Source: Candidatus Aenigmatarchaeota archaeon (GTDB lineage Archaea; Aenigmatarchaeota; Aenigmatarchaeia; CG10238-14; SpSt-28). Taken from it: a stretch of DNA of 64,000 nt. This document shows, one piece after another, positions 1 through 64,000 of the stretch. Where the stretch lies: the NCBI GenBank assembly GCA_038733315.1, contig JAVYPJ010000001.1:333020-397019 (forward strand), given 5' to 3'. The translations under genes were made by a program, and so were the position numbers. Positions within the stretch are counted from its first letter, which is position 1. Each line of letters starts with the position of its first letter. The notes under the pieces are model-generated. The model ran no database searches, was not told the origin of the DNA, and worked only from the letters and a program-made list of their open reading frames with translations.

Positions 1-730
1 GTAATAATATAGTGCTAAAAATATAAAGTCTTATAGCATCTATTAATATGTATTTAGAGTTGTATTTCTTTTTCATAAAATAGGAAGATAATATTATTCC
101 AGAGACACTTCCTAAAAAATATGCAACAAACTCGAAAATACCGTGTGGCATAAATGTCATTAAGCCAATAAGTATTCCGAGTGCTCCATGAGAATGAATA
201 AAACTTCCTATAGCTGCTGCTAGTATAGTTATATTCCAAACTAGTATTATTAATATTCCACCATATATAAAAGATAAGATAAATGCTAAGGTCAATACAG
301 AAAAATTATTTAGAAAGATTTTAAAAAAAGTATCTCCTACTATAAAATTACCTCTAATCCTTTCTATTGTTTCTATTTGTTGTTTAAATATTTCATTAAC
401 AACTTCCTTAGGCAGAAACAAAAATAAAGAGGTTAACCCAAATAAAGTTCCGAAAAATACTATAGTAAAGACTTTAAAGGTTTCATAATGCCTGTCAAAA
501 AAACTATCTTTGAATCTATATATAGATTTTTTCATATTTGCTAAGATTGCTTTTCTTAGTACTGGCCATACAGCAACTGAAATGAAAAAAACAACGAATA
601 TACCTACAAATTCTTTGAAAACTAAGTATGAAATATAAACACTAACAATTGAGATAATTGCAGAATATATGAAAGATATGAAAGGTTTTTCTTTTAAAGA
701 TTTTTCATTAATTAATGATTCCAGTACCAT
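1..730 (-). CDS. SpoIIM/DUF95-family membrane protein (runs off left edge)
   Basis: Manually translated from ATG at 730 (MVLESLINEK...); multiple TM segments with FLNNFSVL and MPHGIFEF motifs. Absent from the ORF track because the stop lies outside the window. Confidence 0.8.
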   Translation of the reverse strand, partial: MVLESLINEKSLKEKPFISFIYSAIISIVSVYISYLVFKEFVGIFVVFFISVAVWPVLRKAILANMKKSIYRFKDSFFDRHYETFKVFTIVFFGTLFGLTSLFLFLPKEVVNEIFKQQIETIERIRGNFIVGDTFFKIFLNNFSVLTLAFILSFIYGGILIILVWNITILAAAIGSFIHSHGALGILIGLMTFMPHGIFEFVAYFLGSVSGIILSSYFMKKKYNSKYILIDAIRLYIFSTILL

Positions 731-737
731 AATAATT

Positions 738-1172
738 ATGAAGATTAGCAAAAAAATGTTAATATTGATAGGAATAATATTTGCTGAAGGAATTTTTATA
801 CTTTCGATTTTTAGTCATTACTCTATATATTCTTATAATACAGCTACAAATGAATTAAAAAGTAATATAAACTTTTTTGAACCTTCAAGAAGTTTAAAGT
901 ATCAGATGCTTTATGAAGGAAAGACTATTGTAATAGTTTATAATTATTCTTCGATTTCTATAGAAGAATTAGAAGGTTTAGTAGATATATTTCAAAAAAA
1001 TGTTTATTTCTTTTTGGTTAATTATACCGTACCACAGGCTTTTATTATTTCTGGAATTCGGGGTAGAATTTTTTATGAAAATACTATATTTAACTTAACT
1101 TATTTTAATTTGCTTAGAGAGCTTTGTAAAGCTTCTATAGATACTCCAAAGGAATGCATAGAGATAGAATAA
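738..1172 (+). CDS. Hypothetical membrane-anchored protein
   Basis: ORF 669-1172; ATG at 738 (MKISKK...) avoids overlap with the divergent gene; N-terminal hydrophobic helix. Confidence 0.6.
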   Translation: MKISKKMLILIGIIFAEGIFILSIFSHYSIYSYNTATNELKSNINFFEPSRSLKYQMLYEGKTIVIVYNYSSISIEELEGLVDIFQKNVYFFLVNYTVPQAFIISGIRGRIFYENTIFNLTYFNLLRELCKASIDTPKECIEIE

Positions 1173-1747
1173 TTTTTTGTGGGATTGATTTGGCGGGTAG
1201 CGAAAAAAGAATAAGCGGAATAGCTTTTATGAATTTAAATTTAGAGGTTTTCTGTTATTCGGTTCATACAAACAATGAAATATTAGATTTAGTTGAAAAA
1301 AATAATCCTAAATTTATATTTATAGATGCTCCTTTATCGCTTCCTAAGGATAGGAAAAGCTTAGAGAAAGTTTCTAATATACATTTTAGGAAGTGTGATT
1401 TAGAGCTTAAAAAACTTAAAATAAAAATTTTTCCAATAACTTTGGGTCCGATGAGAATGCTAACTATGAGGGGAATTTTGTTAAAAAAACTTTTATCTAA
1501 AAAAGGTAGAATAGTTAAGGAAACGTTTCCTGGCGCGTTTTATGATTTAAAAAACCTAAAAAGAAAGAATTTAGAAGAAATATATAATTTTTTTCAAAGT
1601 GTTGGATTGCGCTTTCTTACAAAAATTAGAAATATTCATGAAATGGATGCTATAACTTGTGTTTTTATTGCATATTTATATTATAATGGTAGGGCTAAAG
1701 AGATCGGAGAAAAAAAGGAAGGTACGATTGTTATACCTGCAGATTAA
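1154..1747 (+). CDS. DUF429/COG2410 predicted nuclease (RNase H fold)
   Basis: GIDLAG, IDAPLS, RKCDLEL, ETFPGA and HEMDA motifs. Confidence 0.85.
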   Translation: MHRDRIIFCGIDLAGSEKRISGIAFMNLNLEVFCYSVHTNNEILDLVEKNNPKFIFIDAPLSLPKDRKSLEKVSNIHFRKCDLELKKLKIKIFPITLGPMRMLTMRGILLKKLLSKKGRIVKETFPGAFYDLKNLKRKNLEEIYNFFQSVGLRFLTKIRNIHEMDAITCVFIAYLYYNGRAKEIGEKKEGTIVIPAD

Positions 1748-1961
1748 TTTTTTGAATTTTATAAAATTTTATTTACTTTTTCAATTTTTTTACTTTATAA
1801 ACGATATTCTTTATTTTAGAGACATTTCTGTTGCTTTCATCTCTCTACTTCAGAATTTAATAAACCCACTCTCCATATTGATAAGAATATTAAACGGTAT
1901 AAAAAATTATAATATTTTAGAGGTCAACACATTTTTAATAATTTTTCTAATCTCTTTTATT

Positions 1962-2657
1962 CTATCTTTCGTTAAGAGAAGAAAGAATAAGAGAAATATT
2001 AGAAAAACCTCTTAGTATATGCTTTCCGTTTATTACTATTGTAGGAACTGAGTATATTTCATACATTTCATTAATTATCTCTATCTCACTTAAGTTTAGC
2101 TCTTTATCGATTATGAAAAAGTAATAATCTAAGTTATATTCTTTAACTTTATCTAACTCTTCTCCCTGCTTTATACAAATGTCTCCACAAGAAGCAGAAT
2201 AAACATATAGAATTGTTGAAATGTTTTTATTGCAATCCTCTATGTATTTTAAAGTAAGAAAATATGAAGTCGATAATAATTTCATGTATTCTCTTTTTAA
2301 TCTTAAATATTCCGAAGAAGATCTATATTTTGAATCGTATTCTTCTAATCTATATGGTAATTGTTTTGCAAGCACTTCGAAGCTGTAATATCTTACCTTA
2401 TTATTTATTCTTTCTAATAACTTGCACTTTGCATCTCTATTTAAAAAATCCAATAGCAAAATTTCTTTATTTGTGTTTATTTCTTCGTTAAGATTTTTGG
2501 CTTCTAAGTATAGATTCTCGATTTTTTTAAATAATTCGTTTGCATAAAAATACTCAAAAATTTTTAAACCAAAGTAAATTCCTATAAAATAAAAACCTAA
2601 TGTTAAGAATATAGATAATACTAATACATTTTTTATTCTTTTTTTAGCTATCTGCAT
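1962..2657 (-). CDS. Membrane-anchored protein with C-terminal thioredoxin-like domain
   Basis: N-terminal TM helix, coiled region, CGDIC..QG.ELD and VPTIVING. Confidence 0.7.
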   Translation of the reverse strand: MQIAKKRIKNVLVLSIFLTLGFYFIGIYFGLKIFEYFYANELFKKIENLYLEAKNLNEEINTNKEILLLDFLNRDAKCKLLERINNKVRYYSFEVLAKQLPYRLEEYDSKYRSSSEYLRLKREYMKLLSTSYFLTLKYIEDCNKNISTILYVYSASCGDICIKQGEELDKVKEYNLDYYFFIIDKELNLSEIEIINEMYEIYSVPTIVINGKHILRGFSNISLILSSLNER

Positions 2658-4123
2658 ATTAATATATAGATACTAGGTTTTTTAATTTCTTCTAATATTT
2701 CTTTGCAATAATCTTTTGCATCTTTAATGTTGATAAAAATCTTTATAAACTTTTCAGTTTCGTTATACTCTATAACTTTGTAATTGTATATTATAGGTAT
2801 TTCTTCTATTTTTGCGTTAAAATTCCAATATCTTAATACTATTTTTTCATTATATTTTTTATACCAATCTGTTTTAAGGGTATCGTAAAGAGTTATATTT
2901 TTTTGATTAATAAATTTATAATAATACCAGAAGAATTGGCTATCATGAAATGGAGTAAACATTATTTCTTCGTTTTCTGGAATTTTTTCTACAAGTTCTT
3001 GAAGCGGAAAATATATGAAATTTTCATCGTATAGCATAGAAAGTCTAATCACAGAGGAATCAAAAAAGATTAACGGCAAAAATAAAATTAAAAAAGCTAA
3101 ATTCCTTTTAGATAAAATTATAAGATTTAGAATTGTTAATGGAAGAGAAAGATAAATGAATTGTCGTGGTAAAACTAAATATCTTGAAGTTAGGATTGAA
3201 AATGCTATGTTAAAAAACAAAATTGTAAAAAAAATTAAAGAATACAAAATTACATACTCATCTCTAAATCTTCTACTAACTAATAGAAATATTGGTAGAA
3301 TAAACAAAAATTGCGATATGAGCTTAGAAAAATTTGATAAGTCAGATTGGATTATCATTTTTTCCCAGCTTTGTTCTTTGAAGAGCTCTATAGGAAAATT
3401 TAAAAGAAAATCTTTATAAATTTCTTTAAAATATTCATAAAAAGAAGTACTTCCTTTCCAACTTATGTAGGAGCTAAAAACTATTATTAGAGATGCTAAA
3501 TAGATAATTAAAGTTATTAATGGATATTTCAAGTTTTTTACTGTTAAGTCTAGGGCCTTTCTGAATTGCACTCTTTTAACTATAAAGATGAAAAGCATTT
3601 TTGCAAACAGTAGTAAAATGTTAAAATAAAAAACTAATAGTGCTATGCAATCTATCAATACACTCTTTTTAAAATAGTATAATCTATTAAATTTTATATA
3701 TTTTACAAAATAAAGGGTAGAGATTGCTGAGAGGAATAGCGAGAGAGAATATGGCCTTACTATTGCTAAGGAATATATTATTGGTGTGAAGGATAATGAT
3801 AATAATATAATAATTTCAAAAATTTTTTTTTGTGTTTTTATAATATTTAGTGTTTTTACACAAAGAACTACTGAGAACGAAACTAATGTAGCAAGAATTA
3901 ATCTTAAGAATTCTATTTTAATAGAAAAGACAGTTAATGGGAATATGAAAAAATAAAATATTGGTGTTTGAGTATCCCATACTATACATTCTGTGAAAAA
4001 GTAAAGGGAGCAAATTAGGCTTGCTGTTTCATCTATGTGTGGATCTCTTGAAAAAGAAAAGATTGAGATAATAATGAAAGATATTATCCAGTACAATATA
4101 TATCTTTTTTCAATTTCTATCAT
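2648..4123 (-). CDS. GT-C (ArnT/PMT-like) multi-pass glycosyltransferase
   Basis: DE motif after TM1 (HIDET), P-x-F-Y, VRPYSL, many TM helices; adjacent to a DPM1-like gene. Confidence 0.7.
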   Translation of the reverse strand: MIEIEKRYILYWIISFIIISIFSFSRDPHIDETASLICSLYFFTECIVWDTQTPIFYFFIFPLTVFSIKIEFLRLILATLVSFSVVLCVKTLNIIKTQKKIFEIIILLSLSFTPIIYSLAIVRPYSLSLFLSAISTLYFVKYIKFNRLYYFKKSVLIDCIALLVFYFNILLLFAKMLFIFIVKRVQFRKALDLTVKNLKYPLITLIIYLASLIIVFSSYISWKGSTSFYEYFKEIYKDFLLNFPIELFKEQSWEKMIIQSDLSNFSKLISQFLFILPIFLLVSRRFRDEYVILYSLIFFTILFFNIAFSILTSRYLVLPRQFIYLSLPLTILNLIILSKRNLAFLILFLPLIFFDSSVIRLSMLYDENFIYFPLQELVEKIPENEEIMFTPFHDSQFFWYYYKFINQKNITLYDTLKTDWYKKYNEKIVLRYWNFNAKIEEIPIIYNYKVIEYNETEKFIKIFINIKDAKDYCKEILEEIKKPSIYILICR

Positions 4124-5205
4124 TTATTTAAATAAACTTTTTTTAAACTTAATATGTAATTAAATATAACAGCCACGAAAATCCCTATAAGATTTGATAT
4201 AAGATAATTTATTGAAAAGAATTCTGTAAGTACAAACAATACTATAACATTTATTATTAGGCCGAAAATTCTTACAATGTTTGTTTTTAACATTCTAGAT
4301 ATGAAATTCCTAATACCTCTTTTTCTTAAATCTCTAAAAACAAAGAATTCACAAAACAAAAAATTCCATATGATGCTAATCTCTATTGAAATAACAGAAG
4401 AAAATATATAATAAAAATTTAGAAGTTCTGTAAAAAAATATAGTAAAAACTCATTTACAAAAATTCCGCTAGCTCCTACTAAGGAAAATTTTATAATCCT
4501 TTTATATTCTTTTGTTTCTCGAAGTAAAGTCAAAAACAATTTTAAAAAGTTATAAACCTCTTTAAATCCCATTTTAGATTTTCCCTCTTTTCTTTTTTCG
4601 AATTTGAATGGAACTTCAACAAATTTTAGTTTTTGTTTAGCTAGTAATTCAAACAAAAACTTAAAGCCAATACATTTCATTTCCTTTAAATTCACTTTTT
4701 CTTTATTCAATAAGAAAAAACCAGATAGTGGGTCTGAAACTTTATTTAAATTTGGAAAGAATGAAGAAATTAAAAATATTGCGATTTTCGAAAAAAGTAT
4801 TCTAATTTTTTTTGTTTTTTTAACACTTTTATCTAAGAATCTACTAGCTATAGATATATCGGCAGAATTTTCAATTAGTTTCTCGTATAATTTAGGAATG
4901 AATTTAGGTGGATGTTGAAAATCAGCATCCATTACACAAACATATTTATATTTAGATTTCTCTATCCCAAATTTAATTGCACTCGCCAATCCTCTTTCTT
5001 TTTTTCTTACAAAAACTTTAATTCTTTCATCTTTGAATTTTTTTACCTCTTCATAAGTTTTATCTGGACTATTATCGTCTACAACTATTATTTCAAAATC
5101 TTCAAAATTTTTTTCACATATTTTAACTATTTCCGGAATAATTTTTTTAATGTTTTCCCTTTCGTTATATGTCGGAATTACAATTGAAATTTTTTTATAA
5201 TTCAT
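4120..5205 (-). CDS. Dolichol-phosphate glycosyltransferase (GT2, DPM1-like) fused to GtrA-like domain
   Basis: IVIPTYNE, VVDDNSPD, MDADFQHPP, DPLSGF; C-terminal KFSLVG...4 TM GtrA segment. Confidence 0.9.
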   Translation of the reverse strand: MNYKKISIVIPTYNERENIKKIIPEIVKICEKNFEDFEIIVVDDNSPDKTYEEVKKFKDERIKVFVRKKERGLASAIKFGIEKSKYKYVCVMDADFQHPPKFIPKLYEKLIENSADISIASRFLDKSVKKTKKIRILFSKIAIFLISSFFPNLNKVSDPLSGFFLLNKEKVNLKEMKCIGFKFLFELLAKQKLKFVEVPFKFEKRKEGKSKMGFKEVYNFLKLFLTLLRETKEYKRIIKFSLVGASGIFVNEFLLYFFTELLNFYYIFSSVISIEISIIWNFLFCEFFVFRDLRKRGIRNFISRMLKTNIVRIFGLIINVIVLFVLTEFFSINYLISNLIGIFVAVIFNYILSLKKVYLNK

Positions 5206-5212
5206 AATATAT

Positions 5213-6454
5213 ATGGAAGGTATAAGTTTTTATTACGTATCTTTGCTAATACATAACCTTAGTTTAATTCCGGTAGTGTTTTTATCGTTTATCTTTTACT
5301 TTCTTTGTATATATGCAATCACTTTTCAGAATGATGTAAGAAAGAGAAATGTTATTAAGGAATATCCGTTTGTTTCTATTCATATTCCAGTTTATAACGA
5401 TATAATAGTTGGAAGATGTATTCAAAAGTGTTTGGAGCTTGACTATCCAAAAGATAAATATGAAATAATAGTTATAGATGATAGCACTGACGAAAAAGTA
5501 AAAAAAGTTGTAGATTCCTTTAAAGGAAAAATAAAAATTTTGAGGAGAGAAAACAGAGAAGGATTTAAGCCGGGGGCTTTAAATTATGCTCTAAAGAAAT
5601 CAAAAGGAGATATAATTGTTATATTTGATTCTGATGAAATTCCTCCAAGGAATTTTTTAAAAGAGGTTGTAAAACATTTCAATGATGAAAAAATTGCGAT
5701 GGTTCAAACAAAATTGAAAATTTATAATTCAAACAAAACAATAGTTTCTAAGTTCGCTTCTCTAGTTTTATACGTTTATTACGACATATTTTTACCGGCT
5801 TTTTTCAAAAATAGAATTCTTCATTGCGCAGGTTCTAGCGTAGCTATAAGGAAAGATGTTTTATTAAAACTTGGTGGTTGGAATCAAAGCAGTGTTACTG
5901 AAGATACAGATTTTAGTATAAAACTTCTTTTAAATGGTTACAAAGCGGTTTATTTAAAAAATTTGCAAACAAAAGCCGAAGCTCCGGTTGACTTAAAAAG
6001 TTTTATTAGGCAGCAAGCAAGGTGGACTTTTGGAATTGTCAGAGGTTTTGTAGAAAATTGGAGAGATATTATAACAGATAACACACTTAATTTTACTCAA
6101 AAATTTCTAATAACGTTTCAGTTATTCTTGGGATATTTTTTGGGTATGTTTATTATTATTTTCACTTTTTCTGGTCTGTTCGTTTTTATATTGGGAGAAC
6201 CAAGAGAGCCTACATTAATGGATCTTTTTAAAACTGTAGGAATATTTTTTATAACTTCGGGTTTTCTTGCAAATCTATTTTTTGTAAGTTTTAAAGAAAA
6301 AATAAAAATAAAGTTTGAGTTGATTTTTGTTTTACTAACTCTTGGATTTCTTTTATTGGTTACTAATACAATTTATTTTTTTAGAGCATTTTTCACTAAT
6401 AAGTTTTATTGGCATGTAACTCCAAAATATTCAAATAGATTTATTAAAAGTTAA
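5213..6454 (+). CDS. Processive GT2 glycosyltransferase (cellulose-synthase-like)
   Basis: D,D,D,QxxRW signature: DDS, FDSD, TED, QQARW; flanking TMs. Confidence 0.9.
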   Translation: MEGISFYYVSLLIHNLSLIPVVFLSFIFYFLCIYAITFQNDVRKRNVIKEYPFVSIHIPVYNDIIVGRCIQKCLELDYPKDKYEIIVIDDSTDEKVKKVVDSFKGKIKILRRENREGFKPGALNYALKKSKGDIIVIFDSDEIPPRNFLKEVVKHFNDEKIAMVQTKLKIYNSNKTIVSKFASLVLYVYYDIFLPAFFKNRILHCAGSSVAIRKDVLLKLGGWNQSSVTEDTDFSIKLLLNGYKAVYLKNLQTKAEAPVDLKSFIRQQARWTFGIVRGFVENWRDIITDNTLNFTQKFLITFQLFLGYFLGMFIIIFTFSGLFVFILGEPREPTLMDLFKTVGIFFITSGFLANLFFVSFKEKIKIKFELIFVLLTLGFLLLVTNTIYFFRAFFTNKFYWHVTPKYSNRFIKS

Positions 6455-6487
6455 ATTATCATTAATAGGCTGTTTTATTATGAGAAT

Positions 6488-6559
6488 GGCCCGGTTGGTG
6501 TAGCGGTAGCACAGGGGCCTGTGGAGCCCCTAGGCCGGGTTCGAATCCCGGGCCGGGCC
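6488..6559 (+). tRNA. tRNA-His(GTG) with genomically encoded G-1
   Basis: Cloverleaf; anticodon arm GGGGC-CTGTGGA-GCCCC; C73 discriminator. Confidence 0.97.
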
Positions 6560-6610
6560 AAAATTAAATCTTTTTTAAAGGTTTTAAAATAATATTTTTT
6601 ATAAGTGAGC

Positions 6611-8236
6611 ATGACAACTTATATATTTGTAACAGGTGGAGTAATAAGTGGTATAGGAAAAGGTATAGTAACTGCTTCTATCGGAAGGATTTTAATTTCT
6701 AAGGGGTTTAGAGTTACTGCTATAAAGATAGATCCATATATAAATTACGATGCTGGAACTTTAAGACCTACTGAGCATGGAGAAGTTTTTGTTACTGCAG
6801 ATGGTGGAGAAATAGATGAAGATTTGGGTCACTATGAAAGATTCTTAGGAATTAATTTAACAAAAAATCATAATATAACTACTGGTAAAATTTATCTTAG
6901 AGTTATAGAAAAAGAGAGAAGAGGAGAATATCTTGGTAAAACTGTGGAAGTAATTCCTCACATAACAAATGAAATAAAGGATTGGATTAAAAAAATTGCA
7001 AAAGAAGATAACGCAGATTTTGTTATTGTTGAAATTGGCGGAACTGTTGGAGAGTATCAGAATGAAATATACTATAGGGCAGCTAGAATAATGAAAAATG
7101 AGGGCGAAAAAGTTTTGTTTGTTCACGTAGTTTATCTTCCTATTCCTAAGCATCTGGGTGAAATGAAAACAAAGCCGGCACAACATAGCATAGAATTATT
7201 AGGTAGATTAGGGATTTTTCCAGATTTTATAGTTGCGAGAGCGGAAAAGGAGTTAGATGAGATAAGAAAGGAAAAATTTTCTATGATGTGTAATATAAGA
7301 AAAGAAGATATAATTTCTGCACCTGATTTAGATCTAACATACGAATTACCTCTATATTTTGAAAAGCAAGATCTTGGAAATAAAATATTAGAAAAAATTG
7401 GTTTAGAAAAAAGAAAAAGCGATTTGAGCTTATGGGAAAAAATGGTTATGAATTTAAAAAATTCGAATACAATAGTTAAGATTGGAATAGTTGGAAAATA
7501 TTTTGATAGCGGAAATTTTGAATTTTCGGATTCTTACATTTCTATTATAGAGGCTATTAAGCACGCATGCGCTTTTTTAAAAGTAAAACCTCAGATAATT
7601 AGCATAAATTCTAAAGCTCTAGAAAATAGTGAAGACTTAAATAGTCTTAAAGATTTAAATGGAATAATAGTTCCAGGCGGTTTTGGAGTAAGTGGTGTTA
7701 ACGGTAAATTAAGGGCAATTAAGTATGCTAGAGAGAATAACATTCCATTTTTGGGATTGTGTTTTGGATTTCAGCTAGCGGTTATAGAATTTGCTAGGAA
7801 TGTTTGTAATTTAAATAATGCAAATTCTACCGAAATAGATGAGAAAACAGAGCATCCTGTAATAGATTTAATTCCAGAGCAAAGAGAAATACTTGAAGAA
7901 AAGAAATATGGTGCATCGATGAGATTGGGGAATCATGTAGTTAAGATTAAAAAAGAAACATTAGCATATAGGATTTATCAAAAAGAAGAGGTTTTAGAGA
8001 GATTTAGACATAGGTATGAAGTAAATCCAAAGTATGTCAAAATTCTTGAAAAAAATGGCTTAGTTTTTTCTGGTTTTTCAAAGGAGAATGAAAAAATAAT
8101 GCAAATTTGCGAATTGCCGAATCATAAATTTTTTATATGTACACAATTTCATCCAGAATTTTCCTCTAAATTTTTAGATCCTCACCCAATTTTTGTTAAT
8201 TTTGTTAAAGCATGTATATCTTATGAAAAAACATAA
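6611..8236 (+). CDS. pyrG: CTP synthase
   Basis: YIFVTGGVISGIGKG, KIDPY, GLCFGFQ, RFRHRYEVN, QFHPEF. Confidence 0.98.
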   Translation: MTTYIFVTGGVISGIGKGIVTASIGRILISKGFRVTAIKIDPYINYDAGTLRPTEHGEVFVTADGGEIDEDLGHYERFLGINLTKNHNITTGKIYLRVIEKERRGEYLGKTVEVIPHITNEIKDWIKKIAKEDNADFVIVEIGGTVGEYQNEIYYRAARIMKNEGEKVLFVHVVYLPIPKHLGEMKTKPAQHSIELLGRLGIFPDFIVARAEKELDEIRKEKFSMMCNIRKEDIISAPDLDLTYELPLYFEKQDLGNKILEKIGLEKRKSDLSLWEKMVMNLKNSNTIVKIGIVGKYFDSGNFEFSDSYISIIEAIKHACAFLKVKPQIISINSKALENSEDLNSLKDLNGIIVPGGFGVSGVNGKLRAIKYARENNIPFLGLCFGFQLAVIEFARNVCNLNNANSTEIDEKTEHPVIDLIPEQREILEEKKYGASMRLGNHVVKIKKETLAYRIYQKEEVLERFRHRYEVNPKYVKILEKNGLVFSGFSKENEKIMQICELPNHKFFICTQFHPEFSSKFLDPHPIFVNFVKACISYEKT

Positions 8237-8699
8237 ATATATAAATCTTTATAAAGAGTTTCAACAAAATCTATTTAGTTCAGTGAATTATTTAAAGAAA
8301 CATTTTTTATATAATTTTCTAGTGTTTTTTTCAAGGAGCATTTTCTTTATTTATGCCTATTTCTGGCAAATTAAAAAAGGAAAAATTGAATACTCTTCTA
8401 TGAACGATATTTTGAACTTGTTTTATTTCGATTTTCTAAGAATAGAAGAGAAAGATGTTGAGATTGTAAAAATTTCTCATAAGGAGCTTGTTACTAGGTG
8501 TCGTAATCCTTGTCCAATTTTGAAAATCGCTAACTACTTTAATTTAGATACTAGAGATTTTTGTAAAAGAGTTTCTGAGCCTGTTTGTAAATATGTTTTA
8601 AGGAAAATAGATAAAAATATTTTGTTCGAGAGAAATTATAATAATATAAGACCATATAAAGATAGCTGTGAAGAAAAGATAGAATTAATAAGCAATTAA
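8223..8699 (+). CDS. Hypothetical protein, possibly ATC-hydrolase/V4R-like metal-binding fold
   Basis: CRNPCP...RDFCK...C pattern; ATG at 8223 overlaps the pyrG end. Confidence 0.5.
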   Translation: MKKHKYINLYKEFQQNLFSSVNYLKKHFLYNFLVFFSRSIFFIYAYFWQIKKGKIEYSSMNDILNLFYFDFLRIEEKDVEIVKISHKELVTRCRNPCPILKIANYFNLDTRDFCKRVSEPVCKYVLRKIDKNILFERNYNNIRPYKDSCEEKIELISN

Positions 8700-8716
8700 A
8701 AGGTACTTGATATTTT

Positions 8717-9241
8717 ATGATATCCGAAATTTTAATATCTTTTTTTATAGCACTCTCTATTCTAATTTTCTTTAAATATTTAGAAATAAGCAGAAAATTA
8801 CATGAAAAGGCTTTTGAATTATTTCAAAAATGGAAAGAAAAAGAGTTAGAAAAAGAAGCGATTGAAAGAGCAAAAATTCTATTAGAGAGATGGCTTTTAG
8901 AAAAAGAGAAGAAAATTAGAGAAGATGCTATACAAAAATCTTTATCAACAATAATAGGAAAAGTTGGTGAACAATTAGCGCCTATATTTTTTCTGAAAAA
9001 CTATGGAATAAATCCAAAAGATGTTAGGTTTATAGGTAGCCCTATAGATTTTATAGCTTTTAAGAATCTAAGCGAAAATAAACCGGAAAAAATAATTTTC
9101 ATAGAAGTTAAAAGTGGTAAGTCTAATTTAAGCGAAAAAGAGAAAATGATTAAAGAACTAATAAATAAAAAAAGGGTAGAGTTTTTAGAAGTTGATATAG
9201 AGGAAGAAATAAAAAAACTAAATTACTCCAAGCTTCGCTAA
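8717..9241 (+). CDS. Endonuclease related to archaeal Holliday-junction resolvase (Endonuc_Holl) with N-terminal TM
   Basis: REDAI.KS..I.GKVGEQLAP, RFIGSPIDFIAF, FIEVKSG. Confidence 0.9.
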   Translation: MISEILISFFIALSILIFFKYLEISRKLHEKAFELFQKWKEKELEKEAIERAKILLERWLLEKEKKIREDAIQKSLSTIIGKVGEQLAPIFFLKNYGINPKDVRFIGSPIDFIAFKNLSENKPEKIIFIEVKSGKSNLSEKEKMIKELINKKRVEFLEVDIEEEIKKLNYSKLR

Positions 9242-9478
9242 TATTTCGTTTGCATTATATTCCTTCTTTAACTTTATGTAAGCTTTTTTAATACCTTTTC
9301 TCGTAATTATTGTATTTACTTTTTCTACTTTAACGTTTAATTGTTTTTCTATAGCTTCTTTAATTTGTTTCTTGTTAGCGTTTCTATCTACTATAAAAAC
9401 TAGCTTATTCTCTTTTTGCGCTAATCTTATGGCTTTTTCTGTTTGATATGGATAAAATATCACATCCATACTATTCAT
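9218..9478 (-). CDS. rpl23: 50S ribosomal protein uL23
   Basis: TEKA, NKLVFIVD..ANK.QIK.AIE, KVNT, KKAYIKL. Confidence 0.97.
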   Translation of the reverse strand: MNSMDVIFYPYQTEKAIRLAQKENKLVFIVDRNANKKQIKEAIEKQLNVKVEKVNTIITRKGIKKAYIKLKKEYNANEILAKLGVI

Positions 9479-9562
9479 AGAGTTTTTATATTTAAATATT
9501 GTTTTTGTATTGCGCGCAATTAAGGGTATGTAAACCCAATAAATCTAAAAATTTAAATATAA

Positions 9563-10048
9563 ATGGAAAATTTTGTAGTACTGGATATTGAAACTACAGG
9601 ATTAGATCCTTTTAGCGATAAAATTATAGGCTTTGGGTTAGCAGATGAAAAGAAAATTTTAGTGAGGGTATCTATGGATGAGAAAGTTTTGTTAAGGGAT
9701 ATTTGGGAAAACATAAGTAATAAAGTTGTTATTGGATATAATGTAAAAAACTTTGATTTTCATTTTTTGAAAATAAGAAGTTTAAAAAACGATATTGCTG
9801 TTAAAAAAGTTTCAAATGTAGTTGATTTATTAGAAATTTTGGGAATGAATAATAGCTATAAGAGAAAAAGCTTAAATTTTCTTTTGGAGTTTTTAGATTT
9901 TAATACTAAACCTTTCTCTGGGGCTAAAATTCCAGAATTTTTAGAGAGGGGTGAAATAAAAAAGATTGAGATGTATATAGAGGAGGAAATAAAGGCTTTA
10001 TTAAAGCTAATAAAAAAATTAAAAGATTGCGGTTTATTAAATTTATGA
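9563..10048 (+). CDS. RNase H-like (DEDD-type) 3'-5' exonuclease
   Basis: VLDIETTG, GYNVKNFD. Confidence 0.8.
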   Translation: MENFVVLDIETTGLDPFSDKIIGFGLADEKKILVRVSMDEKVLLRDIWENISNKVVIGYNVKNFDFHFLKIRSLKNDIAVKKVSNVVDLLEILGMNNSYKRKSLNFLLEFLDFNTKPFSGAKIPEFLERGEIKKIEMYIEEEIKALLKLIKKLKDCGLLNL

Positions 10049-10380
10049 GATATAAATTATTACTCGCAATACCTTTAATACTTTTTACTTTGCAAATTTC
10101 CCTTTCAGATTCTATTCTAACGAATATTAATAATTTAATAGAAAATGTTCTAAACATTCCTTTAAGAATTGGTAAGTTTTTTTATGATTTTTTAGGCTTA
10201 GAAAGAACTGTTGGAGCTTATCTTAAATCTGTTTCTGAACCTGTAAAGAGTATTGTTATAGTTATTCTTTTGGTTATTTCAATTTTTTTAATCATAACAT
10301 TTATAAAAAACTTAGTTTTTGCTATAGTAGTCTTTATCTGTTTATGTATAATACTTTATTTGATTTTTTATGTTTTATAG
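10045..10380 (+). CDS. Hypothetical membrane protein
   Basis: ATG at 10045 overlaps the upstream stop (ATGA); signal-like N-terminus and two C-terminal TMs. Confidence 0.65.
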   Translation: MRYKLLLAIPLILFTLQISLSDSILTNINNLIENVLNIPLRIGKFFYDFLGLERTVGAYLKSVSEPVKSIVIVILLVISIFLIITFIKNLVFAIVVFICLCIILYLIFYVL

Positions 10381-10899
10381 ATGGTTAAAAAGTTTTATTA
10401 CATATTATATCCGAGAAATGTTTATGTTATAGGTGTTGGTAGTGTAAAGAATAATGAAATAAACTTTATGAGCGCTTGTTGGGTTATGCCAGTTGCTACA
10501 GATAAAAAACTAATAGCTTTTTCGTGCCATAGGGAAAATTATTCTTTCGAGCTTATTGAGAAATATAAGGCTTTTTCTGTTAATGTGACAGATAATATAG
10601 ATTTAATTTGGAAGCTTGGAACAACTAGTGGAAGAGAAATAAATAAAGCTAAAGAGTTTGATGTTAAATTCGAAAGCGGGAAGGTTTTGGATGTGCCTAT
10701 TTTAAAAAATTGTCTAGCATTTTTAGAGGCAAAAGTTATTAATTATGTTGATGTCTCAGATCATAGATTATACATAGCTGAAGTTATGAATTTGGGTGGA
10801 GATATTGGCGATTATGGTTTAAGGGAGTATTGGAGAGTTCCATTACATAAGGGTGGAAAGGCTTTTGCAAAAGTTTCTAGAGAATTAAAATTTATTTAA
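10381..10899 (+). CDS. Flavin reductase family protein
   Basis: YPR.V..IG, NFMSACW, FSVN, GTTSGR, DHRLYIAEV. Confidence 0.9.
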   Translation: MVKKFYYILYPRNVYVIGVGSVKNNEINFMSACWVMPVATDKKLIAFSCHRENYSFELIEKYKAFSVNVTDNIDLIWKLGTTSGREINKAKEFDVKFESGKVLDVPILKNCLAFLEAKVINYVDVSDHRLYIAEVMNLGGDIGDYGLREYWRVPLHKGGKAFAKVSRELKFI

Positions 10900-10918
10900 A
10901 AATTTTTATATATACTCT

Positions 10919-11545
10919 ATGGGGGAATTAAAAATTAAAATAAAAACATCTTATTTAATAGCAATTGTTATTGTTTTAATATTTTTAGTTTTTTCAATTT
11001 TTTTGTTTCAAAATCTAAATTTGTTTAAAGAAAGCGAAATTACAAATGTTAATGATTTAATACTTCAGAGCGATATAATTCTAGGAAATCCTAATTCTGG
11101 AAAAATTCTAATTGAATATAGCAGTTTAGAATGTTCTGCATGTGAATATTTTCACTTATACCTTTTTGATAATGTTCAGGATGCAATTAATAAAAACGAA
11201 ATAGCGTATATAATAAGGTTAATTCCTTTTAAAAGGGATGAGTTTAGCAACAATTTAGCTAAGCTAGGATATTGCTCAATAAAACTTACTAATTCAACAG
11301 AATTTATTAAAACTATATATAAGAATTTAGATAGCGCTAAAAACATTAACTTTTTTTATGAATTGTTTGATGGTGATGTAGAGAAATTAAAAGAGTGCGT
11401 AAATAGTTTTGAAGCTGAAAAATATTTATCTAATAACATTAAGAAATTCTTAGATGATAAAAATGAATTCACTCCAACATTTATATTAATAAAAAACGGT
11501 AGAATTGAAAAAATAGTTGGTGCTAGGGTTATTAATTTAGATTAG
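10919..11545 (+). CDS. DsbA-family thioredoxin-fold protein, membrane anchored
   Basis: LGNPN...IEYSSLECSAC, TPTF, IVGA. Confidence 0.85.
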   Translation: MGELKIKIKTSYLIAIVIVLIFLVFSIFLFQNLNLFKESEITNVNDLILQSDIILGNPNSGKILIEYSSLECSACEYFHLYLFDNVQDAINKNEIAYIIRLIPFKRDEFSNNLAKLGYCSIKLTNSTEFIKTIYKNLDSAKNINFFYELFDGDVEKLKECVNSFEAEKYLSNNIKKFLDDKNEFTPTFILIKNGRIEKIVGARVINLD

Positions 11546-13129
11546 AAGGTTTAAATTAATTTCTGCTATAGTAGTTGGCATGAATATTTCAAAATTGGAT
11601 AAAATTTCGGGATGAACTTCTCCTAAGAATCCTATAACTTTTTTATTTTCTAAAACTATGTATGCTTGTCTACCTTCTATTAAAAACTCTAGTTTACTTT
11701 CTTTTAGAGAAATTTCTTTCTTTAAATATTTGAATAACTCTTCCAAAATAGAAATAATTTCTGAAAGGTTTGCTTTTTCGTGGCAACAACAAATACATAA
11801 ACATCTATAATCCTCTAAATTTTTTACTATATATCCTATTTCGAAAACATTTTGTGGATATTCTTTTGAAATGTTTTTAGATAAGAAGGATAGAATACTT
11901 GGGAATAAACAATTTCTTATTACGTTATATTCTTCGCTTACAGGATTTAATATTTTAGTAGGTTCTTCAGAAATTTTAGCCCTTATTAAATTTTTTTTGT
12001 TTGTAAGTGTTGGTGTTATTATTTCTAAAAACTTCATACCTATTAAAAATTCCCTAATTTTGTTTTCAAAAATTTCTCTTTCGTGAATCTTTCCTATCGT
12101 TACTGTTTTTAATTCATCAAGCTCAAAATTATTATAACCATATGCTATTGCTACATCCTCTATTATATCTCTTTTATGTAATATATCTACTCTATAGAAT
12201 GGTACAACAACATCTATATCTTCTTCATTTAATGTAATAGCTTCAAATCCCATTTTTTCAAGTAAATTCTTTATTTCTTCAGCTTTTAAATTTAAACCAA
12301 GTAAGCTATTTATTTCTTTCTTATTTATTCTAATTATTTCGTTATCGATTTTTGGATATTCATCATTATTTAAATAAACTTTTTGAGGACTTCCAAAAAA
12401 TGAAAAGAAATAAATTAATATTTTTGTGGCTATTTCTACACTTCTCTTATCTATTCCAGTAATGTCTACAAAAATGTTTTTAGTATTTGTTGTTAATCTT
12501 GTTTTTTCGGAATTTATTATTGGTGGAAATGAAATTATAGATTCTTCATCATAAATTGCTGGATAAGGTTCATAAATCAAATTCCCATATTTCTTACCTT
12601 TATCACATATTTCCAAAACTTCGTTTAAAGTCATTTCAGTTTCATAAGTTAGTGGAATCATTTTTTCGTTTGGAAGAGCTTCTCTATAATAAATCTCTCC
12701 CTTTATTTTATCTAAATCGTGAATTCCTATAGCAACTAAACTTCTGTCTCTTCCAACATATTTATGCAAAGTTTCTTGAAATTCAATAATTCTTTTTAGT
12801 AGATTTTCATCCATTTTTAAATCTTTAACTACAAAACAAGAAAAGAATTCTCTACATCGAACTTTATGTTTATAATATACTTTTATTCCAGAATTTTCCA
12901 TTTCAAGCTTTTTAATGCAGCCACCAAATAGGAAATCTTTTATAGCTTTTAGAAGACCCTCTTCAAAAAACAAATCAACCCTATCTTGAGTTATAGATAT
13001 TTTTATTTTATCTTCAGTAATTTCCTCTACTTCTGGTTTAAAACTCTCTATTATTTCAGCTATTTTTTCGTTTTCTTCTGTCTGAAGCTCTTTTTTCAGT
13101 TTCTTTAAATTGTATTCGAAAACAGGCAT
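11537..13129 (-). CDS. pheT: Phenylalanyl-tRNA synthetase beta subunit
   Basis: AIGIHDLD, SFPPIINS, YRVDILH..DIIEDVAIAYGY, GEVHPE. Confidence 0.97.
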   Translation of the reverse strand: MPVFEYNLKKLKKELQTEENEKIAEIIESFKPEVEEITEDKIKISITQDRVDLFFEEGLLKAIKDFLFGGCIKKLEMENSGIKVYYKHKVRCREFFSCFVVKDLKMDENLLKRIIEFQETLHKYVGRDRSLVAIGIHDLDKIKGEIYYREALPNEKMIPLTYETEMTLNEVLEICDKGKKYGNLIYEPYPAIYDEESIISFPPIINSEKTRLTTNTKNIFVDITGIDKRSVEIATKILIYFFSFFGSPQKVYLNNDEYPKIDNEIIRINKKEINSLLGLNLKAEEIKNLLEKMGFEAITLNEEDIDVVVPFYRVDILHKRDIIEDVAIAYGYNNFELDELKTVTIGKIHEREIFENKIREFLIGMKFLEIITPTLTNKKNLIRAKISEEPTKILNPVSEEYNVIRNCLFPSILSFLSKNISKEYPQNVFEIGYIVKNLEDYRCLCICCCHEKANLSEIISILEELFKYLKKEISLKESKLEFLIEGRQAYIVLENKKVIGFLGEVHPEILSNFEIFMPTTIAEINLNLLI

Positions 13130-13130
13130 G

Positions 13131-14582
13131 TTAAATATTTCTTAAGAAATCAATATCTTGTGACATTATGTTTCTTATGTCGTTTATTCCTGTTTTTAAC
13201 ATAACTAACCTACCGATTCCAATACCCCAAGCTAATATTGGTAAATCTATATCGAAGGGCTTAGTTACTTCTTCTCTAAATATTCCAGCACCACCAACTT
13301 CTACATATTTATCGTTAATTTTAATAAAAACCTCTACACTTGGTTCTGTAAACGGAAAATAGGCTGGCTTAAACTTAACTTTATCGCTACCAAAAATTTT
13401 TACTAATTCTTTTAGTATATATAGTAAATTTTTAAATGTCAAATCTTTATCTACTATAATTCCCTCTAACTGATCAAACTCTATAAAATGTTTTGCATCT
13501 ATTGTATCCGGTCTAAAAACTCTATCTATTGCAAACATTTTTAAGGGAATTTTTACTTCGCCTTTTTTTATTTTGTATAGAACTCTAGCACTTATTGATG
13601 TATTATGACTTCTCAAAATATATTTTTTTGCAAGTTCTTCGTCAAAATATTCCCATCCTTTAGAATATTTACCTAAGTGAGAAGACTTTACTTTTTCAAA
13701 AATTTCATTATCTATTTCAGCTTTTTCTTGAGTATCTATATAATATATGTCATGAATATCTCTTGCAACATGTCTACTAGGCATAAACAAAGCATCACAA
13801 TTCCAAAAATTGCTTTCAATAATTCTTCCTTTAAACTCTTCAAATCCTAGGGAAATCAAAAAAATTCTAACTTCGTTAAGTATTCTATTATAAAAATGAA
13901 TTTTTCCTGGATAAATTCTTCCAGAACTTATTAACTCATATTTTTTAAATCTTTTGTTTTTCCACATTCCTTTTTTTAGAATTTCTGGAGTAATAGATGC
14001 TATTTCGGCTTCATCTATCTCAATTTCTTCTTTTTTTGCCAGCTCTGTTAGCTTTATAAATCTTTTTTTGATAATCTTTTCTTCTACAATTTTCCTTTTT
14101 ATAAATTCTTGTAACACATTTTTATCTTCTATTTCATCTTCGCTAACTTCAAACTTAAGTTTTTCTAATACAATCTCTTTTGGCATTTTATTTTCTAAAT
14201 ATTCTTTTGCTTTTTCATTTAGTTGTACTTCTCCTCTAACTATGGAGATTAATTTATCGTTTTTAAGCCAAATAATTCCTATTTCTGATTTTCTATATTT
14301 TGTTGTTAGCTCACCAATGTTTGTTATACCATTTGCTAATAAATTCAAAACATTTCTTTCTGGTAAACCATTTTCTAAATACTCTTTACCTTCTTGAGAT
14401 AGCGTATAAACCTTTTTCTCTTCTGTTATAATTTCTATTAAATTCTTGGATTTTAATAATTGTAGTATTCTTTCTAGATAATCTTTATTTAACCTAGACT
14501 TTTCTACAAGGTCCTCGAAATTTATACTTTCAAAATCTCTTAAAAGTTTAATTATAGCATACTCATCGCTGGATACTTTCAT
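13131..14582 (-). CDS. pheS: Phenylalanyl-tRNA synthetase alpha subunit
   Basis: FWNCDALF, LRSHNT, RVFR, YFPFTEPS, AWGIGIGRL. Confidence 0.97.
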   Translation of the reverse strand: MKVSSDEYAIIKLLRDFESINFEDLVEKSRLNKDYLERILQLLKSKNLIEIITEEKKVYTLSQEGKEYLENGLPERNVLNLLANGITNIGELTTKYRKSEIGIIWLKNDKLISIVRGEVQLNEKAKEYLENKMPKEIVLEKLKFEVSEDEIEDKNVLQEFIKRKIVEEKIIKKRFIKLTELAKKEEIEIDEAEIASITPEILKKGMWKNKRFKKYELISSGRIYPGKIHFYNRILNEVRIFLISLGFEEFKGRIIESNFWNCDALFMPSRHVARDIHDIYYIDTQEKAEIDNEIFEKVKSSHLGKYSKGWEYFDEELAKKYILRSHNTSISARVLYKIKKGEVKIPLKMFAIDRVFRPDTIDAKHFIEFDQLEGIIVDKDLTFKNLLYILKELVKIFGSDKVKFKPAYFPFTEPSVEVFIKINDKYVEVGGAGIFREEVTKPFDIDLPILAWGIGIGRLVMLKTGINDIRNIMSQDIDFLRNI

Positions 14583-14616
14583 AAACTAAAATATTACCCT
14601 GAAAAATTTAAATAAT

Positions 14617-14690
14617 GGGGCCGTAGTCTAGCTTGGTAGTGATGCCGGCTTGGGGTGCCGGTGGCCCGAGTTCAAATCTCGGCGGCCCCA
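14617..14690 (+). tRNA. tRNA-Pro(GGG)
   Basis: Cloverleaf; CCGGC-TTGGGGT-GCCGG. Confidence 0.97.
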
Positions 14691-14743
14691 AAAACGATTT
14701 TATATAGGATTTTTTCTAAGATTTATTTTATATAGAATTTTAT

Positions 14744-14892
14744 GCCGGGGTCGCCTAGCTGGCTATGGCGGCGGACTTGAGTGACAGATTGGCGTGAAAC
14801 TGATTAGAAAATGAAAAATGATGTGGGTGTCGAAATGAGAAAGAAATCCGCTGGGCTTTACGCCCGCGTGGGTTCAAATCCCACCCCCGGCG
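14744..14892 (+). tRNA. tRNA-Ser(TGA) with 64-nt intron at 37/38 (14782-14845)
   Basis: GCGGA-CTTGAG/intron/A-TCCGC; long variable arm GGGC-TTTAC-GCCC; G73. Confidence 0.95.
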
Positions 14893-15418
14893 ATATATTT
14901 TGATTTAACTTATATTTATTTTTGCAATATTCAAAAAATTCTTCAACTATTTTTTTAGTTATTTCTATGAAAATATTTTTTTCGAGCGCTGGTAATTCTA
15001 ATACTATAGTATTTTTGCAAAGAACATCATCTATTATGCAAACATAATAATTGTTAATTCTTTCAGCAATTTTCCTTCCATTTTCATCTATTAAGAATTG
15101 TTCTGTTGAAGCTTTTAGATTATAATTTTTTAATATATCTTCTATTTTCTTAGAAATAGAGATTAAATCTTCTTTTTTGGGATAAATTATTATCGAATAT
15201 TCTTTATATTCTTTTTTCTTATCCAATACATTTTCATGAATTTCTAAAATTAAGGGATTTTCTTCATATAAATCTTTTATATATTTTATAAACTCGTTTC
15301 TTTTTTCAAAATTTTTAAACTCTATTTCTTTATTTTTGAATTCATCAGAAATAATACTAAATGCCTCTTTTGGTAATTTTTCTCCTTTATGCTCAAAACA
15401 AACAACTATAAGCTTCAT
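14858..15418 (-). CDS. Hypothetical protein
   Basis: 186-aa ORF with host-like composition; its 3' end runs 35 nt antisense into tRNA-Ser. Confidence 0.6.
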   Translation of the reverse strand: MKLIVVCFEHKGEKLPKEAFSIISDEFKNKEIEFKNFEKRNEFIKYIKDLYEENPLILEIHENVLDKKKEYKEYSIIIYPKKEDLISISKKIEDILKNYNLKASTEQFLIDENGRKIAERINNYYVCIIDDVLCKNTIVLELPALEKNIFIEITKKIVEEFFEYCKNKYKLNQNISPGVGFEPTRA

Positions 15419-15448
15419 TAATTAAAAAGGTGTTAATTAATTTAGTTT

Positions 15449-15519
15449 TGGGCCCGCTGGGAATTGAACCCAGCTCTCCGCCGCGTGAGGGCGGTGTCCT
15501 ACCGCTAGACTACGGGCCC
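15449..15519 (-). tRNA. tRNA-Val(CAC)
   Basis: Reverse-complement cloverleaf; CCGCC-CTCACGC-GGCGG. Confidence 0.97.
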
Positions 15520-15524
15520 AAAGA

Positions 15525-15935
15525 TTATTTACCAAATTTCCAGTGTTTAGAAACTCTAATAATTATTCTATCTTCGAAAAAATCGAAAATTAAGTGAATA
15601 AGGAATGCTAAAAGGAACAATGATATTAGTGTATTGTAAAACATCAACAAAGGCACTGTAATTAATAGAATTGCGATTGTTGGAATATTGTGAAATAATA
15701 GAAAACCTCTTCTATACCTATCACTTTTAATATTAAACCTTAGAAAATCCTTTATCGAAGTAAATCTAATATATTTTAAATATATGAAGTGATCTATATC
15801 TGGTATAAACGCACCAGCAAATATTACAACAATTCTCTCTATTATAGAAATGTCTTCTACATATATTAAAGATAGTACAATAAGAATTACTGGAATTAAA
15901 AAGTGTAGTATTGAATGTAATACCCAACTCTCCAT
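15525..15935 (-). CDS. Membrane-bound metal-dependent hydrolase (YdjM-like)
   Basis: H..H, GAFIPDIDH, LFHN, HLIFD. Confidence 0.75.
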   Translation of the reverse strand: MESWVLHSILHFLIPVILIVLSLIYVEDISIIERIVVIFAGAFIPDIDHFIYLKYIRFTSIKDFLRFNIKSDRYRRGFLLFHNIPTIAILLITVPLLMFYNTLISLFLLAFLIHLIFDFFEDRIIIRVSKHWKFGK

Positions 15936-15938
15936 AAG

Positions 15939-16484
15939 TTAAAATGAGAGACTTAGAACTATAAATATTAAAGATATAATTAAAAAAATCGGTATTAGTT
16001 GTGGCCTGTAGAAAAATAGTGCTGAGCTAAACGAGTTTGGATAAGGGGTTAAAAGGGAAATTGTTAAAATAGAAGGTATAAAAGTTAATATGAAGTTTTT
16101 GAAAATAATTCCTAAGGAAGAAATTATTAAAAGTACGAGTAAAAAAATAAAAGAGACTTCTCCAATTTCCTTAGAAGTCATTCTATATTCAAAAATTTTT
16201 CTTGCTCTAGTATAATAATAAAAATCTCCAAGAGATAGTAGCGGAAAAAAAGGGATTTTGAAAATTACAAGAAAAAGAGATAGAAGCATTCCAATCAAAA
16301 AAATTCTATATGTTGGTTTTATATAGATTTTTTCTGAATAAAGATAAGAGGCGAAAAAGGCTAAAAAAAGGATTGATAAGGAAGCTATGCATGAGAGAAA
16401 GATGTTTATAGAAAAAATGTAGGATATAGAAATTCCACAAAAAATTGCTGTTAAAAAAATGTTTAGAAAATTATTGATAAACAT
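15939..16484 (-). CDS. Hypothetical multi-pass membrane protein
   Basis: Several hydrophobic helices; translationally coupled to the upstream protease gene. Confidence 0.65.
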   Translation of the reverse strand: MFINNFLNIFLTAIFCGISISYIFSINIFLSCIASLSILFLAFFASYLYSEKIYIKPTYRIFLIGMLLSLFLVIFKIPFFPLLSLGDFYYYTRARKIFEYRMTSKEIGEVSFIFLLVLLIISSLGIIFKNFILTFIPSILTISLLTPYPNSFSSALFFYRPQLIPIFLIISLIFIVLSLSF

Positions 16485-17263
16485 TAACTTTTGAAAAAGT
16501 ATTTTAGTGCATCTTCTATTTTAGACACTTCTATAACATTCATTCCAAGTTCCTCTGATAGATTTACTTCCTTAGTTTCATACGTTATTGTACAAAACTC
16601 AAAATTTCCTATTTTTGTGCAACTTCTTTTTGGTATTAATTCTATTTCTTTTGATTGTCCATTTGGAACTAAACATATTTTAGCACCATTGTTTTTGGCA
16701 GCTAAGCATTTTTCTTTTACAGCACCAACTTTACCTATGTTTCCATTTTCATCTATGGTACCAGTTATGACAACTTCTCTATTAATTTCTTTTTGTGATA
16801 AGGCTGCTATAGTAGCTATTGTTATCGCAGACCCAGCAGAAGGACCACCAACAATAGATGCATTTGCTTCAATAGTATATATGATATCTAAATTGGATGT
16901 GTTTATTTTTGTTATTTTTTCAGCAATTTCTTTTGCTACTCTTATAGAATTTTGTGTGTCAACCCAAAAGAATAAATTTTCTATGTTTACTAATACTTTT
17001 CCAGTACCGTTTTTAACTTCAACAATTAGCTTAGTTATAGCTCCATAACCATTTTCGTCTATTGCAAGCAATGGAAATTCTACTCTTGAAAAATTACTTT
17101 GAAATGTTGTTGTGAATTTCGTTTCTAAATAATTTTCTTTAATAGCGTTTTTAGTTTGTAAATTTTTTATATTTGTGAATATAGATGTTATTGCTATAAG
17201 TATAACAATTATAGATAATACAATTACAATATTTTCATTCTTTTCCTTTTTCCTTCTCTTCAT
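16484..17263 (-). CDS. Membrane-anchored S16 (Lon C-terminal-like) protease without ATPase domain
   Basis: GGPSAG Ser motif, ITGTI...G.IGKVG.V.EK Lys motif; N-terminal TM. Confidence 0.9.
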   Translation of the reverse strand: MKRRKKEKNENIVIVLSIIVILIAITSIFTNIKNLQTKNAIKENYLETKFTTTFQSNFSRVEFPLLAIDENGYGAITKLIVEVKNGTGKVLVNIENLFFWVDTQNSIRVAKEIAEKITKINTSNLDIIYTIEANASIVGGPSAGSAITIATIAALSQKEINREVVITGTIDENGNIGKVGAVKEKCLAAKNNGAKICLVPNGQSKEIELIPKRSCTKIGNFEFCTITYETKEVNLSEELGMNVIEVSKIEDALKYFFKS

Positions 17264-17301
17264 ATATTAATACTTCAACTTATAAATTAAAAAAATAATT
17301 T

Positions 17302-17584
17302 GGTGGGGGCGCGCTTAGAGTCGATAGGTTAACCCATTGTAGTTAACCCAGCTTTCAACTCTTAACTATACCTACGAACGTGGCTACCATAGTTTATGGC
17401 TGCTCCCTTTCGGGCCTCACCAGGTTCACTATGATAGCCACCCCGTAGGCATAGTTATTTCATTGTTTACGGCTGGACTACAATGAGCTAACCTACCTTC
17501 CCTAAGCTACGGCGGCCATTATGGACCGTTTGCCCTGGCAGTGCGCCAGAGGGGAGGCCCAGCCCCCCGCCGGAGGCCCCCACC
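17302..17584 (-). ncRNA. ffs: Signal recognition particle (7S) RNA
   Basis: Terminal helix GGTGGGGGC/GCCCCCACC, Alu-like 5' hairpins, long helix 5, helix 8 TGGTGAGGCCC-GAAA-GGGAGCAGCCA. Confidence 0.95.
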
Positions 17585-17676
17585 TAAAAATATTATTGTT
17601 TTTACTTCATAAAAACGCGAATCTAAATTTCGAAAAGTATTTATATATTTAAAATTAATACTATAAGTAATATAAT

Positions 17677-17820
17677 ATGAACTACTGGATATATCAGGAA
17701 GAGGAAGAAGAGGAAGAGGAGGAAGAAGAGGAAGAAGAAGACTTTGATGAGGAAGACTTTGATGAAGAGATAGGAGAAATAGAAGAAGAAGAGGATTGGG
17801 AAGAAGAAGAGGAAAAATAA
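17677..17820 (+). CDS. 47-aa extremely acidic microprotein (MNYWIYQ-E14-DFDEEDFDEEIGEIEEEEDWEEEEEK)
   Basis: ATG..TAA below ORF-track size; mixed GAA/GAG codons preserve Glu; TATA-like tract upstream. Confidence 0.75.
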   Translation: MNYWIYQEEEEEEEEEEEEEEDFDEEDFDEEIGEIEEEEDWEEEEEK

Positions 17821-17828
17821 TAAAGATA

Positions 17829-18656
17829 TCAAAAAACCCTAAAATCTATCCTTACTTTATATATTTTTGGTGCGTAGGGCAAAACTTTTATTTTTTCTAA
17901 TATTTCAAAATTTAACTTAAATTTTTTGCAAGCCTCTTCAACATCTTTTATAGCTTTTTCAAAGGGATTTTCTTCTTTGCCCCAGTTATAATAATGAATA
18001 ATAGTATTTTCTTTTGCAAACTCTAAAGCTTTTAAAAGAAAATTCTCTGATGAAATAGGTAAAGTAACAATAATTCTATCAAATTTTGATTTAAGTTTTA
18101 AATTTTTTACATCGCAAATTATGTTAACAATTTCATTTTTTATTTTATTTAATTTTTTGCTTTCTTCAGAGTATTTTATAGCATATTTATTAATTTCAAC
18201 ACAAAAAATCTTAACATTTTTAACTTTTTTAACTATTGCAAACGCGAGCGGAGAAATTCCACTAAATAAATATAAAATTTTTTCTCCATCTTTTATTTTT
18301 GATGCTATTCTTTGTCTTTCTGTTGCTTCTCTTGGAGAAAAATAAACTTTTTGTGGGTCTACTTTCAAAAAATATCCATATTCTTTATGAATTACTTCTG
18401 TATTTTTATCTCCTACTATCTCAAATTCATATAATCTTAATTTGCCTTTTCTGCCCGATTTTTTAAATAAAACAGATTTAACATTTTTATTAAATTTTTT
18501 GATGGCCTCTGCTATTTCATTTTTATATTTATCCATACTCTCATCCCAATCTATAATAGCTACAGCTTTATCTCTATTTCCAACTATATCAAAGCTTCCT
18601 GGAATTTTTTTTAAAGTTTCTTCAGGAATAATGTTTTTTAAGAGAGTTTTTAACAT
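17829..18656 (-). CDS. Trm5/TYW2 (Met-10) family tRNA-modifying SAM-dependent transferase
   Basis: SFDIVG, HKEYG...VD..KVYFSPR..ERQRI, VEINKYA, FDRIIVTLP. Confidence 0.9.
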   Translation of the reverse strand: MLKTLLKNIIPEETLKKIPGSFDIVGNRDKAVAIIDWDESMDKYKNEIAEAIKKFNKNVKSVLFKKSGRKGKLRLYEFEIVGDKNTEVIHKEYGYFLKVDPQKVYFSPREATERQRIASKIKDGEKILYLFSGISPLAFAIVKKVKNVKIFCVEINKYAIKYSEESKKLNKIKNEIVNIICDVKNLKLKSKFDRIIVTLPISSENFLLKALEFAKENTIIHYYNWGKEENPFEKAIKDVEEACKKFKLNFEILEKIKVLPYAPKIYKVRIDFRVF

Positions 18657-18662
18657 AAATTT

Positions 18663-19310
18663 ATGATAGTTGCACTAAACTTTAAGGCATTCAGAGAAAC
18701 TATCGGAAACAATTCTTTAAAGATTATTAAAAAAATAGATAAAAAATTTAAAAAGATAAAATTGATAGCTATAGTTAATCCAGCTGATATTTCTTTGGTT
18801 TCGAAGGTAAAAAGAAAAAATATAAAACTATACACTTCTTTAAATAAATACTGTGAAACTTATGGATCTTATACTGGTGGAATTCCGTTAGAGTTTTTAA
18901 AGGAAAAGAATTTTGACGGAATTCTTTTGAACCATTTCGAAAATAGAATAGTTTTTAGCGAGTTAAAAAAATTTATCGACTTTTCTAAAAAAATAGGTTT
19001 AGAAACTATGGTCTGTGCGAAGGATTTGAGTGAAGCTAAAAAAATAGATAAGATAAATCCAAAATATTTATCTTACGAGGCACCAGAATTAATAGGAACA
19101 GGGAAAGCAATATCAAAATATAAGGCAGAGAGTTTAAAAAAGTTTATTGAAATAACAAAATCGATTCCAATCTGTGGCGCTGGAATTTCTGAAGCTATAG
19201 ATGTTAAGATTGCAAAAGATTTAGGAGCAGAAGGAGTTTTAATTGCTAGCGCTTTCGCCAAGGCTAAAAATAAAATAAAGTTTTTAAAAGAGATTGATAG
19301 AATTTTATGA
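18663..19310 (+). CDS. tpiA: Triosephosphate isomerase (archaeal type)
   Basis: LNFK, LNHFE, YEAPELIGTG, CGAGIS, GVLIASA. Confidence 0.93.
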   Translation: MIVALNFKAFRETIGNNSLKIIKKIDKKFKKIKLIAIVNPADISLVSKVKRKNIKLYTSLNKYCETYGSYTGGIPLEFLKEKNFDGILLNHFENRIVFSELKKFIDFSKKIGLETMVCAKDLSEAKKIDKINPKYLSYEAPELIGTGKAISKYKAESLKKFIEITKSIPICGAGISEAIDVKIAKDLGAEGVLIASAFAKAKNKIKFLKEIDRIL

Positions 19311-20245
19311 AAGTATTAGTTGTTGGGAGTGCGTTAATAGATATTGTTTGTAAAATAGAGGATAAAATTGATTTAAAATCAAAAAAACTAATTTTTAATT
19401 TAGGTAGTAAGTATAACTTAAGTTTGATTGAATTTTCCGCTGGCGGCTCTGCTCTAAATGTTGCTTGTAATTTATCTATTTTAGGAGAAAAAACTTTTTT
19501 AGTTTCTAGAGTTGGTAGGGATTTATATGGCAATTATATTCTTGAGACGTTAAAAAAATATGGAGTAACTTCTTTATTGAAAATAGATAAAAAAAATTCT
19601 ACTGGCTTTTCTGTAATTTTAATAAAGGATGGAGAAAAAGTTGTGTTTAGTAGTAAGGGGGCTTCTGAAGAGTTAAGCGAAAAGGATATTAAAGAGGAAA
19701 ATATTAAAAATAGCGATGTTATTATTGCAACTAGCTGTGGAAAAAAGTCCAGAAAAATTTATAAAAATCTTTTTAACCTTTCTAAAAAATACAATAAATT
19801 TTTTGTTTTTAATCCTAGCATTTCTATTATAAGAAAGGAAAAGAAGTTGTTAAAAATTTTTAAAGATGCCGAGCTAATAATTTTGAATAAGGAAGAGGCG
19901 CTAGAAATAACTAATAAAAAAAGTTTAATAGAATCTGCTAAGAAAATGTTAAGACATTTTAAAAGGGTTATAATTACTTTGGGTAATGATGGATGTATTT
20001 ATTTTGATGAGAGAACAAAAATATATAAAAAAGCTTATAAGGTTAAAGTGGTTAGTACCATAGGTGCTGGGGATAGTTTTACTGCAGGGTTTGTCCATTA
20101 TTTTTTTAAAACAAGAAATATAGAAGATTCCTTAGATTTTGCTAGTGCGTACGCTGCTATAAACGTTTCTAACTTTGGAAGTATTGTTAATGCTAAGGAA
20201 TCTCAAGTTCTAGATTTTATGAGAAAATACAAAACTAAAAGGTAA
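19307..20245 (+). CDS. PfkB-family carbohydrate/nucleoside kinase
   Basis: GGSALNVA, ILNKEE, ITLG..G, STIGAGDSF. Confidence 0.93.
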   Translation: MKVLVVGSALIDIVCKIEDKIDLKSKKLIFNLGSKYNLSLIEFSAGGSALNVACNLSILGEKTFLVSRVGRDLYGNYILETLKKYGVTSLLKIDKKNSTGFSVILIKDGEKVVFSSKGASEELSEKDIKEENIKNSDVIIATSCGKKSRKIYKNLFNLSKKYNKFFVFNPSISIIRKEKKLLKIFKDAELIILNKEEALEITNKKSLIESAKKMLRHFKRVIITLGNDGCIYFDERTKIYKKAYKVKVVSTIGAGDSFTAGFVHYFFKTRNIEDSLDFASAYAAINVSNFGSIVNAKESQVLDFMRKYKTKR

Positions 20246-20504
20246 AATAGTTTTTGAACTTTTCGTTAATTTTAATTAAGCCTAAATGAAGGCATGCATC
20301 TAAATAAGCCCAAGAAATTACTATGGCTTCGAAGGAATTTATATAATCACTCTTTTCATAGAAATATTTAGAATCTTCATAATACTTTTTTGCCATTTCT
20401 ATTATTTTATTTTCTTTAATTATTTCTAAATTTTTTAGAACTTCATCAATTATTTTAATATTCTTTTCAGAAAGTTTTTTTAGCTTTTCTTCTATTTTTT
20501 CCAT
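20235..20504 (-). CDS. DUF357 protein
   Basis: MAKKYYEDSKYF...NSF.....AYLDA..LG. Confidence 0.85.
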   Translation of the reverse strand: MEKIEEKLKKLSEKNIKIIDEVLKNLEIIKENKIIEMAKKYYEDSKYFYEKSDYINSFEAIVISWAYLDACLHLGLIKINEKFKNYFTF

Positions 20505-20506
20505 TT

Positions 20507-21274
20507 TTATATTTTTAAATCGAAAAAGTTTATAGCATTATTATCTAAGATTTCTTCTACAGTCTCTTTGCTTATTTTCTTTAGTTTTGCTATTTCCTCT
20601 ATGCAGATCTTTACATTTATCGGTTCGTTAATTTCCTTTCCTATTCCGCACCACGGAGAATCTGTTTCTGCAACTAAGTATTCTAGCGGTATTTCTTTTG
20701 CAACGTTTTGAATTGCTGGGTTTTTGTAAATTTGATTGTTAATGCTTATTAAATAACCCTCTTTAATTATTTCTTTTGCGAGTTTAATTTTTCCATCGAA
20801 AAAGTGAAATAAAGCTTTTTTAATATCTTCGTTAATAACAATTTTTAAAACTTCTTCTATAGCAAGCCTTGCGTGTAAGACTACAGGTTTCTTTAAATCT
20901 TTTGCCACTTCTAAAAATCTTTTAAATGTTTCTTTTGTTTTTTCTATTTTATTTTTTTCTTTTATCCAATAAAAATCTAGTCCAATTTCTCCTATTGCAA
21001 CTATTTTATCTTTATTTTGATGAATAAACTCTAAATATTCGTCTATTTCTTTTTCTGTAAGGTTAATTGCTTCTATTGGATGTAAGCCTAGAGAGCTAAA
21101 TATAAAGTTTTTATATTTTTCCGATAATTCAATTGAAGTTTTCGAATCTTCAAAATTCGATGTCGAATCTATTATCGCTTTCATAGAATTTTTATACTCT
21201 TCTATTTTGCTTATGAGTGGATTTTCTTTTCCGTTAAATTTTTTTATGCTTAAATGACAATGAACATCAATCAT
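20507..21274 (-). CDS. tatD: TatD-family nuclease
   Basis: IDVHCHL, GLHP, AIGEIGLD, VLHAR, ETDSPW. Confidence 0.95.
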   Translation of the reverse strand: MIDVHCHLSIKKFNGKENPLISKIEEYKNSMKAIIDSTSNFEDSKTSIELSEKYKNFIFSSLGLHPIEAINLTEKEIDEYLEFIHQNKDKIVAIGEIGLDFYWIKEKNKIEKTKETFKRFLEVAKDLKKPVVLHARLAIEEVLKIVINEDIKKALFHFFDGKIKLAKEIIKEGYLISINNQIYKNPAIQNVAKEIPLEYLVAETDSPWCGIGKEINEPINVKICIEEIAKLKKISKETVEEILDNNAINFFDLKI

Positions 21275-21313
21275 AAAAATTATCTTTTTAGCTTAACATA
21301 ATTTTATGACAAT

Positions 21314-21413
21314 GCCGGGGTGGCGGAGTGGCTTCACGCGGCGGGCTGCAGGGTTTTGCGATTTATGAGCGATGGAAACCCGCAGATCCCGGGTTCAAAT
21401 CCCGGCCCCGGCT
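21314..21413 (+). tRNA. tRNA-Cys(GCA) with 26-nt intron at 37/38 (21352-21377)
   Basis: GCGGG-CTGCAG/intron/A-CCCGC; U73 discriminator. Confidence 0.95.
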
Positions 21414-21614
21414 AGTTAATTTCTACTAAACCCATATGTGGAGTGTATAAGAAAGTTAAAAAGAAAAAAGTAGAAAAAAAGTTTTTTAGAATGGGCTTAG
21501 TAGGGATTAAAATAGTTGCTGTTTAATCTCTTAAAGTCTATATTGAAAGATTATTGACTCTCTATTATAGATTTGTTTGTAGTTTCTATAAATTTGTTCA
21601 AATGATTAAATTTT

Positions 21615-21815
21615 ATGAAGAAGATACGTAGCAATGAAGATATAAGAGAAATAGGAATAGCATTAATAACGGCAGTTATGGTTGTAGCTATAATAGGAAT
21701 AATGTTTACTAGGGATTATCTCAAAGTAGGAATATGTATTTTGGGTCTAATAGTAGTGGCATATATAGTTTATAAAATGGTATCTAAAATCTATAGTAGA
21801 ATCCGCTCAACTTAG
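21615..21815 (+). CDS. Small two-TM membrane protein
   Basis: 66 aa, two hydrophobic helices, basic C-tail; directly upstream of the KaiC-like gene. Confidence 0.7.
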   Translation: MKKIRSNEDIREIGIALITAVMVVAIIGIMFTRDYLKVGICILGLIVVAYIVYKMVSKIYSRIRST

Positions 21816-21846
21816 ATTTTTATGCTGTTTATATAATAATATTTTT

Positions 21847-22536
21847 ATGATAGAGAGGATTCCAACGGGAATTCCAGGATTAGATGAATTAATCGAAGGG
21901 GGAATTCCTAAGGGATTTCAAATTTTGGTTGCTGGAGAAGCTGGTGCGGGAAAAACAATTTTTTCTTGTCAGTTTGCTTATAATAAAGCAAAGGAAGGGT
22001 TAAAAACATATTATATGACTATAGAAGAGAGTGAAAAGAGTATAATAAAAGGTATGTCAAGATTCACATGGGGTAAAGAGTTCGAGGATTTTGTTAAATC
22101 CGAACATATTATAATCGAAAGAACTATTCCACTAAGTATAGAGGATATAACAAGAAAAGTCTTAAGCGCGTATGATAAATACAAGTTTAAAATATTTATT
22201 TTAGATACTTTAACAGCTGCGGCAATGGGTTGGAAGGAATTACAAGATTTACCCAAGCTAAGAAGAAACATTTTTAGTTTGATAGATATATTAAGGCAGT
22301 ATGAAATAACATCATTAATGTTAAGTGAAATAGAAGAGGGAAGGCTTTATAAATATGGGTTTGAAGGCTATCTAATGGACGGTGTAATAGTTCTAAGATA
22401 TCTAGAATTTATAAGTACTGGAATACCCAGAGCGCTGCAAATTCTAAAAATGAGAGGTACAAAACATATAGAACAGGTTTGTCCAATCGAAATAGATAAT
22501 AGTGGCATAAAAATAACAAAACCCGGCTTGGTTTAA
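21847..22536 (+). CDS. Single-domain KaiC/RAD55-family ATPase
   Basis: RIPTGIPGLDELIEGG, GEAGAGKT, IEE, ILDT, DGVIVL, ILKMRG. Confidence 0.93.
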   Translation: MIERIPTGIPGLDELIEGGIPKGFQILVAGEAGAGKTIFSCQFAYNKAKEGLKTYYMTIEESEKSIIKGMSRFTWGKEFEDFVKSEHIIIERTIPLSIEDITRKVLSAYDKYKFKIFILDTLTAAAMGWKELQDLPKLRRNIFSLIDILRQYEITSLMLSEIEEGRLYKYGFEGYLMDGVIVLRYLEFISTGIPRALQILKMRGTKHIEQVCPIEIDNSGIKITKPGLV

Positions 22537-22591
22537 ATACAGATTTAAATCAACTCGATTTTAAAATATTTAATATTTTTATTATAATTTA

Positions 22592-23185
22592 ATGAGTGAG
22601 AAAGAAAAAAATTTTTTATCCTCCTTTTTTTGCGAAAGCGATTCTCAGGAGATTAGAAATTTGTGCAAGAGTATAGTTCTTTCTAAAAGAGATAAGGAAC
22701 CAATAGAAGCTATTTTTTTATGGGTTAGGGATAATATAGAGTACACTATAGAGCCGAAGTTTGTTAGCGCTAAAGGTTATATAAGAAAAAAAACTAAAAA
22801 AGGTAATTGCTTTAATAAAAATAATCTTTTTATTGCATTATGCAGAAGTATCGGTATCCCTGCGAGATATGCTATAACTAAGTTAATTTTTACTATAAAA
22901 GACATCAATAAAAAATTTGTCATTCCGCATATGGTTGCTGAAATATTTTATAACAATCGTTGGGAGATTTATGATACGAGTTTTGGTAAGAAATCGTCTG
23001 AATTTAGAACCAGATATATTAGTGTTTTTAGGGGTTTGAATGCTAGAGTACTTCTAAGATTCTGGAAAGTGAATATTTTTATACTAATTTTCATGTTTTT
23101 ATTTTCTAAAATTTCTCCAAATATTAGAAGACTAAAACGTTATTTAAAAATAGTTCCTGAAGTTAATATTACACTATCCGAATAA
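22592..23185 (+). CDS. Transglutaminase-like (Cys-His-Asp) protein
   Basis: WVRDNIEY, GNC, CRSIGIPAR, HMVAE, WEIYD. Confidence 0.88.
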   Translation: MSEKEKNFLSSFFCESDSQEIRNLCKSIVLSKRDKEPIEAIFLWVRDNIEYTIEPKFVSAKGYIRKKTKKGNCFNKNNLFIALCRSIGIPARYAITKLIFTIKDINKKFVIPHMVAEIFYNNRWEIYDTSFGKKSSEFRTRYISVFRGLNARVLLRFWKVNIFILIFMFLFSKISPNIRRLKRYLKIVPEVNITLSE

Positions 23186-23895
23186 TAGGTAGATTTACTA
23201 TTTATGTTCGAAAAACCATACTTTTTTAGTAAATTTTCCACTTCTTCCCTAGTGTGTAGGTGGGTATTTAATCCTATCTTCATCGGTATATTTAGAAATA
23301 AAATAGAGGCAAAAATTATAGAATATTTAAATTTTTCTCTTATTGTTTTTAAGTTTTCTATCAATTCCTTATGCATTTTTGAAATAAGATCCTTATCTAA
23401 TTTTATTTCTCCATCTGGATAAACAAGGGCTATTTTTCCAGAATTTTTAAGAACCCTTCTACTTTCTCTTATGAAGTTCTCTAGAGTTTGATCATCTAGA
23501 TACATAATAAAATTTATTGCTGAAATGCCATCGAACATGTTATCGTGATATGGTAGTTTTTCTCTGAAATAATATTTTATAACGTCTACTCTGTCTATAC
23601 AATTATTCTTTTCTGCTTTTTTTCTTACCAATTCTAACCCTTTTTCTGATAAATCGAAACCGTAAAATTTAATATTATTCCTATTTTGACCAAGAGCGTA
23701 AATAATAAAATTCCCGCTTCCGCAACCGGCATCTAGAAAGTTTCCTGATGTAAATTTTTCAATTTTCAGAGCGTTATAAGTATCGCGTAGCATTTTTTCA
23801 TATTCAGGGTGTTTAGACATAAAATCATAAAAAGGTAGATATATATTCCAAAACAGTTGTTTGGTTAAATCTTTTATAGAAAAAACCTGTGTCAT
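23140..23895 (-). CDS. Class I SAM-dependent methyltransferase
   Basis: LDAGCGSG, GFDLS, LPY.D..FD, RVLK..G. Confidence 0.9.
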   Translation of the reverse strand: MTQVFSIKDLTKQLFWNIYLPFYDFMSKHPEYEKMLRDTYNALKIEKFTSGNFLDAGCGSGNFIIYALGQNRNNIKFYGFDLSEKGLELVRKKAEKNNCIDRVDVIKYYFREKLPYHDNMFDGISAINFIMYLDDQTLENFIRESRRVLKNSGKIALVYPDGEIKLDKDLISKMHKELIENLKTIREKFKYSIIFASILFLNIPMKIGLNTHLHTREEVENLLKKYGFSNINSKSTYYSDSVILTSGTIFK

Positions 23896-25409
23896 ATTTG
23901 GTATAGCTCTCTTTCTAATTGTCTTTTAATTTTTTCATACTGATCAATTCTAATTGTGTTATGCGGTTTATGATGTGAAAGTGGATAAACTATATCTTTT
24001 AACACATTTGGGGGTAGTCTTTCTACCTCTATTGTTCTTAAGGATTTGAACATTGGATTCATAAAATCGTATAATCTGTCTTCTATTTCTATAATTTCTT
24101 CATCGTTAACATTGTCTGGTAACAGAACTATAATTCTATCGTTTTTGTTATCATGGTTTTCAGCAACTTCAGGAATTACTATACAATAATCATATCCGAA
24201 ATAATGTCTTAGAATCTCCTCTGCGATATCTAAATTGAAGGAATACTCTCTCACCTTTACTGTTCTTTCATCGCTCTTTCTTCTGATATCATAAGAGAGT
24301 GTTGGAAAGGGTATTTTCATTTCTATGCCGTTATATATAGTTTCGGTTTCATAGCTTATTAATTTCGTAATATCACCCACAGGATAGTCTATTAGTGCGG
24401 TTCCTTCGAATGGGGCCGTTACTCTGATTTCTCCTTCTTCACCCTCGCTAACGTTATTCCCATATTTATCTACTACTCTAACATGTACAAATGTTTCTCT
24501 TACTACTAGGCCATCTGTCGGTGGAATACGTCTATTTTCGCTTGACATTACACCATTTGCTATAAAGGCGAATGGACATACCTCTTGCGCTCCATATAGA
24601 TTAGCAAATATTCTGGCCCCAATGCTATGTGCTTCTTCTACAGACTTTTTTGATGGTTTATAACCACCGACGCTGATAAGTTCTAATTTATTATATCTTA
24701 GACCATTTTCTGTCATAAATTTTGCTATATCATGAAGTATTGCTGGAGTAGTTTGTATGGCATCTACTTTATCGATAGTTTCTATAACATAGTCTGCTAA
24801 TCTGCCCCCAATAGGTTCTCCATAACATAATAATCTTATGGGTATTCCACGCTTGAGCGAGAACGCTGGAATGGAAACTGCTGGATATAGACCAGAACCA
24901 GAAGGCATTCCGTATAAATGTGCAAGATCGGCGATAGTAGGTGTTTCTATATCTTTAAAAACTGTCTTTATGCTTGGATATAAAATCTTATTAAAAAACT
25001 CTTCAATATCTCTCGCTGTATATGCAACAGTTTTTCGTTTAAATATTTTTGGAAATTCTTTAAGGTCGTACCTCCCTCTAATCTTTTCTATTGAAGTATA
25101 TCCTGATGAGGACTGAACCCATATTCTGTACTTAGGATCTACCATGCTTAAATGTTGAGAAAAGTTCTTACCCATTAGATCATTTGGTTTTGGAGAAATT
25201 ACCGATCCATATTTTTCTAGAAATCTATCTAATTTTTCAATGGTGTTTATTTGTTTAACTTCCCAAATATCTATATCGTTTTCCTTTAATTTTTTTCGAT
25301 AAAATGGTATTTGAAGTGCATTTCTAGCTCTCTTCGCAATTTTATTTCTCTCTCTTTCAATATATAATTTTCCTACTCCGTTATAAATTAGTTGTTTAAT
25401 GTTTATCAT
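23892..25409 (-). CDS. Phenylacetate-CoA-ligase (PaaK)-like adenylate-forming enzyme
   Basis: IPFYRKKL, QSSSGYTS P-loop, NLYGAQEV, GEEGEIRVT, DYPVGD. Confidence 0.8.
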   Translation of the reverse strand: MINIKQLIYNGVGKLYIERERNKIAKRARNALQIPFYRKKLKENDIDIWEVKQINTIEKLDRFLEKYGSVISPKPNDLMGKNFSQHLSMVDPKYRIWVQSSSGYTSIEKIRGRYDLKEFPKIFKRKTVAYTARDIEEFFNKILYPSIKTVFKDIETPTIADLAHLYGMPSGSGLYPAVSIPAFSLKRGIPIRLLCYGEPIGGRLADYVIETIDKVDAIQTTPAILHDIAKFMTENGLRYNKLELISVGGYKPSKKSVEEAHSIGARIFANLYGAQEVCPFAFIANGVMSSENRRIPPTDGLVVRETFVHVRVVDKYGNNVSEGEEGEIRVTAPFEGTALIDYPVGDITKLISYETETIYNGIEMKIPFPTLSYDIRRKSDERTVKVREYSFNLDIAEEILRHYFGYDYCIVIPEVAENHDNKNDRIIVLLPDNVNDEEIIEIEDRLYDFMNPMFKSLRTIEVERLPPNVLKDIVYPLSHHKPHNTIRIDQYEKIKRQLERELYQI

Positions 25410-25418
25410 ATTTTTAAA

Positions 25419-25973
25419 TTAAATAATAGCTACCTTAAATTCTTCGACTTCATCGCCTTTAGAGTGACATCTTATCTCTTCTACTATAACCTCTCTGTTA
25501 GTAAATAACTTTGCCCATACATATAAATTTACTTTATAGAGTATACAAACTCTCGACTTACCATTGAAGACATTTTTAGAGAATTCTAAGATGGGAGAGT
25601 TTTTTATTATGACATCTAAGATAATATTTCCAGATTTTTCATCTCTAAAAACGTTCTTAATCTCGACCTTGCCTAGTCCGTATATATCCAGGAAAGATTC
25701 TAGATTTTTTAAAGGTTTTATATCTTGTAGGTCTTCAATGGTTGGAATATTAAATATTTTAAATACCTTTTCCATAGCAATTTTACAGGCTTCTAACAAT
25801 ATCTTTTCGGTCTTTTCTTCTCCTATTTCCTCAATAACTTTTTGATAAAGATACGCGAGAGAATCCGCTTCTACAAAGACAATGTTGTATTTACCCATTA
25901 CTGATATTCTACCGTTTTCTATGCTTAGTGCTCCAGCAAGCATCATTCTTTTGAAAAAATCTGATATTGCCAT
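25419..25973 (-). CDS. V4R-domain small-molecule-binding protein
   Basis: YGLGKVEI, IKNSP, RVC, EIRCHSKGD...F. Confidence 0.85.
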   Translation of the reverse strand: MAISDFFKRMMLAGALSIENGRISVMGKYNIVFVEADSLAYLYQKVIEEIGEEKTEKILLEACKIAMEKVFKIFNIPTIEDLQDIKPLKNLESFLDIYGLGKVEIKNVFRDEKSGNIILDVIIKNSPILEFSKNVFNGKSRVCILYKVNLYVWAKLFTNREVIVEEIRCHSKGDEVEEFKVAII

Positions 25974-26141
25974 CTTTCTATAAAAAATTATTATAGAGAT
26001 TAATATATAAATACTTTTCTGTATGTGGTGAAAATTGTGATCACGTTTTTTACTATTAACGAGGAATTATCATAATTTATATAGATTTCGACACATCGGG
26101 AATATTATTTTAAATAATAATTATATTATTACCTAATAATT

Positions 26142-27443
26142 ATGATAAAAGAAAATTATTTACATCCCTTTAAAGGTTTGAGAGATTTTCCTTCAGAAAT
26201 TGAAATTTTGAGAAAAAATATTTTTCAAAAAATAGAAAGAATTTTTCAAAGATATGGTTTCGATCCAATAGAAACTCCGATAGTTGAAAAATGGGAAGTT
26301 TTAAAAGGAAAATATAGTGAAGATGTTGAGGATAAACTAATTTGGAGATTTAAGCTACCATATAGCGAAAAAGAATTTGGATTAAGATACGATTTGACAA
26401 TTCCTTTAGCTAGATTTTATTCAAGGTTCAAGCCAAAGCTACCCTTTAAAAGGTATCAAATTGGAAGAGTTTTTAGGTATGAAGAGCCACAAAAAGGGAG
26501 ATATAGAGAATTTTGGCAATGCGATTTCGATATTTTGGGTTCGAGAAGTTTTTTAGCTGATGTAGAGATTCTAAATGTTGTTATTGATGTTTTTAAAGAA
26601 TTTAATTTTAAAGATTTTTTAATTAAAATTAACGATAGAAATTTATTAGCTTTTATTTTTGAAAAGAAAACAGGGATAGAAAAAGAAAAAATAATTAAAG
26701 TTTATAGAATTATTGACAAACTAGATAAAATAGGAAAAGAAAATGTATTAAAAGAATTAGAGAGGGAATTAAACAAAAAACAATTAAATGAGATTGAAAA
26801 AATCATAGATATCTCTGAAATGCAAAACGAAGAAATTTTTATAGAATTGGAAAAGATTAGTTCAAAAGAGTTAAGCGAATATATTGAAAATTTAAAAAAT
26901 ATAATAGATTTTGTAAAGGAAAAAAATAAAATAAAAGTAGATTTATCCTTAGTAAGAGGTTTAGATTATTATACTTCAACAATTTTTGAAGCTATAGTTA
27001 AAAAACCAAGAATTGGAAGTTTAGCTGGTGGTGGGAGATATGATAATTTAATTTCTAAATTTATAAATCAAAACGTTCCGGCTGTTGGTGGGAGTATAGG
27101 GATTGAAAGATTAATAGATGCTGGAATAGAATTGGGCTTGTTTAATCTTAATGAAAAAACATACTGTAAAGTTGGAGTAATTTTTACTAAGGAAGTTGAT
27201 ATCAAAAAAGTTTTAGAGATAGTAAATAGGCTAAGAGAAAATGACATAAATACGTTTATGTATTTTACTGCCTTTAAAAATATTGTTGAAGGAATAAAGG
27301 AATTAGATAAAAGAGGGATTAAGTATGCAATAATAGTAGGAAGTAGAGAGATAGCTGAAAACAAGTTTACACTTCAGAACTTAAAAACAAGAGAAAGATA
27401 TACATTAAGCATAGAAGAAATAATAAATAAGTTAAAGAGTTAG
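26142..27443 (+). CDS. hisS: Histidyl-tRNA synthetase
   Basis: KGLRDF, LRYDLT, QKGRYREF.QCDFD, RGLDYYT, GGGRYD. Confidence 0.98.
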   Translation: MIKENYLHPFKGLRDFPSEIEILRKNIFQKIERIFQRYGFDPIETPIVEKWEVLKGKYSEDVEDKLIWRFKLPYSEKEFGLRYDLTIPLARFYSRFKPKLPFKRYQIGRVFRYEEPQKGRYREFWQCDFDILGSRSFLADVEILNVVIDVFKEFNFKDFLIKINDRNLLAFIFEKKTGIEKEKIIKVYRIIDKLDKIGKENVLKELERELNKKQLNEIEKIIDISEMQNEEIFIELEKISSKELSEYIENLKNIIDFVKEKNKIKVDLSLVRGLDYYTSTIFEAIVKKPRIGSLAGGGRYDNLISKFINQNVPAVGGSIGIERLIDAGIELGLFNLNEKTYCKVGVIFTKEVDIKKVLEIVNRLRENDINTFMYFTAFKNIVEGIKELDKRGIKYAIIVGSREIAENKFTLQNLKTRERYTLSIEEIINKLKS

Positions 27444-28438
27444 TTGTGCTCTGTAATAATAATTTCTTTCAAGTTTGGCGGGATTACTAGTTTTGGATTT
27501 CTAATCGAATATCTTATCATTACTAATCTCTTTTTAGGACCAGGAATACTTCCTTGAATTAATATATAATCACCTCTAACAACTCCATAGTGAGAGAATC
27601 CACCTTTTGGAGTAACTTCATTTCCATTAGAGGAAATCTTTAATATTCTTTTGTTTAATTCTGTTCTTCTTTGAAAACCCAATTGACCTCTGCTAGGAAT
27701 TTTTCCTGGCAGTACTCTTCCTTCACCTTGAGAACCCAAGGAACCGACATGCCTAATTTTTTGTTTTGCCTTTCTTCTTTGCTCTTTTATGCCAAATCTC
27801 TTTACTGGTCCAGCGGTTCCTTTTCCTTTTGTAACAGCTATAACATCTACAAACTGCCCCTCTTTGAATATTTCGCTAGCTTTTATTTCTTTTCCAAGAA
27901 CGCTCATTGCATATTTTATAGCATCTTCTATTTTTCCTCCAACTTCTATTTCAAAAACTTCTGGCTTTTTCTTTTTAATTCCCGCAAGCCATGGTTGTGT
28001 ACAAACAACCAATCTAACTTTTTTTATTTTAGTTTTATTTAGCTCTTCAAATTTTTTAATTGCTTTATCATAATTACTCTTAATATTTGTTATTTTTCTT
28101 TTTAGATTTTTTGGTATTTCTTCGTCTTTTGCATATATATCTAATAGACTTTTATAACCTTTTGTAGTTAATTCATAAAATCTTACTCCAATAACTTTTA
28201 GAGGTGGAACTTCAATAACTGTTGCAGGTACAAAGTATTCCTCTTCAATTTCCTTTTTCAAGACCTTTCTTTTTCTAAGTTCTATTATATGAACCATACC
28301 AGCTTTATAGCCGGCGAAAGCTAATGGTATAGCTTTATCGTATTGGGGATATGTTTTAATAACTGGATAAATCCTTTTAGCTCTTTTTCTTGGCCAAAAG
28401 GCTCTACTTCCTGCTAATGGCTTCGAATCTTTAACCAT
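27440..28438 (-). CDS. rpl3: 50S ribosomal protein uL3
   Basis: PRKRA, AGYKAGM, DVIAVTKGKG..GPVKRFG, GQLGFQRRTE, GSIPGP. Confidence 0.98.
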   Translation of the reverse strand: MVKDSKPLAGSRAFWPRKRAKRIYPVIKTYPQYDKAIPLAFAGYKAGMVHIIELRKRKVLKKEIEEEYFVPATVIEVPPLKVIGVRFYELTTKGYKSLLDIYAKDEEIPKNLKRKITNIKSNYDKAIKKFEELNKTKIKKVRLVVCTQPWLAGIKKKKPEVFEIEVGGKIEDAIKYAMSVLGKEIKASEIFKEGQFVDVIAVTKGKGTAGPVKRFGIKEQRRKAKQKIRHVGSLGSQGEGRVLPGKIPSRGQLGFQRRTELNKRILKISSNGNEVTPKGGFSHYGVVRGDYILIQGSIPGPKKRLVMIRYSIRNPKLVIPPNLKEIIITEHN

Positions 28439-28475
28439 AAATTATATGTTTAAATTATTTATGTTTTAGATAAAA

Positions 28476-28525
28476 TCTGTACCTAGCCTATTTCTTCATT
28501 GTTCAGCTGACCGTCGTTTCTTCAT
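28476..28525 (-). ncRNA. Box C/D guide sRNA
   Basis: ATGAAGA-AACGACGGTCAG-CTGA-ACA-ATGAAGA-AATAGGCTAGGTA-CAGA; canonical spacing, intergenic. Confidence 0.85.
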
Positions 28526-28534
28526 TATATAAAA

Positions 28535-29104
28535 TTATATTAGAGATTTAATTATTAAATCTATTTTTTCATAAAAATCTTTTAAAGATGAATTATTTTC
28601 TATAATAAAATTCGAATTTTCTTCAATTTTGTCTAATCCAAGGTTTTTAATATCTTCTTTATCTCTTTTTAGGAATTCCTCGAAAGAAAGGTTGAAGAAT
28701 TTATCTTGCTGTTTTCTTCTTTCATACCTTATTTTTGCATCAGATTTAATAAAAATTAGCCAAAAATTTTTGTTAAACTCTTTTTTAAAAACTTCTACTT
28801 CAATAACATTTCTAAAACCATCAACAGTTACTCTATCTATATTTTCTTTCTTAATTTTTTCAGCAATTTTTATTGCAAAATAATCTTCTCTTCCATATTT
28901 TTCTCGTATTGTTTTTCCAATTTCACTTAACCTTCTTTTCTTTTCTTCTAAACTCAATTTTTCTTGAATTAGATTTAGTTTTTTTGCTTCCTCTTCAATC
29001 TCTCTAGAAAATTCAAAAGTTTCGAACCCATATTTATTTTTTAAGTATTTCGCCGCTTCGCTTTTACCGCTAGCCGCGTATCCTGAAAGACCAATTATCA
29101 GCAT
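28535..29104 (-). CDS. P-loop nucleotide kinase (dephospho-CoA-kinase-like, COG0237)
   Basis: IIGLSGYAASGKS, VDGFR, RYER, IIENN. Confidence 0.8.
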   Translation of the reverse strand: MLIIGLSGYAASGKSEAAKYLKNKYGFETFEFSREIEEEAKKLNLIQEKLSLEEKKRRLSEIGKTIREKYGREDYFAIKIAEKIKKENIDRVTVDGFRNVIEVEVFKKEFNKNFWLIFIKSDAKIRYERRKQQDKFFNLSFEEFLKRDKEDIKNLGLDKIEENSNFIIENNSSLKDFYEKIDLIIKSLI

Positions 29105-29121
29105 AAATATTTTTTATGATT

Positions 29122-29433
29122 TCAAGATAGTAGTTCGTGGAGTTTAAATAAGAACTTATGAACTTCTGAGTATTCTTTTCCAATAGTTGCAAAAACTCCT
29201 AGTAAATCATTTATTCTTTTTCTTTCTATTTCCTTAATTTTTCTGTATATGTATTTTGTGTATGGTGTCATTAAATTATTTTTTTCTTCAATTCTTTCTA
29301 ATCTTAAAAACATCTCCTCCATACTAGATAAAAATACAGAAGTTTTATATTTATACGGTATTTGTGAATATAACTCTTCTAAAGAATTTTTTGCGTATGA
29401 GATGGTTTTTCGCAACGGAAAAATAATAGACAT
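29122..29433 (-). CDS. Hypothetical protein
   Basis: 103-aa ORF with ATG; no recognised motif. Confidence 0.5.
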   Translation of the reverse strand: MSIIFPLRKTISYAKNSLEELYSQIPYKYKTSVFLSSMEEMFLRLERIEEKNNLMTPYTKYIYRKIKEIERKRINDLLGVFATIGKEYSEVHKFLFKLHELLS

Positions 29434-29659
29434 GGATTATAGTAAGAACAAAAATAAAAATCAAATAAAGATAAGGTTAAGAGGGATTGATGAGAGGGGT
29501 TTAGAATGTGTTGTAAATAATTTATTAGATGAGTTTAAAAACAAATTGGGAAAGCTAAAAACTAAGGTTTATGTGACGAGTAGAAGCACGTTAAATACGA
29601 GTATAGCTATGGAAGAAATTGTTACTCTTAGAGAGTTTAAGAAAAGGTATTTAGCATAA
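29432..29659 (+). CDS. Hypothetical 75-aa protein (MDYSKNK...)
   Basis: In-frame ATG at 29432 within ORF 29249-29659; fills the space before adk. Confidence 0.5.
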   Translation: MDYSKNKNKNQIKIRLRGIDERGLECVVNNLLDEFKNKLGKLKTKVYVTSRSTLNTSIAMEEIVTLREFKKRYLA

Positions 29660-29682
29660 ATATTTTGTTTAGAAATAGAATT

Positions 29683-30354
29683 ATGAAACTAATAATTTTT
29701 GGCCCACCTGGAAGCGGTAAGGGAACTTATTCAGCGAAGTTAAAGGAAAAGATAGGAATAGAAAAGATATCTACTGGAGATATTTTAAGGGCAGAAATAA
29801 AAAATCAAAGCGAGCTAGGAAAAAAAGTAGAAAATTATTTAAAGCAAGGATTGTTAGTTCCAGATGAAATCGTTATAGAAATAGTTAAAAAAATTATTGA
29901 TGAAAAAAAGGATAATTTTATTTTGGACGGTTTTCCGAGAACTATAAAACAGGCTGAATGGTTAATAGGTTATACAAAAATAGATGCTGTAATAAAAATT
30001 AATGTGCATGATGAAATTTTAATAGAAAAGATTTCTGCTAGAAGAATTTGTAGTAATCCAAATTGCGATGGAAATTATAATATTGCGAATATAGATAAAT
30101 TAATTGATGGCATTCATTATAAATTACCACCTCTATTACCAAAAAATGATATGGTTTGTGATAAGTGTGGTTCGAAGTTAATTCAAAGAGATGATGATAA
30201 ACCAGAAATAATTAAGGAAAGATTAAAGGTATACTATCAACAAACTAAACCTGTAGAAGATTATTTAAGAAGTAATGGAATAAGGTTTATAGAAGTTTGG
30301 ATGAATAGGGAACCAAGTCTAGTGGTTGAGGAAATATTGGAAAAATTAAAATAG
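29683..30354 (+). CDS. adk: Adenylate kinase (bacterial/long type with Zn lid)
   Basis: GPPGSGKGT, ISTGDILR, ILDGFPR, lid C-x4-C...C-x2-C, QRDDD. Confidence 0.96.
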   Translation: MKLIIFGPPGSGKGTYSAKLKEKIGIEKISTGDILRAEIKNQSELGKKVENYLKQGLLVPDEIVIEIVKKIIDEKKDNFILDGFPRTIKQAEWLIGYTKIDAVIKINVHDEILIEKISARRICSNPNCDGNYNIANIDKLIDGIHYKLPPLLPKNDMVCDKCGSKLIQRDDDKPEIIKERLKVYYQQTKPVEDYLRSNGIRFIEVWMNREPSLVVEEILEKLK

Positions 30355-30369
30355 GATTTTAATTTTAAC

Positions 30370-30930
30370 CTAAAATATATACTTTAAAGATTTTTGAACG
30401 AACTCTTTTAATTCTTCAGAGTTTTTTGGATTAAGATTAACATAAGATTTTAGCAGTTCTTTTAGTTCTGAATGTGGTATTTCTGTAATTTTTGAATTAT
30501 TAAATAATTTTTTTAACATCTCTTTATTTTCTGAAATTTGAAATTGTATAGCTTGTGTAAAAAATTCTATTATGATCTTTAAAATTCCTGTTGCATAGGG
30601 ATCTTTGGATTGTAATAAGAACTCTCTAACATCTTCATTTTCCTCGAGAAGAATGTGGTGGAGTATTTCTTCTTCCATTATTCTACGTAGCTCTTGTTTA
30701 TCAGAAAAAAGATACGTAGGAATAGTTATTTTATGTGAGTAAATGTCATAAGAGGGAAAGAGTTCTTTTAGAGAAGTTTTACACATACTAAAAGATGGGA
30801 TTTTTATAGTTTTTTTTGGAATTTCATACTTTTCAACAACAGTATTATACAAATATTCTGTAAGCTTATTTATTTCTTTTTTATATTTTCTTTCGTCTAA
30901 TACGTGTTTTTTGTATTTTTTATACGACAT
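30370..30930 (-). CDS. Hypothetical protein
   Basis: 186-aa ORF; EEILHH faintly resembles a degenerate zincin motif. Confidence 0.6.
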   Translation of the reverse strand: MSYKKYKKHVLDERKYKKEINKLTEYLYNTVVEKYEIPKKTIKIPSFSMCKTSLKELFPSYDIYSHKITIPTYLFSDKQELRRIMEEEILHHILLEENEDVREFLLQSKDPYATGILKIIIEFFTQAIQFQISENKEMLKKLFNNSKITEIPHSELKELLKSYVNLNPKNSEELKEFVQKSLKYIF

Positions 30931-30939
30931 ATACTTTTT

Positions 30940-31365
30940 TTATTTTTTTAAAAGATAATTTTTTACAAAATTTTTAAACACATTATAAACTTCACCCGGA
31001 TTTATTGCGTAATTTACCCGATTACTATTTAGTTTATTTTTGTCTTCTTTCTTTGTCACTGAGTTGTTGCGGTATAGGGTTAAATAACATACATTTTTAT
31101 TGTTATCTTTGCTAAAAAATACCTCTCCAATTAATGAATCAGAGGTGCGAAATTTTATCTCTAAGTATTTACAGACTTTCCTGTTACTAAAACACTTACA
31201 TCCATCAAGTTTGTCTGGATTTGAAATTTCTTTATTTTCTATGTCTATATTTAGAAGCTCGTAATCTCGATGTTCGGGATGTCTGCATTTAAATTGGATA
31301 GATTTTGAATTGCAAAAAAGTTCCTTCACAATAGTTTTCAGTTCGCTTTTTTCTAACTTTCTCAT
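30940..31365 (-). CDS. Hypothetical protein with Cys/His cluster
   Basis: CRHPEH, CKC-x6-CKY (SWIM-like but lacking the final His). Confidence 0.6.
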   Translation of the reverse strand: MRKLEKSELKTIVKELFCNSKSIQFKCRHPEHRDYELLNIDIENKEISNPDKLDGCKCFSNRKVCKYLEIKFRTSDSLIGEVFFSKDNNKNVCYLTLYRNNSVTKKEDKNKLNSNRVNYAINPGEVYNVFKNFVKNYLLKK

Positions 31366-31496
31366 AATTAATTTTTATAGATTAGAGTTAATATAACTTA
31401 TATTGATTTACATTATTATTAATTAATAATGTTTTTTAATTTTTAATAACCGTAAAATAATACAGATTTGTATAACGGGTTAGAATAATATTTGTC

Positions 31497-31569
31497 TAGC
31501 CCCGCCCGGATTCGAACCGGGGTCTCCGGGTCCAGAGCCCGGCATCCTTGGCCGCTAGACGACGGGGCT
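31497..31569 (-). tRNA. tRNA-Gln(CTG)
   Basis: A1-U72 acceptor AGCCCCG/CGGGGCT; CCGGG-CTCTGGA-CCCGG. Confidence 0.97.
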
Positions 31570-31644
31570 TTCCTATAATATAAAAAGGTTAAGTTACAAA
31601 AAAATTGGTCGTTTTTAATTATAAATTAAAAGAATAGATAAATA

Positions 31645-32634
31645 ATGAGGATTATTGAAAGCAGCTCTTTAAAAGAGGAGCTTGAAAATCTAATAATAAA
31701 ATTAAAAGAGCAAAAATTTAAAAAACTATTTTTTCAAATTCCAGAGGGTCTAAAAAGTAAAATAAACGAAATTAAGTTTATTTTTGAAAAAGAGGGTTTT
31801 GAAACAATTTTTTCGTTAGAGCCTACATATGGTGCTTGTGATATAAAAGATGAGGAGGCAAAAAGACTAGGTTGCGATGCATTAATTCATATAGCTCATG
31901 CTAACTTTGGTGTAAGAGCATCTATTCCAACTTTTTATATTCATTTTATTTTTGAAGTTAATGAGGAGGAAATAAAAGAAATTTTGGAGAAAAATTCTCA
32001 AAATTTTGTTTATAATTCTTATGTTATAGTTTCTAGCTTACAATATATAAAATACGTATATTTTGTAAAAAATTTTTTAGAAAAGTTAAATAAAAAAGTT
32101 TTTATAAAAAAAGTTTTAGAGTATGAAGCTCAAATTCTTGGATGTAATGTGAACGCTGCAAAGGTTAATGAAGCAGAAGCTATAATAGTGATTTCAGAAG
32201 GTTTGTTCTATCCTTTGGGATTAATAATGGAAATAGATAAACCAATAATATACATAGACTTAGAGAAAAAAGAGGTTAAAGATATTAGCGGTTTAAAAGA
32301 AAAATATAATAGAATAATTGCATGGTATTTATCTAAGTTTAGAGATTCGAAAAAAATTGGACTATTAGTTAGCTGGAAAAAAGGTCAAATTTTTTATGAT
32401 GTCTTTAAGATTAAAGAATATTTTGAAAAAATGAACAAAGAAGTTTATATTTTTGCATTCGATGAAATTTCTCCAGAAAAGTTAGAGGGTATCGATGTAG
32501 ATTTTTTAGTTAATTTAGCATGTCCAAGAGTTTTTCCGGATGATTATGAAAGATATAAAATACCTATTTTAAATTATTCTATCATTTTAAAACACTTTTA
32601 TGATGAAAAAAGAAATACAAATAATTCTTTCTAA
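31645..32634 (+). CDS. dph2: Diphthamide biosynthesis enzyme Dph2
   Basis: QIPEGLK, YGACD, QILGC, KKGQ, LACPR (three Fe-S cysteines). Confidence 0.95.
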   Translation: MRIIESSSLKEELENLIIKLKEQKFKKLFFQIPEGLKSKINEIKFIFEKEGFETIFSLEPTYGACDIKDEEAKRLGCDALIHIAHANFGVRASIPTFYIHFIFEVNEEEIKEILEKNSQNFVYNSYVIVSSLQYIKYVYFVKNFLEKLNKKVFIKKVLEYEAQILGCNVNAAKVNEAEAIIVISEGLFYPLGLIMEIDKPIIYIDLEKKEVKDISGLKEKYNRIIAWYLSKFRDSKKIGLLVSWKKGQIFYDVFKIKEYFEKMNKEVYIFAFDEISPEKLEGIDVDFLVNLACPRVFPDDYERYKIPILNYSIILKHFYDEKRNTNNSF

Positions 32635-33235
32635 GCTTAAAAGCTTTGAAAACCCTAAGGTTGAGCTAGAACAATATGAAACGCCATGTGATTTAATAAG
32701 CAAAATAGTTAGCGAGCTAAATCTTATGAGTTTGATTAAAGATAAAGAAATTTTAGAAGTTGCATGTGGAACGGCAAAATTCTCTATAGCTGCTTCTTTT
32801 TATAAACCTAAAAAAATAATAGCATTAGATAAAGATAAAGATGCTATAAGAGTAGCAAAGTATAATTATAGCATTATTAAAGAAAAATTTGACGTTTCAA
32901 TTATAAAATTTTTAATTGCAGATGTTAAAGAAATACATTTTAAGAAAAAATTTGATTTAATTATTATGAATCCCCCTTTCGGGATTCAAGGAAAAGTAAA
33001 AGATATCGATTTCTTAAGATTTGCTTTTAATTTTTCAAATTTTGTAGTTTCAATAAATCCGAATGGAAGGAATATAAAATTTTTTAAAAATATTGCACAA
33101 AAACATAACTTTAAACTTTTGAAGTTCGAAAAATATATGTTTCCTATTAAAAAAATTTTCGATTTTCATAGAAAAAAGGAAAAGAAAATAGAAACTCTAA
33201 TTTTATATTTTTGCTCAAGTTTTTATGGAATATAG
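32600..33235 (+). CDS. METTL5/COG2263-like RNA methyltransferase
   Basis: LEQYETP, ACGT, MNPPFG, FHRK. Confidence 0.9.
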   Translation: MMKKEIQIILSKLKSFENPKVELEQYETPCDLISKIVSELNLMSLIKDKEILEVACGTAKFSIAASFYKPKKIIALDKDKDAIRVAKYNYSIIKEKFDVSIIKFLIADVKEIHFKKKFDLIIMNPPFGIQGKVKDIDFLRFAFNFSNFVVSINPNGRNIKFFKNIAQKHNFKLLKFEKYMFPIKKIFDFHRKKEKKIETLILYFCSSFYGI

Positions 33236-33788
33236 ATATAAGTTTAATAAAAAAGAAGCTGAAATAGAGAAAGATATAAAAGAGGCAGAAAACCTTTTAT
33301 ACGAAGCTATAGAGATAGCAACTGAAATGATTAATATTATTACAAATTTTAAATATAACTTAGATAAAAAATGGCTAAATAGAATAGATTCTTTTTCGAA
33401 TCATAAAGATATATATAATGGTTTGAAAAAATCAAAAGAATATTTGGACGCACTAGATAGACATTTAGCAGAAAAATTAAAAAGAATTAAGAATCTAAAT
33501 ATTTATGAAATTTTTAATTCTGGATTGTCTCAGAGAGAGGAAAGAGAGAAAAGAATGAAAATAACGAATATAAGGGATTATCTTTTGTCTACTAAAAAAA
33601 TTTTGGACGAAAGTATTTCTGATATGGATAAAGCTGAAAGAGATCTAAATAACGAAAATTTTAAGAAGGCATCAATATATATAAATTTTGTAGTAGGTGC
33701 GTTAGAAGTAGCTAGTGAATATATCAATATTAAGTTGGATAGAAATTTAAAAGAGTTGAAGAGAAAGCTAAAATTAGGAAAAATGTAA
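33225..33788 (+). CDS. Hypothetical helical/coiled-coil protein
   Basis: 187-aa charged helical ORF. Confidence 0.65.
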   Translation: MEYRYKFNKKEAEIEKDIKEAENLLYEAIEIATEMINIITNFKYNLDKKWLNRIDSFSNHKDIYNGLKKSKEYLDALDRHLAEKLKRIKNLNIYEIFNSGLSQREEREKRMKITNIRDYLLSTKKILDESISDMDKAERDLNNENFKKASIYINFVVGALEVASEYINIKLDRNLKELKRKLKLGKM

Positions 33789-33796
33789 ATTAAATT

Positions 33797-34378
33797 TTAT
33801 ATGGAGTTTAATTGTTTTTTATAAAAATTAAAAGCATTTTTAGAAACGTATGGATTATCTTTAATAAAAAATCTTAAATTTTTTTCTAAATCTCTTTTAA
33901 CTCCTATTCTTTTAGAAGAGTATATTTCAAATTTGTTTATAGAGTTGTTTTCAGCAACGTATAGTGGACCTTTTTTATAAACCTTAATACCATTTAAACT
34001 TTTATCTATTTTTAATGCTTTAGTTAATTTTCCTGGACCATCTGTTTTTTCAGTTATATTTTTAATAGGTTCTACAGCCCTTATTAGAACAGCGCCAGCT
34101 TCACTTTTTTTATGTGCAACAATATTTAATAGCCAGTTTGAATGAACCATATATATAAGAGATAAGCCGATATCTCCATATAGAGCTTCAACAACATACT
34201 TCGGAAATCCTAAATAAGCTCTTGAGGCTGGATCTTCTTTTCCGTAATATGCTTCTACTTCAACAATTTTACATATAATTTTTTTATTTTCTATTTCTCT
34301 GATTAAATATTTTCCGAGTAGATTTATTGCTACTTCTTTTGTATCCCTTTCATAGAAGCTTTTCTTTAATATTTTCAT
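33797..34378 (-). CDS. mpg: 3-methyladenine DNA glycosylase (MPG/AAG family)
   Basis: IVEVEAY, DPAS, AVLIRAVEP, GPGKL, RIGV. Confidence 0.95.
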   Translation of the reverse strand: MKILKKSFYERDTKEVAINLLGKYLIREIENKKIICKIVEVEAYYGKEDPASRAYLGFPKYVVEALYGDIGLSLIYMVHSNWLLNIVAHKKSEAGAVLIRAVEPIKNITEKTDGPGKLTKALKIDKSLNGIKVYKKGPLYVAENNSINKFEIYSSKRIGVKRDLEKNLRFFIKDNPYVSKNAFNFYKKQLNSI

Positions 34379-34381
34379 TTT

Positions 34382-34903
34382 CTAACAAATTTTTTCTCCA
34401 GCAGATAACATTAAATCTTTTTTAATGTAAATTGGTGAGTTTAATCTTAGGGCCATTGCTATTCCATCACTAGGTCTAATATCTATTTCTCTTATTTTAT
34501 TTCCCTGCATAACAAAGGCTTTTGCGATATAAGCATTGTTTTTAATTTCTTCTATTCTAACGTCTATTAGTCTAATATTAAATTCATTAAATACATCTGA
34601 AGCAAAATCGTGAGTATTTGGTCTAAATTCTCTAATTTTTTGCAAAGCATTATTAATAGATCTTACTTGGACATCTTCAACAAATCCAACGAGCTTATAA
34701 CAATTTGAATATAGAATTATTGTCGGCGGTTCAAGAGTAGTTTCTACACTTTCAACTTTAAAATAGTTTTCTGTAGATAGTTGAGGAATAGATGTTATTA
34801 GATTTGATATATCTTTAAATTCTTCTCTTTGCCATATAGATAGAGTTAAAGCTATTATAGATATTAATAGAGCAATTATTACAGTTAAAAGACTTTTTTC
34901 CAT
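34382..34903 (-). CDS. Bifunctional nuclease (DUF151/BFN) with N-terminal TM anchor
   Basis: RPNTHD, IDIRPSDGIAMALR...PIYI. Confidence 0.88.
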   Translation of the reverse strand: MEKSLLTVIIALLISIIALTLSIWQREEFKDISNLITSIPQLSTENYFKVESVETTLEPPTIILYSNCYKLVGFVEDVQVRSINNALQKIREFRPNTHDFASDVFNEFNIRLIDVRIEEIKNNAYIAKAFVMQGNKIREIDIRPSDGIAMALRLNSPIYIKKDLMLSAGEKIC

Positions 34904-34917
34904 ACTATTTTTAAAGT

Positions 34918-36000
34918 TTAAAAATACTTTAAGTATTCTAAAATTCTTTTATCTTTTTTCAATCCTACGAAATCTTCTAGAACCTCTCTTTTTAATATAT
35001 CAAAACATTCTTGGAGAACCTCTAAAAACTCTCGCCTTTCTCTTTTAACGTGGAAATAATTCCTATAATCGCTAAAAGTTATGTGTATGCTGTAAATGTC
35101 TTTACTTTTTTCTATATGAATTTTTAAGAATCCTTGCTTAAAATGTTTTTTAGCTCTTTTTATAAAATTCTTAATGTAAGATTCTAAATGCTCTAAATAA
35201 TAGCTTTTGACGTTTTCTTTTCCTATTAATATAACATTTATTTTTTCTAAAGTTTCCTCTACTAACGGTTTTATTAAATCTTTCTTTGTTATTATTCCTA
35301 ATAAATTTTCTTTAACTAGGCATGAAATTTTGTAGTTGAGTAGTTTCTTTATTACGTATGAAATCTTTTCGTTGTTTGAATATGTTATTACGTTTTTAGA
35401 AGCTATTGAAGTTATTGGGTTTTCAAATATTTTATATTTTTTTCCAATAAGCTCTCCAAGAGTTTCTCTATTCTTAGATTCTCTAATAAGAAAGTCTGTA
35501 ACATCTTTTGAAGATACAATTCCAACTATTTTTCCATTTTCGACTATCGGAATATGGGAAATATTATATTTTGCCATTAGTTTAATCACTTTAAATATCG
35601 TTTCATTCGGGTTTACTAAAACAATATTTTTAGTTTCTATTTCTTCAACCTTCAGATTTCCAAACCTTTCTTTAACTTTTTCTAGTAAAGAATCTATATG
35701 TATCATACCAATAACTTTATCGCTCTTATCTAAATATGCTGCTATGTAACAATCGTTTTCTAACATTCTTCTAGAAATTTCACTTTCATTAATTTCATAA
35801 ACTTTACAATCTCTTTTTCTTATGTTTTTTATTTTTTCGTTTAAATTTTTTTCTGTTATAATATCTCTTAATTTTATAATACCTTTATATTCGTTTTTGT
35901 TATTTACAACAATTATTTCTCTTATGTTGTTTTCATTCATTAATTTAATAGCATTTTTTAATGTTTCGTTTTCTTCTATTGTTATTGGTTTTGTAATCAT
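34918..36000 (-). CDS. Four-CBS-domain protein with probable C-terminal HPF/RaiA-like domain
   Basis: CBS motifs (KGII, IGMI, PIV..GKIVGIVS, LGIIT) then a ~100-aa beta-alpha-beta-beta-beta-alpha pattern. Confidence 0.8.
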   Translation of the reverse strand: MITKPITIEENETLKNAIKLMNENNIREIIVVNNKNEYKGIIKLRDIITEKNLNEKIKNIRKRDCKVYEINESEISRRMLENDCYIAAYLDKSDKVIGMIHIDSLLEKVKERFGNLKVEEIETKNIVLVNPNETIFKVIKLMAKYNISHIPIVENGKIVGIVSSKDVTDFLIRESKNRETLGELIGKKYKIFENPITSIASKNVITYSNNEKISYVIKKLLNYKISCLVKENLLGIITKKDLIKPLVEETLEKINVILIGKENVKSYYLEHLESYIKNFIKRAKKHFKQGFLKIHIEKSKDIYSIHITFSDYRNYFHVKRERREFLEVLQECFDILKREVLEDFVGLKKDKRILEYLKYF

Positions 36001-36122
36001 CTTGCTTGAACTCTTTTGATTTTTTGTGGTCTTATTTTTTCGAAAATTCTATATCCGCAGTTTAAGCAAATTATTCTATCAATTTTTTCATAAATTTTTT
36101 TACATCTTACGCATCTATACAT
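35997..36122 (-). CDS. rpo12: RNA polymerase subunit Rpo12 (P)
   Basis: Manually translated MYRCVRCKKIYEKIDRIICLNCGYRIFEKIRPQKIKRVQAR; follows rpl37ae as usual in archaea. Confidence 0.95.
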   Translation of the reverse strand: MYRCVRCKKIYEKIDRIICLNCGYRIFEKIRPQKIKRVQAR

Positions 36123-36126
36123 GTTT

Positions 36127-36351
36127 TTACTTGACCTTTACGCCAGGTGGAAAGTATGCTGAGGAAGCTACTTTTGTATTACATTTTTTACATTGCCATA
36201 TTCCAGTAGAAACTCTTTTTAACTTTTTAAACCCACATTTTGGGCAAACATGCTTAGATTTTTGAATAAGCTCGATTTTATCTATCTTTTCTCTTAGGGT
36301 CATTCCGTATCTTGCTCCAAATCTTCCACTTGAACCAACCCTTCTTACCAT
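36127..36351 (-). CDS. rpl37ae: 50S ribosomal protein eL43 (L37ae)
   Basis: GRFGARYG..LR, CPKC, R.STGIWQC..C. Confidence 0.97.
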   Translation of the reverse strand: MVRRVGSSGRFGARYGMTLREKIDKIELIQKSKHVCPKCGFKKLKRVSTGIWQCKKCNTKVASSAYFPPGVKVK

Positions 36352-36459
36352 AGAGAATATTATCTTAATTAAAAAATTAATATACTTTTCGATTATTTAG
36401 TTTATCTCATTTTTACTATTTTCTGGAATTTTAATGCTAAGTAAAATAAATGTTGTATA

Positions 36460-36578
36460 TGCGGGGGGTGGGATTTGAACCCACGACGGCTCTACGCCAT
36501 CGGGTTTCTTATCATTTATTCAAAGCTTAAGATTTTATCTTAAGCCCGACGCCCTTGACCAGGCTAGGCGACCCCCGC
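36460..36578 (-). tRNA. tRNA-Leu(TAA) with 33-nt intron at 37/38 (36506-36538)
   Basis: TCGGG-CTTAAG/intron/A-CCCGA; long variable arm; A73. Confidence 0.95.
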
Positions 36579-36628
36579 TTATAATTTAAATTACATCAAA
36601 TTAATTTAAATTAATCTCTCTATTAATT

Positions 36629-38038
36629 TTAGGCTTGATCTTGAATATACTTTTCTCCTTTTCTTAATTTTTCAAAAGCTTTTGTAATTTCTTTTCCTAA
36701 ATATAAAGCATGATCATATAAACTAAAAAAACTTCCACCCTTTAAGGAATTGTATATTTCCCAAAAATCCTTACTTTCGATTTTAAAATCTATTAAAGAA
36801 TTATCTGGGGTTCTATGTTCTAAAACTATTTTATCATTCTCTTGATAAATTAAAAATAGACCTTTTGGATCTTCTACAAATTCTTTCATTTTAAATGAAT
36901 ATTTATTCAATATTTCTCTTACTAAATTCCAATCGTGCTGATAAATATGTGCACTTGTAGAAATTGTTGTTATTGTTTCGATTTCAAAATTCGATTTAGT
37001 TTCTTTATTTATTTCATTAACAATATATTCTGCTAATTTTATTTGAGCAACAATATTTATTGGCCATCCTTTGACCATATCATTACTTCTAATCCAAACA
37101 GTATGATTATAATAATTTTCTGTTATTATTCCTTGAATACCTATTATGCATGGTGGATTTGGGGAATTTTGATCTATTAAATGATCCCATGAAACAATTA
37201 AAGCTCTTCTTGAATAAGGAGCTTTAGATAATTTGTCAATTAAATATTTAACTTGATTTTTTCCAAATCTATGTTCAAAGATTCTTTCTCCATATGTATA
37301 TTCTACACTTTCTAATTTTTTTGGATATAAAACTTCATTAATATGCCTTTCAAAATCTTCTCTTTTCAAAAATTCAAAAAATTCTTCTTCAATTTTATAT
37401 TCTTTACCATATAGACCTATAGTAATCATTAAATTTAAAAATTCTTTTTGTGGTTCTTCATATTCTGAAAATTTTATACTTCCAAATTTCATTATTAAAT
37501 CTAAAATTTTTATCCATGCTCTAAAAATGCTTGTATCGTATATATAGCTACCGCTTAATGGAATTGGCCAAGAAGCTAATTCTACTTTTTCTTCAATTGT
37601 TATATCGATTTTTTCTCTAACTTCTTTTGCATTTGTTTTAAAATTTTTTTCTATTTCTTCTTCAAGTTTTTTAATATTATTTCTTTTAAATTCTTCTCTT
37701 AAATCAATAATTTTAACTGTATTCAAAACATTTTCAATTTTATTTATTGGAAAAATTATTTTATAATCTTTAAAATTTTTGTTTTTAAAAACATCGATTA
37801 AAGCTTTTCCACTTAGAGATAAATCAGCACCATAGATTATTAAAGTATCTATTTTTGGAAATTGTGCTAACGTTTCCAAAATAAAATTAATTCCATAAGT
37901 TGTATAAGTAGTTCCAATAATTCCAATTTTACTTCTTATTTTCTCTTGTAGTTGATTTAAAATTATTTCTTTTTTTGACCATAGAGTTGATATAGCAATA
38001 TTACTATTTTCATTTAAGATTATTATATCTTTTTTCAT
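36629..38038 (-). CDS. thyA: Thymidylate synthase (ThyA-type) with MtrA-like N-terminal and DUF4346-like C-terminal domains
   Basis: YTYGER, SRRA, PPC, RSND...GWP.N, SAHIY; N-terminal ISTLWS/GINFIL; C-terminal DPKG...HALYLGKE...YIQD. Confidence 0.85.
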   Translation of the reverse strand: MKKDIIILNENSNIAISTLWSKKEIILNQLQEKIRSKIGIIGTTYTTYGINFILETLAQFPKIDTLIIYGADLSLSGKALIDVFKNKNFKDYKIIFPINKIENVLNTVKIIDLREEFKRNNIKKLEEEIEKNFKTNAKEVREKIDITIEEKVELASWPIPLSGSYIYDTSIFRAWIKILDLIMKFGSIKFSEYEEPQKEFLNLMITIGLYGKEYKIEEEFFEFLKREDFERHINEVLYPKKLESVEYTYGERIFEHRFGKNQVKYLIDKLSKAPYSRRALIVSWDHLIDQNSPNPPCIIGIQGIITENYYNHTVWIRSNDMVKGWPINIVAQIKLAEYIVNEINKETKSNFEIETITTISTSAHIYQHDWNLVREILNKYSFKMKEFVEDPKGLFLIYQENDKIVLEHRTPDNSLIDFKIESKDFWEIYNSLKGGSFFSLYDHALYLGKEITKAFEKLRKGEKYIQDQA

Positions 38039-38074
38039 ATGTTTTTATTTGTTTGAATTAATAAATAGTTATAA

Positions 38075-39226
38075 ATGATTGAAATTGCGTTAGTTGGAAA
38101 GCCAAATTCTGGAAAATCTACATTTTTTAAAGCAGCAACTCTAATGGATGTTAAAATTTCAAATATTCCTTTTACAACATTAAAACCAAACAGAGGAATT
38201 GCTTATGTATCAACTCAATGTGTTTGTAAAGAATTTAATGTTAAATGCAATCCTCAAGATGGATTTTGCATAGATGGATTAAGATTTATTCCAATAATTC
38301 TTTGGGATGTCCCGGGATTAATTCCAGAGGCTCATAAGGGAAAAGGATTAGGAATAGAATTTTTATCGGCTATAAATCATGTAGATGGAATTGTTTATAT
38401 TATAGATATTAGTGGGAAAACTGATTTAGAAGGAAAAGAAATAGAATTTTCAAGTCCAATAGAAGAGGTAAAATTTCTTTTAAATGAATTAATTCAATGG
38501 TATAAACAAAATATTCAAAAGCACATTCCGAAATATTATAAAAATGAAAAAGAATTAATAGATATTTTATCTCAAAAACTTAGCGGGTTAAAAATAAAAA
38601 GAGAGCAAATAGAAAAACATATTGATAAAATAAACGATTTGGAAAGTTTCTCTAAGGCATTACTATTCGAAAGCAAAAAAATGATTATTGCTGCGAATAA
38701 AATTGATGAGGAAAAATCTGAAAAAAATTTAAAAGAATTAAAAGAATTTTTAGAAAAAGAAAGTATTAATATAAAGATTGTTGCTTCTAGCGCTTTAAGT
38801 GAATTAATTTTAAGAACCTTAAGTCAAAAAGGGATAATAGAGTATAATTTCAAAAGTTTTGAAATTTTAAGGAAAAATGAATTAACTAGCGAACAAATAA
38901 ATGCACTAGAAAGAATTAAAGAATTATTAGAAAAATATAATGGAAGTTTTATATTGAATGTTTTAAATGCTTTAGTTTTTGATGTTATGCAATATAAAGT
39001 TGTTTTTCCTGTTGAAAATGAAAATAAATTAAGCGATAAAAAAGGAAATATTTTACCAAATGCAATTTTATTGGAAAAGGATGCAAAAACAATAGATTTA
39101 GCTGAAAAAATTCATTCTGAAATAGCTAAAAATTTTTTATATGCAATTGAAATTAAAAGCAGAAAAAGAATAGGTAAAGATTATATTTTAAATCATAGAG
39201 ATGTAATAAAGATATATCACGCATAA
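38075..39226 (+). CDS. YchF/OLA1-like (Ygr210 subfamily) OBG GTPase with TGS domain
   Basis: GKPNSGKST, PFTT, DVPGL, ANKID, DLAEKIHS. Confidence 0.92.
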   Translation: MIEIALVGKPNSGKSTFFKAATLMDVKISNIPFTTLKPNRGIAYVSTQCVCKEFNVKCNPQDGFCIDGLRFIPIILWDVPGLIPEAHKGKGLGIEFLSAINHVDGIVYIIDISGKTDLEGKEIEFSSPIEEVKFLLNELIQWYKQNIQKHIPKYYKNEKELIDILSQKLSGLKIKREQIEKHIDKINDLESFSKALLFESKKMIIAANKIDEEKSEKNLKELKEFLEKESINIKIVASSALSELILRTLSQKGIIEYNFKSFEILRKNELTSEQINALERIKELLEKYNGSFILNVLNALVFDVMQYKVVFPVENENKLSDKKGNILPNAILLEKDAKTIDLAEKIHSEIAKNFLYAIEIKSRKRIGKDYILNHRDVIKIYHA

Positions 39227-39275
39227 TCAGAAGTACTCCTTTTCATCATTTTTCAGATGCGGCGGTATTCTTCAT
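39227..39275 (-). ncRNA. Box C/D guide sRNA
   Basis: ATGAAGA-ATACCGCCGCAT-CTGA-AAA-ATGATGA-AAAGGAGTACTT-CTGA; two 12-nt guides. Confidence 0.92.
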
Positions 39276-39310
39276 AAAAATTAAATTTTAACAAATTTCA
39301 AATTTATTAT

Positions 39311-39449
39311 GCCGGGGTCGCCTAGCGGATATGGCGCCGGCCTCGAGTTAAATGATAAGCTCTGGGGTAGCTGAAAATAATGATGATTTTGCTATAAGAG
39401 AAAGCCGGTGGGCTTTACGCCCGCGTGGGTTCAAATCCCACCCCCGGCG
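39311..39449 (+). tRNA. tRNA-Ser(CGA) with 55-nt intron at 37/38 (39348-39402)
   Basis: CCGGC-CTCGAG/intron/A-GCCGG; variable arm and 3' part identical to tRNA-Ser(TGA). Confidence 0.95.
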
Positions 39450-39510
39450 AAAAGTTTGTGCTTAGCAAATTTTTTAAAAAAATAAATTAATTATAATATC
39501 TAATAAATTA

Positions 39511-40722
39511 ATGAAGTTAACAGCTAGCGATATTAAAAACGAAGGAGAATTTAAAGTTTATGGAATTGTTAGTCATGTAAGAGAGCTAGGTCCTAAAAAA
39601 TTTATAATAATAACTGATGGAAAAGACATTTTGCAAGTAGTTTATGAAGGTAATAAAAGGGTTAAAAGAGGGGATAGCATTTTTGCAGTTGGAAATGCAT
39701 TTTTTGATAAAAGAGCTCCAAGAGGAATAGAGCTTAGAGCAAAAGATATAGAAATAATTAATGAAATAAAAGAGGAATCTTTTGATGAATGGAGTATAAA
39801 AAGAATGAGTTTAGACAAAAAAATTAAATATAGAAGTATAAGCTTGAGAATTCCAGAATTTTACAAAATATTCGAAATATATGCTAAGGTTACGCATTAT
39901 TTCAGAGAGTTTTTCATAAATTTAGGCTATTTAGAAATCTTTACTCCAAAGGTTGTTAAAATGGGAACAGAATCCGGGGCTGAAGTATTTTCTATATTAT
40001 ATTTCGATAAAGAAGCTTTTTTAGCGCAGAGTCCGCAACTATATAAACAAATGATGTTAGCTAGCGGTTTAAAAGGTGTTTTTGAGTTTGGTCATTATTA
40101 TAGGGCAGAGGCTTCAAGAACTAAGAGACACTTAACAGAATTTTATTGTTTAGATGTTGAAATAAATTATGTTGAAAGCTTAGACGATGTTATGAAAGTT
40201 TTAGAAGATGCAATAAAATATGTTCTTGAGAAATTTAATTTAAAAATAGAGAAAATACCAATACTAACTTTTGATGAAGCTAAAGAGATTTTAGAAAGAA
40301 ATGGAATAAAAACTAAAAAAGATTTAACAACAGAGGGAGAAAAGTTTATTGGGGATTATGTTAAAGAAAATTTTAATTCCGATTTTGTTTTTATTACAGA
40401 ATTTCCCTTCGACGTAAAACCGTTTTATGTTATGAAAAAAGATGATGGGAAAAGTTATTCTTTTGATTTATTATTTAAAGGTTTAGAAATAGTTTCTGGG
40501 GCTAAAAGAGAGCATAGATACGAAATTCTTATTAATCAAATAAAAGAGAAGAAAATAAATCCAGAAAGAATGTATTGGTATTTAGAAACTTTTAAGCATG
40601 GAATTCCTCCACATGGTGGTTTTGGTTTAGGAATAGATAGATTTGTTAAGCAAATGCTAAACTTAGATGATATAAGAGAATGTGTTTTATATCCTAGAGA
40701 TCCAGATACCTTAGAGCCATGA
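39511..40722 (+). CDS. aspS: Aspartyl-tRNA synthetase (probably non-discriminating)
   Basis: LAQSPQLYKQ, YRAE, RHLTEF, PPHGGFGLGIDR, PRD; co-operonic with gatCAB. Confidence 0.95.
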   Translation: MKLTASDIKNEGEFKVYGIVSHVRELGPKKFIIITDGKDILQVVYEGNKRVKRGDSIFAVGNAFFDKRAPRGIELRAKDIEIINEIKEESFDEWSIKRMSLDKKIKYRSISLRIPEFYKIFEIYAKVTHYFREFFINLGYLEIFTPKVVKMGTESGAEVFSILYFDKEAFLAQSPQLYKQMMLASGLKGVFEFGHYYRAEASRTKRHLTEFYCLDVEINYVESLDDVMKVLEDAIKYVLEKFNLKIEKIPILTFDEAKEILERNGIKTKKDLTTEGEKFIGDYVKENFNSDFVFITEFPFDVKPFYVMKKDDGKSYSFDLLFKGLEIVSGAKREHRYEILINQIKEKKINPERMYWYLETFKHGIPPHGGFGLGIDRFVKQMLNLDDIRECVLYPRDPDTLEP

Positions 40723-40988
40723 TAGAAATAGAAAAAATTGCTTGGCTTGCAAGAATAAAACTAGAAGAAAAAGAAAAGGAAGAATTATTTAAGGATATAT
40801 CTAAAATCTTAGAGATGTTTAAAAAAATACAAGAAGTAAAAATAGAGGAAAAGGATATTGATAGTGATGAAATTTTTGATTTTTTCTTTAGAGGAGAAAC
40901 TATAGCTGAAACTTTTGATAACGAAAAGATTTTGAAGAATTTTCCAAAAAGAGATGAAAATTTGTTAGAAGTTCCTAAGACATTATGA
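40719..40988 (+). CDS. gatC: Asp/Glu-tRNA amidotransferase subunit C
   Basis: IA.LARI.L..E, IL.N.P......VPK; directly precedes gatA. Confidence 0.9.
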   Translation: MIEIEKIAWLARIKLEEKEKEELFKDISKILEMFKKIQEVKIEEKDIDSDEIFDFFFRGETIAETFDNEKILKNFPKRDENLLEVPKTL

Positions 40989-42364
40989 TAACTAAGGAAA
41001 TATTAAGTGAAGCTATATCAAATCCGATAGACCATTTTGAAAAAATTAGAAAAGAAATAGAGAAAAGAGAAAAAGAGGTAAAATCATTTATAACTCTTAA
41101 TATAGATTCTGCTGAAAAAGAAGTTAAAGAAAAAAAAGTTGGAAAATTATCATATTTAATAATTTCAGTTAAAGATAATATTCTTGTTGAAAATTTAAGA
41201 GCTACCGCAGGGTCTAAAATTTTAGAAAACTATATAGCTCCTTATAATGCTACTGTTATAGAAAAAATAAAGAAAGAAGGGGCAATAATAATAGGTAAAA
41301 CAAATTTAGATGAGTTTGCATGCGGTTCAGATGGTACAAATTCTGCTTTTTTTGAAACTAGAAATCCCTTTGATTTGGAAAGAGTTCCTGGAGGATCCTC
41401 ATCTGGCTCTGCTGCAAGCTTAGCTGCAGGTTTTTGCGATTTATCTTTAGGTTCAGATACAGGAGGTTCAATAAGAAATCCAGCAGCCTTTTGTTCTTTA
41501 TTTGGATTTAAACCTAGTTATGGTTTAGTTTCTAGATATGGCTTAATAGATTTAGCTATGAGTATGGATCAAATAGGTCCATTTGCAAAGGATACTTATG
41601 GAATAGCTTTATTGTTAGATGTAATTCATGGAAAAGATGAAAAAGATGCTACAACAGTTAATAAAAGATTTGAGTTTGTTAAAAGGGTTGAAAATTTTAA
41701 CGAAAAGGAATTAAAGAATAGAAAAATAGCATATGCTACAGAATTTTTAGAATATTGCTCCGAAGATATTAAAAAAAGATTTTTTGATGTGTTGAATTAT
41801 TTGTCTAATTTTGGAATAGAAATTAAAGAGATTTCGATACCAGAAGTTAATGTTGCTGTATCAACTTATTATTTAGTTGTTTCTTCTGAATTTTCTTCTG
41901 CAATGCAAAAGTTTGATGGATTAAAATATGGTGTAAGAATAGAAAATAAAGATTTAAACGAAACAATTTTATTATCTAGAAGTTTATTGGGAAAGGAAGT
42001 TAAAAGAAGAATTTTGATTGGTACTTTTGTAACTTCTAGAGAGGGATATGGTAAATGGTATAAAATAGCTATGTTAGTAAGAAATAAAATAAAGCAAAGA
42101 TTTTACTCTATTTTTAAAGATTTCGATTATTTAGTTTCTCCAACTATGCCTGTTAAACCTTGGAAAATTGGAGAGAAAAAAGAACCTATAGAAATGTACC
42201 AAATGGATGTTTTAACAGTTTTAGCAAATTTGGCAAAAATACCTGCTATTTCTATTCCAGTAGATAAATTTATAGGATTCCAAGTTATGGGTAAATATTT
42301 GGAAGATGAAAAACTTTTAGAAATTTCAAAAATAATAGAGGAAAAATTCAATATATGGAAATGA
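40985..42364 (+). CDS. gatA: Amidotransferase subunit A
   Basis: VKDNI, GKTNLDEF, PGGSSSGS, GSDTGGSIR.PA, EVKRRI. Confidence 0.97.
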   Translation: MITKEILSEAISNPIDHFEKIRKEIEKREKEVKSFITLNIDSAEKEVKEKKVGKLSYLIISVKDNILVENLRATAGSKILENYIAPYNATVIEKIKKEGAIIIGKTNLDEFACGSDGTNSAFFETRNPFDLERVPGGSSSGSAASLAAGFCDLSLGSDTGGSIRNPAAFCSLFGFKPSYGLVSRYGLIDLAMSMDQIGPFAKDTYGIALLLDVIHGKDEKDATTVNKRFEFVKRVENFNEKELKNRKIAYATEFLEYCSEDIKKRFFDVLNYLSNFGIEIKEISIPEVNVAVSTYYLVVSSEFSSAMQKFDGLKYGVRIENKDLNETILLSRSLLGKEVKRRILIGTFVTSREGYGKWYKIAMLVRNKIKQRFYSIFKDFDYLVSPTMPVKPWKIGEKKEPIEMYQMDVLTVLANLAKIPAISIPVDKFIGFQVMGKYLEDEKLLEISKIIEEKFNIWK

Positions 42365-43722
42365 AGGTTGGTTTAGAAATTCACGTTCAATTAAAAACAA
42401 AAGAAAAACTTTTTTGTAAATGTAGCTCAGAATATAGAGATAAAAAACCTAATGAAAACATTTGTCCTATATGCACTGGTCAACCAGGTAGCAAACCTAT
42501 GAATGCTAATTTGGAGGCAATAAAAAATCTTTTAAAAATAGGTTTAATACTTAATTGTGAAATAGTTAGAGAAAGAATAAGATTTTTGAGAAAACATTAT
42601 TTTTATCCAGATTTACCTAAGAACTATCAAATAACTTCAGAACCTATAATGAAAAATGGTAATTTTTTTGGAATAAGGATTAGAGAAATTCATTTGGAAG
42701 AAGATCCTGGAAGATATGATTTAAGAAACGGATATGTTGATTTTAATAGGTCTGGAATCCCATTGGCTGAAATAGTTACAGAGCCAGATTTTAATTCAAT
42801 AGAACAAATTGAAGATTGGTTAGATAAATTTTACACTTTTTTAAAATTTTCTAATTCAATAGTAGAAGATCCTGGAAGTATTAGAATAGATGTAAATATT
42901 TCTACAAAAGGAGAAAGAGTTGAAATAAAAAATGTAACTGGAATAAAAAACGTAATAAAAGCAATAAAATACGAATTACTTAGACAAGAAAGAAGTTTAA
43001 AAATAGGTAAAGAAATAAAAAGGGAAACTAGGCATTTTGATGAGGAAAAGAAAATTACAGTACCATTAAGAGAAAAAGAGTATGTTGAAGATTATAGGTA
43101 TATTCCAGAACCAGATTTGCCGAGTTTTAAAATAAATGAAGAATTAATTAACGAAGTAAAAAAAGATTTAATAATCGTTTCTGAAGAAGAGAAAAAGTTA
43201 AAAGAAGTTTATAAAATTAACGAAGAATATATTAAAAAAATTATAAAAAATCCAGTATTACTTATTTCAATTAATAAAATTTTTGAAAATGTTAAAAAAG
43301 ACTTTAATAAAATAGCGGAATTAATTACTGATTACGTTTATCCTATATGCGGGGATAAAAATATAAATTTATTAAATCTTTTAGAGGATAATAATTTTTT
43401 GGAAAATTTAGAGGAAATAGTTGAAAATCTGGATAAAATAGATAGAAAAAAGTTAAGAGAAATAGTCGAAGTTTTAATTTCTGGTAAAAATCCAATAGAA
43501 TATGCAAAAGAGAAAAATTATTTTTTAGAGGGTGTCTCTGAGGAAGAAATAAAAAAAGTAATAGAAATGGTAATAAACGAAGAAAAAGAAGCTATAGAAG
43601 ATTACAAAAAAGGAAATGCTAAGGCAATAAATTATTTAATTGGAAAGACTATTCAAAAACTTAAAAAAAGGGTTGATGTAAAGATTATAGATAAGTTTTT
43701 AAGAGAATTTCTATCAAAATAA
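42355..43722 (+). CDS. gatB: Amidotransferase subunit B
   Basis: GLEIHVQL, RKHYFYPDLPK, HLEED, DFNRSG.PL.EIVTEPD, DYRYIPEPDL. Confidence 0.97.
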   Translation: MEMKVGLEIHVQLKTKEKLFCKCSSEYRDKKPNENICPICTGQPGSKPMNANLEAIKNLLKIGLILNCEIVRERIRFLRKHYFYPDLPKNYQITSEPIMKNGNFFGIRIREIHLEEDPGRYDLRNGYVDFNRSGIPLAEIVTEPDFNSIEQIEDWLDKFYTFLKFSNSIVEDPGSIRIDVNISTKGERVEIKNVTGIKNVIKAIKYELLRQERSLKIGKEIKRETRHFDEEKKITVPLREKEYVEDYRYIPEPDLPSFKINEELINEVKKDLIIVSEEEKKLKEVYKINEEYIKKIIKNPVLLISINKIFENVKKDFNKIAELITDYVYPICGDKNINLLNLLEDNNFLENLEEIVENLDKIDRKKLREIVEVLISGKNPIEYAKEKNYFLEGVSEEEIKKVIEMVINEEKEAIEDYKKGNAKAINYLIGKTIQKLKKRVDVKIIDKFLREFLSK

Positions 43723-43728
43723 AATGTT

Positions 43729-44706
43729 TTAAATTTTTTCTATAATATTCTCTCTAACTTTAAAGATTTTTCCTAAGAATTTTTCTATAGTATAAATATT
43801 TGTAAGTGTATGATTAGATATTTCTTCAACTTTTATTGTAGATTTTTCTTCACATAGTGCTAAATAAATTAAGATTTGATCTGCCATATATCTATCTAAA
43901 CATGCATTAGAATTTTCAGCATTTTTTAGATTATTGATAGCAATCTTTGAATTTTCTAAACTATCGCTTCCTAAAACGCAATTCTCATAATAAGATGCAA
44001 TAGTAACAGAAAAACCTTTACTTAATGTTTTTTCATTCCTTATCTTTAATTCAACACCTTTTAATTCATTTTTTATAACTTCAGCTTCTTCTCTTATTCT
44101 TTTTTCATCTTCAAATGCAGAAATTCTTGCTACATATTTTAAAAAATTCTTTCTTTCAATCATTTCTATACCATTTAATTTTTTTATTGGGTAAATCTCT
44201 ATTTCAATTATTCCTCCACCCTTTGGATAAAATCCATGTTTTACTATATTAATTTCTGGTTTTTCTATTCCTAAAAACTTTAAGTTTTCAAACTTAACTA
44301 AATCTAAATAATCTATTGTTGGTGCGTGTAATACACATGTGCCACCAATTATTCTTAATTTGACTTTTTTATTTGAAAGAAAAGAGATTATCGGAAAAAT
44401 AGTTTGTAAAAATAAAGAAATGCTGCCAGCAGTTCCAATATTAATTTCTTCAAAATTTAGGATATTTTCTTCTTTCGGAATAAATTCGATTTCAGTACTT
44501 CCAATATATAATCCTTTAACTTCTGCGTTTAATAATTTAGCTGCAAACTTTGCTCCAGCTAAATGTTGAGCTTTCAATCCTGGTTGTGGTCTATTTTTTC
44601 TAATATTATAAATTCTAAAAGGTTTTTTAAGAATGCAAGATAAAGCTATCGAAGTCCTTAAAATTTGACCGCCACCCTCTAAATAACTACCATCTATTTC
44701 AATCAT
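43729..44706 (-). CDS. rtcA: RNA 3'-terminal phosphate cyclase
   Basis: DGSYLEGGGQILR, PGLKAQH, GFYPKGGG, DQILIY, NHTLTN. Confidence 0.95.
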   Translation of the reverse strand: MIEIDGSYLEGGGQILRTSIALSCILKKPFRIYNIRKNRPQPGLKAQHLAGAKFAAKLLNAEVKGLYIGSTEIEFIPKEENILNFEEINIGTAGSISLFLQTIFPIISFLSNKKVKLRIIGGTCVLHAPTIDYLDLVKFENLKFLGIEKPEINIVKHGFYPKGGGIIEIEIYPIKKLNGIEMIERKNFLKYVARISAFEDEKRIREEAEVIKNELKGVELKIRNEKTLSKGFSVTIASYYENCVLGSDSLENSKIAINNLKNAENSNACLDRYMADQILIYLALCEEKSTIKVEEISNHTLTNIYTIEKFLGKIFKVRENIIEKI

Positions 44707-44732
44707 AAAATAAATTTTAAAATATTAAAGAA

Positions 44733-44803
44733 TGGGTCCGCCCGGAGTTGAACCGGGTTCTCCGCCTCGTAAGGGCGGCGTCCTACCGTTAGACTACGGA
44801 CCC
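44733..44803 (-). tRNA. tRNA-Val(TAC)
   Basis: CCGCC-CTTACGA-GGCGG. Confidence 0.97.
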
Positions 44804-44850
44804 ATAAATTTATCAGAGATAATAAAGTTAAATTCTTCGTATAATATCAT

Positions 44851-44947
44851 TGGGGCCGCTGGGATTCGAACCCAGGTCAGCGGGTTTCTTCACTTTTCTG
44901 AGCTCCATTTCTGGAGCCCGCCGTCCTGCCATCTAGACGACGGCCCC
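44851..44947 (-). tRNA. tRNA-Trp(CCA) with 25-nt intron at 37/38 (44886-44910)
   Basis: GCGGG-CTCCAG/intron/A-CCCGC. Confidence 0.95.
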
Positions 44948-44989
44948 ATAAATTGTTAAGATTTTTATATCTTTTCATAAAATATTTAT

Positions 44990-45388
44990 ATGGCCGAATT
45001 TAGACTAAGGGGGTATACTTTGGAAGAATTAGAGAGAATGAGCTTAGAGGAGCTTGCAAAAAAAGTTTTTGATGCGAGAGTTAGAAGAAAAATTTTAAAA
45101 AGAGGATTTACTGAGCAAGAAAAAAAGTTTTTAGAAAAAATTAAAGAAATAAAACAAAAAAATCCGAATAAATTTATAAAAACGCATTTAAGACAAATGC
45201 CAATTTTACCTATAATGGTTGGATTAACTATTGGAGTACATAACGGAAAAGAGTTTGTGCCAGTAAAAATAAGGCCAGAAATGATTGGTAGAAGATTGGG
45301 CGAGTTTTCAATAACAATAAAAGAGGTAAAGCATAGTGGACCTGGGATTGGGGCTACTAGGGGAACTAAATTCTTATCTGTGAAATGA
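44990..45388 (+). CDS. rps19: 30S ribosomal protein uS19
   Basis: KTHLR, VHNGKEF, MIG..LGEFS.T, HSGPGIGATR. Confidence 0.97.
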   Translation: MAEFRLRGYTLEELERMSLEELAKKVFDARVRRKILKRGFTEQEKKFLEKIKEIKQKNPNKFIKTHLRQMPILPIMVGLTIGVHNGKEFVPVKIRPEMIGRRLGEFSITIKEVKHSGPGIGATRGTKFLSVK

Positions 45389-45738
45389 TTGCTTCGGCAT
45401 ATATTAAAAATCTTAGAATTTCTACTAAGCATGCAAAATATATTTCGAAAATTATTAGAGGTAAAAATGTGTTAAAAGCTAAGAGATTTTTGGAGTTGGT
45501 ATCCCAACAAAAATTAACCTTAGATGGAAAAAAGTATTATTTAAACGCTACAAGAGCAATTTTAAAAGCGCTAGAAAGTGCTATAGCTAATGCAAAAGTT
45601 AAAGGCTTAGATGAGAATAAGTTAAAAATAAAAATAATAGAAGCTCATAAGGGATCTAAAATAAGAACTCCTAAAAGGGTTAAGTTTAGGGGTAGGGAAA
45701 AGAAAAATACTCATATTAAAATTGTTTTATCCTATTAA
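45385..45738 (+). CDS. rpl22: 50S ribosomal protein uL22
   Basis: RIS.KH, IRGK, ESAIANA, THIKIVL. Confidence 0.95.
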   Translation: MIASAYIKNLRISTKHAKYISKIIRGKNVLKAKRFLELVSQQKLTLDGKKYYLNATRAILKALESAIANAKVKGLDENKLKIKIIEAHKGSKIRTPKRVKFRGREKKNTHIKIVLSY

Positions 45739-45739
45739 T

Positions 45740-46327
45740 ATGGGGGCTACTGAAAAGAAAATTATTACTCAAAAAATTGTTGAAGTAGAGTTGGAGGATT
45801 ATCTAAAAAATATTTTTGAAAAGGCTGAATATAGCGGTTTAAGAGTGGAGAAAACCCCTATACTTACTAGAATATTTGTTTTTGTTGGTAAGCCTGCGAT
45901 AGCAATCGCTAGATTAAGAAGAAGGGAAGAAGAAATAAAGGAAACTTTAACTAAAAACTATAACATTCTTAATCCTCAAATTGTAATTCAAGAGGTTCAA
46001 AATCCATATTTAGATGCGAGAATTATAGCTTATAGAATAAAAAAAGCTATAGAAAAAGGTATAAATTTTAAAAAAGCAGCATTATTTTATATCGAGCGCT
46101 GCATGGAGAACGGAGCTTTAGGAATAGAAGTTAGAATCGCCGGAAAATTATTAGGTAAAGAGAGAAGTGCAGCTTATAAGTTTCGAAAAGGATATATTTT
46201 ACATACAGGATTTCTTAAGGAAATGTATATTGACGAAGCAAAACAACAAGCTATAATTCCTGTTGGAATAGTTGGAATAAGAGTAAGAATACTTAAATAC
46301 TTACCTCCACTAGTTTCTGCTAAATAA
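45740..46327 (+). CDS. rps3: 30S ribosomal protein uS3
   Basis: KH domain, NPYLDA, GALGIEVRIAGKL, GIVGIRVRI; ATG at 45740. Confidence 0.95.
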   Translation: MGATEKKIITQKIVEVELEDYLKNIFEKAEYSGLRVEKTPILTRIFVFVGKPAIAIARLRRREEEIKETLTKNYNILNPQIVIQEVQNPYLDARIIAYRIKKAIEKGINFKKAALFYIERCMENGALGIEVRIAGKLLGKERSAAYKFRKGYILHTGFLKEMYIDEAKQQAIIPVGIVGIRVRILKYLPPLVSAK

Positions 46328-46536
46328 TGGCCATTTTAAGAATTAAAGAGATAAGAGAGATGAAAAATGAGGATTTAATTGAAAGGTTAAATAGATTAAG
46401 AGAGGAGTTAGAGAAATTAAGGATGCAAACTCAAATGAAAAGACCTATAAAAAATACGAGTAGAATAAGAGAGCTAAGAAGGACTATTGCAAGAATTCTT
46501 ACAGTTTTAAGAGAGAGAGGTATAAAAATTCGATGA
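46327..46536 (+). CDS. rpl29: 50S ribosomal protein uL29
   Basis: EIREM, RIRELRRTIARILT. Confidence 0.97.
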   Translation: MAILRIKEIREMKNEDLIERLNRLREELEKLRMQTQMKRPIKNTSRIRELRRTIARILTVLRERGIKIR

Positions 46537-46820
46537 GCGAGGTTTGCCAAATTTGCGGATTACCAAAAGATTTATGTGTTTGTGAAAAGAAAGTAGAAGA
46601 AAAAATTATTGTAAGAGTTGAGAGAAGGAGCTTAGGTAAAATAGTTACTCTGATAAGTGGAATTCAAGAGAATCTAAAAGAAATTTCTAGTAAACTAAAG
46701 AGCAGACTTGGATGTGGAGGAACTGTAAAAAACGGAATTATTGAATTGCAAGGGGATCATAGAAGAAGAATTAGAGAGTTGCTAAATGAGCTTGGTTTTA
46801 AGAATGTAGAAATTTATTAG
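46533..46820 (+). CDS. sui1: Translation initiation factor aIF1 (SUI1)
   Basis: CQICGLPKDLCVC, GKIVT, CGGTVK..IELQGDH. Confidence 0.97.
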   Translation: MSEVCQICGLPKDLCVCEKKVEEKIIVRVERRSLGKIVTLISGIQENLKEISSKLKSRLGCGGTVKNGIIELQGDHRRRIRELLNELGFKNVEIY

Positions 46821-47929
46821 CTTATTGGTTCAAAAATTATATTTTTCTTTTTAGCATATTCATAACATTTTTTAATTTCCTCATAGTTTAATCTTCTTGA
46901 AATTTCTGGAAACTTATAGGGAAATTTTTCTACTAAGTATTCTGGCCTATATTGATCCATTATGTTAACTAATACATTCGGTAATTTTTCTGAAATATAA
47001 TCCAAAATTTTATATGTGCAACATTCTAAATGATTTGGCAAAACTAAATGTCTTATTATTATATTTTCGCCAAAATCGTGAATTATTTTATGGTTTCTTG
47101 AAACAACTTCAAAATAATTTTTTATTTTACTATATTTGAAAGCGCATTGATTATTACCATATTTAAAATCGGGTAGCCAAATATCTATTAAATCTAATAA
47201 CAAATTTAAGCTTTCTTTTGTCATGTACATATTCGAATTCCAAAGTAATGCAATATTTTCATTAAAATATTTCAAACTTTCTAAGATTGTATGTAAGTTT
47301 TGATCTGGATTACCACCAACAAAGTTTATGTTTATCGCGCCTTCTTCACATAATTCTTTTTCTATTTTCGAAAGTTCCATAGGATTAACTTCAAAACCAT
47401 TCTTAGGGTTTTGGCTTATATCCCAATTTTGACAATATACACATTTAAAACTACAGCCAGTAAAAAATATTGTACCAGAAGGAATTAGTGGTGCTTCTTC
47501 TCCATAATGTAAAAAAGCAGATGCAACTCTAGTAACATTATCCAATCCGCATTTTCCCTTTTCATTTTCTAATCTTTTTGCAAGGCACATATTTTCACAA
47601 AATCTGCATGGAGACAGCATTCTATATGCTAGCTCTATTTTAACATCTAAAAAGTTTAACTTATCTTTTTCAAAAATTAAATTAATATTTTTGCCTCTTT
47701 TTATGTTTTCGAGTAAAGCTATAAATTCGTTTCTTAATTCTGAATGGATTTTCCATAATTCGTTCTCTTCTAATTCTTTTAAATTTAAACTTTCTTTGAG
47801 AATTATAGATTTTGCAATTAAATATTTGGCTATAACTTCTTTTTTTAAGATTTTATAATACCAGTTAAGCTTTTCTTTAACTTCTTTATTCTTCCATATA
47901 CTTACAGAATCAAATCTAAAAAATACCAT
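46817..47929 (-). CDS. PflX-like radical SAM protein
   Basis: HYGEE..L.PSGTIFFTGCSFKCVYCQN, DFKYG, IRHLVLP.H, MDQYRP. Confidence 0.93.
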   Translation of the reverse strand: MVFFRFDSVSIWKNKEVKEKLNWYYKILKKEVIAKYLIAKSIILKESLNLKELEENELWKIHSELRNEFIALLENIKRGKNINLIFEKDKLNFLDVKIELAYRMLSPCRFCENMCLAKRLENEKGKCGLDNVTRVASAFLHYGEEAPLIPSGTIFFTGCSFKCVYCQNWDISQNPKNGFEVNPMELSKIEKELCEEGAININFVGGNPDQNLHTILESLKYFNENIALLWNSNMYMTKESLNLLLDLIDIWLPDFKYGNNQCAFKYSKIKNYFEVVSRNHKIIHDFGENIIIRHLVLPNHLECCTYKILDYISEKLPNVLVNIMDQYRPEYLVEKFPYKFPEISRRLNYEEIKKCYEYAKKKNIIFEPIS

Positions 47930-47938
47930 AAAAATTTT

Positions 47939-49060
47939 ATGAGGTTTAAAGAAATTCCAAAAGAGCTTTTGAAAAGAGTTTATAAATGGAAAGTTTTAAT
48001 AGAAAGTAAAAATGAATTTTTTGGAAGTTCTCCGCCAAGTATTTTCGTATCTTCTGTGAATTATCCAAAAGTTAATATTGGTGCACTCTCTTTACCAATA
48101 ATAGATGAGAATAGCTATTATTTAGATTCTCCAGAGCTTTGGTATAAAGATGGTTTAGGTTTTGAGGAGATTATTGATTTAAGGTCTAGATTAATATACT
48201 CTTTTCAAAACGTTAACATCAAAAGAAAATTTAATTTTATTGAGAAAATTCAAGAATTGGCTTTAGCTAAGAATGTTGTAGATTTAGAGGTTAAACTAAA
48301 GAATAAACCGAAATTTAAGTTTTTGTTCGATAGGTTTATTTCTCCTATAGGTAATCCTGCAAAAATGGAAAATTTAAAAATTCAAAGTAATGTTAAGATT
48401 GAAAATTTTGTTGAAAGAATTATTAACGATGAAATAAAAGCTTATGATGCAGTTTTTTTACTTTATGAAAAGAATTTAGAAGTTTCGAGAATTCAAAAAA
48501 TTTTTTCTGCTGGGTTATTGGGAATAGAGAAAAAGATTATTCCAACAAGATGGAGTATTACAGCTATAGATAGTATTATTAGCGATAAATTGATAAAGAG
48601 AATCAGAGAGTATAAAATCTTAGATAAATTTCGGGTTTTTTATAATGAATATTTAGGGAACAAGTTTTGGATAGTTTTGTTGCCATACGTTTTTGGTTTT
48701 GAAATGGTAGAATTCATTGGAAATAAAATTTATCAAGATTATGAAATATTTTTTGAAAGAAAAAAGTATGCTGAAAATGTTGCAGGTGGTTATTATGCAG
48801 CTAGATTAGCATGCTGTGAATATTTAGAAAAAATAAGGAGACAAGCTGCTATTATAGTTTTTAGAAAGGTAGAAAAACTTTTTACAATTCCTTTGGGTGT
48901 GTGGAAAGTTAGAGAGTGTGTAAGAGGCGCTTTTAATAATAAATCAATAGAATTTAATTCTCAAGAGGAATTAGAGAAATATTTAATCGAAAATAATTTA
49001 GATATAAGCCTTAGCAAAATTTTAAAAATTTATAAAACTCAGAAAACCCTTATAATATAA
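47939..49060 (+). CDS. nreA: Nre-family DNA repair protein (DUF650/DUF651)
   Basis: GSSPPSIFV...YPKV, PTRWSITAID, GGYYAARL, PLGVW.VRE, C-terminal PIP-like QKTL. Confidence 0.92.
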   Translation: MRFKEIPKELLKRVYKWKVLIESKNEFFGSSPPSIFVSSVNYPKVNIGALSLPIIDENSYYLDSPELWYKDGLGFEEIIDLRSRLIYSFQNVNIKRKFNFIEKIQELALAKNVVDLEVKLKNKPKFKFLFDRFISPIGNPAKMENLKIQSNVKIENFVERIINDEIKAYDAVFLLYEKNLEVSRIQKIFSAGLLGIEKKIIPTRWSITAIDSIISDKLIKRIREYKILDKFRVFYNEYLGNKFWIVLLPYVFGFEMVEFIGNKIYQDYEIFFERKKYAENVAGGYYAARLACCEYLEKIRRQAAIIVFRKVEKLFTIPLGVWKVRECVRGAFNNKSIEFNSQEELEKYLIENNLDISLSKILKIYKTQKTLII

Positions 49061-49086
49061 TAAGAATTTTTGCAGTTTAGAAATTG

Positions 49087-49118
49087 TACTGCACAAATTT
49101 ATTAATTTTTGTGCAGTA
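49087..49118 (+). promoter_or_regulatory. Inverted repeat flanking a TATA-like box at the array start
   Basis: TACTGCACAAA-TTTATTAATT-TTTGTGCAGTA, perfect 11-bp arms. Confidence 0.7.
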
Positions 49119-49174
49119 TGATTTTTATGATAAAAAATAAATTGGAAAAATTTTTAATTAACTAAATAATTTAT

Positions 49175-50470
49175 ATGGAAAACTATAAAGATAAGTTAAT
49201 AGAATCTATAGAGGAGTTCTGGAGAAAAGAATTACCAATTTTGAAAGAAAGGGAAGTAAAGATAGATTTGGAAACAGAGCTTATTAACGATATAATAGGT
49301 GTTAGAAGGGCTGGAAAAACATCGGCAATGTTATTAACTATAAGTAAATTAGGAAAAGAAAGATGTATTTACTTAAATTTTGAAAATAGGAAGCTATTTC
49401 CTTTAACTAATAAGTACTTTGATGCTATAGTCGAGTTTATCTATGGTAGAGAATTACTTAAAAAATTTGGAAAAATTTACTTATTTCTAGATGAAGTTCA
49501 AAGGATAAACGAGTGGGAAAGATATGTAAGAAGTATTTATGATGAGTTTAAGGGTAAAATAAAAATATTCATTTCTGGATCAACTTCTAAATTATCAGCT
49601 TCAGAACTTTCAACTTTGCTAAGTGGGAGACATATTACTACTTATGTATTTCCGTTGAGTTTTAGGGAATTCTTAGGCTTTAAGGAGTTTAAGATTCCAA
49701 GTTTCTATATAGAGGAAGATAGGGCAAGAGTGTTAAGATTCTTAAAGGAATATATTGAATTTGGTGGTTTTCCAGAGGTGGTTTTAAGTGATAAAAAAGA
49801 AGAAATTCTTCAAACCCTAATGCTTGATATTATAAATAGAGATGTATTGCCAAGAGTTGTTAAAAGAGGAGAAATAGTTGAAGATTTTGTATATTTCTTA
49901 TGTAGTAACAGCGGAAAACTTTTAAGTTTCAACGAGATGGCAAGGTTATTTGCAAAAACATCTGTATTAACTGTTCAAAAAATTTTCAGCTTATTAAAGG
50001 ATGTTTTTCTTTTTTTCGACTTTTCTATATTTTCTTATAGTGTAAAAACTCAGCTTTTATATCCGAAAAAGATAATTTGTGTGGATCAAGGTTTTATAAA
50101 TCAATTTGGCTTTAAGTTTAGCGAAGATTGGGGTAGATTAATGGAGAATTTAGTTGGGATAGAACTTTTAAGAAGATATGGATTAATAGGAAAGACAAGG
50201 GTATTTTACTGGAAAGAATATGGAAAAAGAGATGGTAGCGAAGTAGATTTCGTTATTAAAGAAGGCTTAGAAATTAAGCAATTAATCCAAGTAACTTATG
50301 CTTCTAATAAAGATGAAATTGAAAAAAGAGAAATAAGGGCATTAATTAAAGCTTCAGAGCAATTAAAATGCAAAGACTTATTAATAATTACTTGGGATTA
50401 TGAGGATGAAATAAAAATAAATAGCAAAACAATTAAATGCATGCCTTTATGGAAATGGTTGTTAAAATAG
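49175..50470 (+). CDS. AAA_14/wHTH/DUF4143 ATPase, array copy 1
   Basis: GVRRAGKT, LDEVQ, SGS, GR, GGFPE, MEN, EVDFV. Confidence 0.93.
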   Translation: MENYKDKLIESIEEFWRKELPILKEREVKIDLETELINDIIGVRRAGKTSAMLLTISKLGKERCIYLNFENRKLFPLTNKYFDAIVEFIYGRELLKKFGKIYLFLDEVQRINEWERYVRSIYDEFKGKIKIFISGSTSKLSASELSTLLSGRHITTYVFPLSFREFLGFKEFKIPSFYIEEDRARVLRFLKEYIEFGGFPEVVLSDKKEEILQTLMLDIINRDVLPRVVKRGEIVEDFVYFLCSNSGKLLSFNEMARLFAKTSVLTVQKIFSLLKDVFLFFDFSIFSYSVKTQLLYPKKIICVDQGFINQFGFKFSEDWGRLMENLVGIELLRRYGLIGKTRVFYWKEYGKRDGSEVDFVIKEGLEIKQLIQVTYASNKDEIEKREIRALIKASEQLKCKDLLIITWDYEDEIKINSKTIKCMPLWKWLLK

Positions 50471-50512
50471 GGTTTTAAAAACTTTATTTATAAAAGTTTT
50501 TATTTAAATAAA

Positions 50513-50531
50513 TTTCCTTATTATAGGGAAA
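50513..50531 (+). promoter_or_regulatory. Palindromic operator upstream of copy 2
   Basis: TTTCCTTATTATAGGGAAA, with a further half-site TTTTCCTCATATAG after the TTTTTAAATA box. Confidence 0.65.
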
Positions 50532-50568
50532 ATTTTTAAATATATTTTCCTCATATAGTATACTATTT

Positions 50569-51840
50569 ATGATAAATAGAGAAGCCCTAATAGATTTCTT
50601 AAGAGAGTATGAAGAATTTCAACCGCAGATAATAAAAAGAGAATTAGAAATACCATTAGATACAAATTTTATAATTTCAATAATAGGTCCTAGAAGAGCT
50701 GGAAAAACGTATTATCTTTTTCAAATAAGAAACTTAAAACAAAATAGTTTATATTTAAATTTTGAAGATTCTCGTTTAATCGAGGCGAATTTTAGAGATA
50801 TAAGAGAAATTATAAGGTTGTTTGAAGAAATTTATGGAATTAAGCCACAATATTTACTTTTAGATGAGATAAATAATATTAAGAATTGGGAAATTGTAAT
50901 AAGAGAGATTCATGACCTTAAACTTTATAAAACAATTATTACTGGCTCTTCCTCTAAACTCTTGAGTAAGGAAATTTCAACAAAACTTAGAGGTAGAACT
51001 TTAAGTTATGTTTTATTTCCGTTTAGCTTTAGAGAGTTCTTATGTGCTAAAAGAATTTCTATTGAAAAATTTTTATCTAAGGAAAAAGAGGTTGAAATAA
51101 AAAGAAATTTAAGAGAGTATATTGAATTTGGCGGTTTTCCAGAGGTAATATTAAACGATAAAATTAAAATTAATATAATTAAGCAATATTACGATTTAAT
51201 TTTGTTCAGAGATTTTATAGAAAGGCATGAAATAAGAAATATAGGTTTTTCAAAGTTTTTGCTTAGTTTTATTTTGCAAAACTTTTCAAAAGAGATATCT
51301 GTAAAATCGATATATGATAAGGCCAAATCTTCTAATTTAAAAGTTTCGAAAGATACAGTTTATGATTATTTAGATAAATTGAGCGATACCTTAGTGTTTT
51401 TCTTTCTTGATAGATATTCTGTAAAGGTACATCTTAGAGAATCCTGGCCAAAGAAAATTTATGTTGTTGATAATGGTTTAACAAAGGCTGTAAGGTTTTC
51501 TCAAGATTTTGGAAAGTTAATGGAAAACTGTGTTTTTTTGGAATTAAAGAGAAAACAGAATAAAAATCCTTTACTAGAATTTTATTATCTGAGTAATAAT
51601 GATTACGAAGTAGATTTCGTTATTAAAGAAGGCTTAGAAATTAAACAGCTAATTCAAGTAACTTATGCTTCAAATAAAGATGAAATAGAAAAAAGAGAAA
51701 TAAAAGCTTTACTAAAAGCAAGTGAATTATTAAAATGCAAAGATTTATTAATAATTACTTGGGATTATGAAGATGAAATAAAAATAAATAGCAAAACAAT
51801 TAAATGCATACCTTTGTGGAAATGGCTATTGGAAACTTAA
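50569..51840 (+). CDS. AAA_14/wHTH/DUF4143 ATPase, array copy 2
   Basis: GPRRAGKT, LDEIN, TGSSS, LRGR, GGFPE. Confidence 0.93.
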   Translation: MINREALIDFLREYEEFQPQIIKRELEIPLDTNFIISIIGPRRAGKTYYLFQIRNLKQNSLYLNFEDSRLIEANFRDIREIIRLFEEIYGIKPQYLLLDEINNIKNWEIVIREIHDLKLYKTIITGSSSKLLSKEISTKLRGRTLSYVLFPFSFREFLCAKRISIEKFLSKEKEVEIKRNLREYIEFGGFPEVILNDKIKINIIKQYYDLILFRDFIERHEIRNIGFSKFLLSFILQNFSKEISVKSIYDKAKSSNLKVSKDTVYDYLDKLSDTLVFFFLDRYSVKVHLRESWPKKIYVVDNGLTKAVRFSQDFGKLMENCVFLELKRKQNKNPLLEFYYLSNNDYEVDFVIKEGLEIKQLIQVTYASNKDEIEKREIKALLKASELLKCKDLLIITWDYEDEIKINSKTIKCIPLWKWLLET

Positions 51841-51863
51841 AGTTTTTTGAATATTTCAATAGA

Positions 51864-51883
51864 TTTCCCTATATATAGGGAAA
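51864..51883 (+). promoter_or_regulatory. Palindromic operator upstream of copy 3
   Basis: Perfect 20-bp palindrome TTTCCCTATATATAGGGAAA, plus half-site TTTCCCTATATAT at 51898-51910. Confidence 0.75.
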
Positions 51884-51912
51884 CATTTATTTAAATCTTT
51901 CCCTATATATTT

Positions 51913-53202
51913 ATGGTAGAGAGCTTAAAAAGGTATCTACTAAACAAAAAGGAAGAAATAAAAAATTTGAATGTTAAAAAAAGGTTAATACATCATTCTT
52001 TTTCTATAGAGTTTGTTTCTTGCATAATAGGTCCTAGAAGAGCTGGGAAGACTTATTTTCTATATGACTTAATTCTCAATAAGTTAAATTTGAAAGATTC
52101 TGATTATCTTTTTGTAAATTTTGAGGATGATGAAATCAAAAGAATAGATAGAGAAAAAATTTCTAATATCATTCATTGTCATAACGAAATATATGGAAAA
52201 TATCCACAATATCTATTTTTTGACGAAATTCAAGCACTAGAAAATTGGCAAAGCTTCATTTATTCGTTTTATGAAAAGAAAAAATATTTTATTTTCATTA
52301 CCGGATCTTCTTCAAAATTATCTAGTAGAGAAATTGCAACACAATTAAGAGGGAGAAGTTATTCGTTAAAAGTTCTTCCATTCAGTTTTAAAGAAATTTT
52401 ATCTATTAAAAATTTCGATTTAAACAAAAATATTTTTTCTTCTTATGAGGAATCAGAAATTAAGCATATATTAAAAAATTATTTAGATAGAGGTGGATTT
52501 CCACAGCTATGGATAGAAAAAATTAATGAAAAAATATTTTTTAGAGATTATGTGGATGTTATAATTTTTAAAGATATAGTTGATAGATTTAAAATTAGGA
52601 ACATAACAGCAATAAAAATGTTAATTTCTTCTTGCGTTTCATCTTTTTCAAAGGAGTTTTCGATTAAAAAAATATATAACACTTTAAAGAGCACGGGAAT
52701 TAAAATTAGTAAAAATTCTTTATATTTATATTCTTCTATGTTAAGAGAAGTAATGTTTTGTTTTAACGTTTATAAGTTTAGTTATTCTGAAAGGGAAATT
52801 TTGGGTTCAATTCCAAAGATATATATCTGCGATGTTGGTATTCCAAATTTTTATTTATCCTCAAAAATAGATGAAAATATAGGCAGAATAATGGAAAATG
52901 TTGTTTTCTTAGAGCTATATAGAAATGAAAATATCGATGTTTTCTATTGGAAGGATTATCAGCAAAATGAAGTAGATTTTGTAATAAAAGAAGGCTTAGA
53001 AATTAAGCAATTAATTCAAGTAACTTATGCTTCTAATAAAGATGAAATAGAAAAAAGAGAAATAAAAGCTTTATTAAAGGCAAGTGAATTACTAAAATGC
53101 AAAGATTTATTAATAATTACTTGGGATTATGAAGATGAGTTAAAAGTAAATAGCAAAAAAATTAAATGCATACCTTTATGGAAATGGTTATTAGAAACTT
53201 AA
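51913..53202 (+). CDS. AAA_14/wHTH/DUF4143 ATPase, array copy 3
   Basis: GPRRAGKT, FDEIQ, TGSSS, LRGR, GGFP. Confidence 0.93.
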   Translation: MVESLKRYLLNKKEEIKNLNVKKRLIHHSFSIEFVSCIIGPRRAGKTYFLYDLILNKLNLKDSDYLFVNFEDDEIKRIDREKISNIIHCHNEIYGKYPQYLFFDEIQALENWQSFIYSFYEKKKYFIFITGSSSKLSSREIATQLRGRSYSLKVLPFSFKEILSIKNFDLNKNIFSSYEESEIKHILKNYLDRGGFPQLWIEKINEKIFFRDYVDVIIFKDIVDRFKIRNITAIKMLISSCVSSFSKEFSIKKIYNTLKSTGIKISKNSLYLYSSMLREVMFCFNVYKFSYSEREILGSIPKIYICDVGIPNFYLSSKIDENIGRIMENVVFLELYRNENIDVFYWKDYQQNEVDFVIKEGLEIKQLIQVTYASNKDEIEKREIKALLKASELLKCKDLLIITWDYEDELKVNSKKIKCIPLWKWLLET

Positions 53203-53257
53203 AGTTGTTCTATTAGAGAACAATTTCATATAAAAATCGTTTTGATATAGTACAATT
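53203..53257 (+). repeat. Exact 55-bp copy of the copy-7 upstream region (57392-57446), here without a gene
   Basis: AGTTGTTCTATTAGAGAACAATTTCATATAAAAATCGTTTTGATATAGTACAATT is identical at both loci. Confidence 0.95.
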
Positions 53258-53269
53258 TTTGTTGGGTTT

Positions 53270-53298
53270 ATCGGTCAAAATTTAAATATTTGACCGAT
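53270..53298 (+). promoter_or_regulatory. Orphan palindromic operator around a TATA-like box
   Basis: ATCGGTCAAA-ATTTAAATA-TTTGACCGAT, perfect 10-bp arms. Confidence 0.7.
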
Positions 53299-53309
53299 GT
53301 ATATTATTT

Positions 53310-53372
53310 ATGAATGAAGAAAAAAGAGTGATAAATATCTTTAGTAGTTTAATTAAAACTATGAAAAGTTAA
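53310..53372 (+). pseudogene. Probable N-terminal remnant of a deleted cassette (MNEEKRVINIFSSLIKTMKS)
   Basis: ATG at the expected distance from the orphan operator/TATA; stops after 20 codons. Confidence 0.45.
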
Positions 53373-53412
53373 GTGAACAAAAAATTTAAATTTTATTCAG
53401 TATACTTAATTT

Positions 53413-54663
53413 ATGAGGGAAATATTAGAGAGACAAAAGGTTGAGGTTAAAGAAATTCTATCAAAGGAAATTATTCCGAGGGAAAATATTAAAAATATAG
53501 AAGAGTATATAGATAAACCTCTGATAAAAGTCATTACGGGCATAAGGAGAAGCGGAAAATCGTTACTAGCATTACTGCTTTTGAAAGATAAAAATTATGG
53601 ATATGCGAATTTTGATGAAAAGGAGTTAACGACAATAAGATTAGATGATCTTTTAAACTATTTAAAAGAGGTATTTGGTGATTTTAAATTTTTGCTTCTT
53701 GATGAAATCCAAAATGTTAATGGCTGGGAACTTTGGGTTAACAGCTTGCAAAGAAGAGGTTATAATATTTTAATTACTGGCTCGAATGCAAAGTTGCTAA
53801 GTAAAGAATTGGCTACGCATCTAACTGGAAGATATATGGAATTTGAAAATTTTCCGTTTAGCTTTAGAGAGTTTTTAATATTTAAAAAATTTGACACTAA
53901 TAATTTACTTTTTTTAAAGGAAAAGCAAGGATTGGTAAAAAAATTACTAATGGAATACTTAGAAAAAGGTGGTTTTCCAGAATATTTAGTTTATAATCTA
54001 GATAAAAATTATTTGGAAACTCTTTTTCAATCTATAATTTATAAAGATGTTGTTAAAAGATGGAATATAAAATATCCTAGAAAAATAGACGATTTGGCAA
54101 GATATATTATTTCGAACTATTCTTCAAGATATACCTTTACTAAATTAAAAAATTCTTTAGATTTTAGAAGCGTTCTTACAGTTGAAAATTACATAAAATA
54201 TTTAGAGGAGGCTTATCTTATATTTTCGCTTGAGAGATTTTCCTTTAAGGTTAAAGAAATGAAAAAATCGCCAAAAAAAGCTTATTGTATTGATACAGGC
54301 ATGATAAATGCTATTTCTGTTAAATTTTCAAAAGATATTGGAAGATTAATGGAAAATCTTGTATTTTTGGAGCTTAAAAGAAAGGGGTTAAAGGAAAATC
54401 TCTCAATATTTTACGGTCAGTTTAATAATAGCGAAGTAGATTTTGTAATTAAAGAAGGGTTAGAAATTAAGCAATTAATTCAAGTAACTTATGCTTCAAA
54501 TAAAGATGAAATTGAAAAAGGAGAAATAAGGGCATTAATTAAAGCTTCAGAGCAATTAAACTGCAAAGACTTATTAATAATTACTTGGGATTATGAAGAT
54601 GAGTTAAATTTTGAAAACAAAACAATTAAATGCATACCCTTATGGAAATGGTTGTTATTTTAG
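53413..54663 (+). CDS. AAA_14/wHTH/DUF4143 ATPase, array copy 4
   Basis: GIRRSGKS, LDEIQ, TGSNA, LTGR, GGFPE. Confidence 0.93.
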   Translation: MREILERQKVEVKEILSKEIIPRENIKNIEEYIDKPLIKVITGIRRSGKSLLALLLLKDKNYGYANFDEKELTTIRLDDLLNYLKEVFGDFKFLLLDEIQNVNGWELWVNSLQRRGYNILITGSNAKLLSKELATHLTGRYMEFENFPFSFREFLIFKKFDTNNLLFLKEKQGLVKKLLMEYLEKGGFPEYLVYNLDKNYLETLFQSIIYKDVVKRWNIKYPRKIDDLARYIISNYSSRYTFTKLKNSLDFRSVLTVENYIKYLEEAYLIFSLERFSFKVKEMKKSPKKAYCIDTGMINAISVKFSKDIGRLMENLVFLELKRKGLKENLSIFYGQFNNSEVDFVIKEGLEIKQLIQVTYASNKDEIEKGEIRALIKASEQLNCKDLLIITWDYEDELNFENKTIKCIPLWKWLLF

Positions 54664-54756
54664 CTACATAACTGCAAGCTTTTTAAAAATGTTTGTGATT
54701 ATTAAAGTTTCATATTATGAGTAAACTTTTTAAATAATCTTTCCTAAATATATGAT

Positions 54757-56040
54757 ATGTTTGAGAAAGATTTTGTGCTTCAATATTTTGATAGAATTAT
54801 TGAGAAAATTAAAGTTGAAAGGATTTTTGAAAGAGAGTTAAAAGTAGATTTTCTTAAAAATAAGGCTATAGCAATAATTGGACCAAGAAGAGCTGGAAAA
54901 ACTTATTTTTTACTTAATATTTTAAAAAATAATAAAAATGCTTTATATGTTGATTTGGAACATTCTGCCTTCAAAGAAATTACACATAAAGAATTTTTTG
55001 AAATAATATCGATTTTTGAAGAGTATTTTAAAACTAGAGTTGAAAAAGTGATTATCGATGAAATACAAAATTTAAATAACTGGGAAAGTTTAGTCAGGAG
55101 TTTGCTTGATAGCGGATATTATTTGATGGTTTCAGGTTCTTCTTCAAAATTGTTAAGTAAAGAAGTTTCAACTCAATTAAGGGGAAGAAGCTTAAGTTAT
55201 GTTTTATTGCCTTTAAGTTTTAGAGAATATTTTAAATTTAAAAATATAGAAAGAAAAAAACTTATATCAATTTCTGAAAAAGTGAAGATAATTAAACTTT
55301 TAGAAGAGTTCTTAGAATGGGGTAGTTATCCAGAAATATTGGTTTATCCAGAAAAAAAGGAAAAAATTTTAAAAGAATACTTTGATACAATTTTTCAAAG
55401 AGATTTTATAGAAAGATTTGAAATAGTTCATACTTATATTGCAAAATTACTCTTCGAATTTGCTATTCAAAACTTTTCAAAAGAAATAAGTTTAAACAAA
55501 ATAGCTAATTTTATTTCTTCAAAAATCGGAAGAAATATTAAAAATATTGTTTATGATTATGCAGAAAAATTACCAGAAAGTTTGAGCATATTTTTTGTAG
55601 AAAAATTTAGTAAAAGCATTTATGAAAGAAAATCTCTAGGAAGAAAAATTTATGTTTGTGATTTGGGTTTAGTGTCGATGTTAAGTATGGAAAAAAATAT
55701 AGGAAGAAGAATGGAAAACGCTGTTTTTCTTGAATTATTAAGAAACACTAATTTTAATCCCTTACAAGAAATCTATTATTTCAAAGATTATCAACAAAAC
55801 GAAGTAGATTTCTTAATTAAAGAAGGCTTAGAAATTAAGCAATTAATTCAAGTAACTTATGCTTCAAATAAAGATGAAATTGAGAAAAGAGAAATAAAGG
55901 CTTTGTTAAAAGCAAGTGAATTACTAAAATGCAAAGATTTATTAATAATTACTTGGGATTATGAGGATGAAATAAAAATAAATAACAAAACAATTAAATG
56001 CATTCCATTATGGAAATGGTTGTTAAAAAATATGGAATAA
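54757..56040 (+). CDS. AAA_14/wHTH/DUF4143 ATPase, array copy 5
   Basis: GPRRAGKT, IDEIQ, SGSSS, LRGR, GSYPE. Confidence 0.93.
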   Translation: MFEKDFVLQYFDRIIEKIKVERIFERELKVDFLKNKAIAIIGPRRAGKTYFLLNILKNNKNALYVDLEHSAFKEITHKEFFEIISIFEEYFKTRVEKVIIDEIQNLNNWESLVRSLLDSGYYLMVSGSSSKLLSKEVSTQLRGRSLSYVLLPLSFREYFKFKNIERKKLISISEKVKIIKLLEEFLEWGSYPEILVYPEKKEKILKEYFDTIFQRDFIERFEIVHTYIAKLLFEFAIQNFSKEISLNKIANFISSKIGRNIKNIVYDYAEKLPESLSIFFVEKFSKSIYERKSLGRKIYVCDLGLVSMLSMEKNIGRRMENAVFLELLRNTNFNPLQEIYYFKDYQQNEVDFLIKEGLEIKQLIQVTYASNKDEIEKREIKALLKASELLKCKDLLIITWDYEDEIKINNKTIKCIPLWKWLLKNME

Positions 56041-56095
56041 AAATGTCAATTTTTCACGATAACTTTATTAATTTTTATCGTATATATAAGATAAT

Positions 56096-57391
56096 ATGAA
56101 AGAAGATAAAATAAAAAAACTAATTTATGAATTTTGGGAAAAGGATTTAAAGGAGGTAAGAGAGCGAATAGTAAATCTTAAATTTCTTTCGAAAAATCTT
56201 GTTAATGATATAGTTGGGGTAAGAAGAGCTGGAAAAACATATTTTCTATTTTTCTTAACAAAAAAGCTAGAAAAGGAATTTGGAAGAGAACAGTTTATAT
56301 ATTTAAATTGCGAACATAGAAGTATTTATCCTTTAAAGGTTGAAGAGCTAAATTATTTAGTTAAGTTTTTTCATGAGGAAGATTTATTAAATAAAAAAAT
56401 TTTTCTTTTTTTAGATGAAGTTCAAGCAGTTAAGGGTTGGGAAATTTTCGTTAAAAGTATTTATGATGAATTCGAAAATAAAATAAAAATAATAGTTTCT
56501 GGCTCTGTTAAATCTCTTCTTTCCAAAGATTATGGGAGATTTTTGAGCGGAAGGCATCAAACAATAAAAATATTTCCTTTATCCTTTAAAGAATATCTTA
56601 TTTTTAAAGATATTCAAGCGGAAAGAATTACAGAAGAAAAGGAGGCAAAGATTAGAAAAGCTGCAAAAAATTTTTTGAAATATGGTTCTTTTCCAAAGTA
56701 TGTATTAACAGAGGATTTAACATATCTTGAACAAATTTTTAGCGATATAATTGAAAGAGATATAAAGAGTAGAGTTGAGATTAGGAAAAAAGATGTAATA
56801 GACGAGCTTATAAATCTTTTGTTAGAAAGGGCCGCTTCTAAGATATCTTTTACTAAACTTAAAAACTTACTTCGGTCAAAGGGTTATAGGATAAGTACTG
56901 ATTTAATAATAAGGTATGCCTCGATTTGTGAAGATGTATTTCTTTTTTTCTTTTTACCTATTTATTCTGCAAAATACTCAGAAGTAATAAAGAATCCTAA
57001 AAAGGTTTATGTTGTTGATAACGGTTTTATTAACTTATTTCCATTAAGAATTTCAGAAAATTTTGGTAAACTAATGGAGAATTGCGTATTCTTAGAATTA
57101 ATAAAATCAGGTTTTGATGTAGGGAAGGAAATATCTTATTATAAAGTTAATGATTACGAAGTAGATTTTGTAATTAAAGAAGGTTTAGAAATTAAACAGC
57201 TAATTCAAGTAACATATGCTTCAAATAAAGATGAAATAGAAAAAAGAGAAATAAGGGCATTAATTAAAGCTTCAGAGCAATTAAACTGCAAAGACTTATT
57301 AATAATTACTTGGGATTATGAAGATGAAATAAATTTTGAAAACAAAAAAATTAAATGCATACCTTTATGGAAATGGTTATTGGAAACTTAA
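56096..57391 (+). CDS. AAA_14/wHTH/DUF4143 ATPase, array copy 6
   Basis: GVRRAGKT, LDEVQ, SGS, LSGR, GSFP. Confidence 0.93.
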   Translation: MKEDKIKKLIYEFWEKDLKEVRERIVNLKFLSKNLVNDIVGVRRAGKTYFLFFLTKKLEKEFGREQFIYLNCEHRSIYPLKVEELNYLVKFFHEEDLLNKKIFLFLDEVQAVKGWEIFVKSIYDEFENKIKIIVSGSVKSLLSKDYGRFLSGRHQTIKIFPLSFKEYLIFKDIQAERITEEKEAKIRKAAKNFLKYGSFPKYVLTEDLTYLEQIFSDIIERDIKSRVEIRKKDVIDELINLLLERAASKISFTKLKNLLRSKGYRISTDLIIRYASICEDVFLFFFLPIYSAKYSEVIKNPKKVYVVDNGFINLFPLRISENFGKLMENCVFLELIKSGFDVGKEISYYKVNDYEVDFVIKEGLEIKQLIQVTYASNKDEIEKREIRALIKASEQLNCKDLLIITWDYEDEINFENKKIKCIPLWKWLLET

Positions 57392-57446
57392 AGTTGTTCT
57401 ATTAGAGAACAATTTCATATAAAAATCGTTTTGATATAGTACAATT

Positions 57447-58772
57447 ATGAGGGAAGAGGATTTTAAAGTAGTGCTTTCTCGATGGAAATCTTTTGAAATG
57501 CCGGAGCTTATAGAAAGGGAAATAAAAATACCTTTAGAACCAACAACCATAGTTAGTATAATAGGTCCAAGACAAGCTGGTAAAACTTATAGAATGTTGC
57601 AAGCGATTAAGGATCTTTCTAAAATAATATCAAAAGAAAACATTCTTTATGTGAATTTTGAGCATGAAAGATTGAGAAACTTGGATGCAAAAAATTTGGA
57701 AGATATGATGAAGGTTTTTTATCAGATTTTTACGCCAGATGAAAAATCTCCAATTTACCTTTTTTTTGATGAAATTCAAAATGTTAGAGATTGGGATAAA
57801 TGGATTAGAAGAATTTATGATAGTGGAAAGTTTAGGATTTTTATTTCTGGCTCCTCTTCAAAGCTTTTAGCAAAAGAAATAGCAACATCTTTAAGGGGAA
57901 GAAGTATAGATTTTGTTATATTTCCTTTTAACTTTAGAGAATTTTTAAAAGCAAAAAAATTTGAAATAGGTGATATAAAAATATTAAGCTATTTAGAGGA
58001 AAGGGGAAAAATTTTAAGGCTAGCTGAAGAGTTTGTCAAATTTGGGGGCTATCCGAAGGTTGTTCTAACAGAAGATTATGAATTAAAGGAAAAAATATTA
58101 GAATCTTATTATGAGGCAATTTTTTATAAAGATTTAGTAGAAAGATATAAACTCGATCCTGTTTTGCTTGACAACTTTTTAAGATATGCCATAACGTGTT
58201 TTTCTAAGCAACTTAGTATATCAAAAATTTTTAACTATTTAAAGAGTATAGGTTTAAAATGTAGCAAATCAACTTTAATTAAATTTTTAAAATATGCGGA
58301 GGAAATATTTTTCCTTTTTCCAATTGAAATTTTTTCATTTTCAATAAAAGAAAAAAGACAATATCCGAAAAAGTTCCATGTTGTTGATAACGGAATTATT
58401 AGAGCAATTTATCCTGAAGCTGAAGAGAGTTTTGGTAGGTTAATCGAAAATTGTGTGGCTATAGAATTATTGAGAAGAAAATACGCTAAGAAAATAGAGA
58501 TTAATTATTGGAGAGAATATGGAAAAAGAGATGGTAGCGAAGTAGATTTTGTAATTAAAGAAGGCTTAGAAATTAAACAGCTAATTCAAGTAACTTATGC
58601 ATCAAATAAAGATGAAATAGAAAAAAGAGAAATAAGGGCATTAATTAAAGCTTCAGAGCAATTAAAATGTAAAGATTTATTAATAATTACTTGGGATTAT
58701 GAAGATGAAATAAATGTTGAAAACAAAACAATTAAATGCATACCATTGTGGAAATGGTTATTAAGAATTTAA
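57447..58772 (+). CDS. AAA_14/wHTH/DUF4143 ATPase, array copy 7
   Basis: GPRQAGKT, FDEIQ, SGSSS, LRGR, GGYP. Confidence 0.93.
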   Translation: MREEDFKVVLSRWKSFEMPELIEREIKIPLEPTTIVSIIGPRQAGKTYRMLQAIKDLSKIISKENILYVNFEHERLRNLDAKNLEDMMKVFYQIFTPDEKSPIYLFFDEIQNVRDWDKWIRRIYDSGKFRIFISGSSSKLLAKEIATSLRGRSIDFVIFPFNFREFLKAKKFEIGDIKILSYLEERGKILRLAEEFVKFGGYPKVVLTEDYELKEKILESYYEAIFYKDLVERYKLDPVLLDNFLRYAITCFSKQLSISKIFNYLKSIGLKCSKSTLIKFLKYAEEIFFLFPIEIFSFSIKEKRQYPKKFHVVDNGIIRAIYPEAEESFGRLIENCVAIELLRRKYAKKIEINYWREYGKRDGSEVDFVIKEGLEIKQLIQVTYASNKDEIEKREIRALIKASEQLKCKDLLIITWDYEDEINVENKTIKCIPLWKWLLRI

Positions 58773-58790
58773 AAGCTATATAATTTAAAA

Positions 58791-58840
58791 TATGTCACAA
58801 GTGACGTAAAATATTAATTTTTTATGTCATAAATGATATA
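58791..58840 (+). promoter_or_regulatory. Two related palindromes flanking the TATA-like box of copy 8
   Basis: TATGTCACAAGTGACGTA and TATGTCATAAATGATATA. Confidence 0.65.
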
Positions 58841-58841
58841 T

Positions 58842-60161
58842 ATGAAGAAAGAGGAAATAATAAGTGTATTATCTTCGGTTAATTTTTGGGGAAGAGAAGA
58901 TATAGATGTAGGAATAGAGAGAAAATTTTATAATTCTCAAATATTAAATTTTTTAAAAGGTGTTGAAAAAGTAATAACAATAACAGGAGTTAGAAGGAGT
59001 GGAAAGAGTTATATATTAAAGCAAATTGGAAAAAAGTTATCAGAAAAGTTTGGAAAAGAAAACGTTCTTTATGTTAATTTCGAAGAAGTTAAATTTTTTG
59101 AGGAGCTAAGCTTATCTTTTTTAATAAAAATATACGATGCTTTTAAAGAAATTGTGAGACCAAAAACAAAACCTTTTTTAATTTTGGATGAAATTCAAGA
59201 GGTTCCAAAATGGGAAAAGTTTGTTAGAAGTTTGCATGAAAAAAAAGAAGCTTTTCTTATAATTTCTGGCTCTTCTTCAAAGCTTTTTAGTGAAGAGCTC
59301 GCTACTTTATTAGCTGGTAGAGAATTAGAGATAGAAGTATTTCCATTAGATTTTAAAGAGTTTCTCCAGTTTAAAAATTTTGAAATAGATAAAGAAATAG
59401 ATTTAATTATAAAAAAAGAAAAAATTATAAGATTTCTTAGAGAATTTTTAGAATTCGGTGGTTTTCCAGAGGTTGTTTTAGAAGAAAATGAAAACAAGAA
59501 AATTGGTATTATTAGAAAATATTTTGATACAATAGTATTAAAAGATGTTTTAAGAAGGTTTAAATTAAGAGAAAGTTATAAGTTAGAGGCACTTTGTAAT
59601 TATTACGTTTCAAACTTTTCAAACTTAATAACTTTTAATTCTGTTGCAAGATTTCTTAAAATTTCTGAAAAAACTACTGAAAGATTTTCAAAGTATTTAC
59701 AAACTGCAAGAATTATATTTTTTGTTGAGAGATTTTCATATTCATTTAAATCAAGATATAAATCTGCTAGGAAAGTTTATGTTATAGATACTTCTTTTTC
59801 AAATTTATTAGGAATAAGGTTTTCAGAAAATATAGGTAGACTTATGGAAAATTTGGTCGCTATGGAATTATTAAGAAGATTGAAGAGAAGTTTAAAAGAA
59901 AATTTCTTTTATTTGAAAATTAATGATAACGAAGTAGATTTTGTAATTAAAGAAGGTTTAGAAATTAAGCAATTAATTCAAGTAACTTATGCATCTAATA
60001 AAGATGAAATTGAAAAAAGAGAAATAAAGGCTTTGTTAAAAGCAAGCGAAATATTAAAATGTAAAGATTTACTAATAATTACTTGGGATTATGAAGATGA
60101 AATAAAAATAAATAACAAAAAAATTAAATGCATGCCTTTATGGAAATGGCTATTGGAATAG
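58842..60161 (+). CDS. AAA_14/wHTH/DUF4143 ATPase, array copy 8 (alternative start 58833)
   Basis: GVRRSGKS, LDEIQ, SGSSS, LAGR, GGFPE. Confidence 0.93.
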   Translation: MKKEEIISVLSSVNFWGREDIDVGIERKFYNSQILNFLKGVEKVITITGVRRSGKSYILKQIGKKLSEKFGKENVLYVNFEEVKFFEELSLSFLIKIYDAFKEIVRPKTKPFLILDEIQEVPKWEKFVRSLHEKKEAFLIISGSSSKLFSEELATLLAGRELEIEVFPLDFKEFLQFKNFEIDKEIDLIIKKEKIIRFLREFLEFGGFPEVVLEENENKKIGIIRKYFDTIVLKDVLRRFKLRESYKLEALCNYYVSNFSNLITFNSVARFLKISEKTTERFSKYLQTARIIFFVERFSYSFKSRYKSARKVYVIDTSFSNLLGIRFSENIGRLMENLVAMELLRRLKRSLKENFFYLKINDNEVDFVIKEGLEIKQLIQVTYASNKDEIEKREIKALLKASEILKCKDLLIITWDYEDEIKINNKKIKCMPLWKWLLE

Positions 60162-60192
60162 GATATTTTTCAGAAGTTGTTTTACTTAGGGG

Positions 60193-60232
60193 TTATTGTA
60201 GTACAATATTTATAAATATTGTTCTATAATAA
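60193..60232 (+). promoter_or_regulatory. 40-bp palindrome centred on the TATA box of copy 9
   Basis: TTATTGTAGTACAATATT-TATA-AATATTGTTCTATAATAA (two mismatched pairs). Confidence 0.75.
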
Positions 60233-60238
60233 TTATTT

Positions 60239-61510
60239 GTGAGGACAATTTTAAAAGAGCTTATTGAAGAATGGAAAGAAAGAGAGTTGCCAAAAATAAT
60301 TGAAAGAGATAAAGATCCCACTAGGCTAATTGATTGGAAAGTTTTTAATGCCATACCAATAATTGGTTTTAGAAGAGTTGGGAAGACGTTTTTGCTTTTA
60401 AATGTGGCGAGAAAGATAGGAAAGGAAAATACAATTTATATAGACTTTGAAGACGAGAGATTGCCGAGAAAAACAGAAGTTTTAACTTATTTTTCCGATG
60501 TTATAAAGGAGATCTATGGTAAGAAAAAACTTATTCTTTTGTTAGATGAAATTCAAAACATTCCTAACTGGAGTAAGTGGGTGAGAAGAATGTTAGATAG
60601 TTTTAACTATCAAATAATTTTATCTGGTTCTTCTTCAAAACTTTCAAGCAAGGAAATTCCAACTGAATTGAGAGGAAGATGTATAACTTTTGAACTTTAT
60701 CCACTTTCATTCTTAGAATTTTTGAGATTTAAAGGAGAAAATATAAATGAGTTGACAGATGCTCTCAAATTAAATTTATTGAGAGAGTATATAATTTTTG
60801 GGGGATTGCCAGAAGTTGTGCTTTCGGAAGAGGCAAAAAAATATTTGCTAATCGAAGAATATTATAAAACTTTTCTTGTTCGCGATATTTTTGAGCGATA
60901 TAATATAAGAAATAAAGAATTAATGAGAGATCTTATAAGGCTTTTACTTAATTCAACTTATATAACTATAACAAAAACTTTCAATACTTTAAAATCTATT
61001 GGTCATAAAGTAGGAAAGGAAACAATTGCTAACTATTTTTACTACTTGGAAAATTCTTTCTTTATAGAATTTTTGGAAATTTTTTCACCAAAAATAAAGA
61101 ATTCTTTAAAAGCGCCAAGAAAAATTATGCTTATTGATAATTTCTTCATAAAAAGATTTTCTAGATTTTCAGAAAATATGGGAAGATTAATGGAAAATTG
61201 CGTTTTTTTACAATTAAAAAGAAAAATTAGTGAAAATCCTCTAGCTGAAATTTACTATTTCAAAGATTATCAGCAAAACGAAGTAGATTTTGTAATTAAA
61301 GAAGGTTTAGAAATTAAGCAATTAATTCAAGTAACTTATGCTTCAAATAAAGATGAAATAGAAAAAAGAGAAATAAGGGCATTAATTAAAGCTTCAGAGC
61401 AATTAAACTGCAAAGACTTATTAATAATTACTTGGGATTATGAAGATGAAATAAATTTTGAAAACAAAAAAATTAAATGCATACCTTTATGGAAATGGCT
61501 ATTAAGTTAA
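60239..61510 (+). CDS. AAA_14/wHTH/DUF4143 ATPase, array copy 9 (GTG start)
   Basis: GFRRVGKT, LDEIQ, SGSSS, LRGR, GGLPE. Confidence 0.93.
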   Translation: MRTILKELIEEWKERELPKIIERDKDPTRLIDWKVFNAIPIIGFRRVGKTFLLLNVARKIGKENTIYIDFEDERLPRKTEVLTYFSDVIKEIYGKKKLILLLDEIQNIPNWSKWVRRMLDSFNYQIILSGSSSKLSSKEIPTELRGRCITFELYPLSFLEFLRFKGENINELTDALKLNLLREYIIFGGLPEVVLSEEAKKYLLIEEYYKTFLVRDIFERYNIRNKELMRDLIRLLLNSTYITITKTFNTLKSIGHKVGKETIANYFYYLENSFFIEFLEIFSPKIKNSLKAPRKIMLIDNFFIKRFSRFSENMGRLMENCVFLQLKRKISENPLAEIYYFKDYQQNEVDFVIKEGLEIKQLIQVTYASNKDEIEKREIRALIKASEQLNCKDLLIITWDYEDEINFENKKIKCIPLWKWLLS

Positions 61511-61514
61511 TTTT

Positions 61515-62273
61515 TTAAAATCTTTTTGAAAATATATTTTGAAATATGTTTAAAAATTTTTTTAAACTATTTTCTTTTTTTATTTCTATTCCAGCAATTT
61601 TTGAAATTATAGAATTTATTTGATCTCTAAAATTTTTATCTAAGTTATATAGCATTTCTCTTCTTAAATCTGCATATTTTGCTTTTTTACTTTCTTCAAT
61701 TATTGATAAAATATTTGTATTAATTAAATTTTGAAAATCTTTTAAATTTAGTGGCGAATCTTTTTCGTATCTATTAATTATTATTCCTAAAACTTTTTTA
61801 TTAAGTTTATTTGCTAATTGAGAACATTTTATTGAATCGAAAAGAGATGAAATAGTTGGATTTGAAACAATAATTATTTCTTCGCTAAATTTTATAGCTG
61901 TTATAGCTTCTCTTCCAAATCCTGGTGCAGAATCTAATAAAACAAAATCAAAAAAGTTTAAATTTTCTTTTAATTTTTCTAAATTTTCTAATTTTAAGGA
62001 AGTTATTTCTTCTAAGTTTAAAGATGGAGAAATGTAGAAAAAGTTAAAAGTTGGGTTTAATATTTCATAAAAATCTGCTTCTTCGCTTAAAAATTCGTTT
62101 AAAGTAAATTTTGGTTTTGAAGTTAAAAAAAGAGAAATGTGTGGAGTTGTAAAATTAAAATCTATTAATAAAGTTTTAAAACCAAAATTCGATAATGCAT
62201 AAGATAAATTTAAAGAAATTAATGTTTTTCCAACTCCTCCTTTTCCGCTTATTAATGAAATAATTCTTACCAT
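61515..62273 (-). CDS. MinD/ParA-family ATPase
   Basis: SGKGGVGKT, LLIDFN, DFVLLDSAPG, GIIINR. Confidence 0.92.
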   Translation of the reverse strand: MVRIISLISGKGGVGKTLISLNLSYALSNFGFKTLLIDFNFTTPHISLFLTSKPKFTLNEFLSEEADFYEILNPTFNFFYISPSLNLEEITSLKLENLEKLKENLNFFDFVLLDSAPGFGREAITAIKFSEEIIIVSNPTISSLFDSIKCSQLANKLNKKVLGIIINRYEKDSPLNLKDFQNLINTNILSIIEESKKAKYADLRREMLYNLDKNFRDQINSIISKIAGIEIKKENSLKKFLNIFQNIFSKRF

Positions 62274-62554
62274 TTCTCTAATAGTCTAAAATATTTTTTC
62301 TTATTTTTTCTATAGAAAGTTATTTTTCCCTCTCTAAACAATTCGCTTAAATATTCGGAGGCTCTTTGAATCGATAAATTAAGTGTTTTTGCAACATTTT
62401 GTAAAGTTAGTTCTTTATTTTTTTGAAATAGTTCTATAATAAATTCTTTATTTTTTTCTTTTCTAGTTTTTTTAATTTCATAGCTTCTTTCTTCTTTTTT
62501 TAATAAAGTTTGAATAAAAATTAGTTTATTATCTATTTCTTTTCTTTCTTCCAT
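62267..62554 (-). CDS. Winged-helix DNA-binding protein
   Basis: LTLQNVAKTLNLSIQRASEYLSEL..EGKI. Confidence 0.8.
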   Translation of the reverse strand: MEERKEIDNKLIFIQTLLKKEERSYEIKKTRKEKNKEFIIELFQKNKELTLQNVAKTLNLSIQRASEYLSELFREGKITFYRKNKKKYFRLLEKW

Positions 62555-62728
62555 AAAAATACTTTTATTTTAAATTTATTTTTTCGATTTTCGAAATTTA
62601 TATAATTTTCGAAATTATTTTATTTGTTTTTGTTTTTTCCCTAGTTTTTTAACGAAATTATAGGGTTATTTATACTTGTTAACAATAATGGTTAAATCTA
62701 TATATTAATCGAAAATTGTAATATTAGA

Positions 62729-64000
62729 ATGAAAAGTTTAATTAATAAATTATTTTTTGTAGTTTTTTTAATTTTATTTATTTCTATTTCTTCAGATGTT
62801 ATAATTGAAATACCTCCTCATTCTAATAGAAGTGTTCAGGCAAATGTTAGTTCTCAGCTATTTAATTTTACTATTAATAATACCGAAGAAAATTCGATAA
62901 TTCGAGTTAACATAACTTTACCTAATGGCTTTAATTATGTTTCGGATTCTGCAAATACTAATGCTTTGTTTGAAAGTTTTGAAGTTTATGAAAATACTTT
63001 AAGCTGGTATAATTCTTCTGGATTAATTTCAGATTTATCTTATACTCAAGAAAATTCTATTAAATATAAGCTTACAAAAAAACTTAAGAATAGTAGAGGA
63101 GAATTTGTAGGAAGAATTAAGCTTTTGAAAGATGGAGTTGAAGTTCCTGAGAGTTCTCTTAAAAGTTTGCCTAGAGGAAAATATGACTTGATAGCTTTTG
63201 ATAATAAAGGTTTTATTAGAATAAATGGTATTAATATTACTAAGGATCTTAATATAGAGATTTGGATTGACGAGTATAAAGAAAATAATAAACCAAAAAA
63301 TGCAATTATTTCTACTCCAATAATTGTCTTCAATGACAGTGAAGTTGAATTTGACAATGCAACAATCGTTCTAAGGAAAAATGGAGTAACAAACGTTTTG
63401 CTTCATTGTAAAGATTGGGATTTTATTAATTTTAATTGCTTAGAGTGGGAATCTCCTATAGATTTAGTTTTGAGTTCGGGACAAAACGAGACTCATATTT
63501 GGTTTACTGTTAAAAGATTTGCTGCATGGGGAGCGGGAGGTTTAACTTGCGATGAAGGTGATTTAAATTCTACTTGTTTAATTGGTACAAGTGTTACAAT
63601 ACCTAATCTTGGAGTTATTAGTGGAACTGGAAACTTGTTGATAAATGGGACTGGAGAGCTAACGGCTGCTGCTGGAGAAAGGTTTTTTATTAATATGGGT
63701 GGATGGATTAAAATCGAATCTGGGGGAAAGATTACTGGAAATGTTAACATAACAGCAACAAATTTAATAATAGAACCAGGAGGAAAAATAGATGTAAGTG
63801 CTAAGGGATATTTAGGAGGTAGTGTTGGAGCTAATGGACAAGGTCCAGGAAGAGGAATTCACGGCTCAAGTTATGCTGGTTCAGGAGCGGGATATGGTGG
63901 AAAAGGAGGTAATGACGCTCAAAATGATGCAGGAGGTGATAGTTATGGAAGCATTACTCAACCAATTGATTTTGGATCTGGAGGAGGAGGAAGTTATAGT
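62729..64000 (+). CDS. Large secreted/surface glycoprotein, runs off right edge
   Basis: Manually translated MKSLINKLFFVVFLILFISISS signal peptide; many N-x-S/T sites; Gly-rich GAGYGGKGG...YGSITQPIDFGSGGG. Confidence 0.85.
   Translation, partial: MKSLINKLFFVVFLILFISISSDVIIEIPPHSNRSVQANVSSQLFNFTINNTEENSIIRVNITLPNGFNYVSDSANTNALFESFEVYENTLSWYNSSGLISDLSYTQENSIKYKLTKKLKNSRGEFVGRIKLLKDGVEVPESSLKSLPRGKYDLIAFDNKGFIRINGINITKDLNIEIWIDEYKENNKPKNAIISTPIIVFNDSEVEFDNATIVLRKNGVTNVLLHCKDWDFINFNCLEWESPIDLVLSSGQNETHIWFTVKRFAAWGAGGLTCDEGDLNSTCLIGTSVTIPNLGVISGTGNLLINGTGELTAAAGERFFINMGGWIKIESGGKITGNVNITATNLIIEPGGKIDVSAKGYLGGSVGANGQGPGRGIHGSSYAGSGAGYGGKGGNDAQNDAGGDSYGSITQPIDFGSGGGGSYS

Follow-up and report, generated by a model that had tools for sequence, protein, structure and literature searches.

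A 33-nt intron in an Aenigmatarchaeota tRNA-Leu(UAA) gene is a candidate minimal self-guide for ribose methylation of the wobble nucleotide

In bacteria, nt 34 of tRNA-Leu(UAA) is 2'-O-methylated by TrmL, a stand-alone protein enzyme that works without an RNA guide. Yeast Trm7-Trm734 is also described as a protein enzyme that forms Nm34 without a guide RNA, on the nucleotide and by the chemistry proposed below for an archaeal tRNA (PMC6847430). In Pyrococcus, trans-acting box C/D sRNAs are predicted to act on nt 34 of four tRNAs, the two for Leu(CAA) and Leu(UAA) and those for Met and Trp (PMC7994747); all four species are among the targets considered here. A guide within the intron of its own target is described for euryarchaeal pre-tRNA-Trp, where an intron of about 60 to 105 nt carries both C/D and C'/D' motifs and guides for C34 and U39 (PMC11408192, PMC4090602, PMC7994747), and reviews of 2014 and 2024 present this tRNA-Trp intron as the sole intron-encoded guide for its own tRNA (PMC4090602, PMC11408192). 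The elongator tRNA-Met intron of Nanoarchaeum equitans is described as a stable box C/D sRNA, 66 nt long, that includes a GC hairpin (PMC3491384). Guides with a single box pair have been reported as artificial constructs. The engineered "hemi" box C/D RNP of Hardin and Batey (2006) has one box pair and a guide, like the intron described below; this single-site archaeal complex was active in vitro but lost site specificity, for which both motifs were needed (PMC1635284). The minimal single-domain snoRNA of Deryusheva and Gall (2019), also artificial and also comprised of one box pair and a guide, is reported to work in a eukaryote (cited in PMC7994747).

Here we examined the 33-nt intron of a tRNA-Leu(UAA) gene in the window, by which we mean the whole 64,000-nucleotide stretch of DNA that was analyzed (Table 1), from a member of the Aenigmatarchaeota, one of the DPANN lineages. 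A preliminary description had taken this intron for a self-guide directing methylation of U34 (Um34), and our analysis supports that reading to the extent that the predictions made at the level of sequence, namely, guide covariation, the N+5 register, the boxes, and the presence of genes for the machinery, all held. Comparison with related genomes confirmed that the arrangement is real and is a conserved feature of the Leu(UAA) intron. The interpretation we favor, with a little better than even confidence, is that the intron serves as a minimal box C'/D' guide for Nm34 with a single kink-loop, acting in cis and before splicing.

Table 1. Positions in the window of the tRNA-Leu(UAA) gene, the elements of its intron, and related features
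Feature	Position	Strand	Basis or remark
tRNA-Leu(UAA) gene, 119 nt with intron	36460..36578	-	Rfam tRNA, 47 bits; ARAGORN with intron search; cloverleaf parse
Intron, 33 nt, canonical 37/38 site	36506..36538	-	Sequence, ARAGORN, cloverleaf parse
Anticodon-loop nt 32-37 (CUUAAG); proposed target U34 at 36542	36539..36544	-	Sequence and cloverleaf parse
Antisense (guide) element UCUUAAGCU, intron nt 7-15; A11 at 36528 opposite U34	36524..36532	-	
Box D'-like UUGA	36520..36523	-	YUGA conserved in 47/50 module introns
4-nt loop AUAA, proposed kink-loop	36516..36519	-	Loops of 1-8 nt among 50 introns
Box C'-like AUGAUAA	36509..36515	-	Same variant as C' box of a bona fide sRNA in the genome
3' splicing motif UAAG (pairs with C32-A35), then bulge A-A/A38	36505..36511	-	Shares 3 nt with C'-like box
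tRNA-Trp(CCA) gene	44850..44948	-	25-nt intron 44886-44910, same design: UGGAGC-U-CAGA-AAA-GUGAAGA-A
tRNA-Ser(UGA) gene	14743..14893	+	64-nt intron with box-like motifs GUGAAACUGA, AAUGAUG
D-guide target of sRNA C2:59116-59165, 10 bp, A31 to intron nt 3 of pre-tRNA-Ser(UGA)	14775..14784	+	
Canonical C/D sRNA AUGAAGA-12 nt-CUGA-AAA-AUGAUGA-12 nt-CUGA	39227..39275	-	Unannotated; 35 nt upstream of tRNA-Ser(CGA)

The tRNA-Leu(UAA) gene was missed by ARAGORN in a default run and was recovered with the intron search on. When the minus strand was read again, the layout of the intron, AUAAAA-UCUUAAGCU-UUGA-AUAA-AUGAUAA-GAA, was identical to the one first described. The nine pairs claimed between intron nt 7 to 15 and tRNA nt 30 to 38, one of them G.U, could be read directly off the sequence as U15.G30, C14-G31, G13-C32, A12-U33, A11-U34, U10-A35, U9-A36, C8-G37, and U7-A38, with intron A1 as an alternative partner of U7. 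As had also been stated, the partner of U34 is A11, the fifth base upstream of UUGA.

The genome has a G+C content of about 27%, and CUUAAG is self-complementary, so that in tRNA-Leu(UAA) alone a copy of the anticodon loop is indistinguishable from its complement. Both facts speak for a chance resemblance in an A+T-rich intron next to a palindromic anticodon loop. Of 100,000 dinucleotide-preserving shuffles of the intron, however, only 113 satisfied a relaxed form of the pattern (at least six contiguous pairs including nt 34, YUGA at N+5, and RUGA within 10 nt), and the set of related introns described below also exceeded its shuffled counterparts. Since tRNAs with nonpalindromic loops show the complement of those loops, the relationship is one of complementarity and not of copying; with covariation present in such loops as well, we count the chance explanation as refuted.

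The source genome (G000; 733 kb in 7 contigs, rated 4.2% contaminated) contains 49 tRNA genes, 15 of them with introns, as found by ARAGORN with the intron search across the whole genome. After the cloverleafs were parsed again, a common layout emerged: the complement of nt 31 to 37, any one nucleotide, YUGA, a loop of 1 to 8 nt, RUGA..AAG, and AA immediately before A38. We refer to this layout as the module. It is carried by Leu(UAA), Leu(CAA), Gln(UUG), Lys(UUU), Glu(UUC), Met(CAU), Trp(CCA), and a Ser(UGA) on contig C3, and in each case the antisense stretch fits the anticodon of its own tRNA. The tRNAs that carry it decode split NNR boxes or single codons: four of the five U34 decoders of two-codon NNR boxes have the module, Arg(UCU) being the one without, as do three C34 tRNAs, those for Leu(CAA), elongator-type Met, and Trp. 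The module is absent from all eight tRNAs on contigs C1 and C2 that read four-codon boxes with U34, and likewise from the introns found in Ile(UAU), Thr(UGU), Cys, Tyr, Ala(CGC), and Ser(CGA). The Ile(UAU) tRNA (C2:111494-111594) and its relatives L038, L047, and L059 have a canonical intron of 18 to 25 nt without a guide module. The Ser(UGA) module gene on contig C3 (C3:7405-7518) is identical to a gene (L054) of another genus, and the source genome has eight matches to the covariance model described below, against six or seven in genomes of the same genus; contig C3, 14 kb long, is for these reasons possibly foreign DNA or contamination.

The sample of relatives was comprised of the best tRNA-Leu match from each of 29 related genomes, together with all tRNA-model matches of at least 90 nt from three genomes of increasing distance, minus three Leu loci already taken. 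ARAGORN reported 87 genes of at least 89 nt in this sample, including one intron-less Leu; 74 were parsed and 13 unparsable genes were left out. Six of the parsed rows were dropped as mis-parsed, among them Ala(CGC) of the source genome, which probably has a real 17-nt intron without the module, leaving 68 canonical-intron tRNAs from 30 genomes. The strict layout was present in 46 of the 68, compared with a mean of 0.13 and a maximum of 2 in 1,000 dinucleotide shuffles, and a version with looser boxes in 50 of the 68, compared with a mean of 0.47 in 1,000 shuffles. Division of the 68 introns by anticodon was clear-cut: the module was found in every intron of CAA (21/21), UAA (10/10), CAU (3/3), CCA (4/4), UGA (3/3), UUC (3/3), UUG (4/4), and UUU (2/2) tRNAs and in 0 of the 18 introns of CGA, GCA, GGA, GUA, UAG, UAU, and UGU tRNAs.

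An alignment of 49 of these introns (48 distinct rows; the weakly passing 64-nt Ser(UGA) intron of the source genome was left out) was used to follow the covariation of guide and anticodon among paralogues and orthologues; for orthologues, the preliminary description had named this as a check. Nucleotide 34 was paired with the guide in 48 of 48 distinct rows, as 28 C-G and 20 U-A pairs, in an alignment whose rows were picked by a rule that demands this pairing; because every intron of the eight anticodon classes passed, the rule introduced no bias into the counts within those classes. Rows drawn from related genomes, which are not independent samples, also paired with the guide in 48 of 48 cases at nt 35 (with four pair types), in 48 of 48 at nt 36, in 47 of 48 at nt 31, and in 29 of 48 at nt 37. 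Six double changes occurred at nt 31, including A31 with a guide U in L022, in L029, and in L119, a Met intron from another family. Sliding the partner by one column lowered pairing from 96% to between 40 and 53%, and all 49 aligned introns keep nt 34 at N+5. By comparison, the splicing-helix partner of nt 34 was paired in only 18 of 40 rows, which indicates that it is the 5' antisense element, rather than the splicing helix, that is held to pairing with the wobble base. The antisense measures 9 to 11 bp in Leu(UAA) introns, with a core of 6 to 7 bp in most paralogues.

When 151 genomes from across the phylum were searched with a covariance model built from the alignment (R1), 89 gave matches, from one to eight each. 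Counts by family in the organism's own order were 7/7 (f1), 31/31 (f2), 10/10 (f5), 1/1 (f3), 1/1 (f6), and 0/1 (f7), and the remaining families, all of the same class, were patchier (e.g., f18, 10/11; f9, 4/7; f15, 0/7). In other archaea, introns are known to have spread from one tRNA gene to another, and here the introns of different tRNAs share a common core, GC-U-YUGA...AUGA..AAGAA. They might accordingly have been inherited from duplicated or transposed introns, the complement of the anticodon being a relic of insertion with no present function. We regard this as highly improbable: the antisense follows each anticodon, as well as changes at nt 31 that arose independently in more than one lineage, and across the 89 genomes of the phylum the spacers and loops drift while the boxes and the register stay fixed, a sign of purifying selection.

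Among 50 module introns, the D' box is UUGA in 36, CUGA in 11, and a one-off variant in 3; the C' box always starts with RUGA; and UGA is kept on both box sides in 47. In a C/D kink-turn, position 1 of box D pairs with position 6 of box C, beside a U.U pair and tandem G.A pairs. The corresponding combinations of D' position 1 and C' position 6 were C:G in 11 introns, U:A in 29, U:G in 8, and C:A in 2, so that 48 of 50 can pair (Fisher's test on these nonindependent rows, P of ~1e-4); the 26 unique combinations comprised 8 C:G, 15 U:A, 1 U:G, and 2 C:A. Judged from the aligned sequences, the module boxes covary as expected of a kink-loop, and the Leu(UAA) intron has the internal D'-then-C' order of such a loop (UUGA-AUAA-AUGAUAA).

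Other hallmarks of a box C/D RNA are missing from this intron. No terminal RUGAUGA/CUGA pair was found in its 33 nt or at its ends, and the linear intron has no C-type box 5' of the guide and hence no C-to-D spacing of about 12 nt; after a hypothetical ring closure, the spacer from C' to D' would be 18 nt in Leu(UAA) and 11 to 13 nt in the shortest introns (25 to 27 nt). The C'-like boxes AUGAUAA, AUGAAAG, and AUGAAG deviate from RUGAUGA. At the Rfam gathering score, the Leu(UAA) region matched tRNA only, and the Rfam C/D families gave no match between positions 36300 and 36750 at E values up to 10. A kink-turn formed by the 5' bulge and intron nt 2 to 3 (GA) with the C'-like box was considered and rejected; it fits Leu(CAA) only. 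Against a self-guide stand the single kink motif with no terminal C/D pair, the degenerate C'-like boxes, and the short cores of 6 to 7 bp, archaeal guides being described as usually having 10 to 12 nt of antisense (PMC7994747). A tethered target may stand in for the second anchor.

The precursor has two competing folds. In fold A, the guide hairpin, nt 31 to 37 pair with intron nt 8 to 14, a duplex extended by i1-i2 with i6-i7, and UUGA, the 4-nt loop, and AUGAUAA follow on the 3' side in the D'-loop-C' order of the archaeal kink-loop. Unconstrained folding of the whole pre-tRNA-Leu(UAA) formed the guide duplex (z = -4.1). In fold B, the splicing fold, the anticodon stem is intact and C32 to A35 pair with UAAG (intron nt 28 to 31) in four of four positions, producing a bulge-helix-bulge with a 4-bp helix and two 3-nt bulges, A36-G37-A(i1) and A-A-A38, that contain both cleavage sites; the motif is relaxed, since the outer helix h' is absent. 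The two folds are mutually exclusive because 3 nt of the C'-like box also belong to the splicing helix. On RNA energy alone, fold A was the more stable in 40 of 49 module introns at 37°C (means of -11.1 and -8.2 kcal/mol for folds A and B) and was preferred in 42 of 49 at 70°C. In the C34 tRNAs, a C.A mismatch is tolerated in the splicing helix.

The overlap of the C'-like box with the splicing helix means that part of the conservation of this box may serve splicing, and it lends some weight to an explanation in which the kink-loop and hairpin are a device for folding or splicing, with L7Ae and the masking of the anticodon ordering maturation or aiding the endonuclease. A Thr, a Cys, and a Phe intron (L046, L055, and L057) keep YUGA...RUGA without antisense against nt 34, as such a device would allow, and a single motif without the second site that specificity is reported to need in vitro (PMC1635284) fits it as well. 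We judge this explanation improbable, since the introns of Ile(UAU), Thr(UGU), Tyr, Cys, and Ala(CGC) must splice without the device in the same genomes, and since it accounts neither for the constant placement of nt 34 at N+5, nor for the confinement of the device to tRNAs that decode NNR boxes or single codons, nor for the stand-alone sRNA aimed at the same position of Ser(UGA) (see below).

Two of the introns just named, from tRNA-Cys (L055) and tRNA-Thr(UGU) (L046) of genome G012, have a further peculiarity. The stretch upstream of their YUGA-loop-RUGA pairs with the last two intron bases and with nt 38 to 43 or 38 to 41 of the 3' exon. By hand alignment, with no statistics attached, N+5 falls on nt 39, which is the second site of the known tRNA-Trp intron.

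A strict regular expression found three canonical C/D sRNAs in the genome and none in five shuffles. One of these, C2:59116-59165 (minus strand), lies outside the window and has inner boxes UUGA/AUGAUAA, the same variants as in the Leu(UAA) intron. Its D' guide fits GAUUAGAUAC in 16S rRNA, a motif with no further exact copy in the genome, and its D guide spans the exon-intron junction of pre-tRNA-Ser(UGA), placing N+5 on U34 in the same register as the intron modules. No self-guide was found in the 64-nt intron of this Ser(UGA) gene (Table 1). Four further genomes of the genus keep the sRNA with its Ser(UGA) D guide. The homologue in two genomes of a neighboring genus retains the 16S guide and has a different D guide, and in one of these two genomes (G012), Ser(UGA) has an intron module instead. 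This exchange of sRNA and intron, seen in a single comparison, is what would be expected if both devices did the same job.

Several additional elements of this kind were noted. The D' guide of the sRNA at 39227 to 39275 can be matched to the 5' ends of tRNAs and their leader only if one central mismatch is allowed. The neighboring tRNA-Ser(CGA) (39310-39450, plus strand) has a 55-nt intron, AUGAUAA-GCUCUGGGGUAG-CUGA-AAAUA-AUGAUGA-..., which resembles a C-guide-D'-loop-C' arrangement without a closing D box; its 12-nt guide recurs unchanged in a relative (L006), and no target for it was found in the genome. A module-like sequence outside any tRNA, at C2:113301 (plus strand), reads GUGAAAG-AAAA-GUAAGG-U-UUGA-UCAA-AUGAUAG, and its antisense part fits nt 31 to 36 of the intron-less tRNA-Val(UAC), which may be chance. 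A search for stand-alone guides against nt 34 of 33 intron-less tRNA species returned only a few unconvincing matches.

The machinery that a guide would need is encoded in the genome. Fibrillarin, Nop5, and L7Ae scored 270, 149, and 98 bits, respectively, all above the Pfam cutoffs. EndA is a single 407-aa frame with two endonuclease-domain matches of the catalytic type, which would fit a broad-specificity enzyme like the three-unit type described from ultrasmall archaea (PMC3239211). RtcB is also present (C2:267525-270278, minus strand), in two pieces (profile positions 1 to 28 and 28 to 426) inside one 971-aa frame, suggesting an intein-like insertion of ~480 residues. An archaeal SRP RNA was noted in the window.

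U34 is probably base modified as well, given that Elp3 (560 bits; C1:191168-192679, plus strand) and a PP-loop ATPase are encoded, so the product may be of the xm5Um type and not plain Um. A list of nucleotides mapped at nt 34 in other archaea includes mchm5Um, s2Um, Um, Cm, and ac4Cm (PMC7668247). The suggestion that Nm34 substitutes for missing pathways of U34 base modification was rejected, Elp3 and the PP-loop ATPase being encoded. The tRNA-Gln(UUG) gene that carries a module (C1:190074-190179) is followed ~1 kb downstream by the Elp3 gene.

These observations can be combined in a model of self-guided methylation. We infer that the precursor would fold into fold A, intron nt 8 to 14 (extended by nt 6 to 7 and 15) lying on nt 31 to 37 of the same molecule, whereupon UUGA and AUGAUAA, 4 nt apart, would form a kink-loop to which L7Ae binds. 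Nop5 and fibrillarin would then dock, and the 2'-OH of U34, opposite the fifth guide base upstream of UUGA, would be methylated. Upon refolding, the 3' UAAG would pair with C32 to A35 to form the bulge-helix-bulge (loop) motif, EndA would cut the refolded precursor, and RtcB would ligate the exons.

In an alternative that we consider unlikely, the excised and probably circularized intron, with L7Ae, Nop5, and fibrillarin, would methylate spliced tRNA or other precursors in trans, as the Trp intron of Haloferax volcanii is reported to do (PMC11408192, PMC4090602). Such a guide could use the pair between U7 and A38 of mature tRNA-Leu(UAA), and ring closure of the 25- to 27-nt introns would leave 11 to 13 nt between the C'-like and D'-like boxes, near the canonical 12; in longer introns, the same closure would give spacers of 18 to 26 nt. 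Pairing beyond nt 37 divides between the two possibilities, with the precursor the better fit in 13 of 29 introns, the mature tRNA in 9, and ties in 7, and the Lys(UUU) guide runs into intron nt 1 to 3, which favors the precursor. The shortness of the A/U-rich core in an organism from hot springs argues for an intramolecular duplex, since a bimolecular one of 6 to 7 bp would be weak there. A search for sequencing runs covering positions 35500 to 40500 of the window returned 18 DNA runs labeled hot-springs metagenome and no RNA run. Action in cis, before splicing, remains the interpretation we prefer.

A wider proposal can be put forward tentatively, and with less than even confidence: in Aenigmatarchaeota, and perhaps in DPANN archaea, most short tRNA introns may be kept as cis-acting guides for wobble methylation, one for each of the tRNAs that decode split NNR boxes or single codons, as natural "hemi" box C/D RNPs with a single kink-loop whose job is transferable to a stand-alone sRNA, as for Ser(UGA). 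If the self-guide reading is right, a whole lineage relies on pared-down guides in the introns of seven or eight tRNAs, and there is a concrete selective reason for the retention of tRNA introns. Wobble ribose methylation would then appear as a general need of split-box decoding in tiny thermophilic archaea. The family would also offer a natural test of the minimal RNA requirement of the box C/D enzyme, and, if introns are generally guides, tRNA introns would have a general function and a single box pair would be enough when the target is tethered.

Among the papers listed by literature searches in which "C/D" was unusable as a query, none, judged by title and abstract opening, describes guides with a single kink-loop in the introns of tRNAs for Leu, Gln, Lys, or Glu. 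The closest described system, the pre-tRNA-Trp intron guide of H. volcanii and Pyrococcus (sR50), is likewise an intron at position 37/38 with antisense to its own tRNA and N+5 at nt 34. Its reported dependence on L7Ae, Nop5, and fibrillarin and the competition between its guide and the splicing motif have a parallel here that is read from the sequence and the gene content. The introns described here differ from it in being 25 to 41 nt long, with one kink-loop and one guide, and in occurring in seven or eight tRNA species; instead of the sR50-type double guide, a single guide and box pair are found in tRNA-Leu and also in the Trp intron of the source genome.

The elongator tRNA-Met intron of N. 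equitans (Randau 2012, PMC3491384) comes from a DPANN archaeon and a non-Trp tRNA, has C/D-like boxes, and was proposed to be a guide, and it has a counterpart in the Met(CAU) module found here; what the present data add is an explicit target register and a design that is shared by a family. The Leu and Met guides of Pyrococcus are described as separate double-motif genes, whereas here the guide lies inside the intron of its own target. With the artificial single-motif RNAs, finally, the module has its minimal architecture in common, and it differs from them in being natural, conserved, and tethered to its target in cis.

Follow-up and report, generated by a model that had tools for sequence, protein, structure and literature searches.

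The locus described here lies in the window, that is, the whole stretch of 64,000 nucleotides that was analysed, which is part of a genome of 0.73 Mb in 7 contigs with 27% G+C and whose DNA is contained in hot-spring metagenome runs (15 runs listed for window 40000-49999, all of DNA). When ARAGORN was run with introns allowed, a tRNA-Trp gene with an intron was called on the minus strand, within which the following features were distinguished:

44851-44947, minus strand: tRNA-Trp(CCA) gene with intron (Rfam tRNA, 52.8 bits; ARAGORN Trp(cca), i(37,25))
44911-44947, minus strand: 5′ exon, nt 1-37, read from the sequence
44918-44912, minus strand: G30-A36, read from the sequence, with the predicted target C34 at 44914
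44886-44910, minus strand: 25-nt intron at position 37/38 (ARAGORN and sequence)
44901-44907, minus strand: putative guide UGGAGCU, antisense to G30-A36, whose third base pairs with C34
44897-44900, minus strand: D′-like box CAGA (consensus CUGA); an NNGA stands at the same offset in 18/18 Trp genes
44894-44896, minus strand: AAA, which together with the next two bases (GU) makes the 5-nt loop of the putative K-loop
44887-44893, minus strand: C′-like box GUGAAGA, whose GAAG, facing C35-C32, is also the 3′ strand of the splicing helix (bulge-helix-bulge, BHB)
44851-44885, minus strand: 3′ exon, nt 38-73, up to the end of the Rfam tRNA match

Read from 44910 down to 44886, the intron consists of AAA, UGGAGCU, CAGA, AAA, GUGAAGA and A, which reproduces exactly the minus-strand sequence and the boxes claimed in the original prediction. 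It sits at the canonical 37/38 position of archaeal BHB introns, and its splice point can slide by one base within the A run, leaving the mature tRNA unchanged. The UGGAGCU stretch pairs with G30-A36 in a duplex of 7 bp, shorter than usual, in which G30 forms the one G-U pair, and direct reading of the sequence places a G opposite C34 as the fifth base upstream of CAGA. Both the pairing and this N+5 register, in which the target is the nucleotide paired five bases upstream of the box, had been proposed beforehand.

C′/D′ K-loops bound by L7Ae are characterised by an invariant GA in both boxes and by a short pairing stem beyond them. The Trp intron contains a single GA-box pair, D′ followed by C′, arranged as CAGA, a 5-nt loop and GAAG, in which D′2 and C′5 are A.A, not U.U. 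No second pair corresponding to the terminal C/D pair (RUGAUGA/CUGA K-turn) was found in the intron or its flanks, and a second guide is absent from the intron, nt 37 being separated from the putative guide by a 3-nt spacer without an upstream C box. A guide for U39, which would be an antisense to nt 38-43 preceding a D box, was likewise not detected in the intron. The earlier description of the intron as one guide with one D/C pair is thus borne out. At gathering thresholds, Rfam recognised the locus as a tRNA only; a match of the C/D family sR17 to the intron was sub-threshold (15.9 bits against a cut-off of 36, E 0.23) and was counted as no evidence. When the intron was shuffled by mononucleotides, the full layout, defined as 7 or more bp of duplex running through nt 34, an NNGA at the offset and, further downstream, a UGA with a sixth position able to pair with D′1, was obtained in 4 of 300,000 sequences. 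The layout is far beyond chance, and it recurs in other introns, so that the argument previously made against coincidence holds.

The nearest known counterpart is the tRNA-Trp intron of euryarchaea, which is presented in the available parts of reviews from 2014 and 2024 as the unique tRNA intron encoding a unit for the modification of its own tRNA, guiding Cm34 and Um39 and having a median length of 65 nt, in agreement with the longer, two-guide introns to which the original prediction had compared the present one. As in the pre-tRNA-Trp of Haloferax volcanii and of Pyrococcus (sR50), in the portions of those descriptions at hand, the intron described here occupies position 37/38, is antisense to its own anticodon loop and has C34 as its (predicted) target. 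Dependence on L7Ae, Nop5 and fibrillarin and action before or around splicing, which the same sources give for the euryarchaeal intron, are predicted here. However, the euryarchaeal introns are described there as about 65-105 nt long, with both C/D and C′/D′ motifs and with guides for C34 and U39, whereas the present one has 25 nt, one motif and one guide. Similarly, archaeal box C/D sRNAs have two guides of about 12 nt between their motifs and the Trp intron has one of 7 nt, and the guide-target duplex of box C/D RNPs is cited, in the text accessible, as 10 bp, longer than the 7 bp of Trp.

According to the sections available, box C/D RNPs require for methylation a two-fold RNA that carries two protein-binding motifs, and half-mer C/D RNAs appear there solely as crystallography constructs. 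Such synthetic half-mers, used for the Pyrococcus and Sulfolobus RNP crystals, resemble the Trp intron in having one K-turn and one guide and in being combined with L7Ae, Nop5 and fibrillarin, but according to the same partial sources they are laboratory constructs. Another DPANN case is the 66-nt tRNA-Met intron of Nanoarchaeum equitans, a C/D-like stable RNA, which in the available part of its description is also an intron of a non-Trp tRNA with C and D box elements; it differs in being much longer, in its GC hairpin and in that neither a target nor a half-size design is described in that part. Single-motif guides in tRNA introns are not described anywhere in the full-text literature covered, which includes few subscription-journal papers and neither the Haloferax nor the Pyrococcus originals, and a natural single-K-turn C/D RNP does not appear in the parts of it available.

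The Trp intron is accompanied by others of the same design in this genome. ARAGORN found 49 tRNA genes, 15 of them with introns, and the half-size layout is present in 8 of these 15, namely Trp CCA, Leu CAA, Leu UAA, Gln UUG, Lys UUU, Glu UUC, Met CAU, which is of the elongator type, and a Ser UGA gene located on the small contig C3. The introns share a short spacer, an antisense to their own anticodon loop, YUGA or CAGA, 3-9 nt, (R)UGAnnA and a GAA end before A38, and by hand reading the N+5 base pairs with nt 34 in all eight. The layout is missing in the 7 other introns (Cys GCA, Tyr GUA, Thr UGU, Ile UAU, Ala CGC, Ser CGA and the Ser UGA of contig C1), and the other C34 or U34 tRNAs of the genome are without such an intron. 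The tRNA-Leu intron in which the same layout had been reported fits as well:

36460-36578, minus strand: tRNA-Leu(UAA) with a 33-nt intron at 36506-36538 (match to covariance model R1, described below, E 1.2e-7); the intron reads guide, UUGA, loop, AUGAUAA, with N+5 on U34

Several anticodons of intron-containing tRNAs were mislabelled by ARAGORN and were re-read by hand:

C1:190074-190179: ARAGORN Stop(tta), hand reading Gln UUG
C2:115924-116032: ARAGORN Stop(tta), hand reading Lys UUU
C2:206553-206660: ARAGORN Ser(tga), hand reading Glu UUC
C1:101853-101941: ARAGORN Phe(aaa), hand reading Ala CGC
C2:99351-99445: ARAGORN Ala(agc), hand reading Thr UGU

The contigs C3 and C4 duplicate tRNA species of C1 and C2 (Ser UGA, Ile GAU, Lys CUU, Pro) with differing sequences; a second strain may be their source, the estimated contamination being 4.2%.

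The conservation of the layout was evaluated among relatives by using the Trp gene as a BLAST query against 101 genomes of the same order, 70 of which gave matches. ARAGORN recognised a tRNA-Trp in 18 of 30 fetched loci, the window's own included, and the layout was found in all 18 of these genes (17 parsed by script and L022 by hand). The box at the N+5 offset is CUGA in 9, UUGA in 5, CCGA in 2, CAGA in 1 (the window) and UGGA in 1, and the partner boxes shift together with it, CCGA occurring with GAGG, UGGA with GACA, UUGA with GAAA and CUGA with GAAG or GAGG. In the 25-nt introns of the window's genus the C′ box coincides with the strand that pairs with nt 32-35, whereas in the longer Trp introns (28-41 nt: L018, L020, L021 and L022) it lies upstream of that strand.

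A covariance model, R1, was built from 13 arms and encodes the anticodon stem, the pairing of nt 32-36 with the guide and the pairing of D′1/D′2 with C′6/C′5. In its own genome, R1 recovered 7 of the 8 layout introns at E <0.01, Glu(UUC) being missed, and gave E 0.22 on tRNA-Ser(CGA). At E <=0.001 it matched 63 of 151 sampled Aenigmatarchaeota genomes, and in the window's family all 7 genomes have a match, with 5-6 matches each. A total of 100 matches were realigned, leaving out L153-L162 (10 fetched regions) and a few unfetched matches, and all 100 were found within tRNA genes. Their anticodons include CCA 46, CAA 14, UUG 13, UAA 9, UGA 4, UCU 4, UUU 3 and CGA 2, and in every one of the 100 the anticodon starts with C or U. 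An NNGA at N+5 follows the longest duplex through nt 34 in 93 of 100 when read automatically and in 2 more when the next-best duplex is taken. The remaining 5 are two-intron genes, Lys UUU (2) and Leu UAA (3), which R1 had mis-registered and which show the same layout by hand and fit N+5 after re-reading. In these genes (L094, L129, L112, L120 and L135), mis-read by ARAGORN as well as by R1, one intron is placed in the anticodon stem at about nt 30/31 and the half-size-guide intron at 37/38.

Because spacing and pairs are built into R1, the counts among the 100 matches lean towards the model; R1 played no part in selecting the 18 Trp genes and the 8 introns of this genome. Pairing in the guide helix of the 100 introns amounts to 99.4%, and the helix varies in step with the anticodon: nt 34 forms C-G in 62 and U-A in 33, and the observed covariation was reached in none of 500 shuffles. 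The guide duplex ranges from 5 to 12 bp and the spacer between nt 37 and the guide, which is hairpin-like, from 3 to 13 nt.

Outside the phylum, R1 matched 13 of 151 genomes in the phylum of a Woesearchaeota-titled MAG, with one match each, and these 13 matches and 1 weaker match are all tRNA-Trp; in the phylum of a Micrarchaeota-titled MAG it matched 2 of 31 genomes. In the phylum of a Euryarchaeota-titled MAG (G203), R1 matched none of 121 genomes, a result for which that phylum offers no positive control and which shows only that R1 does not fire at random.

The covariation of the boxes was counted by a script because the C′ boxes came out misaligned when all 25 arms were aligned by MAFFT, and because the third helix of A4, an alignment made by the model, joins D′ to the final AG of the intron instead of to the C′ box. 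The C′ box was taken as the first UGA at least 3 nt after D′, by which 93 of the 100 rows could be counted, the 5 two-intron rows and 2 rows without a UGA being excluded. It was verified that the GA is invariant in the D′ and C′ boxes of the family and that D′1 and C′6 are paired in 91 of 93 introns (C-G 50, U-A 31, U-G 6, A-U 3, G-C 1). Random permutation of the boxes across the sequences gave a mean of 66.8 D′1:C′6 pairs (sd 2.4, maximum 75 in 5000 trials), and when the rule was changed to the last UGA, the count dropped to 83 of 93. The D′2:C′5 positions are U-A in 46, U.U in 29, U-G in 11, C-G in 2 and A.A in 2, the first four classes making up about 89 of 93. The loop of the putative K-loop mostly has 3-10 nt; in L130, L134, L136 and L139, which are long introns from another order of the class, a stem-loop takes its place. 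By eye, 11 of the 14 Trp introns from the phylum of the Woesearchaeota-titled MAG consist of D′, a hairpin, exactly 3 unpaired bases and GA, and this combination is true K-turn geometry as read from the sequences. Thus, the D′ and C′ boxes covary as those of a K-loop should, and a binding site for L7Ae is predicted.

The proteins that such a site would call for are encoded in the genome, where the fibrillarin and Nop5 genes adjoin on C1 and an L7Ae gene is also present. Free C/D sRNAs were searched with a strict regular expression, which returned 1 candidate, and with a relaxed one, which returned 5, shuffled genomes yielding 1-3; this number is not significant by itself, and complementarity to rRNA or tRNA supports four of the five candidates:

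C1:209712-209760: free sRNA candidate, 11 bp to two 16S sites
28476-28525, minus strand: free two-guide C/D sRNA with the boxes AUGAAGA, CUGA, UGAAGA and CAGA
39227-39275, minus strand: free sRNA candidate, 9 bp to 23S
C2:59116-59165, minus strand: canonical free C/D sRNA whose D′ guide has 10 bp to 16S near position 736

The D′ guide of the sRNA at 28476-28525 forms 11 Watson-Crick bp with 23S rRNA near position 2040, and this sRNA combines CAGA with UGAAGA and AUGAAGA, which confirms that the CAGA and RTGAAGA variants seen in the Trp intron also occur in free sRNAs of this genome. Its D guide has a 10-bp match to the D arm of four tRNA-Leu genes.

The D guide of the sRNA at C2:59116-59165 forms 10 Watson-Crick bp with the C1 pre-tRNA-Ser(UGA), the first intron bases included, with N+5 on U34. 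That tRNA gene (window 14744-14892, plus strand) carries a 64-nt intron without the half-size guide, whereas the Ser(UGA) genes on C3 and in relatives carry it. Since the sRNA is predicted to target U34 of Ser(UGA), the two-motif route and the intron route would here aim at the same nucleotide. The 64-nt intron contains several UGA or CUGA box-like strings and no antisense to its own anticodon. Free C/D sRNAs for nt 34 are known from other archaea: in the accessible part of a 2021 review, four Pyrococcus sRNAs target this nucleotide in Leu CAA, Leu UAA, Met and Trp, and as far as the available text of a 2008 study goes, the guide for Trp invariably resides in the intron and that for Met invariably has a gene of its own. 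These sRNAs share with the introns the target position and, in the sources as available, an overlapping set of tRNAs (Leu CAA, Leu UAA, Met, Trp), but they are separate genes of full two-motif design that act in trans. Extra 2′-O-methyl groups at nt 34 are a feature of thermophilic archaea, according to the portions of the literature at hand. The idea that, in a reduced genome, Um34 substitutes for the usual base modifications of U34 was unsupported, as an Elp3 gene is present (559 bits); an Ncs6-like match was below its cut-off.

From the layout, its conservation, the covariation of the boxes and the presence of the protein genes, which are observed, we infer protein binding, methylation, action in cis and an order of events. 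The intron is probably a natural single-motif C′/D′ guide for the ribose methylation of nt 34 in the pre-tRNA, acting before splicing, as suggested by the K-loop signature, the N+5 register, a guide that follows the anticodon, the presence of the machinery and a free sRNA predicted to have the same target. In the new pre-tRNA, the guide would pair with nt 30-36 and form a short hairpin, L7Ae would bind the adjacent K-loop and recruit Nop5 and fibrillarin, and fibrillarin would methylate the 2′-OH of C34, whose pairing partner is the fifth guide base counted upstream from the D′ box. Refolding would then pair nt 32-35 with the 3′ end of the intron into a relaxed BHB, from which the splicing endonuclease would excise the intron.

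Two foldings of the Trp anticodon arm with its intron are in line with such a sequence of events. The MFE structure given by RNAfold is the guide hairpin (-14.6 kcal/mol), and the best fold in which the splicing helix is enforced reaches -7.0 kcal/mol. In the splicing helix, which is relaxed, C32-G, U33-A and C35-G are paired around a C34.A mismatch; the last two intron bases and A38 form an AA|A bulge, and an inner helix is absent. It follows from the two foldings that the partner of nt 32-35 is either the guide or the intron 3′ end, and in the 25-nt form both folds are mutually exclusive because the C′ box is itself the splicing strand (GAAG). The single-guide C/D reading put forward in the original prediction is supported at every point that sequence can test, namely register, boxes, recurrence and covariation.

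The main alternative is that L7Ae is bound without methylation, the K-loop serving only as a structural or timing device that holds a non-spliceable fold or aids refolding. We regard it as unlikely: although the K-loop signature argues for L7Ae binding and is silent on fibrillarin, and although exclusive guide and splicing folds would suit a timing role and the guide duplexes are short, such a device leaves unexplained the exact N+5 distance to nt 34 in every case, the canonical sRNA for U34 of a tRNA that lacks the element and the overlap of the tRNA set with the known archaeal C/D targets at nt 34. The N+5 register could, for its part, follow partly from the hairpin stopping where the anticodon stem begins.

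It is improbable that the guide becomes active only after splicing, with the excised 25-nt intron, linear or circular and perhaps as two copies per Nop5 dimer, acting in trans on tRNA-Trp. Action in trans is favoured by in-vitro work on the Haloferax pre-tRNA-Trp, as recounted in the available parts of reviews, and partial sources also report that archaeal tRNA introns can be circular and that C/D RNP crystal structures were obtained from separate half-mer RNAs. On the other hand, a 7-bp duplex would be weak between molecules and would also have to open G30 and G31 of the anticodon stem, and the short, hairpin-like spacer of the family, together with a hairpin that is the MFE fold, suits pairing within one molecule.

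A role of the motifs purely in splicing, as a lineage-specific substrate without L7Ae, would rest on the pairing between the anticodon loop and the intron 3′ ends and on the endonuclease. Among 95 introns, the 3′ end pairs with nt 32 in 95, with nt 33 in 92, with nt 35 in 71 and with nt 34 in 36, the tail is AA|A in 82, and the G of the C′ box is the fifth base from the intron end in 44, as in Trp, the register in which C′ overlaps the BHB strand. The splicing endonuclease is atypical, being a single chain of 397 aa with an N-terminal domain and two catalytic-type stretches (C2:44239-45432, minus strand; L035 1189-2382), an architecture reminiscent of the three-unit type described for ARMAN-2. 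However, the 7 other introns of this genome are presumably spliced without the motifs, the C′ box of the longer introns, which stands apart from the splicing strand, is still conserved and covaries with D′, and the geometry of hairpin, 3-nt bulge and GA in another phylum is that of a K-turn, so that this reading appears very improbable. That the intron is a decaying, today functionless remnant of an ancestral full-length C/D intron is hardly credible, since its being shorter than euryarchaeal Trp introns and the truncated C′ boxes of a few relatives (L012, L111, L152) stand against a phylum-wide layout, compensatory box changes and guides matching ten anticodons, eight of them among the realigned matches and two more, Glu UUC and Met CAU, in this genome.

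Phylum-wide conservation together with compensatory changes in boxes and guides indicates selection on the layout. Beyond the Trp intron, the wider proposal that a whole DPANN phylum would methylate nt 34 of up to ten tRNA species by half-mer intron guides of 22-40 nt, with a simpler, Trp-only version in a second phylum, is given an even chance here. In Aenigmatarchaeota the design is found in at least nine tRNA species besides Trp, whereas the euryarchaeal case is the Trp intron.

If the preferred reading of the intron as a single-motif guide is true, one K-loop and a 7-nt guide would suffice in vivo. Self-guiding would then be used for many tRNAs and not for one, and tiny introns that look like junk would have a job, which would help to explain the persistence of tRNA introns in reduced genomes. 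Under the wider proposal, no smaller guide RNA would be known, a natural C/D RNP operating with one motif would be on record for the first time, and the design would be a living example of the half unit whose duplication may have given the two-fold C/D RNAs. In its compact form, the same four bases would be both a protein-binding box and a strand of the splice-site helix, an RNA switch that would order methylation and splicing. The Trp intron would also offer a simple reconstitution system for how Nop5 and fibrillarin measure the target.

A further intron of the window is of another kind. The tRNA-Ser(CGA) at 39311-39449 (plus strand) contains a 55-nt intron that resembles a full two-motif C/D sRNA, with AUGAUAA, a guide, CUGA, AUGAUGA, a second guide and GAGA in this order. 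Its D′ guide has 11-12 bp with two 23S rRNA sites and none with its own anticodon; in the relatives L086 and L091, tRNA-Ser(CGA) carries instead a half-size guide for C34.

Follow-up and report, generated by a model that had tools for sequence, protein, structure and literature searches.

In clusters of plant and fungal NLR/STAND receptor genes, evolution proceeds through gene conversion and unequal crossing-over, which usually exchange and diversify the sensor repeats. In the orphan toxin cassettes of rhs and cdiA loci, a conserved coding stretch provides the homology for module swaps by ordinary recombination, and remnants accumulate alongside; the constant part lies 5' and the variable toxin 3', and the orphans carry neither promoters nor starts. 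PDC-S01 is reported to be among the commonest candidate defense genes of prokaryotes and to be enriched in archaea, with no account of its mechanism; it is treated as a single-gene system, and the word "tandem" occurs 0 times (PMC12988326). DUF4143 was placed in the PD-(D/E)XK superfamily by Steczkiewicz et al. 2012.

The window analyzed here (i.e., the whole 64,000-nt stretch of an archaeal contig) contains nine intact ORFs with AAA_14 and DUF4143 domains (416 to 442 amino acids [aa]; positions 49175 to 61510), all on the plus strand (Table 1). The Pfam models PF13173 (AAA_14; E = 1.6e-38 to 1.9e-30, above the cutoff) and PF13635 (DUF4143; E = 1.6e-22 to 4e-15; 56 to 80 bits versus a cutoff of 28.1) matched all nine genes, and the Walker A (G..GK) and Walker B (D-E) motifs are invariant among them. 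The ORF and Pfam scans thus confirmed, to the nucleotide, the nine co-oriented AAA_14-wHTH-DUF4143 genes of the initial annotation. All nine units have a full-length ORF, a start codon, and an upstream spacer of their own. Silent-cassette variation of the pilE/pilS or vlsE type (i.e., one expression site with promoterless partial donors) does not fit the nine full-length ORFs with their own spacers. The flanking nreA and minD/ParA-type ATPase genes are 79% and 98% identical, respectively, to those flanking an array in a congener (G004). The host is a hot-spring archaeon with a tiny genome.

Table 1. Features of the array and its flanks (window positions)
Feature	Position	Strand	Basis	Tail
nreA, conserved chromosomal gene, left flank	47939..49060	+	Nre_N, E = 1.8e-77	
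Unit A1, AAA_14-wHTH-DUF4143 gene, 431 aa	49175..50470	+	ORF, Pfam	50240-50470
Unit A2, 423 aa	50569..51840	+	ORF, Pfam	51607-51840
Unit A3, 429 aa	51913..53202	+	ORF, Pfam	52969-53202
Long spacer with scars, A3-A4	53203..53412	+	64-nt exact match, ends of A3 and A6	
Unit A4, 416 aa	53413..54663	+	ORF, Pfam	54433-54663
Unit A5, 427 aa	54757..56040	+	ORF, Pfam	55801-56040
Unit A6, 431 aa	56096..57391	+	ORF, Pfam	57158-57391
Unit A7, 441 aa, protein modelled	57447..58772	+	ORF, Pfam	58539-58772
Unit A8, 442 aa	58833..60161	+	ORF, Pfam	59931-60161
Unit A9, 423 aa, GTG start	60239..61510	+	ORF, Pfam	61280-61510
minD/ParA-type ATPase gene, right flank	61515..62273	-	Pfam scan; G004 comparison	

As initially annotated, no integrase, transposase, or reverse transcriptase was found near the array, i.e., in the seven ORFs of at least 250 aa within ~14 kb upstream or in the five flanking ORFs, and 12 ORFs flanking the relatives' arrays likewise yielded no recombinase family; outside the upstream stretch, these scans covered ORFs of at least 110 aa. 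With no recombinase gene detected around the array, the rearrangements described below are probably the work of the host's ordinary homologous recombination. Four of the nine genes were submitted to PADLOC, and all four matched the PDC-S01 model PDLC04787 over nearly its full length (E = 3e-86 to 4e-113). We regard the array genes as candidate phage defense ATPases of the PDC-S01/COG1373 family (the PADLOC "phage defence candidate" class).

We compared all 36 pairs of the nine array genes, taking the last 77 codons (EVDF to WKWLL) as the tail and the remainder as the body. The bodies are 0.30 to 0.43 identical in protein (mean, 0.35) and 0.49 to 0.59 in DNA, while the tails, which cover ~230 bp, are 0.85 to 1.00 identical in protein and 0.844 to 0.973 in DNA (mean, 0.896). 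In 20-codon windows, the mean pairwise protein identity increased from 0.33 to 0.99 over ~30 codons at EVDF, i.e., the boundary is as abrupt as it had first appeared. Contig C2 carries a second array of three genes that also end in this tail, giving 12 tail-bearing genes in the genome, which also carries two distant paralogs without it. Among these 12 genes, the pN value was 0.05 in the tails and 0.43 in the bodies. As anticipated for a sliding-window and synonymous comparison, the tail pS (0.39; range, 0.15 to 0.63) was below that of the saturated bodies (0.63). At identical residues, the same codon was used in 3400 of 4327 cells (79%) in the tails and in 4381 of 7909 (55%) in the bodies, versus 54% predicted from codon usage. 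The claim that most synonymous positions are identical is literally true but overstated. The tails of this genome diverge from each other no less than from those of the congener G004, which does not fit the single homogenised copy that had been envisaged; homogenisation is therefore weak or slow.

The AF2 model of the A7 protein (pLDDT 92.6) resembles in its full-length form the ATPase modules of Orc/Cdc6, CED-4, and NLR proteins in fold. Modelled separately (pLDDT 88), the C-terminal domain adopts a predicted restriction-endonuclease-like alpha/beta fold, in line with the earlier assignment, and its closest structures are McrC (top match; Z = 8.4), Can2, Card1, EcoT38I, Bse634I, Cfr10I, and Hjc (Z down to 5). 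The tail begins in the middle of this fold and extends from strand beta2 to the C terminus (i.e., about two-thirds of the nuclease fold). The canonical D...(D/E)-x-K signature is absent from the tail-bearing genes: the D of EVDF is kept, and the E-x-K position reads Q-V-T in 60 of 68 rows and Q-V-T, Q-V-C, or Q-V-S in 91 of 100 tail-bearing genes from other taxa. Tail-less relatives, including D1, L031_8166, and L041_9598, read E-V-K at this position, and D2 reads E-V-R. Since the tail comprises only part of the fold, is not self-contained, and has no E-x-K, its designation as a "constant effector" in the initial annotation is doubtful.

A cross-taxon family search seeded with tail motifs recovered the tail in 100 of 125 family ORFs (69 loci; many taxa and phyla). 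Given this conservation of the tail protein across many phyla, strong protein selection alone would explain much of the constancy of the tail. The excess of shared codons declines with distance (0.71 within the genome, 0.65 to another genus, and 0.46 to another family). These observations, together with the low tail pN relative to pS and the location of some loss junctions outside the tails, are what would be expected if the tail were merely the most constrained part of the protein and subject to passive gene conversion between neighboring paralogs, a side effect of their residual DNA similarity, with units being turned over by unrelated deletions and insertions. We consider this explanation unlikely on account of the junctions described below.

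The histories of bodies and tails were then compared on separate trees. On the body tree, the genome labels need 42 changes (41.0 in shuffles; as low in 159 of 200 shuffles), while on the tail tree they need 19 (41.1 in shuffles; 0 of 200 shuffles as low). The 12 tails of this genome all fall inside a clade of 21 rows from its own genus (support, 93). Thus, the tails group by host lineage and the rest of the gene by ortholog, which is the pattern of concerted evolution, at the genus rather than the genome level. The predicted tree pattern was accordingly recovered in that bodies group with other genomes and tails by host lineage, but the tail clade is that of the genus and not that of the genome. 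Bodies reach at least 80% identity in 32 cross-genome pairs, which are not independent of each other; in these pairs, the tail pS was higher than the body pS in 30, equal in one, and lower in one (e.g., body 0.02 versus tail 0.51; body 0.07 versus tail 0.66); near-identical bodies bear different tails, and the density of differences jumps at EVDF.

The clustering of tails by host lineage regardless of body type would also suit a co-assembly of the paralogs, i.e., mixed oligomers or docking on a common partner via the C-terminal block; selection for compatibility inside the cell would then keep the tails similar, with recombination merely the means. Nuclease folds such as McrC, Can2, and type II restriction enzymes, which are the nearest structures to the fold that the tail largely makes up, often dimerise. 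However, tails still diverge within the genome (3 to 17% of DNA sites, up to 15% of residues), and the same tail variants occur in more than one genome; we therefore hold co-assembly to be quite improbable.

Recombination within the tails was examined. The observed PHI value was reached in 0 of 2000 permutations for the tails of this genome (G000), in 10 of 2000 for the nine alone, in 0 of 2000 for G009, and in 4 of 2000 for G000 and G004 combined; for the G012 and G014 tails, it was not significant (638 of 2000). Over 225 nt, Rm (the minimum number of recombination events) comes to 17 or more. The A6 and A9 tails share an exact run of 162 nt (6 of 225 sites differ), and the longest identical run in any other tail pair is at most 82 bases. 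In 19 ortholog pairs with differing upstream neighbors, the own tail and the upstream tail showed similar numbers of differences (37.7 versus 35.2; Wilcoxon p = 0.30). Linkage to the flanking half-tails is visible only in the most recent transfers (e.g., x2 and A8), in which high identity begins inside the upstream tail and continues into the first third of the own tail. Such spans argue against passive conversion with unrelated turnover.

The bodies are 86 to 99% identical to genes of G004, G009, G012, and G014. Between this genome and the last three, the GTPase is 45 to 46% and NreA 39 to 45% identical (57% and 38%, respectively, between G012 and G009), and the genes flanking their arrays on the same contigs are just 24 to 43% identical to those of this genome. 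The comparison indicates that body types pass between genera whose core proteins are 38 to 57% identical. The A1 and A4 bodies are 89% and 92% identical to genes of G009, which belongs to a different genus; the A2 body shares 93% identity with G012 and G014 genes and the A9 body 88% with a G012 gene, and the counterpart of the A3 body (90% identical) is the unit that opens the syntenic G004 array. For A5, the body is 98% identical to the G004 copy (pS, 0.08) while the tail pS is 0.50, and the switch lies exactly at EVDF. The A8 body is 99% identical to that of G004 (pS, 0.08) and 96% identical to that of G009 (pS, 0.22), and the corresponding tail pS values are 0.44 and 0.53. The nearest match of the A7 body (59% identical) comes from another family. 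Orthologous bodies have pN/pS ratios of ~0.1 (purifying selection).

Each body type keeps its own upstream spacer of 50 to 70 nt with a TATA-like box across genomes (the A2 type in four genomes), and we infer that these spacers are promoters. The proposed travelling unit of promoter spacer plus variable body agrees with this pairing. The predicted difference between arrays was also found: the nreA-minD interval holds three units in G004 and nine here. The G004 order is nreA, a tail stub, A3', A5', A8', and minD, with each spacer staying with its downstream body; A4 and A6 are missing. The absence of whole units between the G004 units with spacers intact speaks against unrelated deletions. The flanks of G012 and G014 are 97.8% identical; one unit occupies different array positions in the two genomes and brings along the 3' part of its upstream tail, and the tail that it gained ends like the stub preceding the next unit in the other genome; both ends of this relocated unit thus lie inside tails, again contrary to constraint with passive conversion. 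In G001, a lone complete tail is found where the second array sits. The A3-A4 spacer records a further event. Its first 55 nt equal the whole spacer upstream of A7, after which a lost unit of the G009 L005:3183 type has left its promoter and a stub of 19 codons, and the A4 promoter comes last; the motif also precedes an intact gene in G009. Several losses did not involve the tails: this scar before A4, the stub in G004, and an internally deleted pseudo-cassette in G012 and G014. Gain, loss, and reordering of units through the tail is supported for the unit differences and for several junctions, but several losses bypassed the tails.

All genomes compared are metagenome bins, contigs break at the arrays in G009 and G014, and the 162 identical bases of the A6 and A9 tails could mislead an assembler, so chimeric joins at the tails or mis-binned contigs have to be weighed. 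In each of three separate assemblies, however, an array lies within a long contig (this genome, 397 kb; G004, 549 kb; G012, 481 kb), and all tail pairs but one share runs no longer than 82 bases. Cassettes 86 to 96% identical to this genome stand beside flanking genes 24 to 43% identical on the same contigs, one of which also bears a GTPase 45% identical, and chimeras would not yield genus-wise tail clusters. An assembly or binning artefact is thus very improbable. Taken at the level of sequence comparison, the data show discordant body and tail histories, mosaic tails, and unit differences with junctions in the tails.

We consider it probable that this locus is a tandem PDC-S01 array that combines a pool of body types with a constrained tail, and that homologous recombination inside the tails mixes tails and moves units. 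A DPANN (Aenigmatarchaeota-like) genome would carry an array of complete, separately promoted genes, each predicted to combine in its product an AAA+ ATPase with a winged helix and a restriction-endonuclease fold. The bodies would be drawn from a pool of at least ~20 ancient types, each well conserved and exchanged between genera. Strong protein selection on the last 77 codons would keep ~230 bp 84 to 97% alike in DNA, and gene conversion among these repeats would mix tails and thereby cause partly concerted tail evolution within a lineage. Crossovers within tails, either unequal or ectopic, may delete, move, and add units, including DNA from other lineages, each crossover unit consisting of the 3' part of a tail, the promoter spacer, the body, and the 5' part of the next tail. 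We infer RadA-type recombination as the enzyme, along with any circular intermediate and the role in defense. More tentatively, and with less than even expectation, the tail may be kept as a translated "docking sequence," i.e., a recombinase-free, homology-driven counterpart of the integron, through which a pool of at least 20 ready-to-express cassettes in the DPANN hot-spring community would be captured, stacked, reordered, or shed at any tail. Each cassette would then come with a promoter, and perhaps a DNA specificity, of its own, and a lone tail, as in G001, would be a landing pad.

The PDC-S01 family in these genome-reduced archaea would thus be a pool of many stable types, with a short translated block as the common junction for types that move between genera. 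If true, tiny genomes would have a concrete route by which to keep their immune repertoire changeable while lacking enzymes dedicated to mobility. A division of labor would also be suggested, in which the body, with the ATPase, the winged helix, and the beginning of the nuclease fold, confers specificity and the tail serves a function common to all units, e.g., assembly or binding of a partner; natural chimeras are on hand for testing both ideas. We found no published description of the shared-tail array, the type pool, or the Q-x-T nuclease variant in the literature searched.

The array genes share their domain order and the PDLC04787 match (four of four genes) with PDC-S01, which PMC12988326 presents as a single-gene system, while here the genes form a tandem array with a shared tail. 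With McrBC (AAA+ motor McrB plus PD-(D/E)XK nuclease McrC), they have in common the pairing with an AAA+ module and a predicted C-terminal structure closest to McrC (Foldseek E = 2.2e-4; VIA Z = 8.4, rmsd 3.4, 119 residues); no sequence relation to McrC was detectable (0 PDB matches by sequence). In contrast to McrBC, the modules lie in one polypeptide with a winged helix between them, and the canonical E-x-K is replaced. The array resembles integrons in its ordered, co-oriented, exchangeable units, in the repeated element at the junctions, and in the apparent common cassette pool. However, the repeat is translated coding sequence rather than an attC hairpin, and the junctions are spread along it with no single core site. 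Neither of the two integron hallmarks checked was seen: no recombinase family, IntI-type tyrosine recombinases included, was found in the 12 ORFs around the array or in 12 that flank the relatives' arrays (ORFs of at least 110 aa), and instead of promoterless cassettes with one common promoter, each body type keeps its own spacer; the integron-like label first given to the array does not hold to that extent. Like NLR/STAND clusters, the array comprises tandem nucleotide-binding genes of an immune type, and recombination between paralogs reshuffles the repertoire, but the bodies are stable ancient types (pN/pS ~0.1), and exchange is limited to the constant 3' block. As in rhs and cdiA, a conserved coding stretch beside a variable module serves swapping; here, the polarity is reversed, with the constant part at the 3' end, and every unit is a complete gene with a promoter-like spacer.

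The nine array genes (A1 to A9) are complete, co-oriented open reading frames encoding proteins of 416 to 442 aa, and all nine matched AAA_14 and DUF4143 of Pfam above the curated cutoffs. The four array genes submitted to PADLOC all matched PDC-S01 (PDLC04787; E = 3e-86 to 4e-113), a phage defense candidate comprising COG1373-type ATPases with these two domains. It is through this candidate label, and only through it, that the array genes are tied to a candidate role in defense. None of four genes submitted matched an NCBIfam family, and a PDB search by sequence returned no matches. The genome (G000; 733 kb in 7 contigs; 94% complete; 27% G+C) encodes 14 members of the family, i.e., the nine array genes, a second array of three genes (B1 to B3, contig C2) with the same C-terminal tail, and a divergent pair (D1 and D2) without this tail; a D2-like gene is also present in G009, a relative from another genus. 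No integrase, transposase, or reverse transcriptase families were detected in the 12 ORFs around the array, no recombinase was found near it or in the 12 flanking ORFs of relatives, and Rfam matched nothing but two tRNAs upstream of the array. HATPase_c_4 + HTH genes, one of which follows the G009 array, occur in defense contexts.

Features of the array, its surroundings, and related loci (positions are those of the window unless another locus is named)
Feature	Coordinates	Description
Farther upstream of array		GTPase, class II aminoacyl-tRNA synthetase, gatA, gatB, rtcA, two tRNAs, ribosomal protein S3
Class II synthetase-gatA-gatB block	39511-43722	Missing from the corresponding site in G004, a congener
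Left flank of array		Radical-SAM gene and nreA
Array A1 to A9	49175-61510	Nine ORFs
Spacer before A1	49061-49174	Copy of the x1-type promoter-like inverted repeat (as in G012, G014, and G009); x1 body absent
Spacers	49061-49174, 50471-50568, 51841-51912, 56041-56095, 58773-58832, 60162-60238	Short inverted repeat, specific to the body type, that overlaps or adjoins a TATA-like box
Scar	53203-53412	Remnant of a unit that G009 has intact: promoter plus 19 codons
Right flank of array		minD/ParA gene
Open-ended ORF	62729-64000	424 aa, downstream of minD; no Pfam match
D1 and D2	G000 contig C1:264849-267988	Outside the window; divergently oriented; ~26 to 34% identical to array genes
Second array of G004 (L009)	G004:C1:502500-508000	B1-like gene split into pieces of 226 and 113 aa, then a B2-type gene; no B3
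Gene after G009 array	L005:10079-11275	HATPase_c_4 (annotated as RecG-like helicase C terminus) and HTH domains

Each array gene consists of a body and a tail, the latter being the last 77 codons (EVDF to WKWLL). Among the nine genes (36 pairs), the bodies were 0.30 to 0.43 identical in protein and 0.49 to 0.59 in DNA, and the tails were 0.85 to 1.00 identical in protein and 0.844 to 0.973 (mean, 0.896) in DNA. In 20-codon windows, identity rose from 0.33 to 0.99 within about 30 codons. Across the 66 pairs of the 12 tail-bearing G000 genes, the body was saturated (pS = 0.63, range 0.52 to 0.73; pN = 0.43), while tail pS was 0.39 (range, 0.15 to 0.63) and tail pN was 0.05. At identical residues, the same codon was used in 79% of the tail cells (3,400 of 4,327) and in 55% of the body cells (4,381 of 7,909), where codon usage predicts 54%. 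Given the lower pS and the codon excess, the tail is not as saturated as the body, an outcome that the initial annotation had named as one that would refute its reading; the tail is younger than the body, yet not uniform. The description of the tails as nearly identical in the initial annotation is nevertheless too strong.

Separate trees of bodies and tails, which the initial annotation had proposed, were built from 61 full-length tail-bearing genes of G000 and ten relatives, and they disagreed. Every G000 body except A7 and B1 has a counterpart that is 86 to 99% identical in another genome; within a genome, the bodies of paralogs are at most 57% identical. The body tree required 42 genome-label changes (41.0 in shuffles), including 12 changes for the 12 G000 rows, i.e., the labels are fully scattered. 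The tail DNA tree required only 19 (41.1 in shuffles; 0 of 200 shuffles as low), so that tails follow lineage. All 12 G000 tails fell inside a clade of 21 rows of their own genus (support, 93), and the tails of G009, G012, and G014, which belong to other genera, formed a separate clade of 24 rows (support, 99). All of these genomes are metagenome bins. Assembly chimeras at the tails are possible but unlikely, as three separate assemblies have arrays in the interior of long contigs and as the tails cluster by genus.

The same discordance is visible between counterparts. Of the 32 pairs of genes from different genomes whose bodies share 80% identity or more (pairs that are not independent of one another), tail pS exceeded body pS in 30, equaled it in one, and was lower in one. 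For A5 in G000 and its congener G004, body pS was 0.08 and tail pS 0.50; the corresponding values were 0.02 and 0.51 for the A2-type gene in G012 and G014, and 0.07 and 0.66 for the x1-type gene in G012 and G009. In all three pairs, the density of differences jumps at EVDF. Since body pN/pS is about 0.1 between orthologs, the bodies, called variable in the initial annotation, are stable ancient types under purifying selection rather than hypervariable stretches.

Two conserved genes gauge the distances among these genomes. The conserved GTPase is 91% identical between G000 and G004 (pS = 0.30), 45 to 46% between G000 and G009, G012, or G014, 57% between G012 and G009, and 86% between G012 and G014 (pS = 0.61). 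NreA is 79% identical between G000 and G004, 39 to 45% between G000 and the other three, and 38% between G012 and G009. These two genes replaced GatB and the class II aminoacyl-tRNA synthetase as the housekeeping baseline, as GatB had no match in four relatives and the synthetase was at best 33 to 38% identical; the block carrying both genes may have been acquired or may be a replacement. Cassette bodies, in contrast to these housekeeping genes, are 86 to 96% identical between G000 and the genera of G009, G012, and G014, and two body types are 98 to 99% identical between G012/G014 and G009 (pS = 0.06 to 0.11). Misbinning was rejected as the source of this identity, since genes flanking the relatives' arrays on the same contigs are only 24 to 43% identical to those of G000 and since G009 contig C12 holds the cassettes together with the diverged GTPase. 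Units have therefore passed from one lineage to another well after these genomes diverged, and the tails stayed lineage-typical. With one query pattern, 133 matches were obtained in viral contigs, none of them encoding a relative. A further 25 metagenome stretches, retrieved by a 21-nt tail core, had been considered as strain variants of the array; their best segments were only 40 to 76% identical to the library of 61 bodies, and they are thus further types.

The 50 to 70 nt before each start codon are kept with the body type across genomes regardless of the upstream gene, so that the unit comprises spacer and body. Arrays between nreA and minD, a comparison also suggested by the initial annotation, are not identical in relatives: that of G004 reads nreA, a 50-nt tail stub, counterparts of A3, A5, and A8 (A3', A5', and A8'), and minD, vs nine units in G000. 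A5' and A8' have the same upstream spacers as their G000 counterparts, and the tail that precedes A8' is closest to the tail of A7, which lies before A8 in G000 (13 differences, vs 33 sites from A5's own tail). The array flanks of G012 and G014 are 97.8% identical, and the A2-type unit occupies the third position in one array and the first position in the other; G014 also contains one additional unit. Junction alignment shows that the relocated unit brings along the 3' part of the upstream tail. Its tail in G014 ends like the "stub" ahead of the next unit in G012, which is an internally deleted pseudo-cassette. In the latest transfers (x2 and A8), the highly identical stretch starts within the tail upstream, continues through spacer and body, and ends in the first third of the unit's own tail, as crossovers inside tails would leave it. 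As a general rule, assignment of the tail to the downstream unit was rejected (37.7 differences for own tails vs 35.2 for upstream tails; 19 pairs; P = 0.30). At the second-array site of the congener G001, a lone complete tail without a body is 96% identical to the A2 tail of G000. Other losses did not proceed via tails (i.e., the G004 stub, the scar, and the pseudo-cassette), and the x1-type repeat before A1 seems to be a further remnant of a unit that was lost.

The spacer inverted repeats are kept with the body type across genera, often with a third half-site about 32 nt downstream (e.g., before A2, A3, A8, and B2). Individually, only 3 of 12 beat shuffles; the set as a whole surpassed 300 upstream regions used as controls (Mann-Whitney P = 1.6e-4). 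The repeats are candidate operators, to which each protein might bind through its own winged helix.

Variable sites of the tails fall into blocks; the copies combine these in all ways, and G004 shares them. The observed PHI value was reached in 0 of 2,000 permutations for the 12 G000 tails, 10 for the nine array tails alone, 4 for G000 and G004 together, and 0 for G009; the G012 and G014 tails gave no signal (638 of 2,000). At least 17 recombination events (Rm) are required in 225 nt of the G000 tails. A6 and A9 share an exact run of 162 nt (82 nt or less for any other pair of tails), which points to recent conversion between copies three units apart. Tail differences within G000 (6 to 38 of 225 sites) are as large as those between G000 and G004, which argues against strong homogenization.

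Protein constraint is a large part of tail constancy. Two tail motifs were used to scan a single genome for each species; this tail-seeded search, which gives breadth and not frequency, yielded at least 630 stretches, at least 491 of them encoding relatives. The best 80 of these 491 represent 69 distinct loci, among which 100 of 125 family ORFs carried the EVDF...WKWLL tail. Archaeal bins among the matches listed are labeled Aenigmatarchaeota, Woese-, Nano-, and Micrarchaeota, Thermoplasmata, Thermoproteota, Methanosarcinales, and Methanophagales. Other bins carry labels of bacterial phyla, and short contigs among the matches may be misbinned. Eight such loci (L039, L041, L050, L060, L063, L095, L096, and L098, several on short contigs; labeled Omnitrophota, Elusimicrobia, Saccharibacteria, Spirochaetes, Clostridia, and Atribacterota) encode nearly identical tail protein, through either cross-domain transfer or misbinning. 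Tandem neighbors share lineage-specific tail variants in a DHVE2 bin, a Thermoplasmata bin, and a Nanoarchaeota bin (in the last, in the 3' half only). The shared-codon fractions of tail and body were 0.71 and 0.55 within a genome, 0.75 and 0.62 within a genus, 0.65 and 0.58 between genera, and 0.46 and 0.41 between families. The codon excess in tails thus fades with distance, which is more readily explained by shared descent or by conversion than by a universally conserved DNA-level signal.

An AF2 model of A7 (58-row alignment; pLDDT, 92.6) comprises an AAA+ module, helical and winged-helix parts, and a C-terminal alpha/beta domain. Its nearest structures are the archaeal ATPases SSO1545 and PABY2304, followed by Orc1/Cdc6, RFC, and CED-4/NLR modules. 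The C-terminal domain modeled alone (pLDDT, 88) is nearest to McrC (Foldseek E = 2.2e-4; VIA Z = 8.4), followed by Can2/Card1 and type II restriction enzymes. In the model, the tail starts at strand beta2 (E365), and the fold's helix alpha1 and strand beta1 lie in the variable body; thus, the body/tail boundary cuts through a domain. Strand beta3 reads E-V-K in tail-less members such as D1, L031_8166, and L041_9598 and E-V-R in D2, vs Q-V-T in 60 of 68 rows of tail-bearing genes and Q-V-T, Q-V-C, or Q-V-S in 91 of 100 from other taxa. From these residues, we infer that the tail-bearing clade either has no canonical nuclease or uses other residues. The proposal that the tail is a constant effector is therefore doubtful with the canonical motif replaced at beta3, though the D of EVDF is kept.

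We propose that strong protein selection would hold the 231-nt block similar enough for host homologous recombination. Conversion tracts would run out to the edges of homology, which would explain the sharp edge at EVDF, and crossovers inside the block could delete, duplicate, move, or capture units. The enzyme itself, possible circular forms, and a possible benefit of shuffling under selection are inferred. The array, the shared tail, and the type pool were not found described in literature on DUF4143, COG1373, PDC-S01, Aenigmarchaeota gene conversion, or tandem archaeal ATPase paralogs. PDC-S01 is absent from the main text of a preprint on embedded defense candidates, whose supplements may hold more, and it is treated as a single-gene candidate in PMC12988326. 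Tandem arrays of immune-type genes that undergo concerted evolution and unequal crossing-over are already known, and the present array is a case of this kind.
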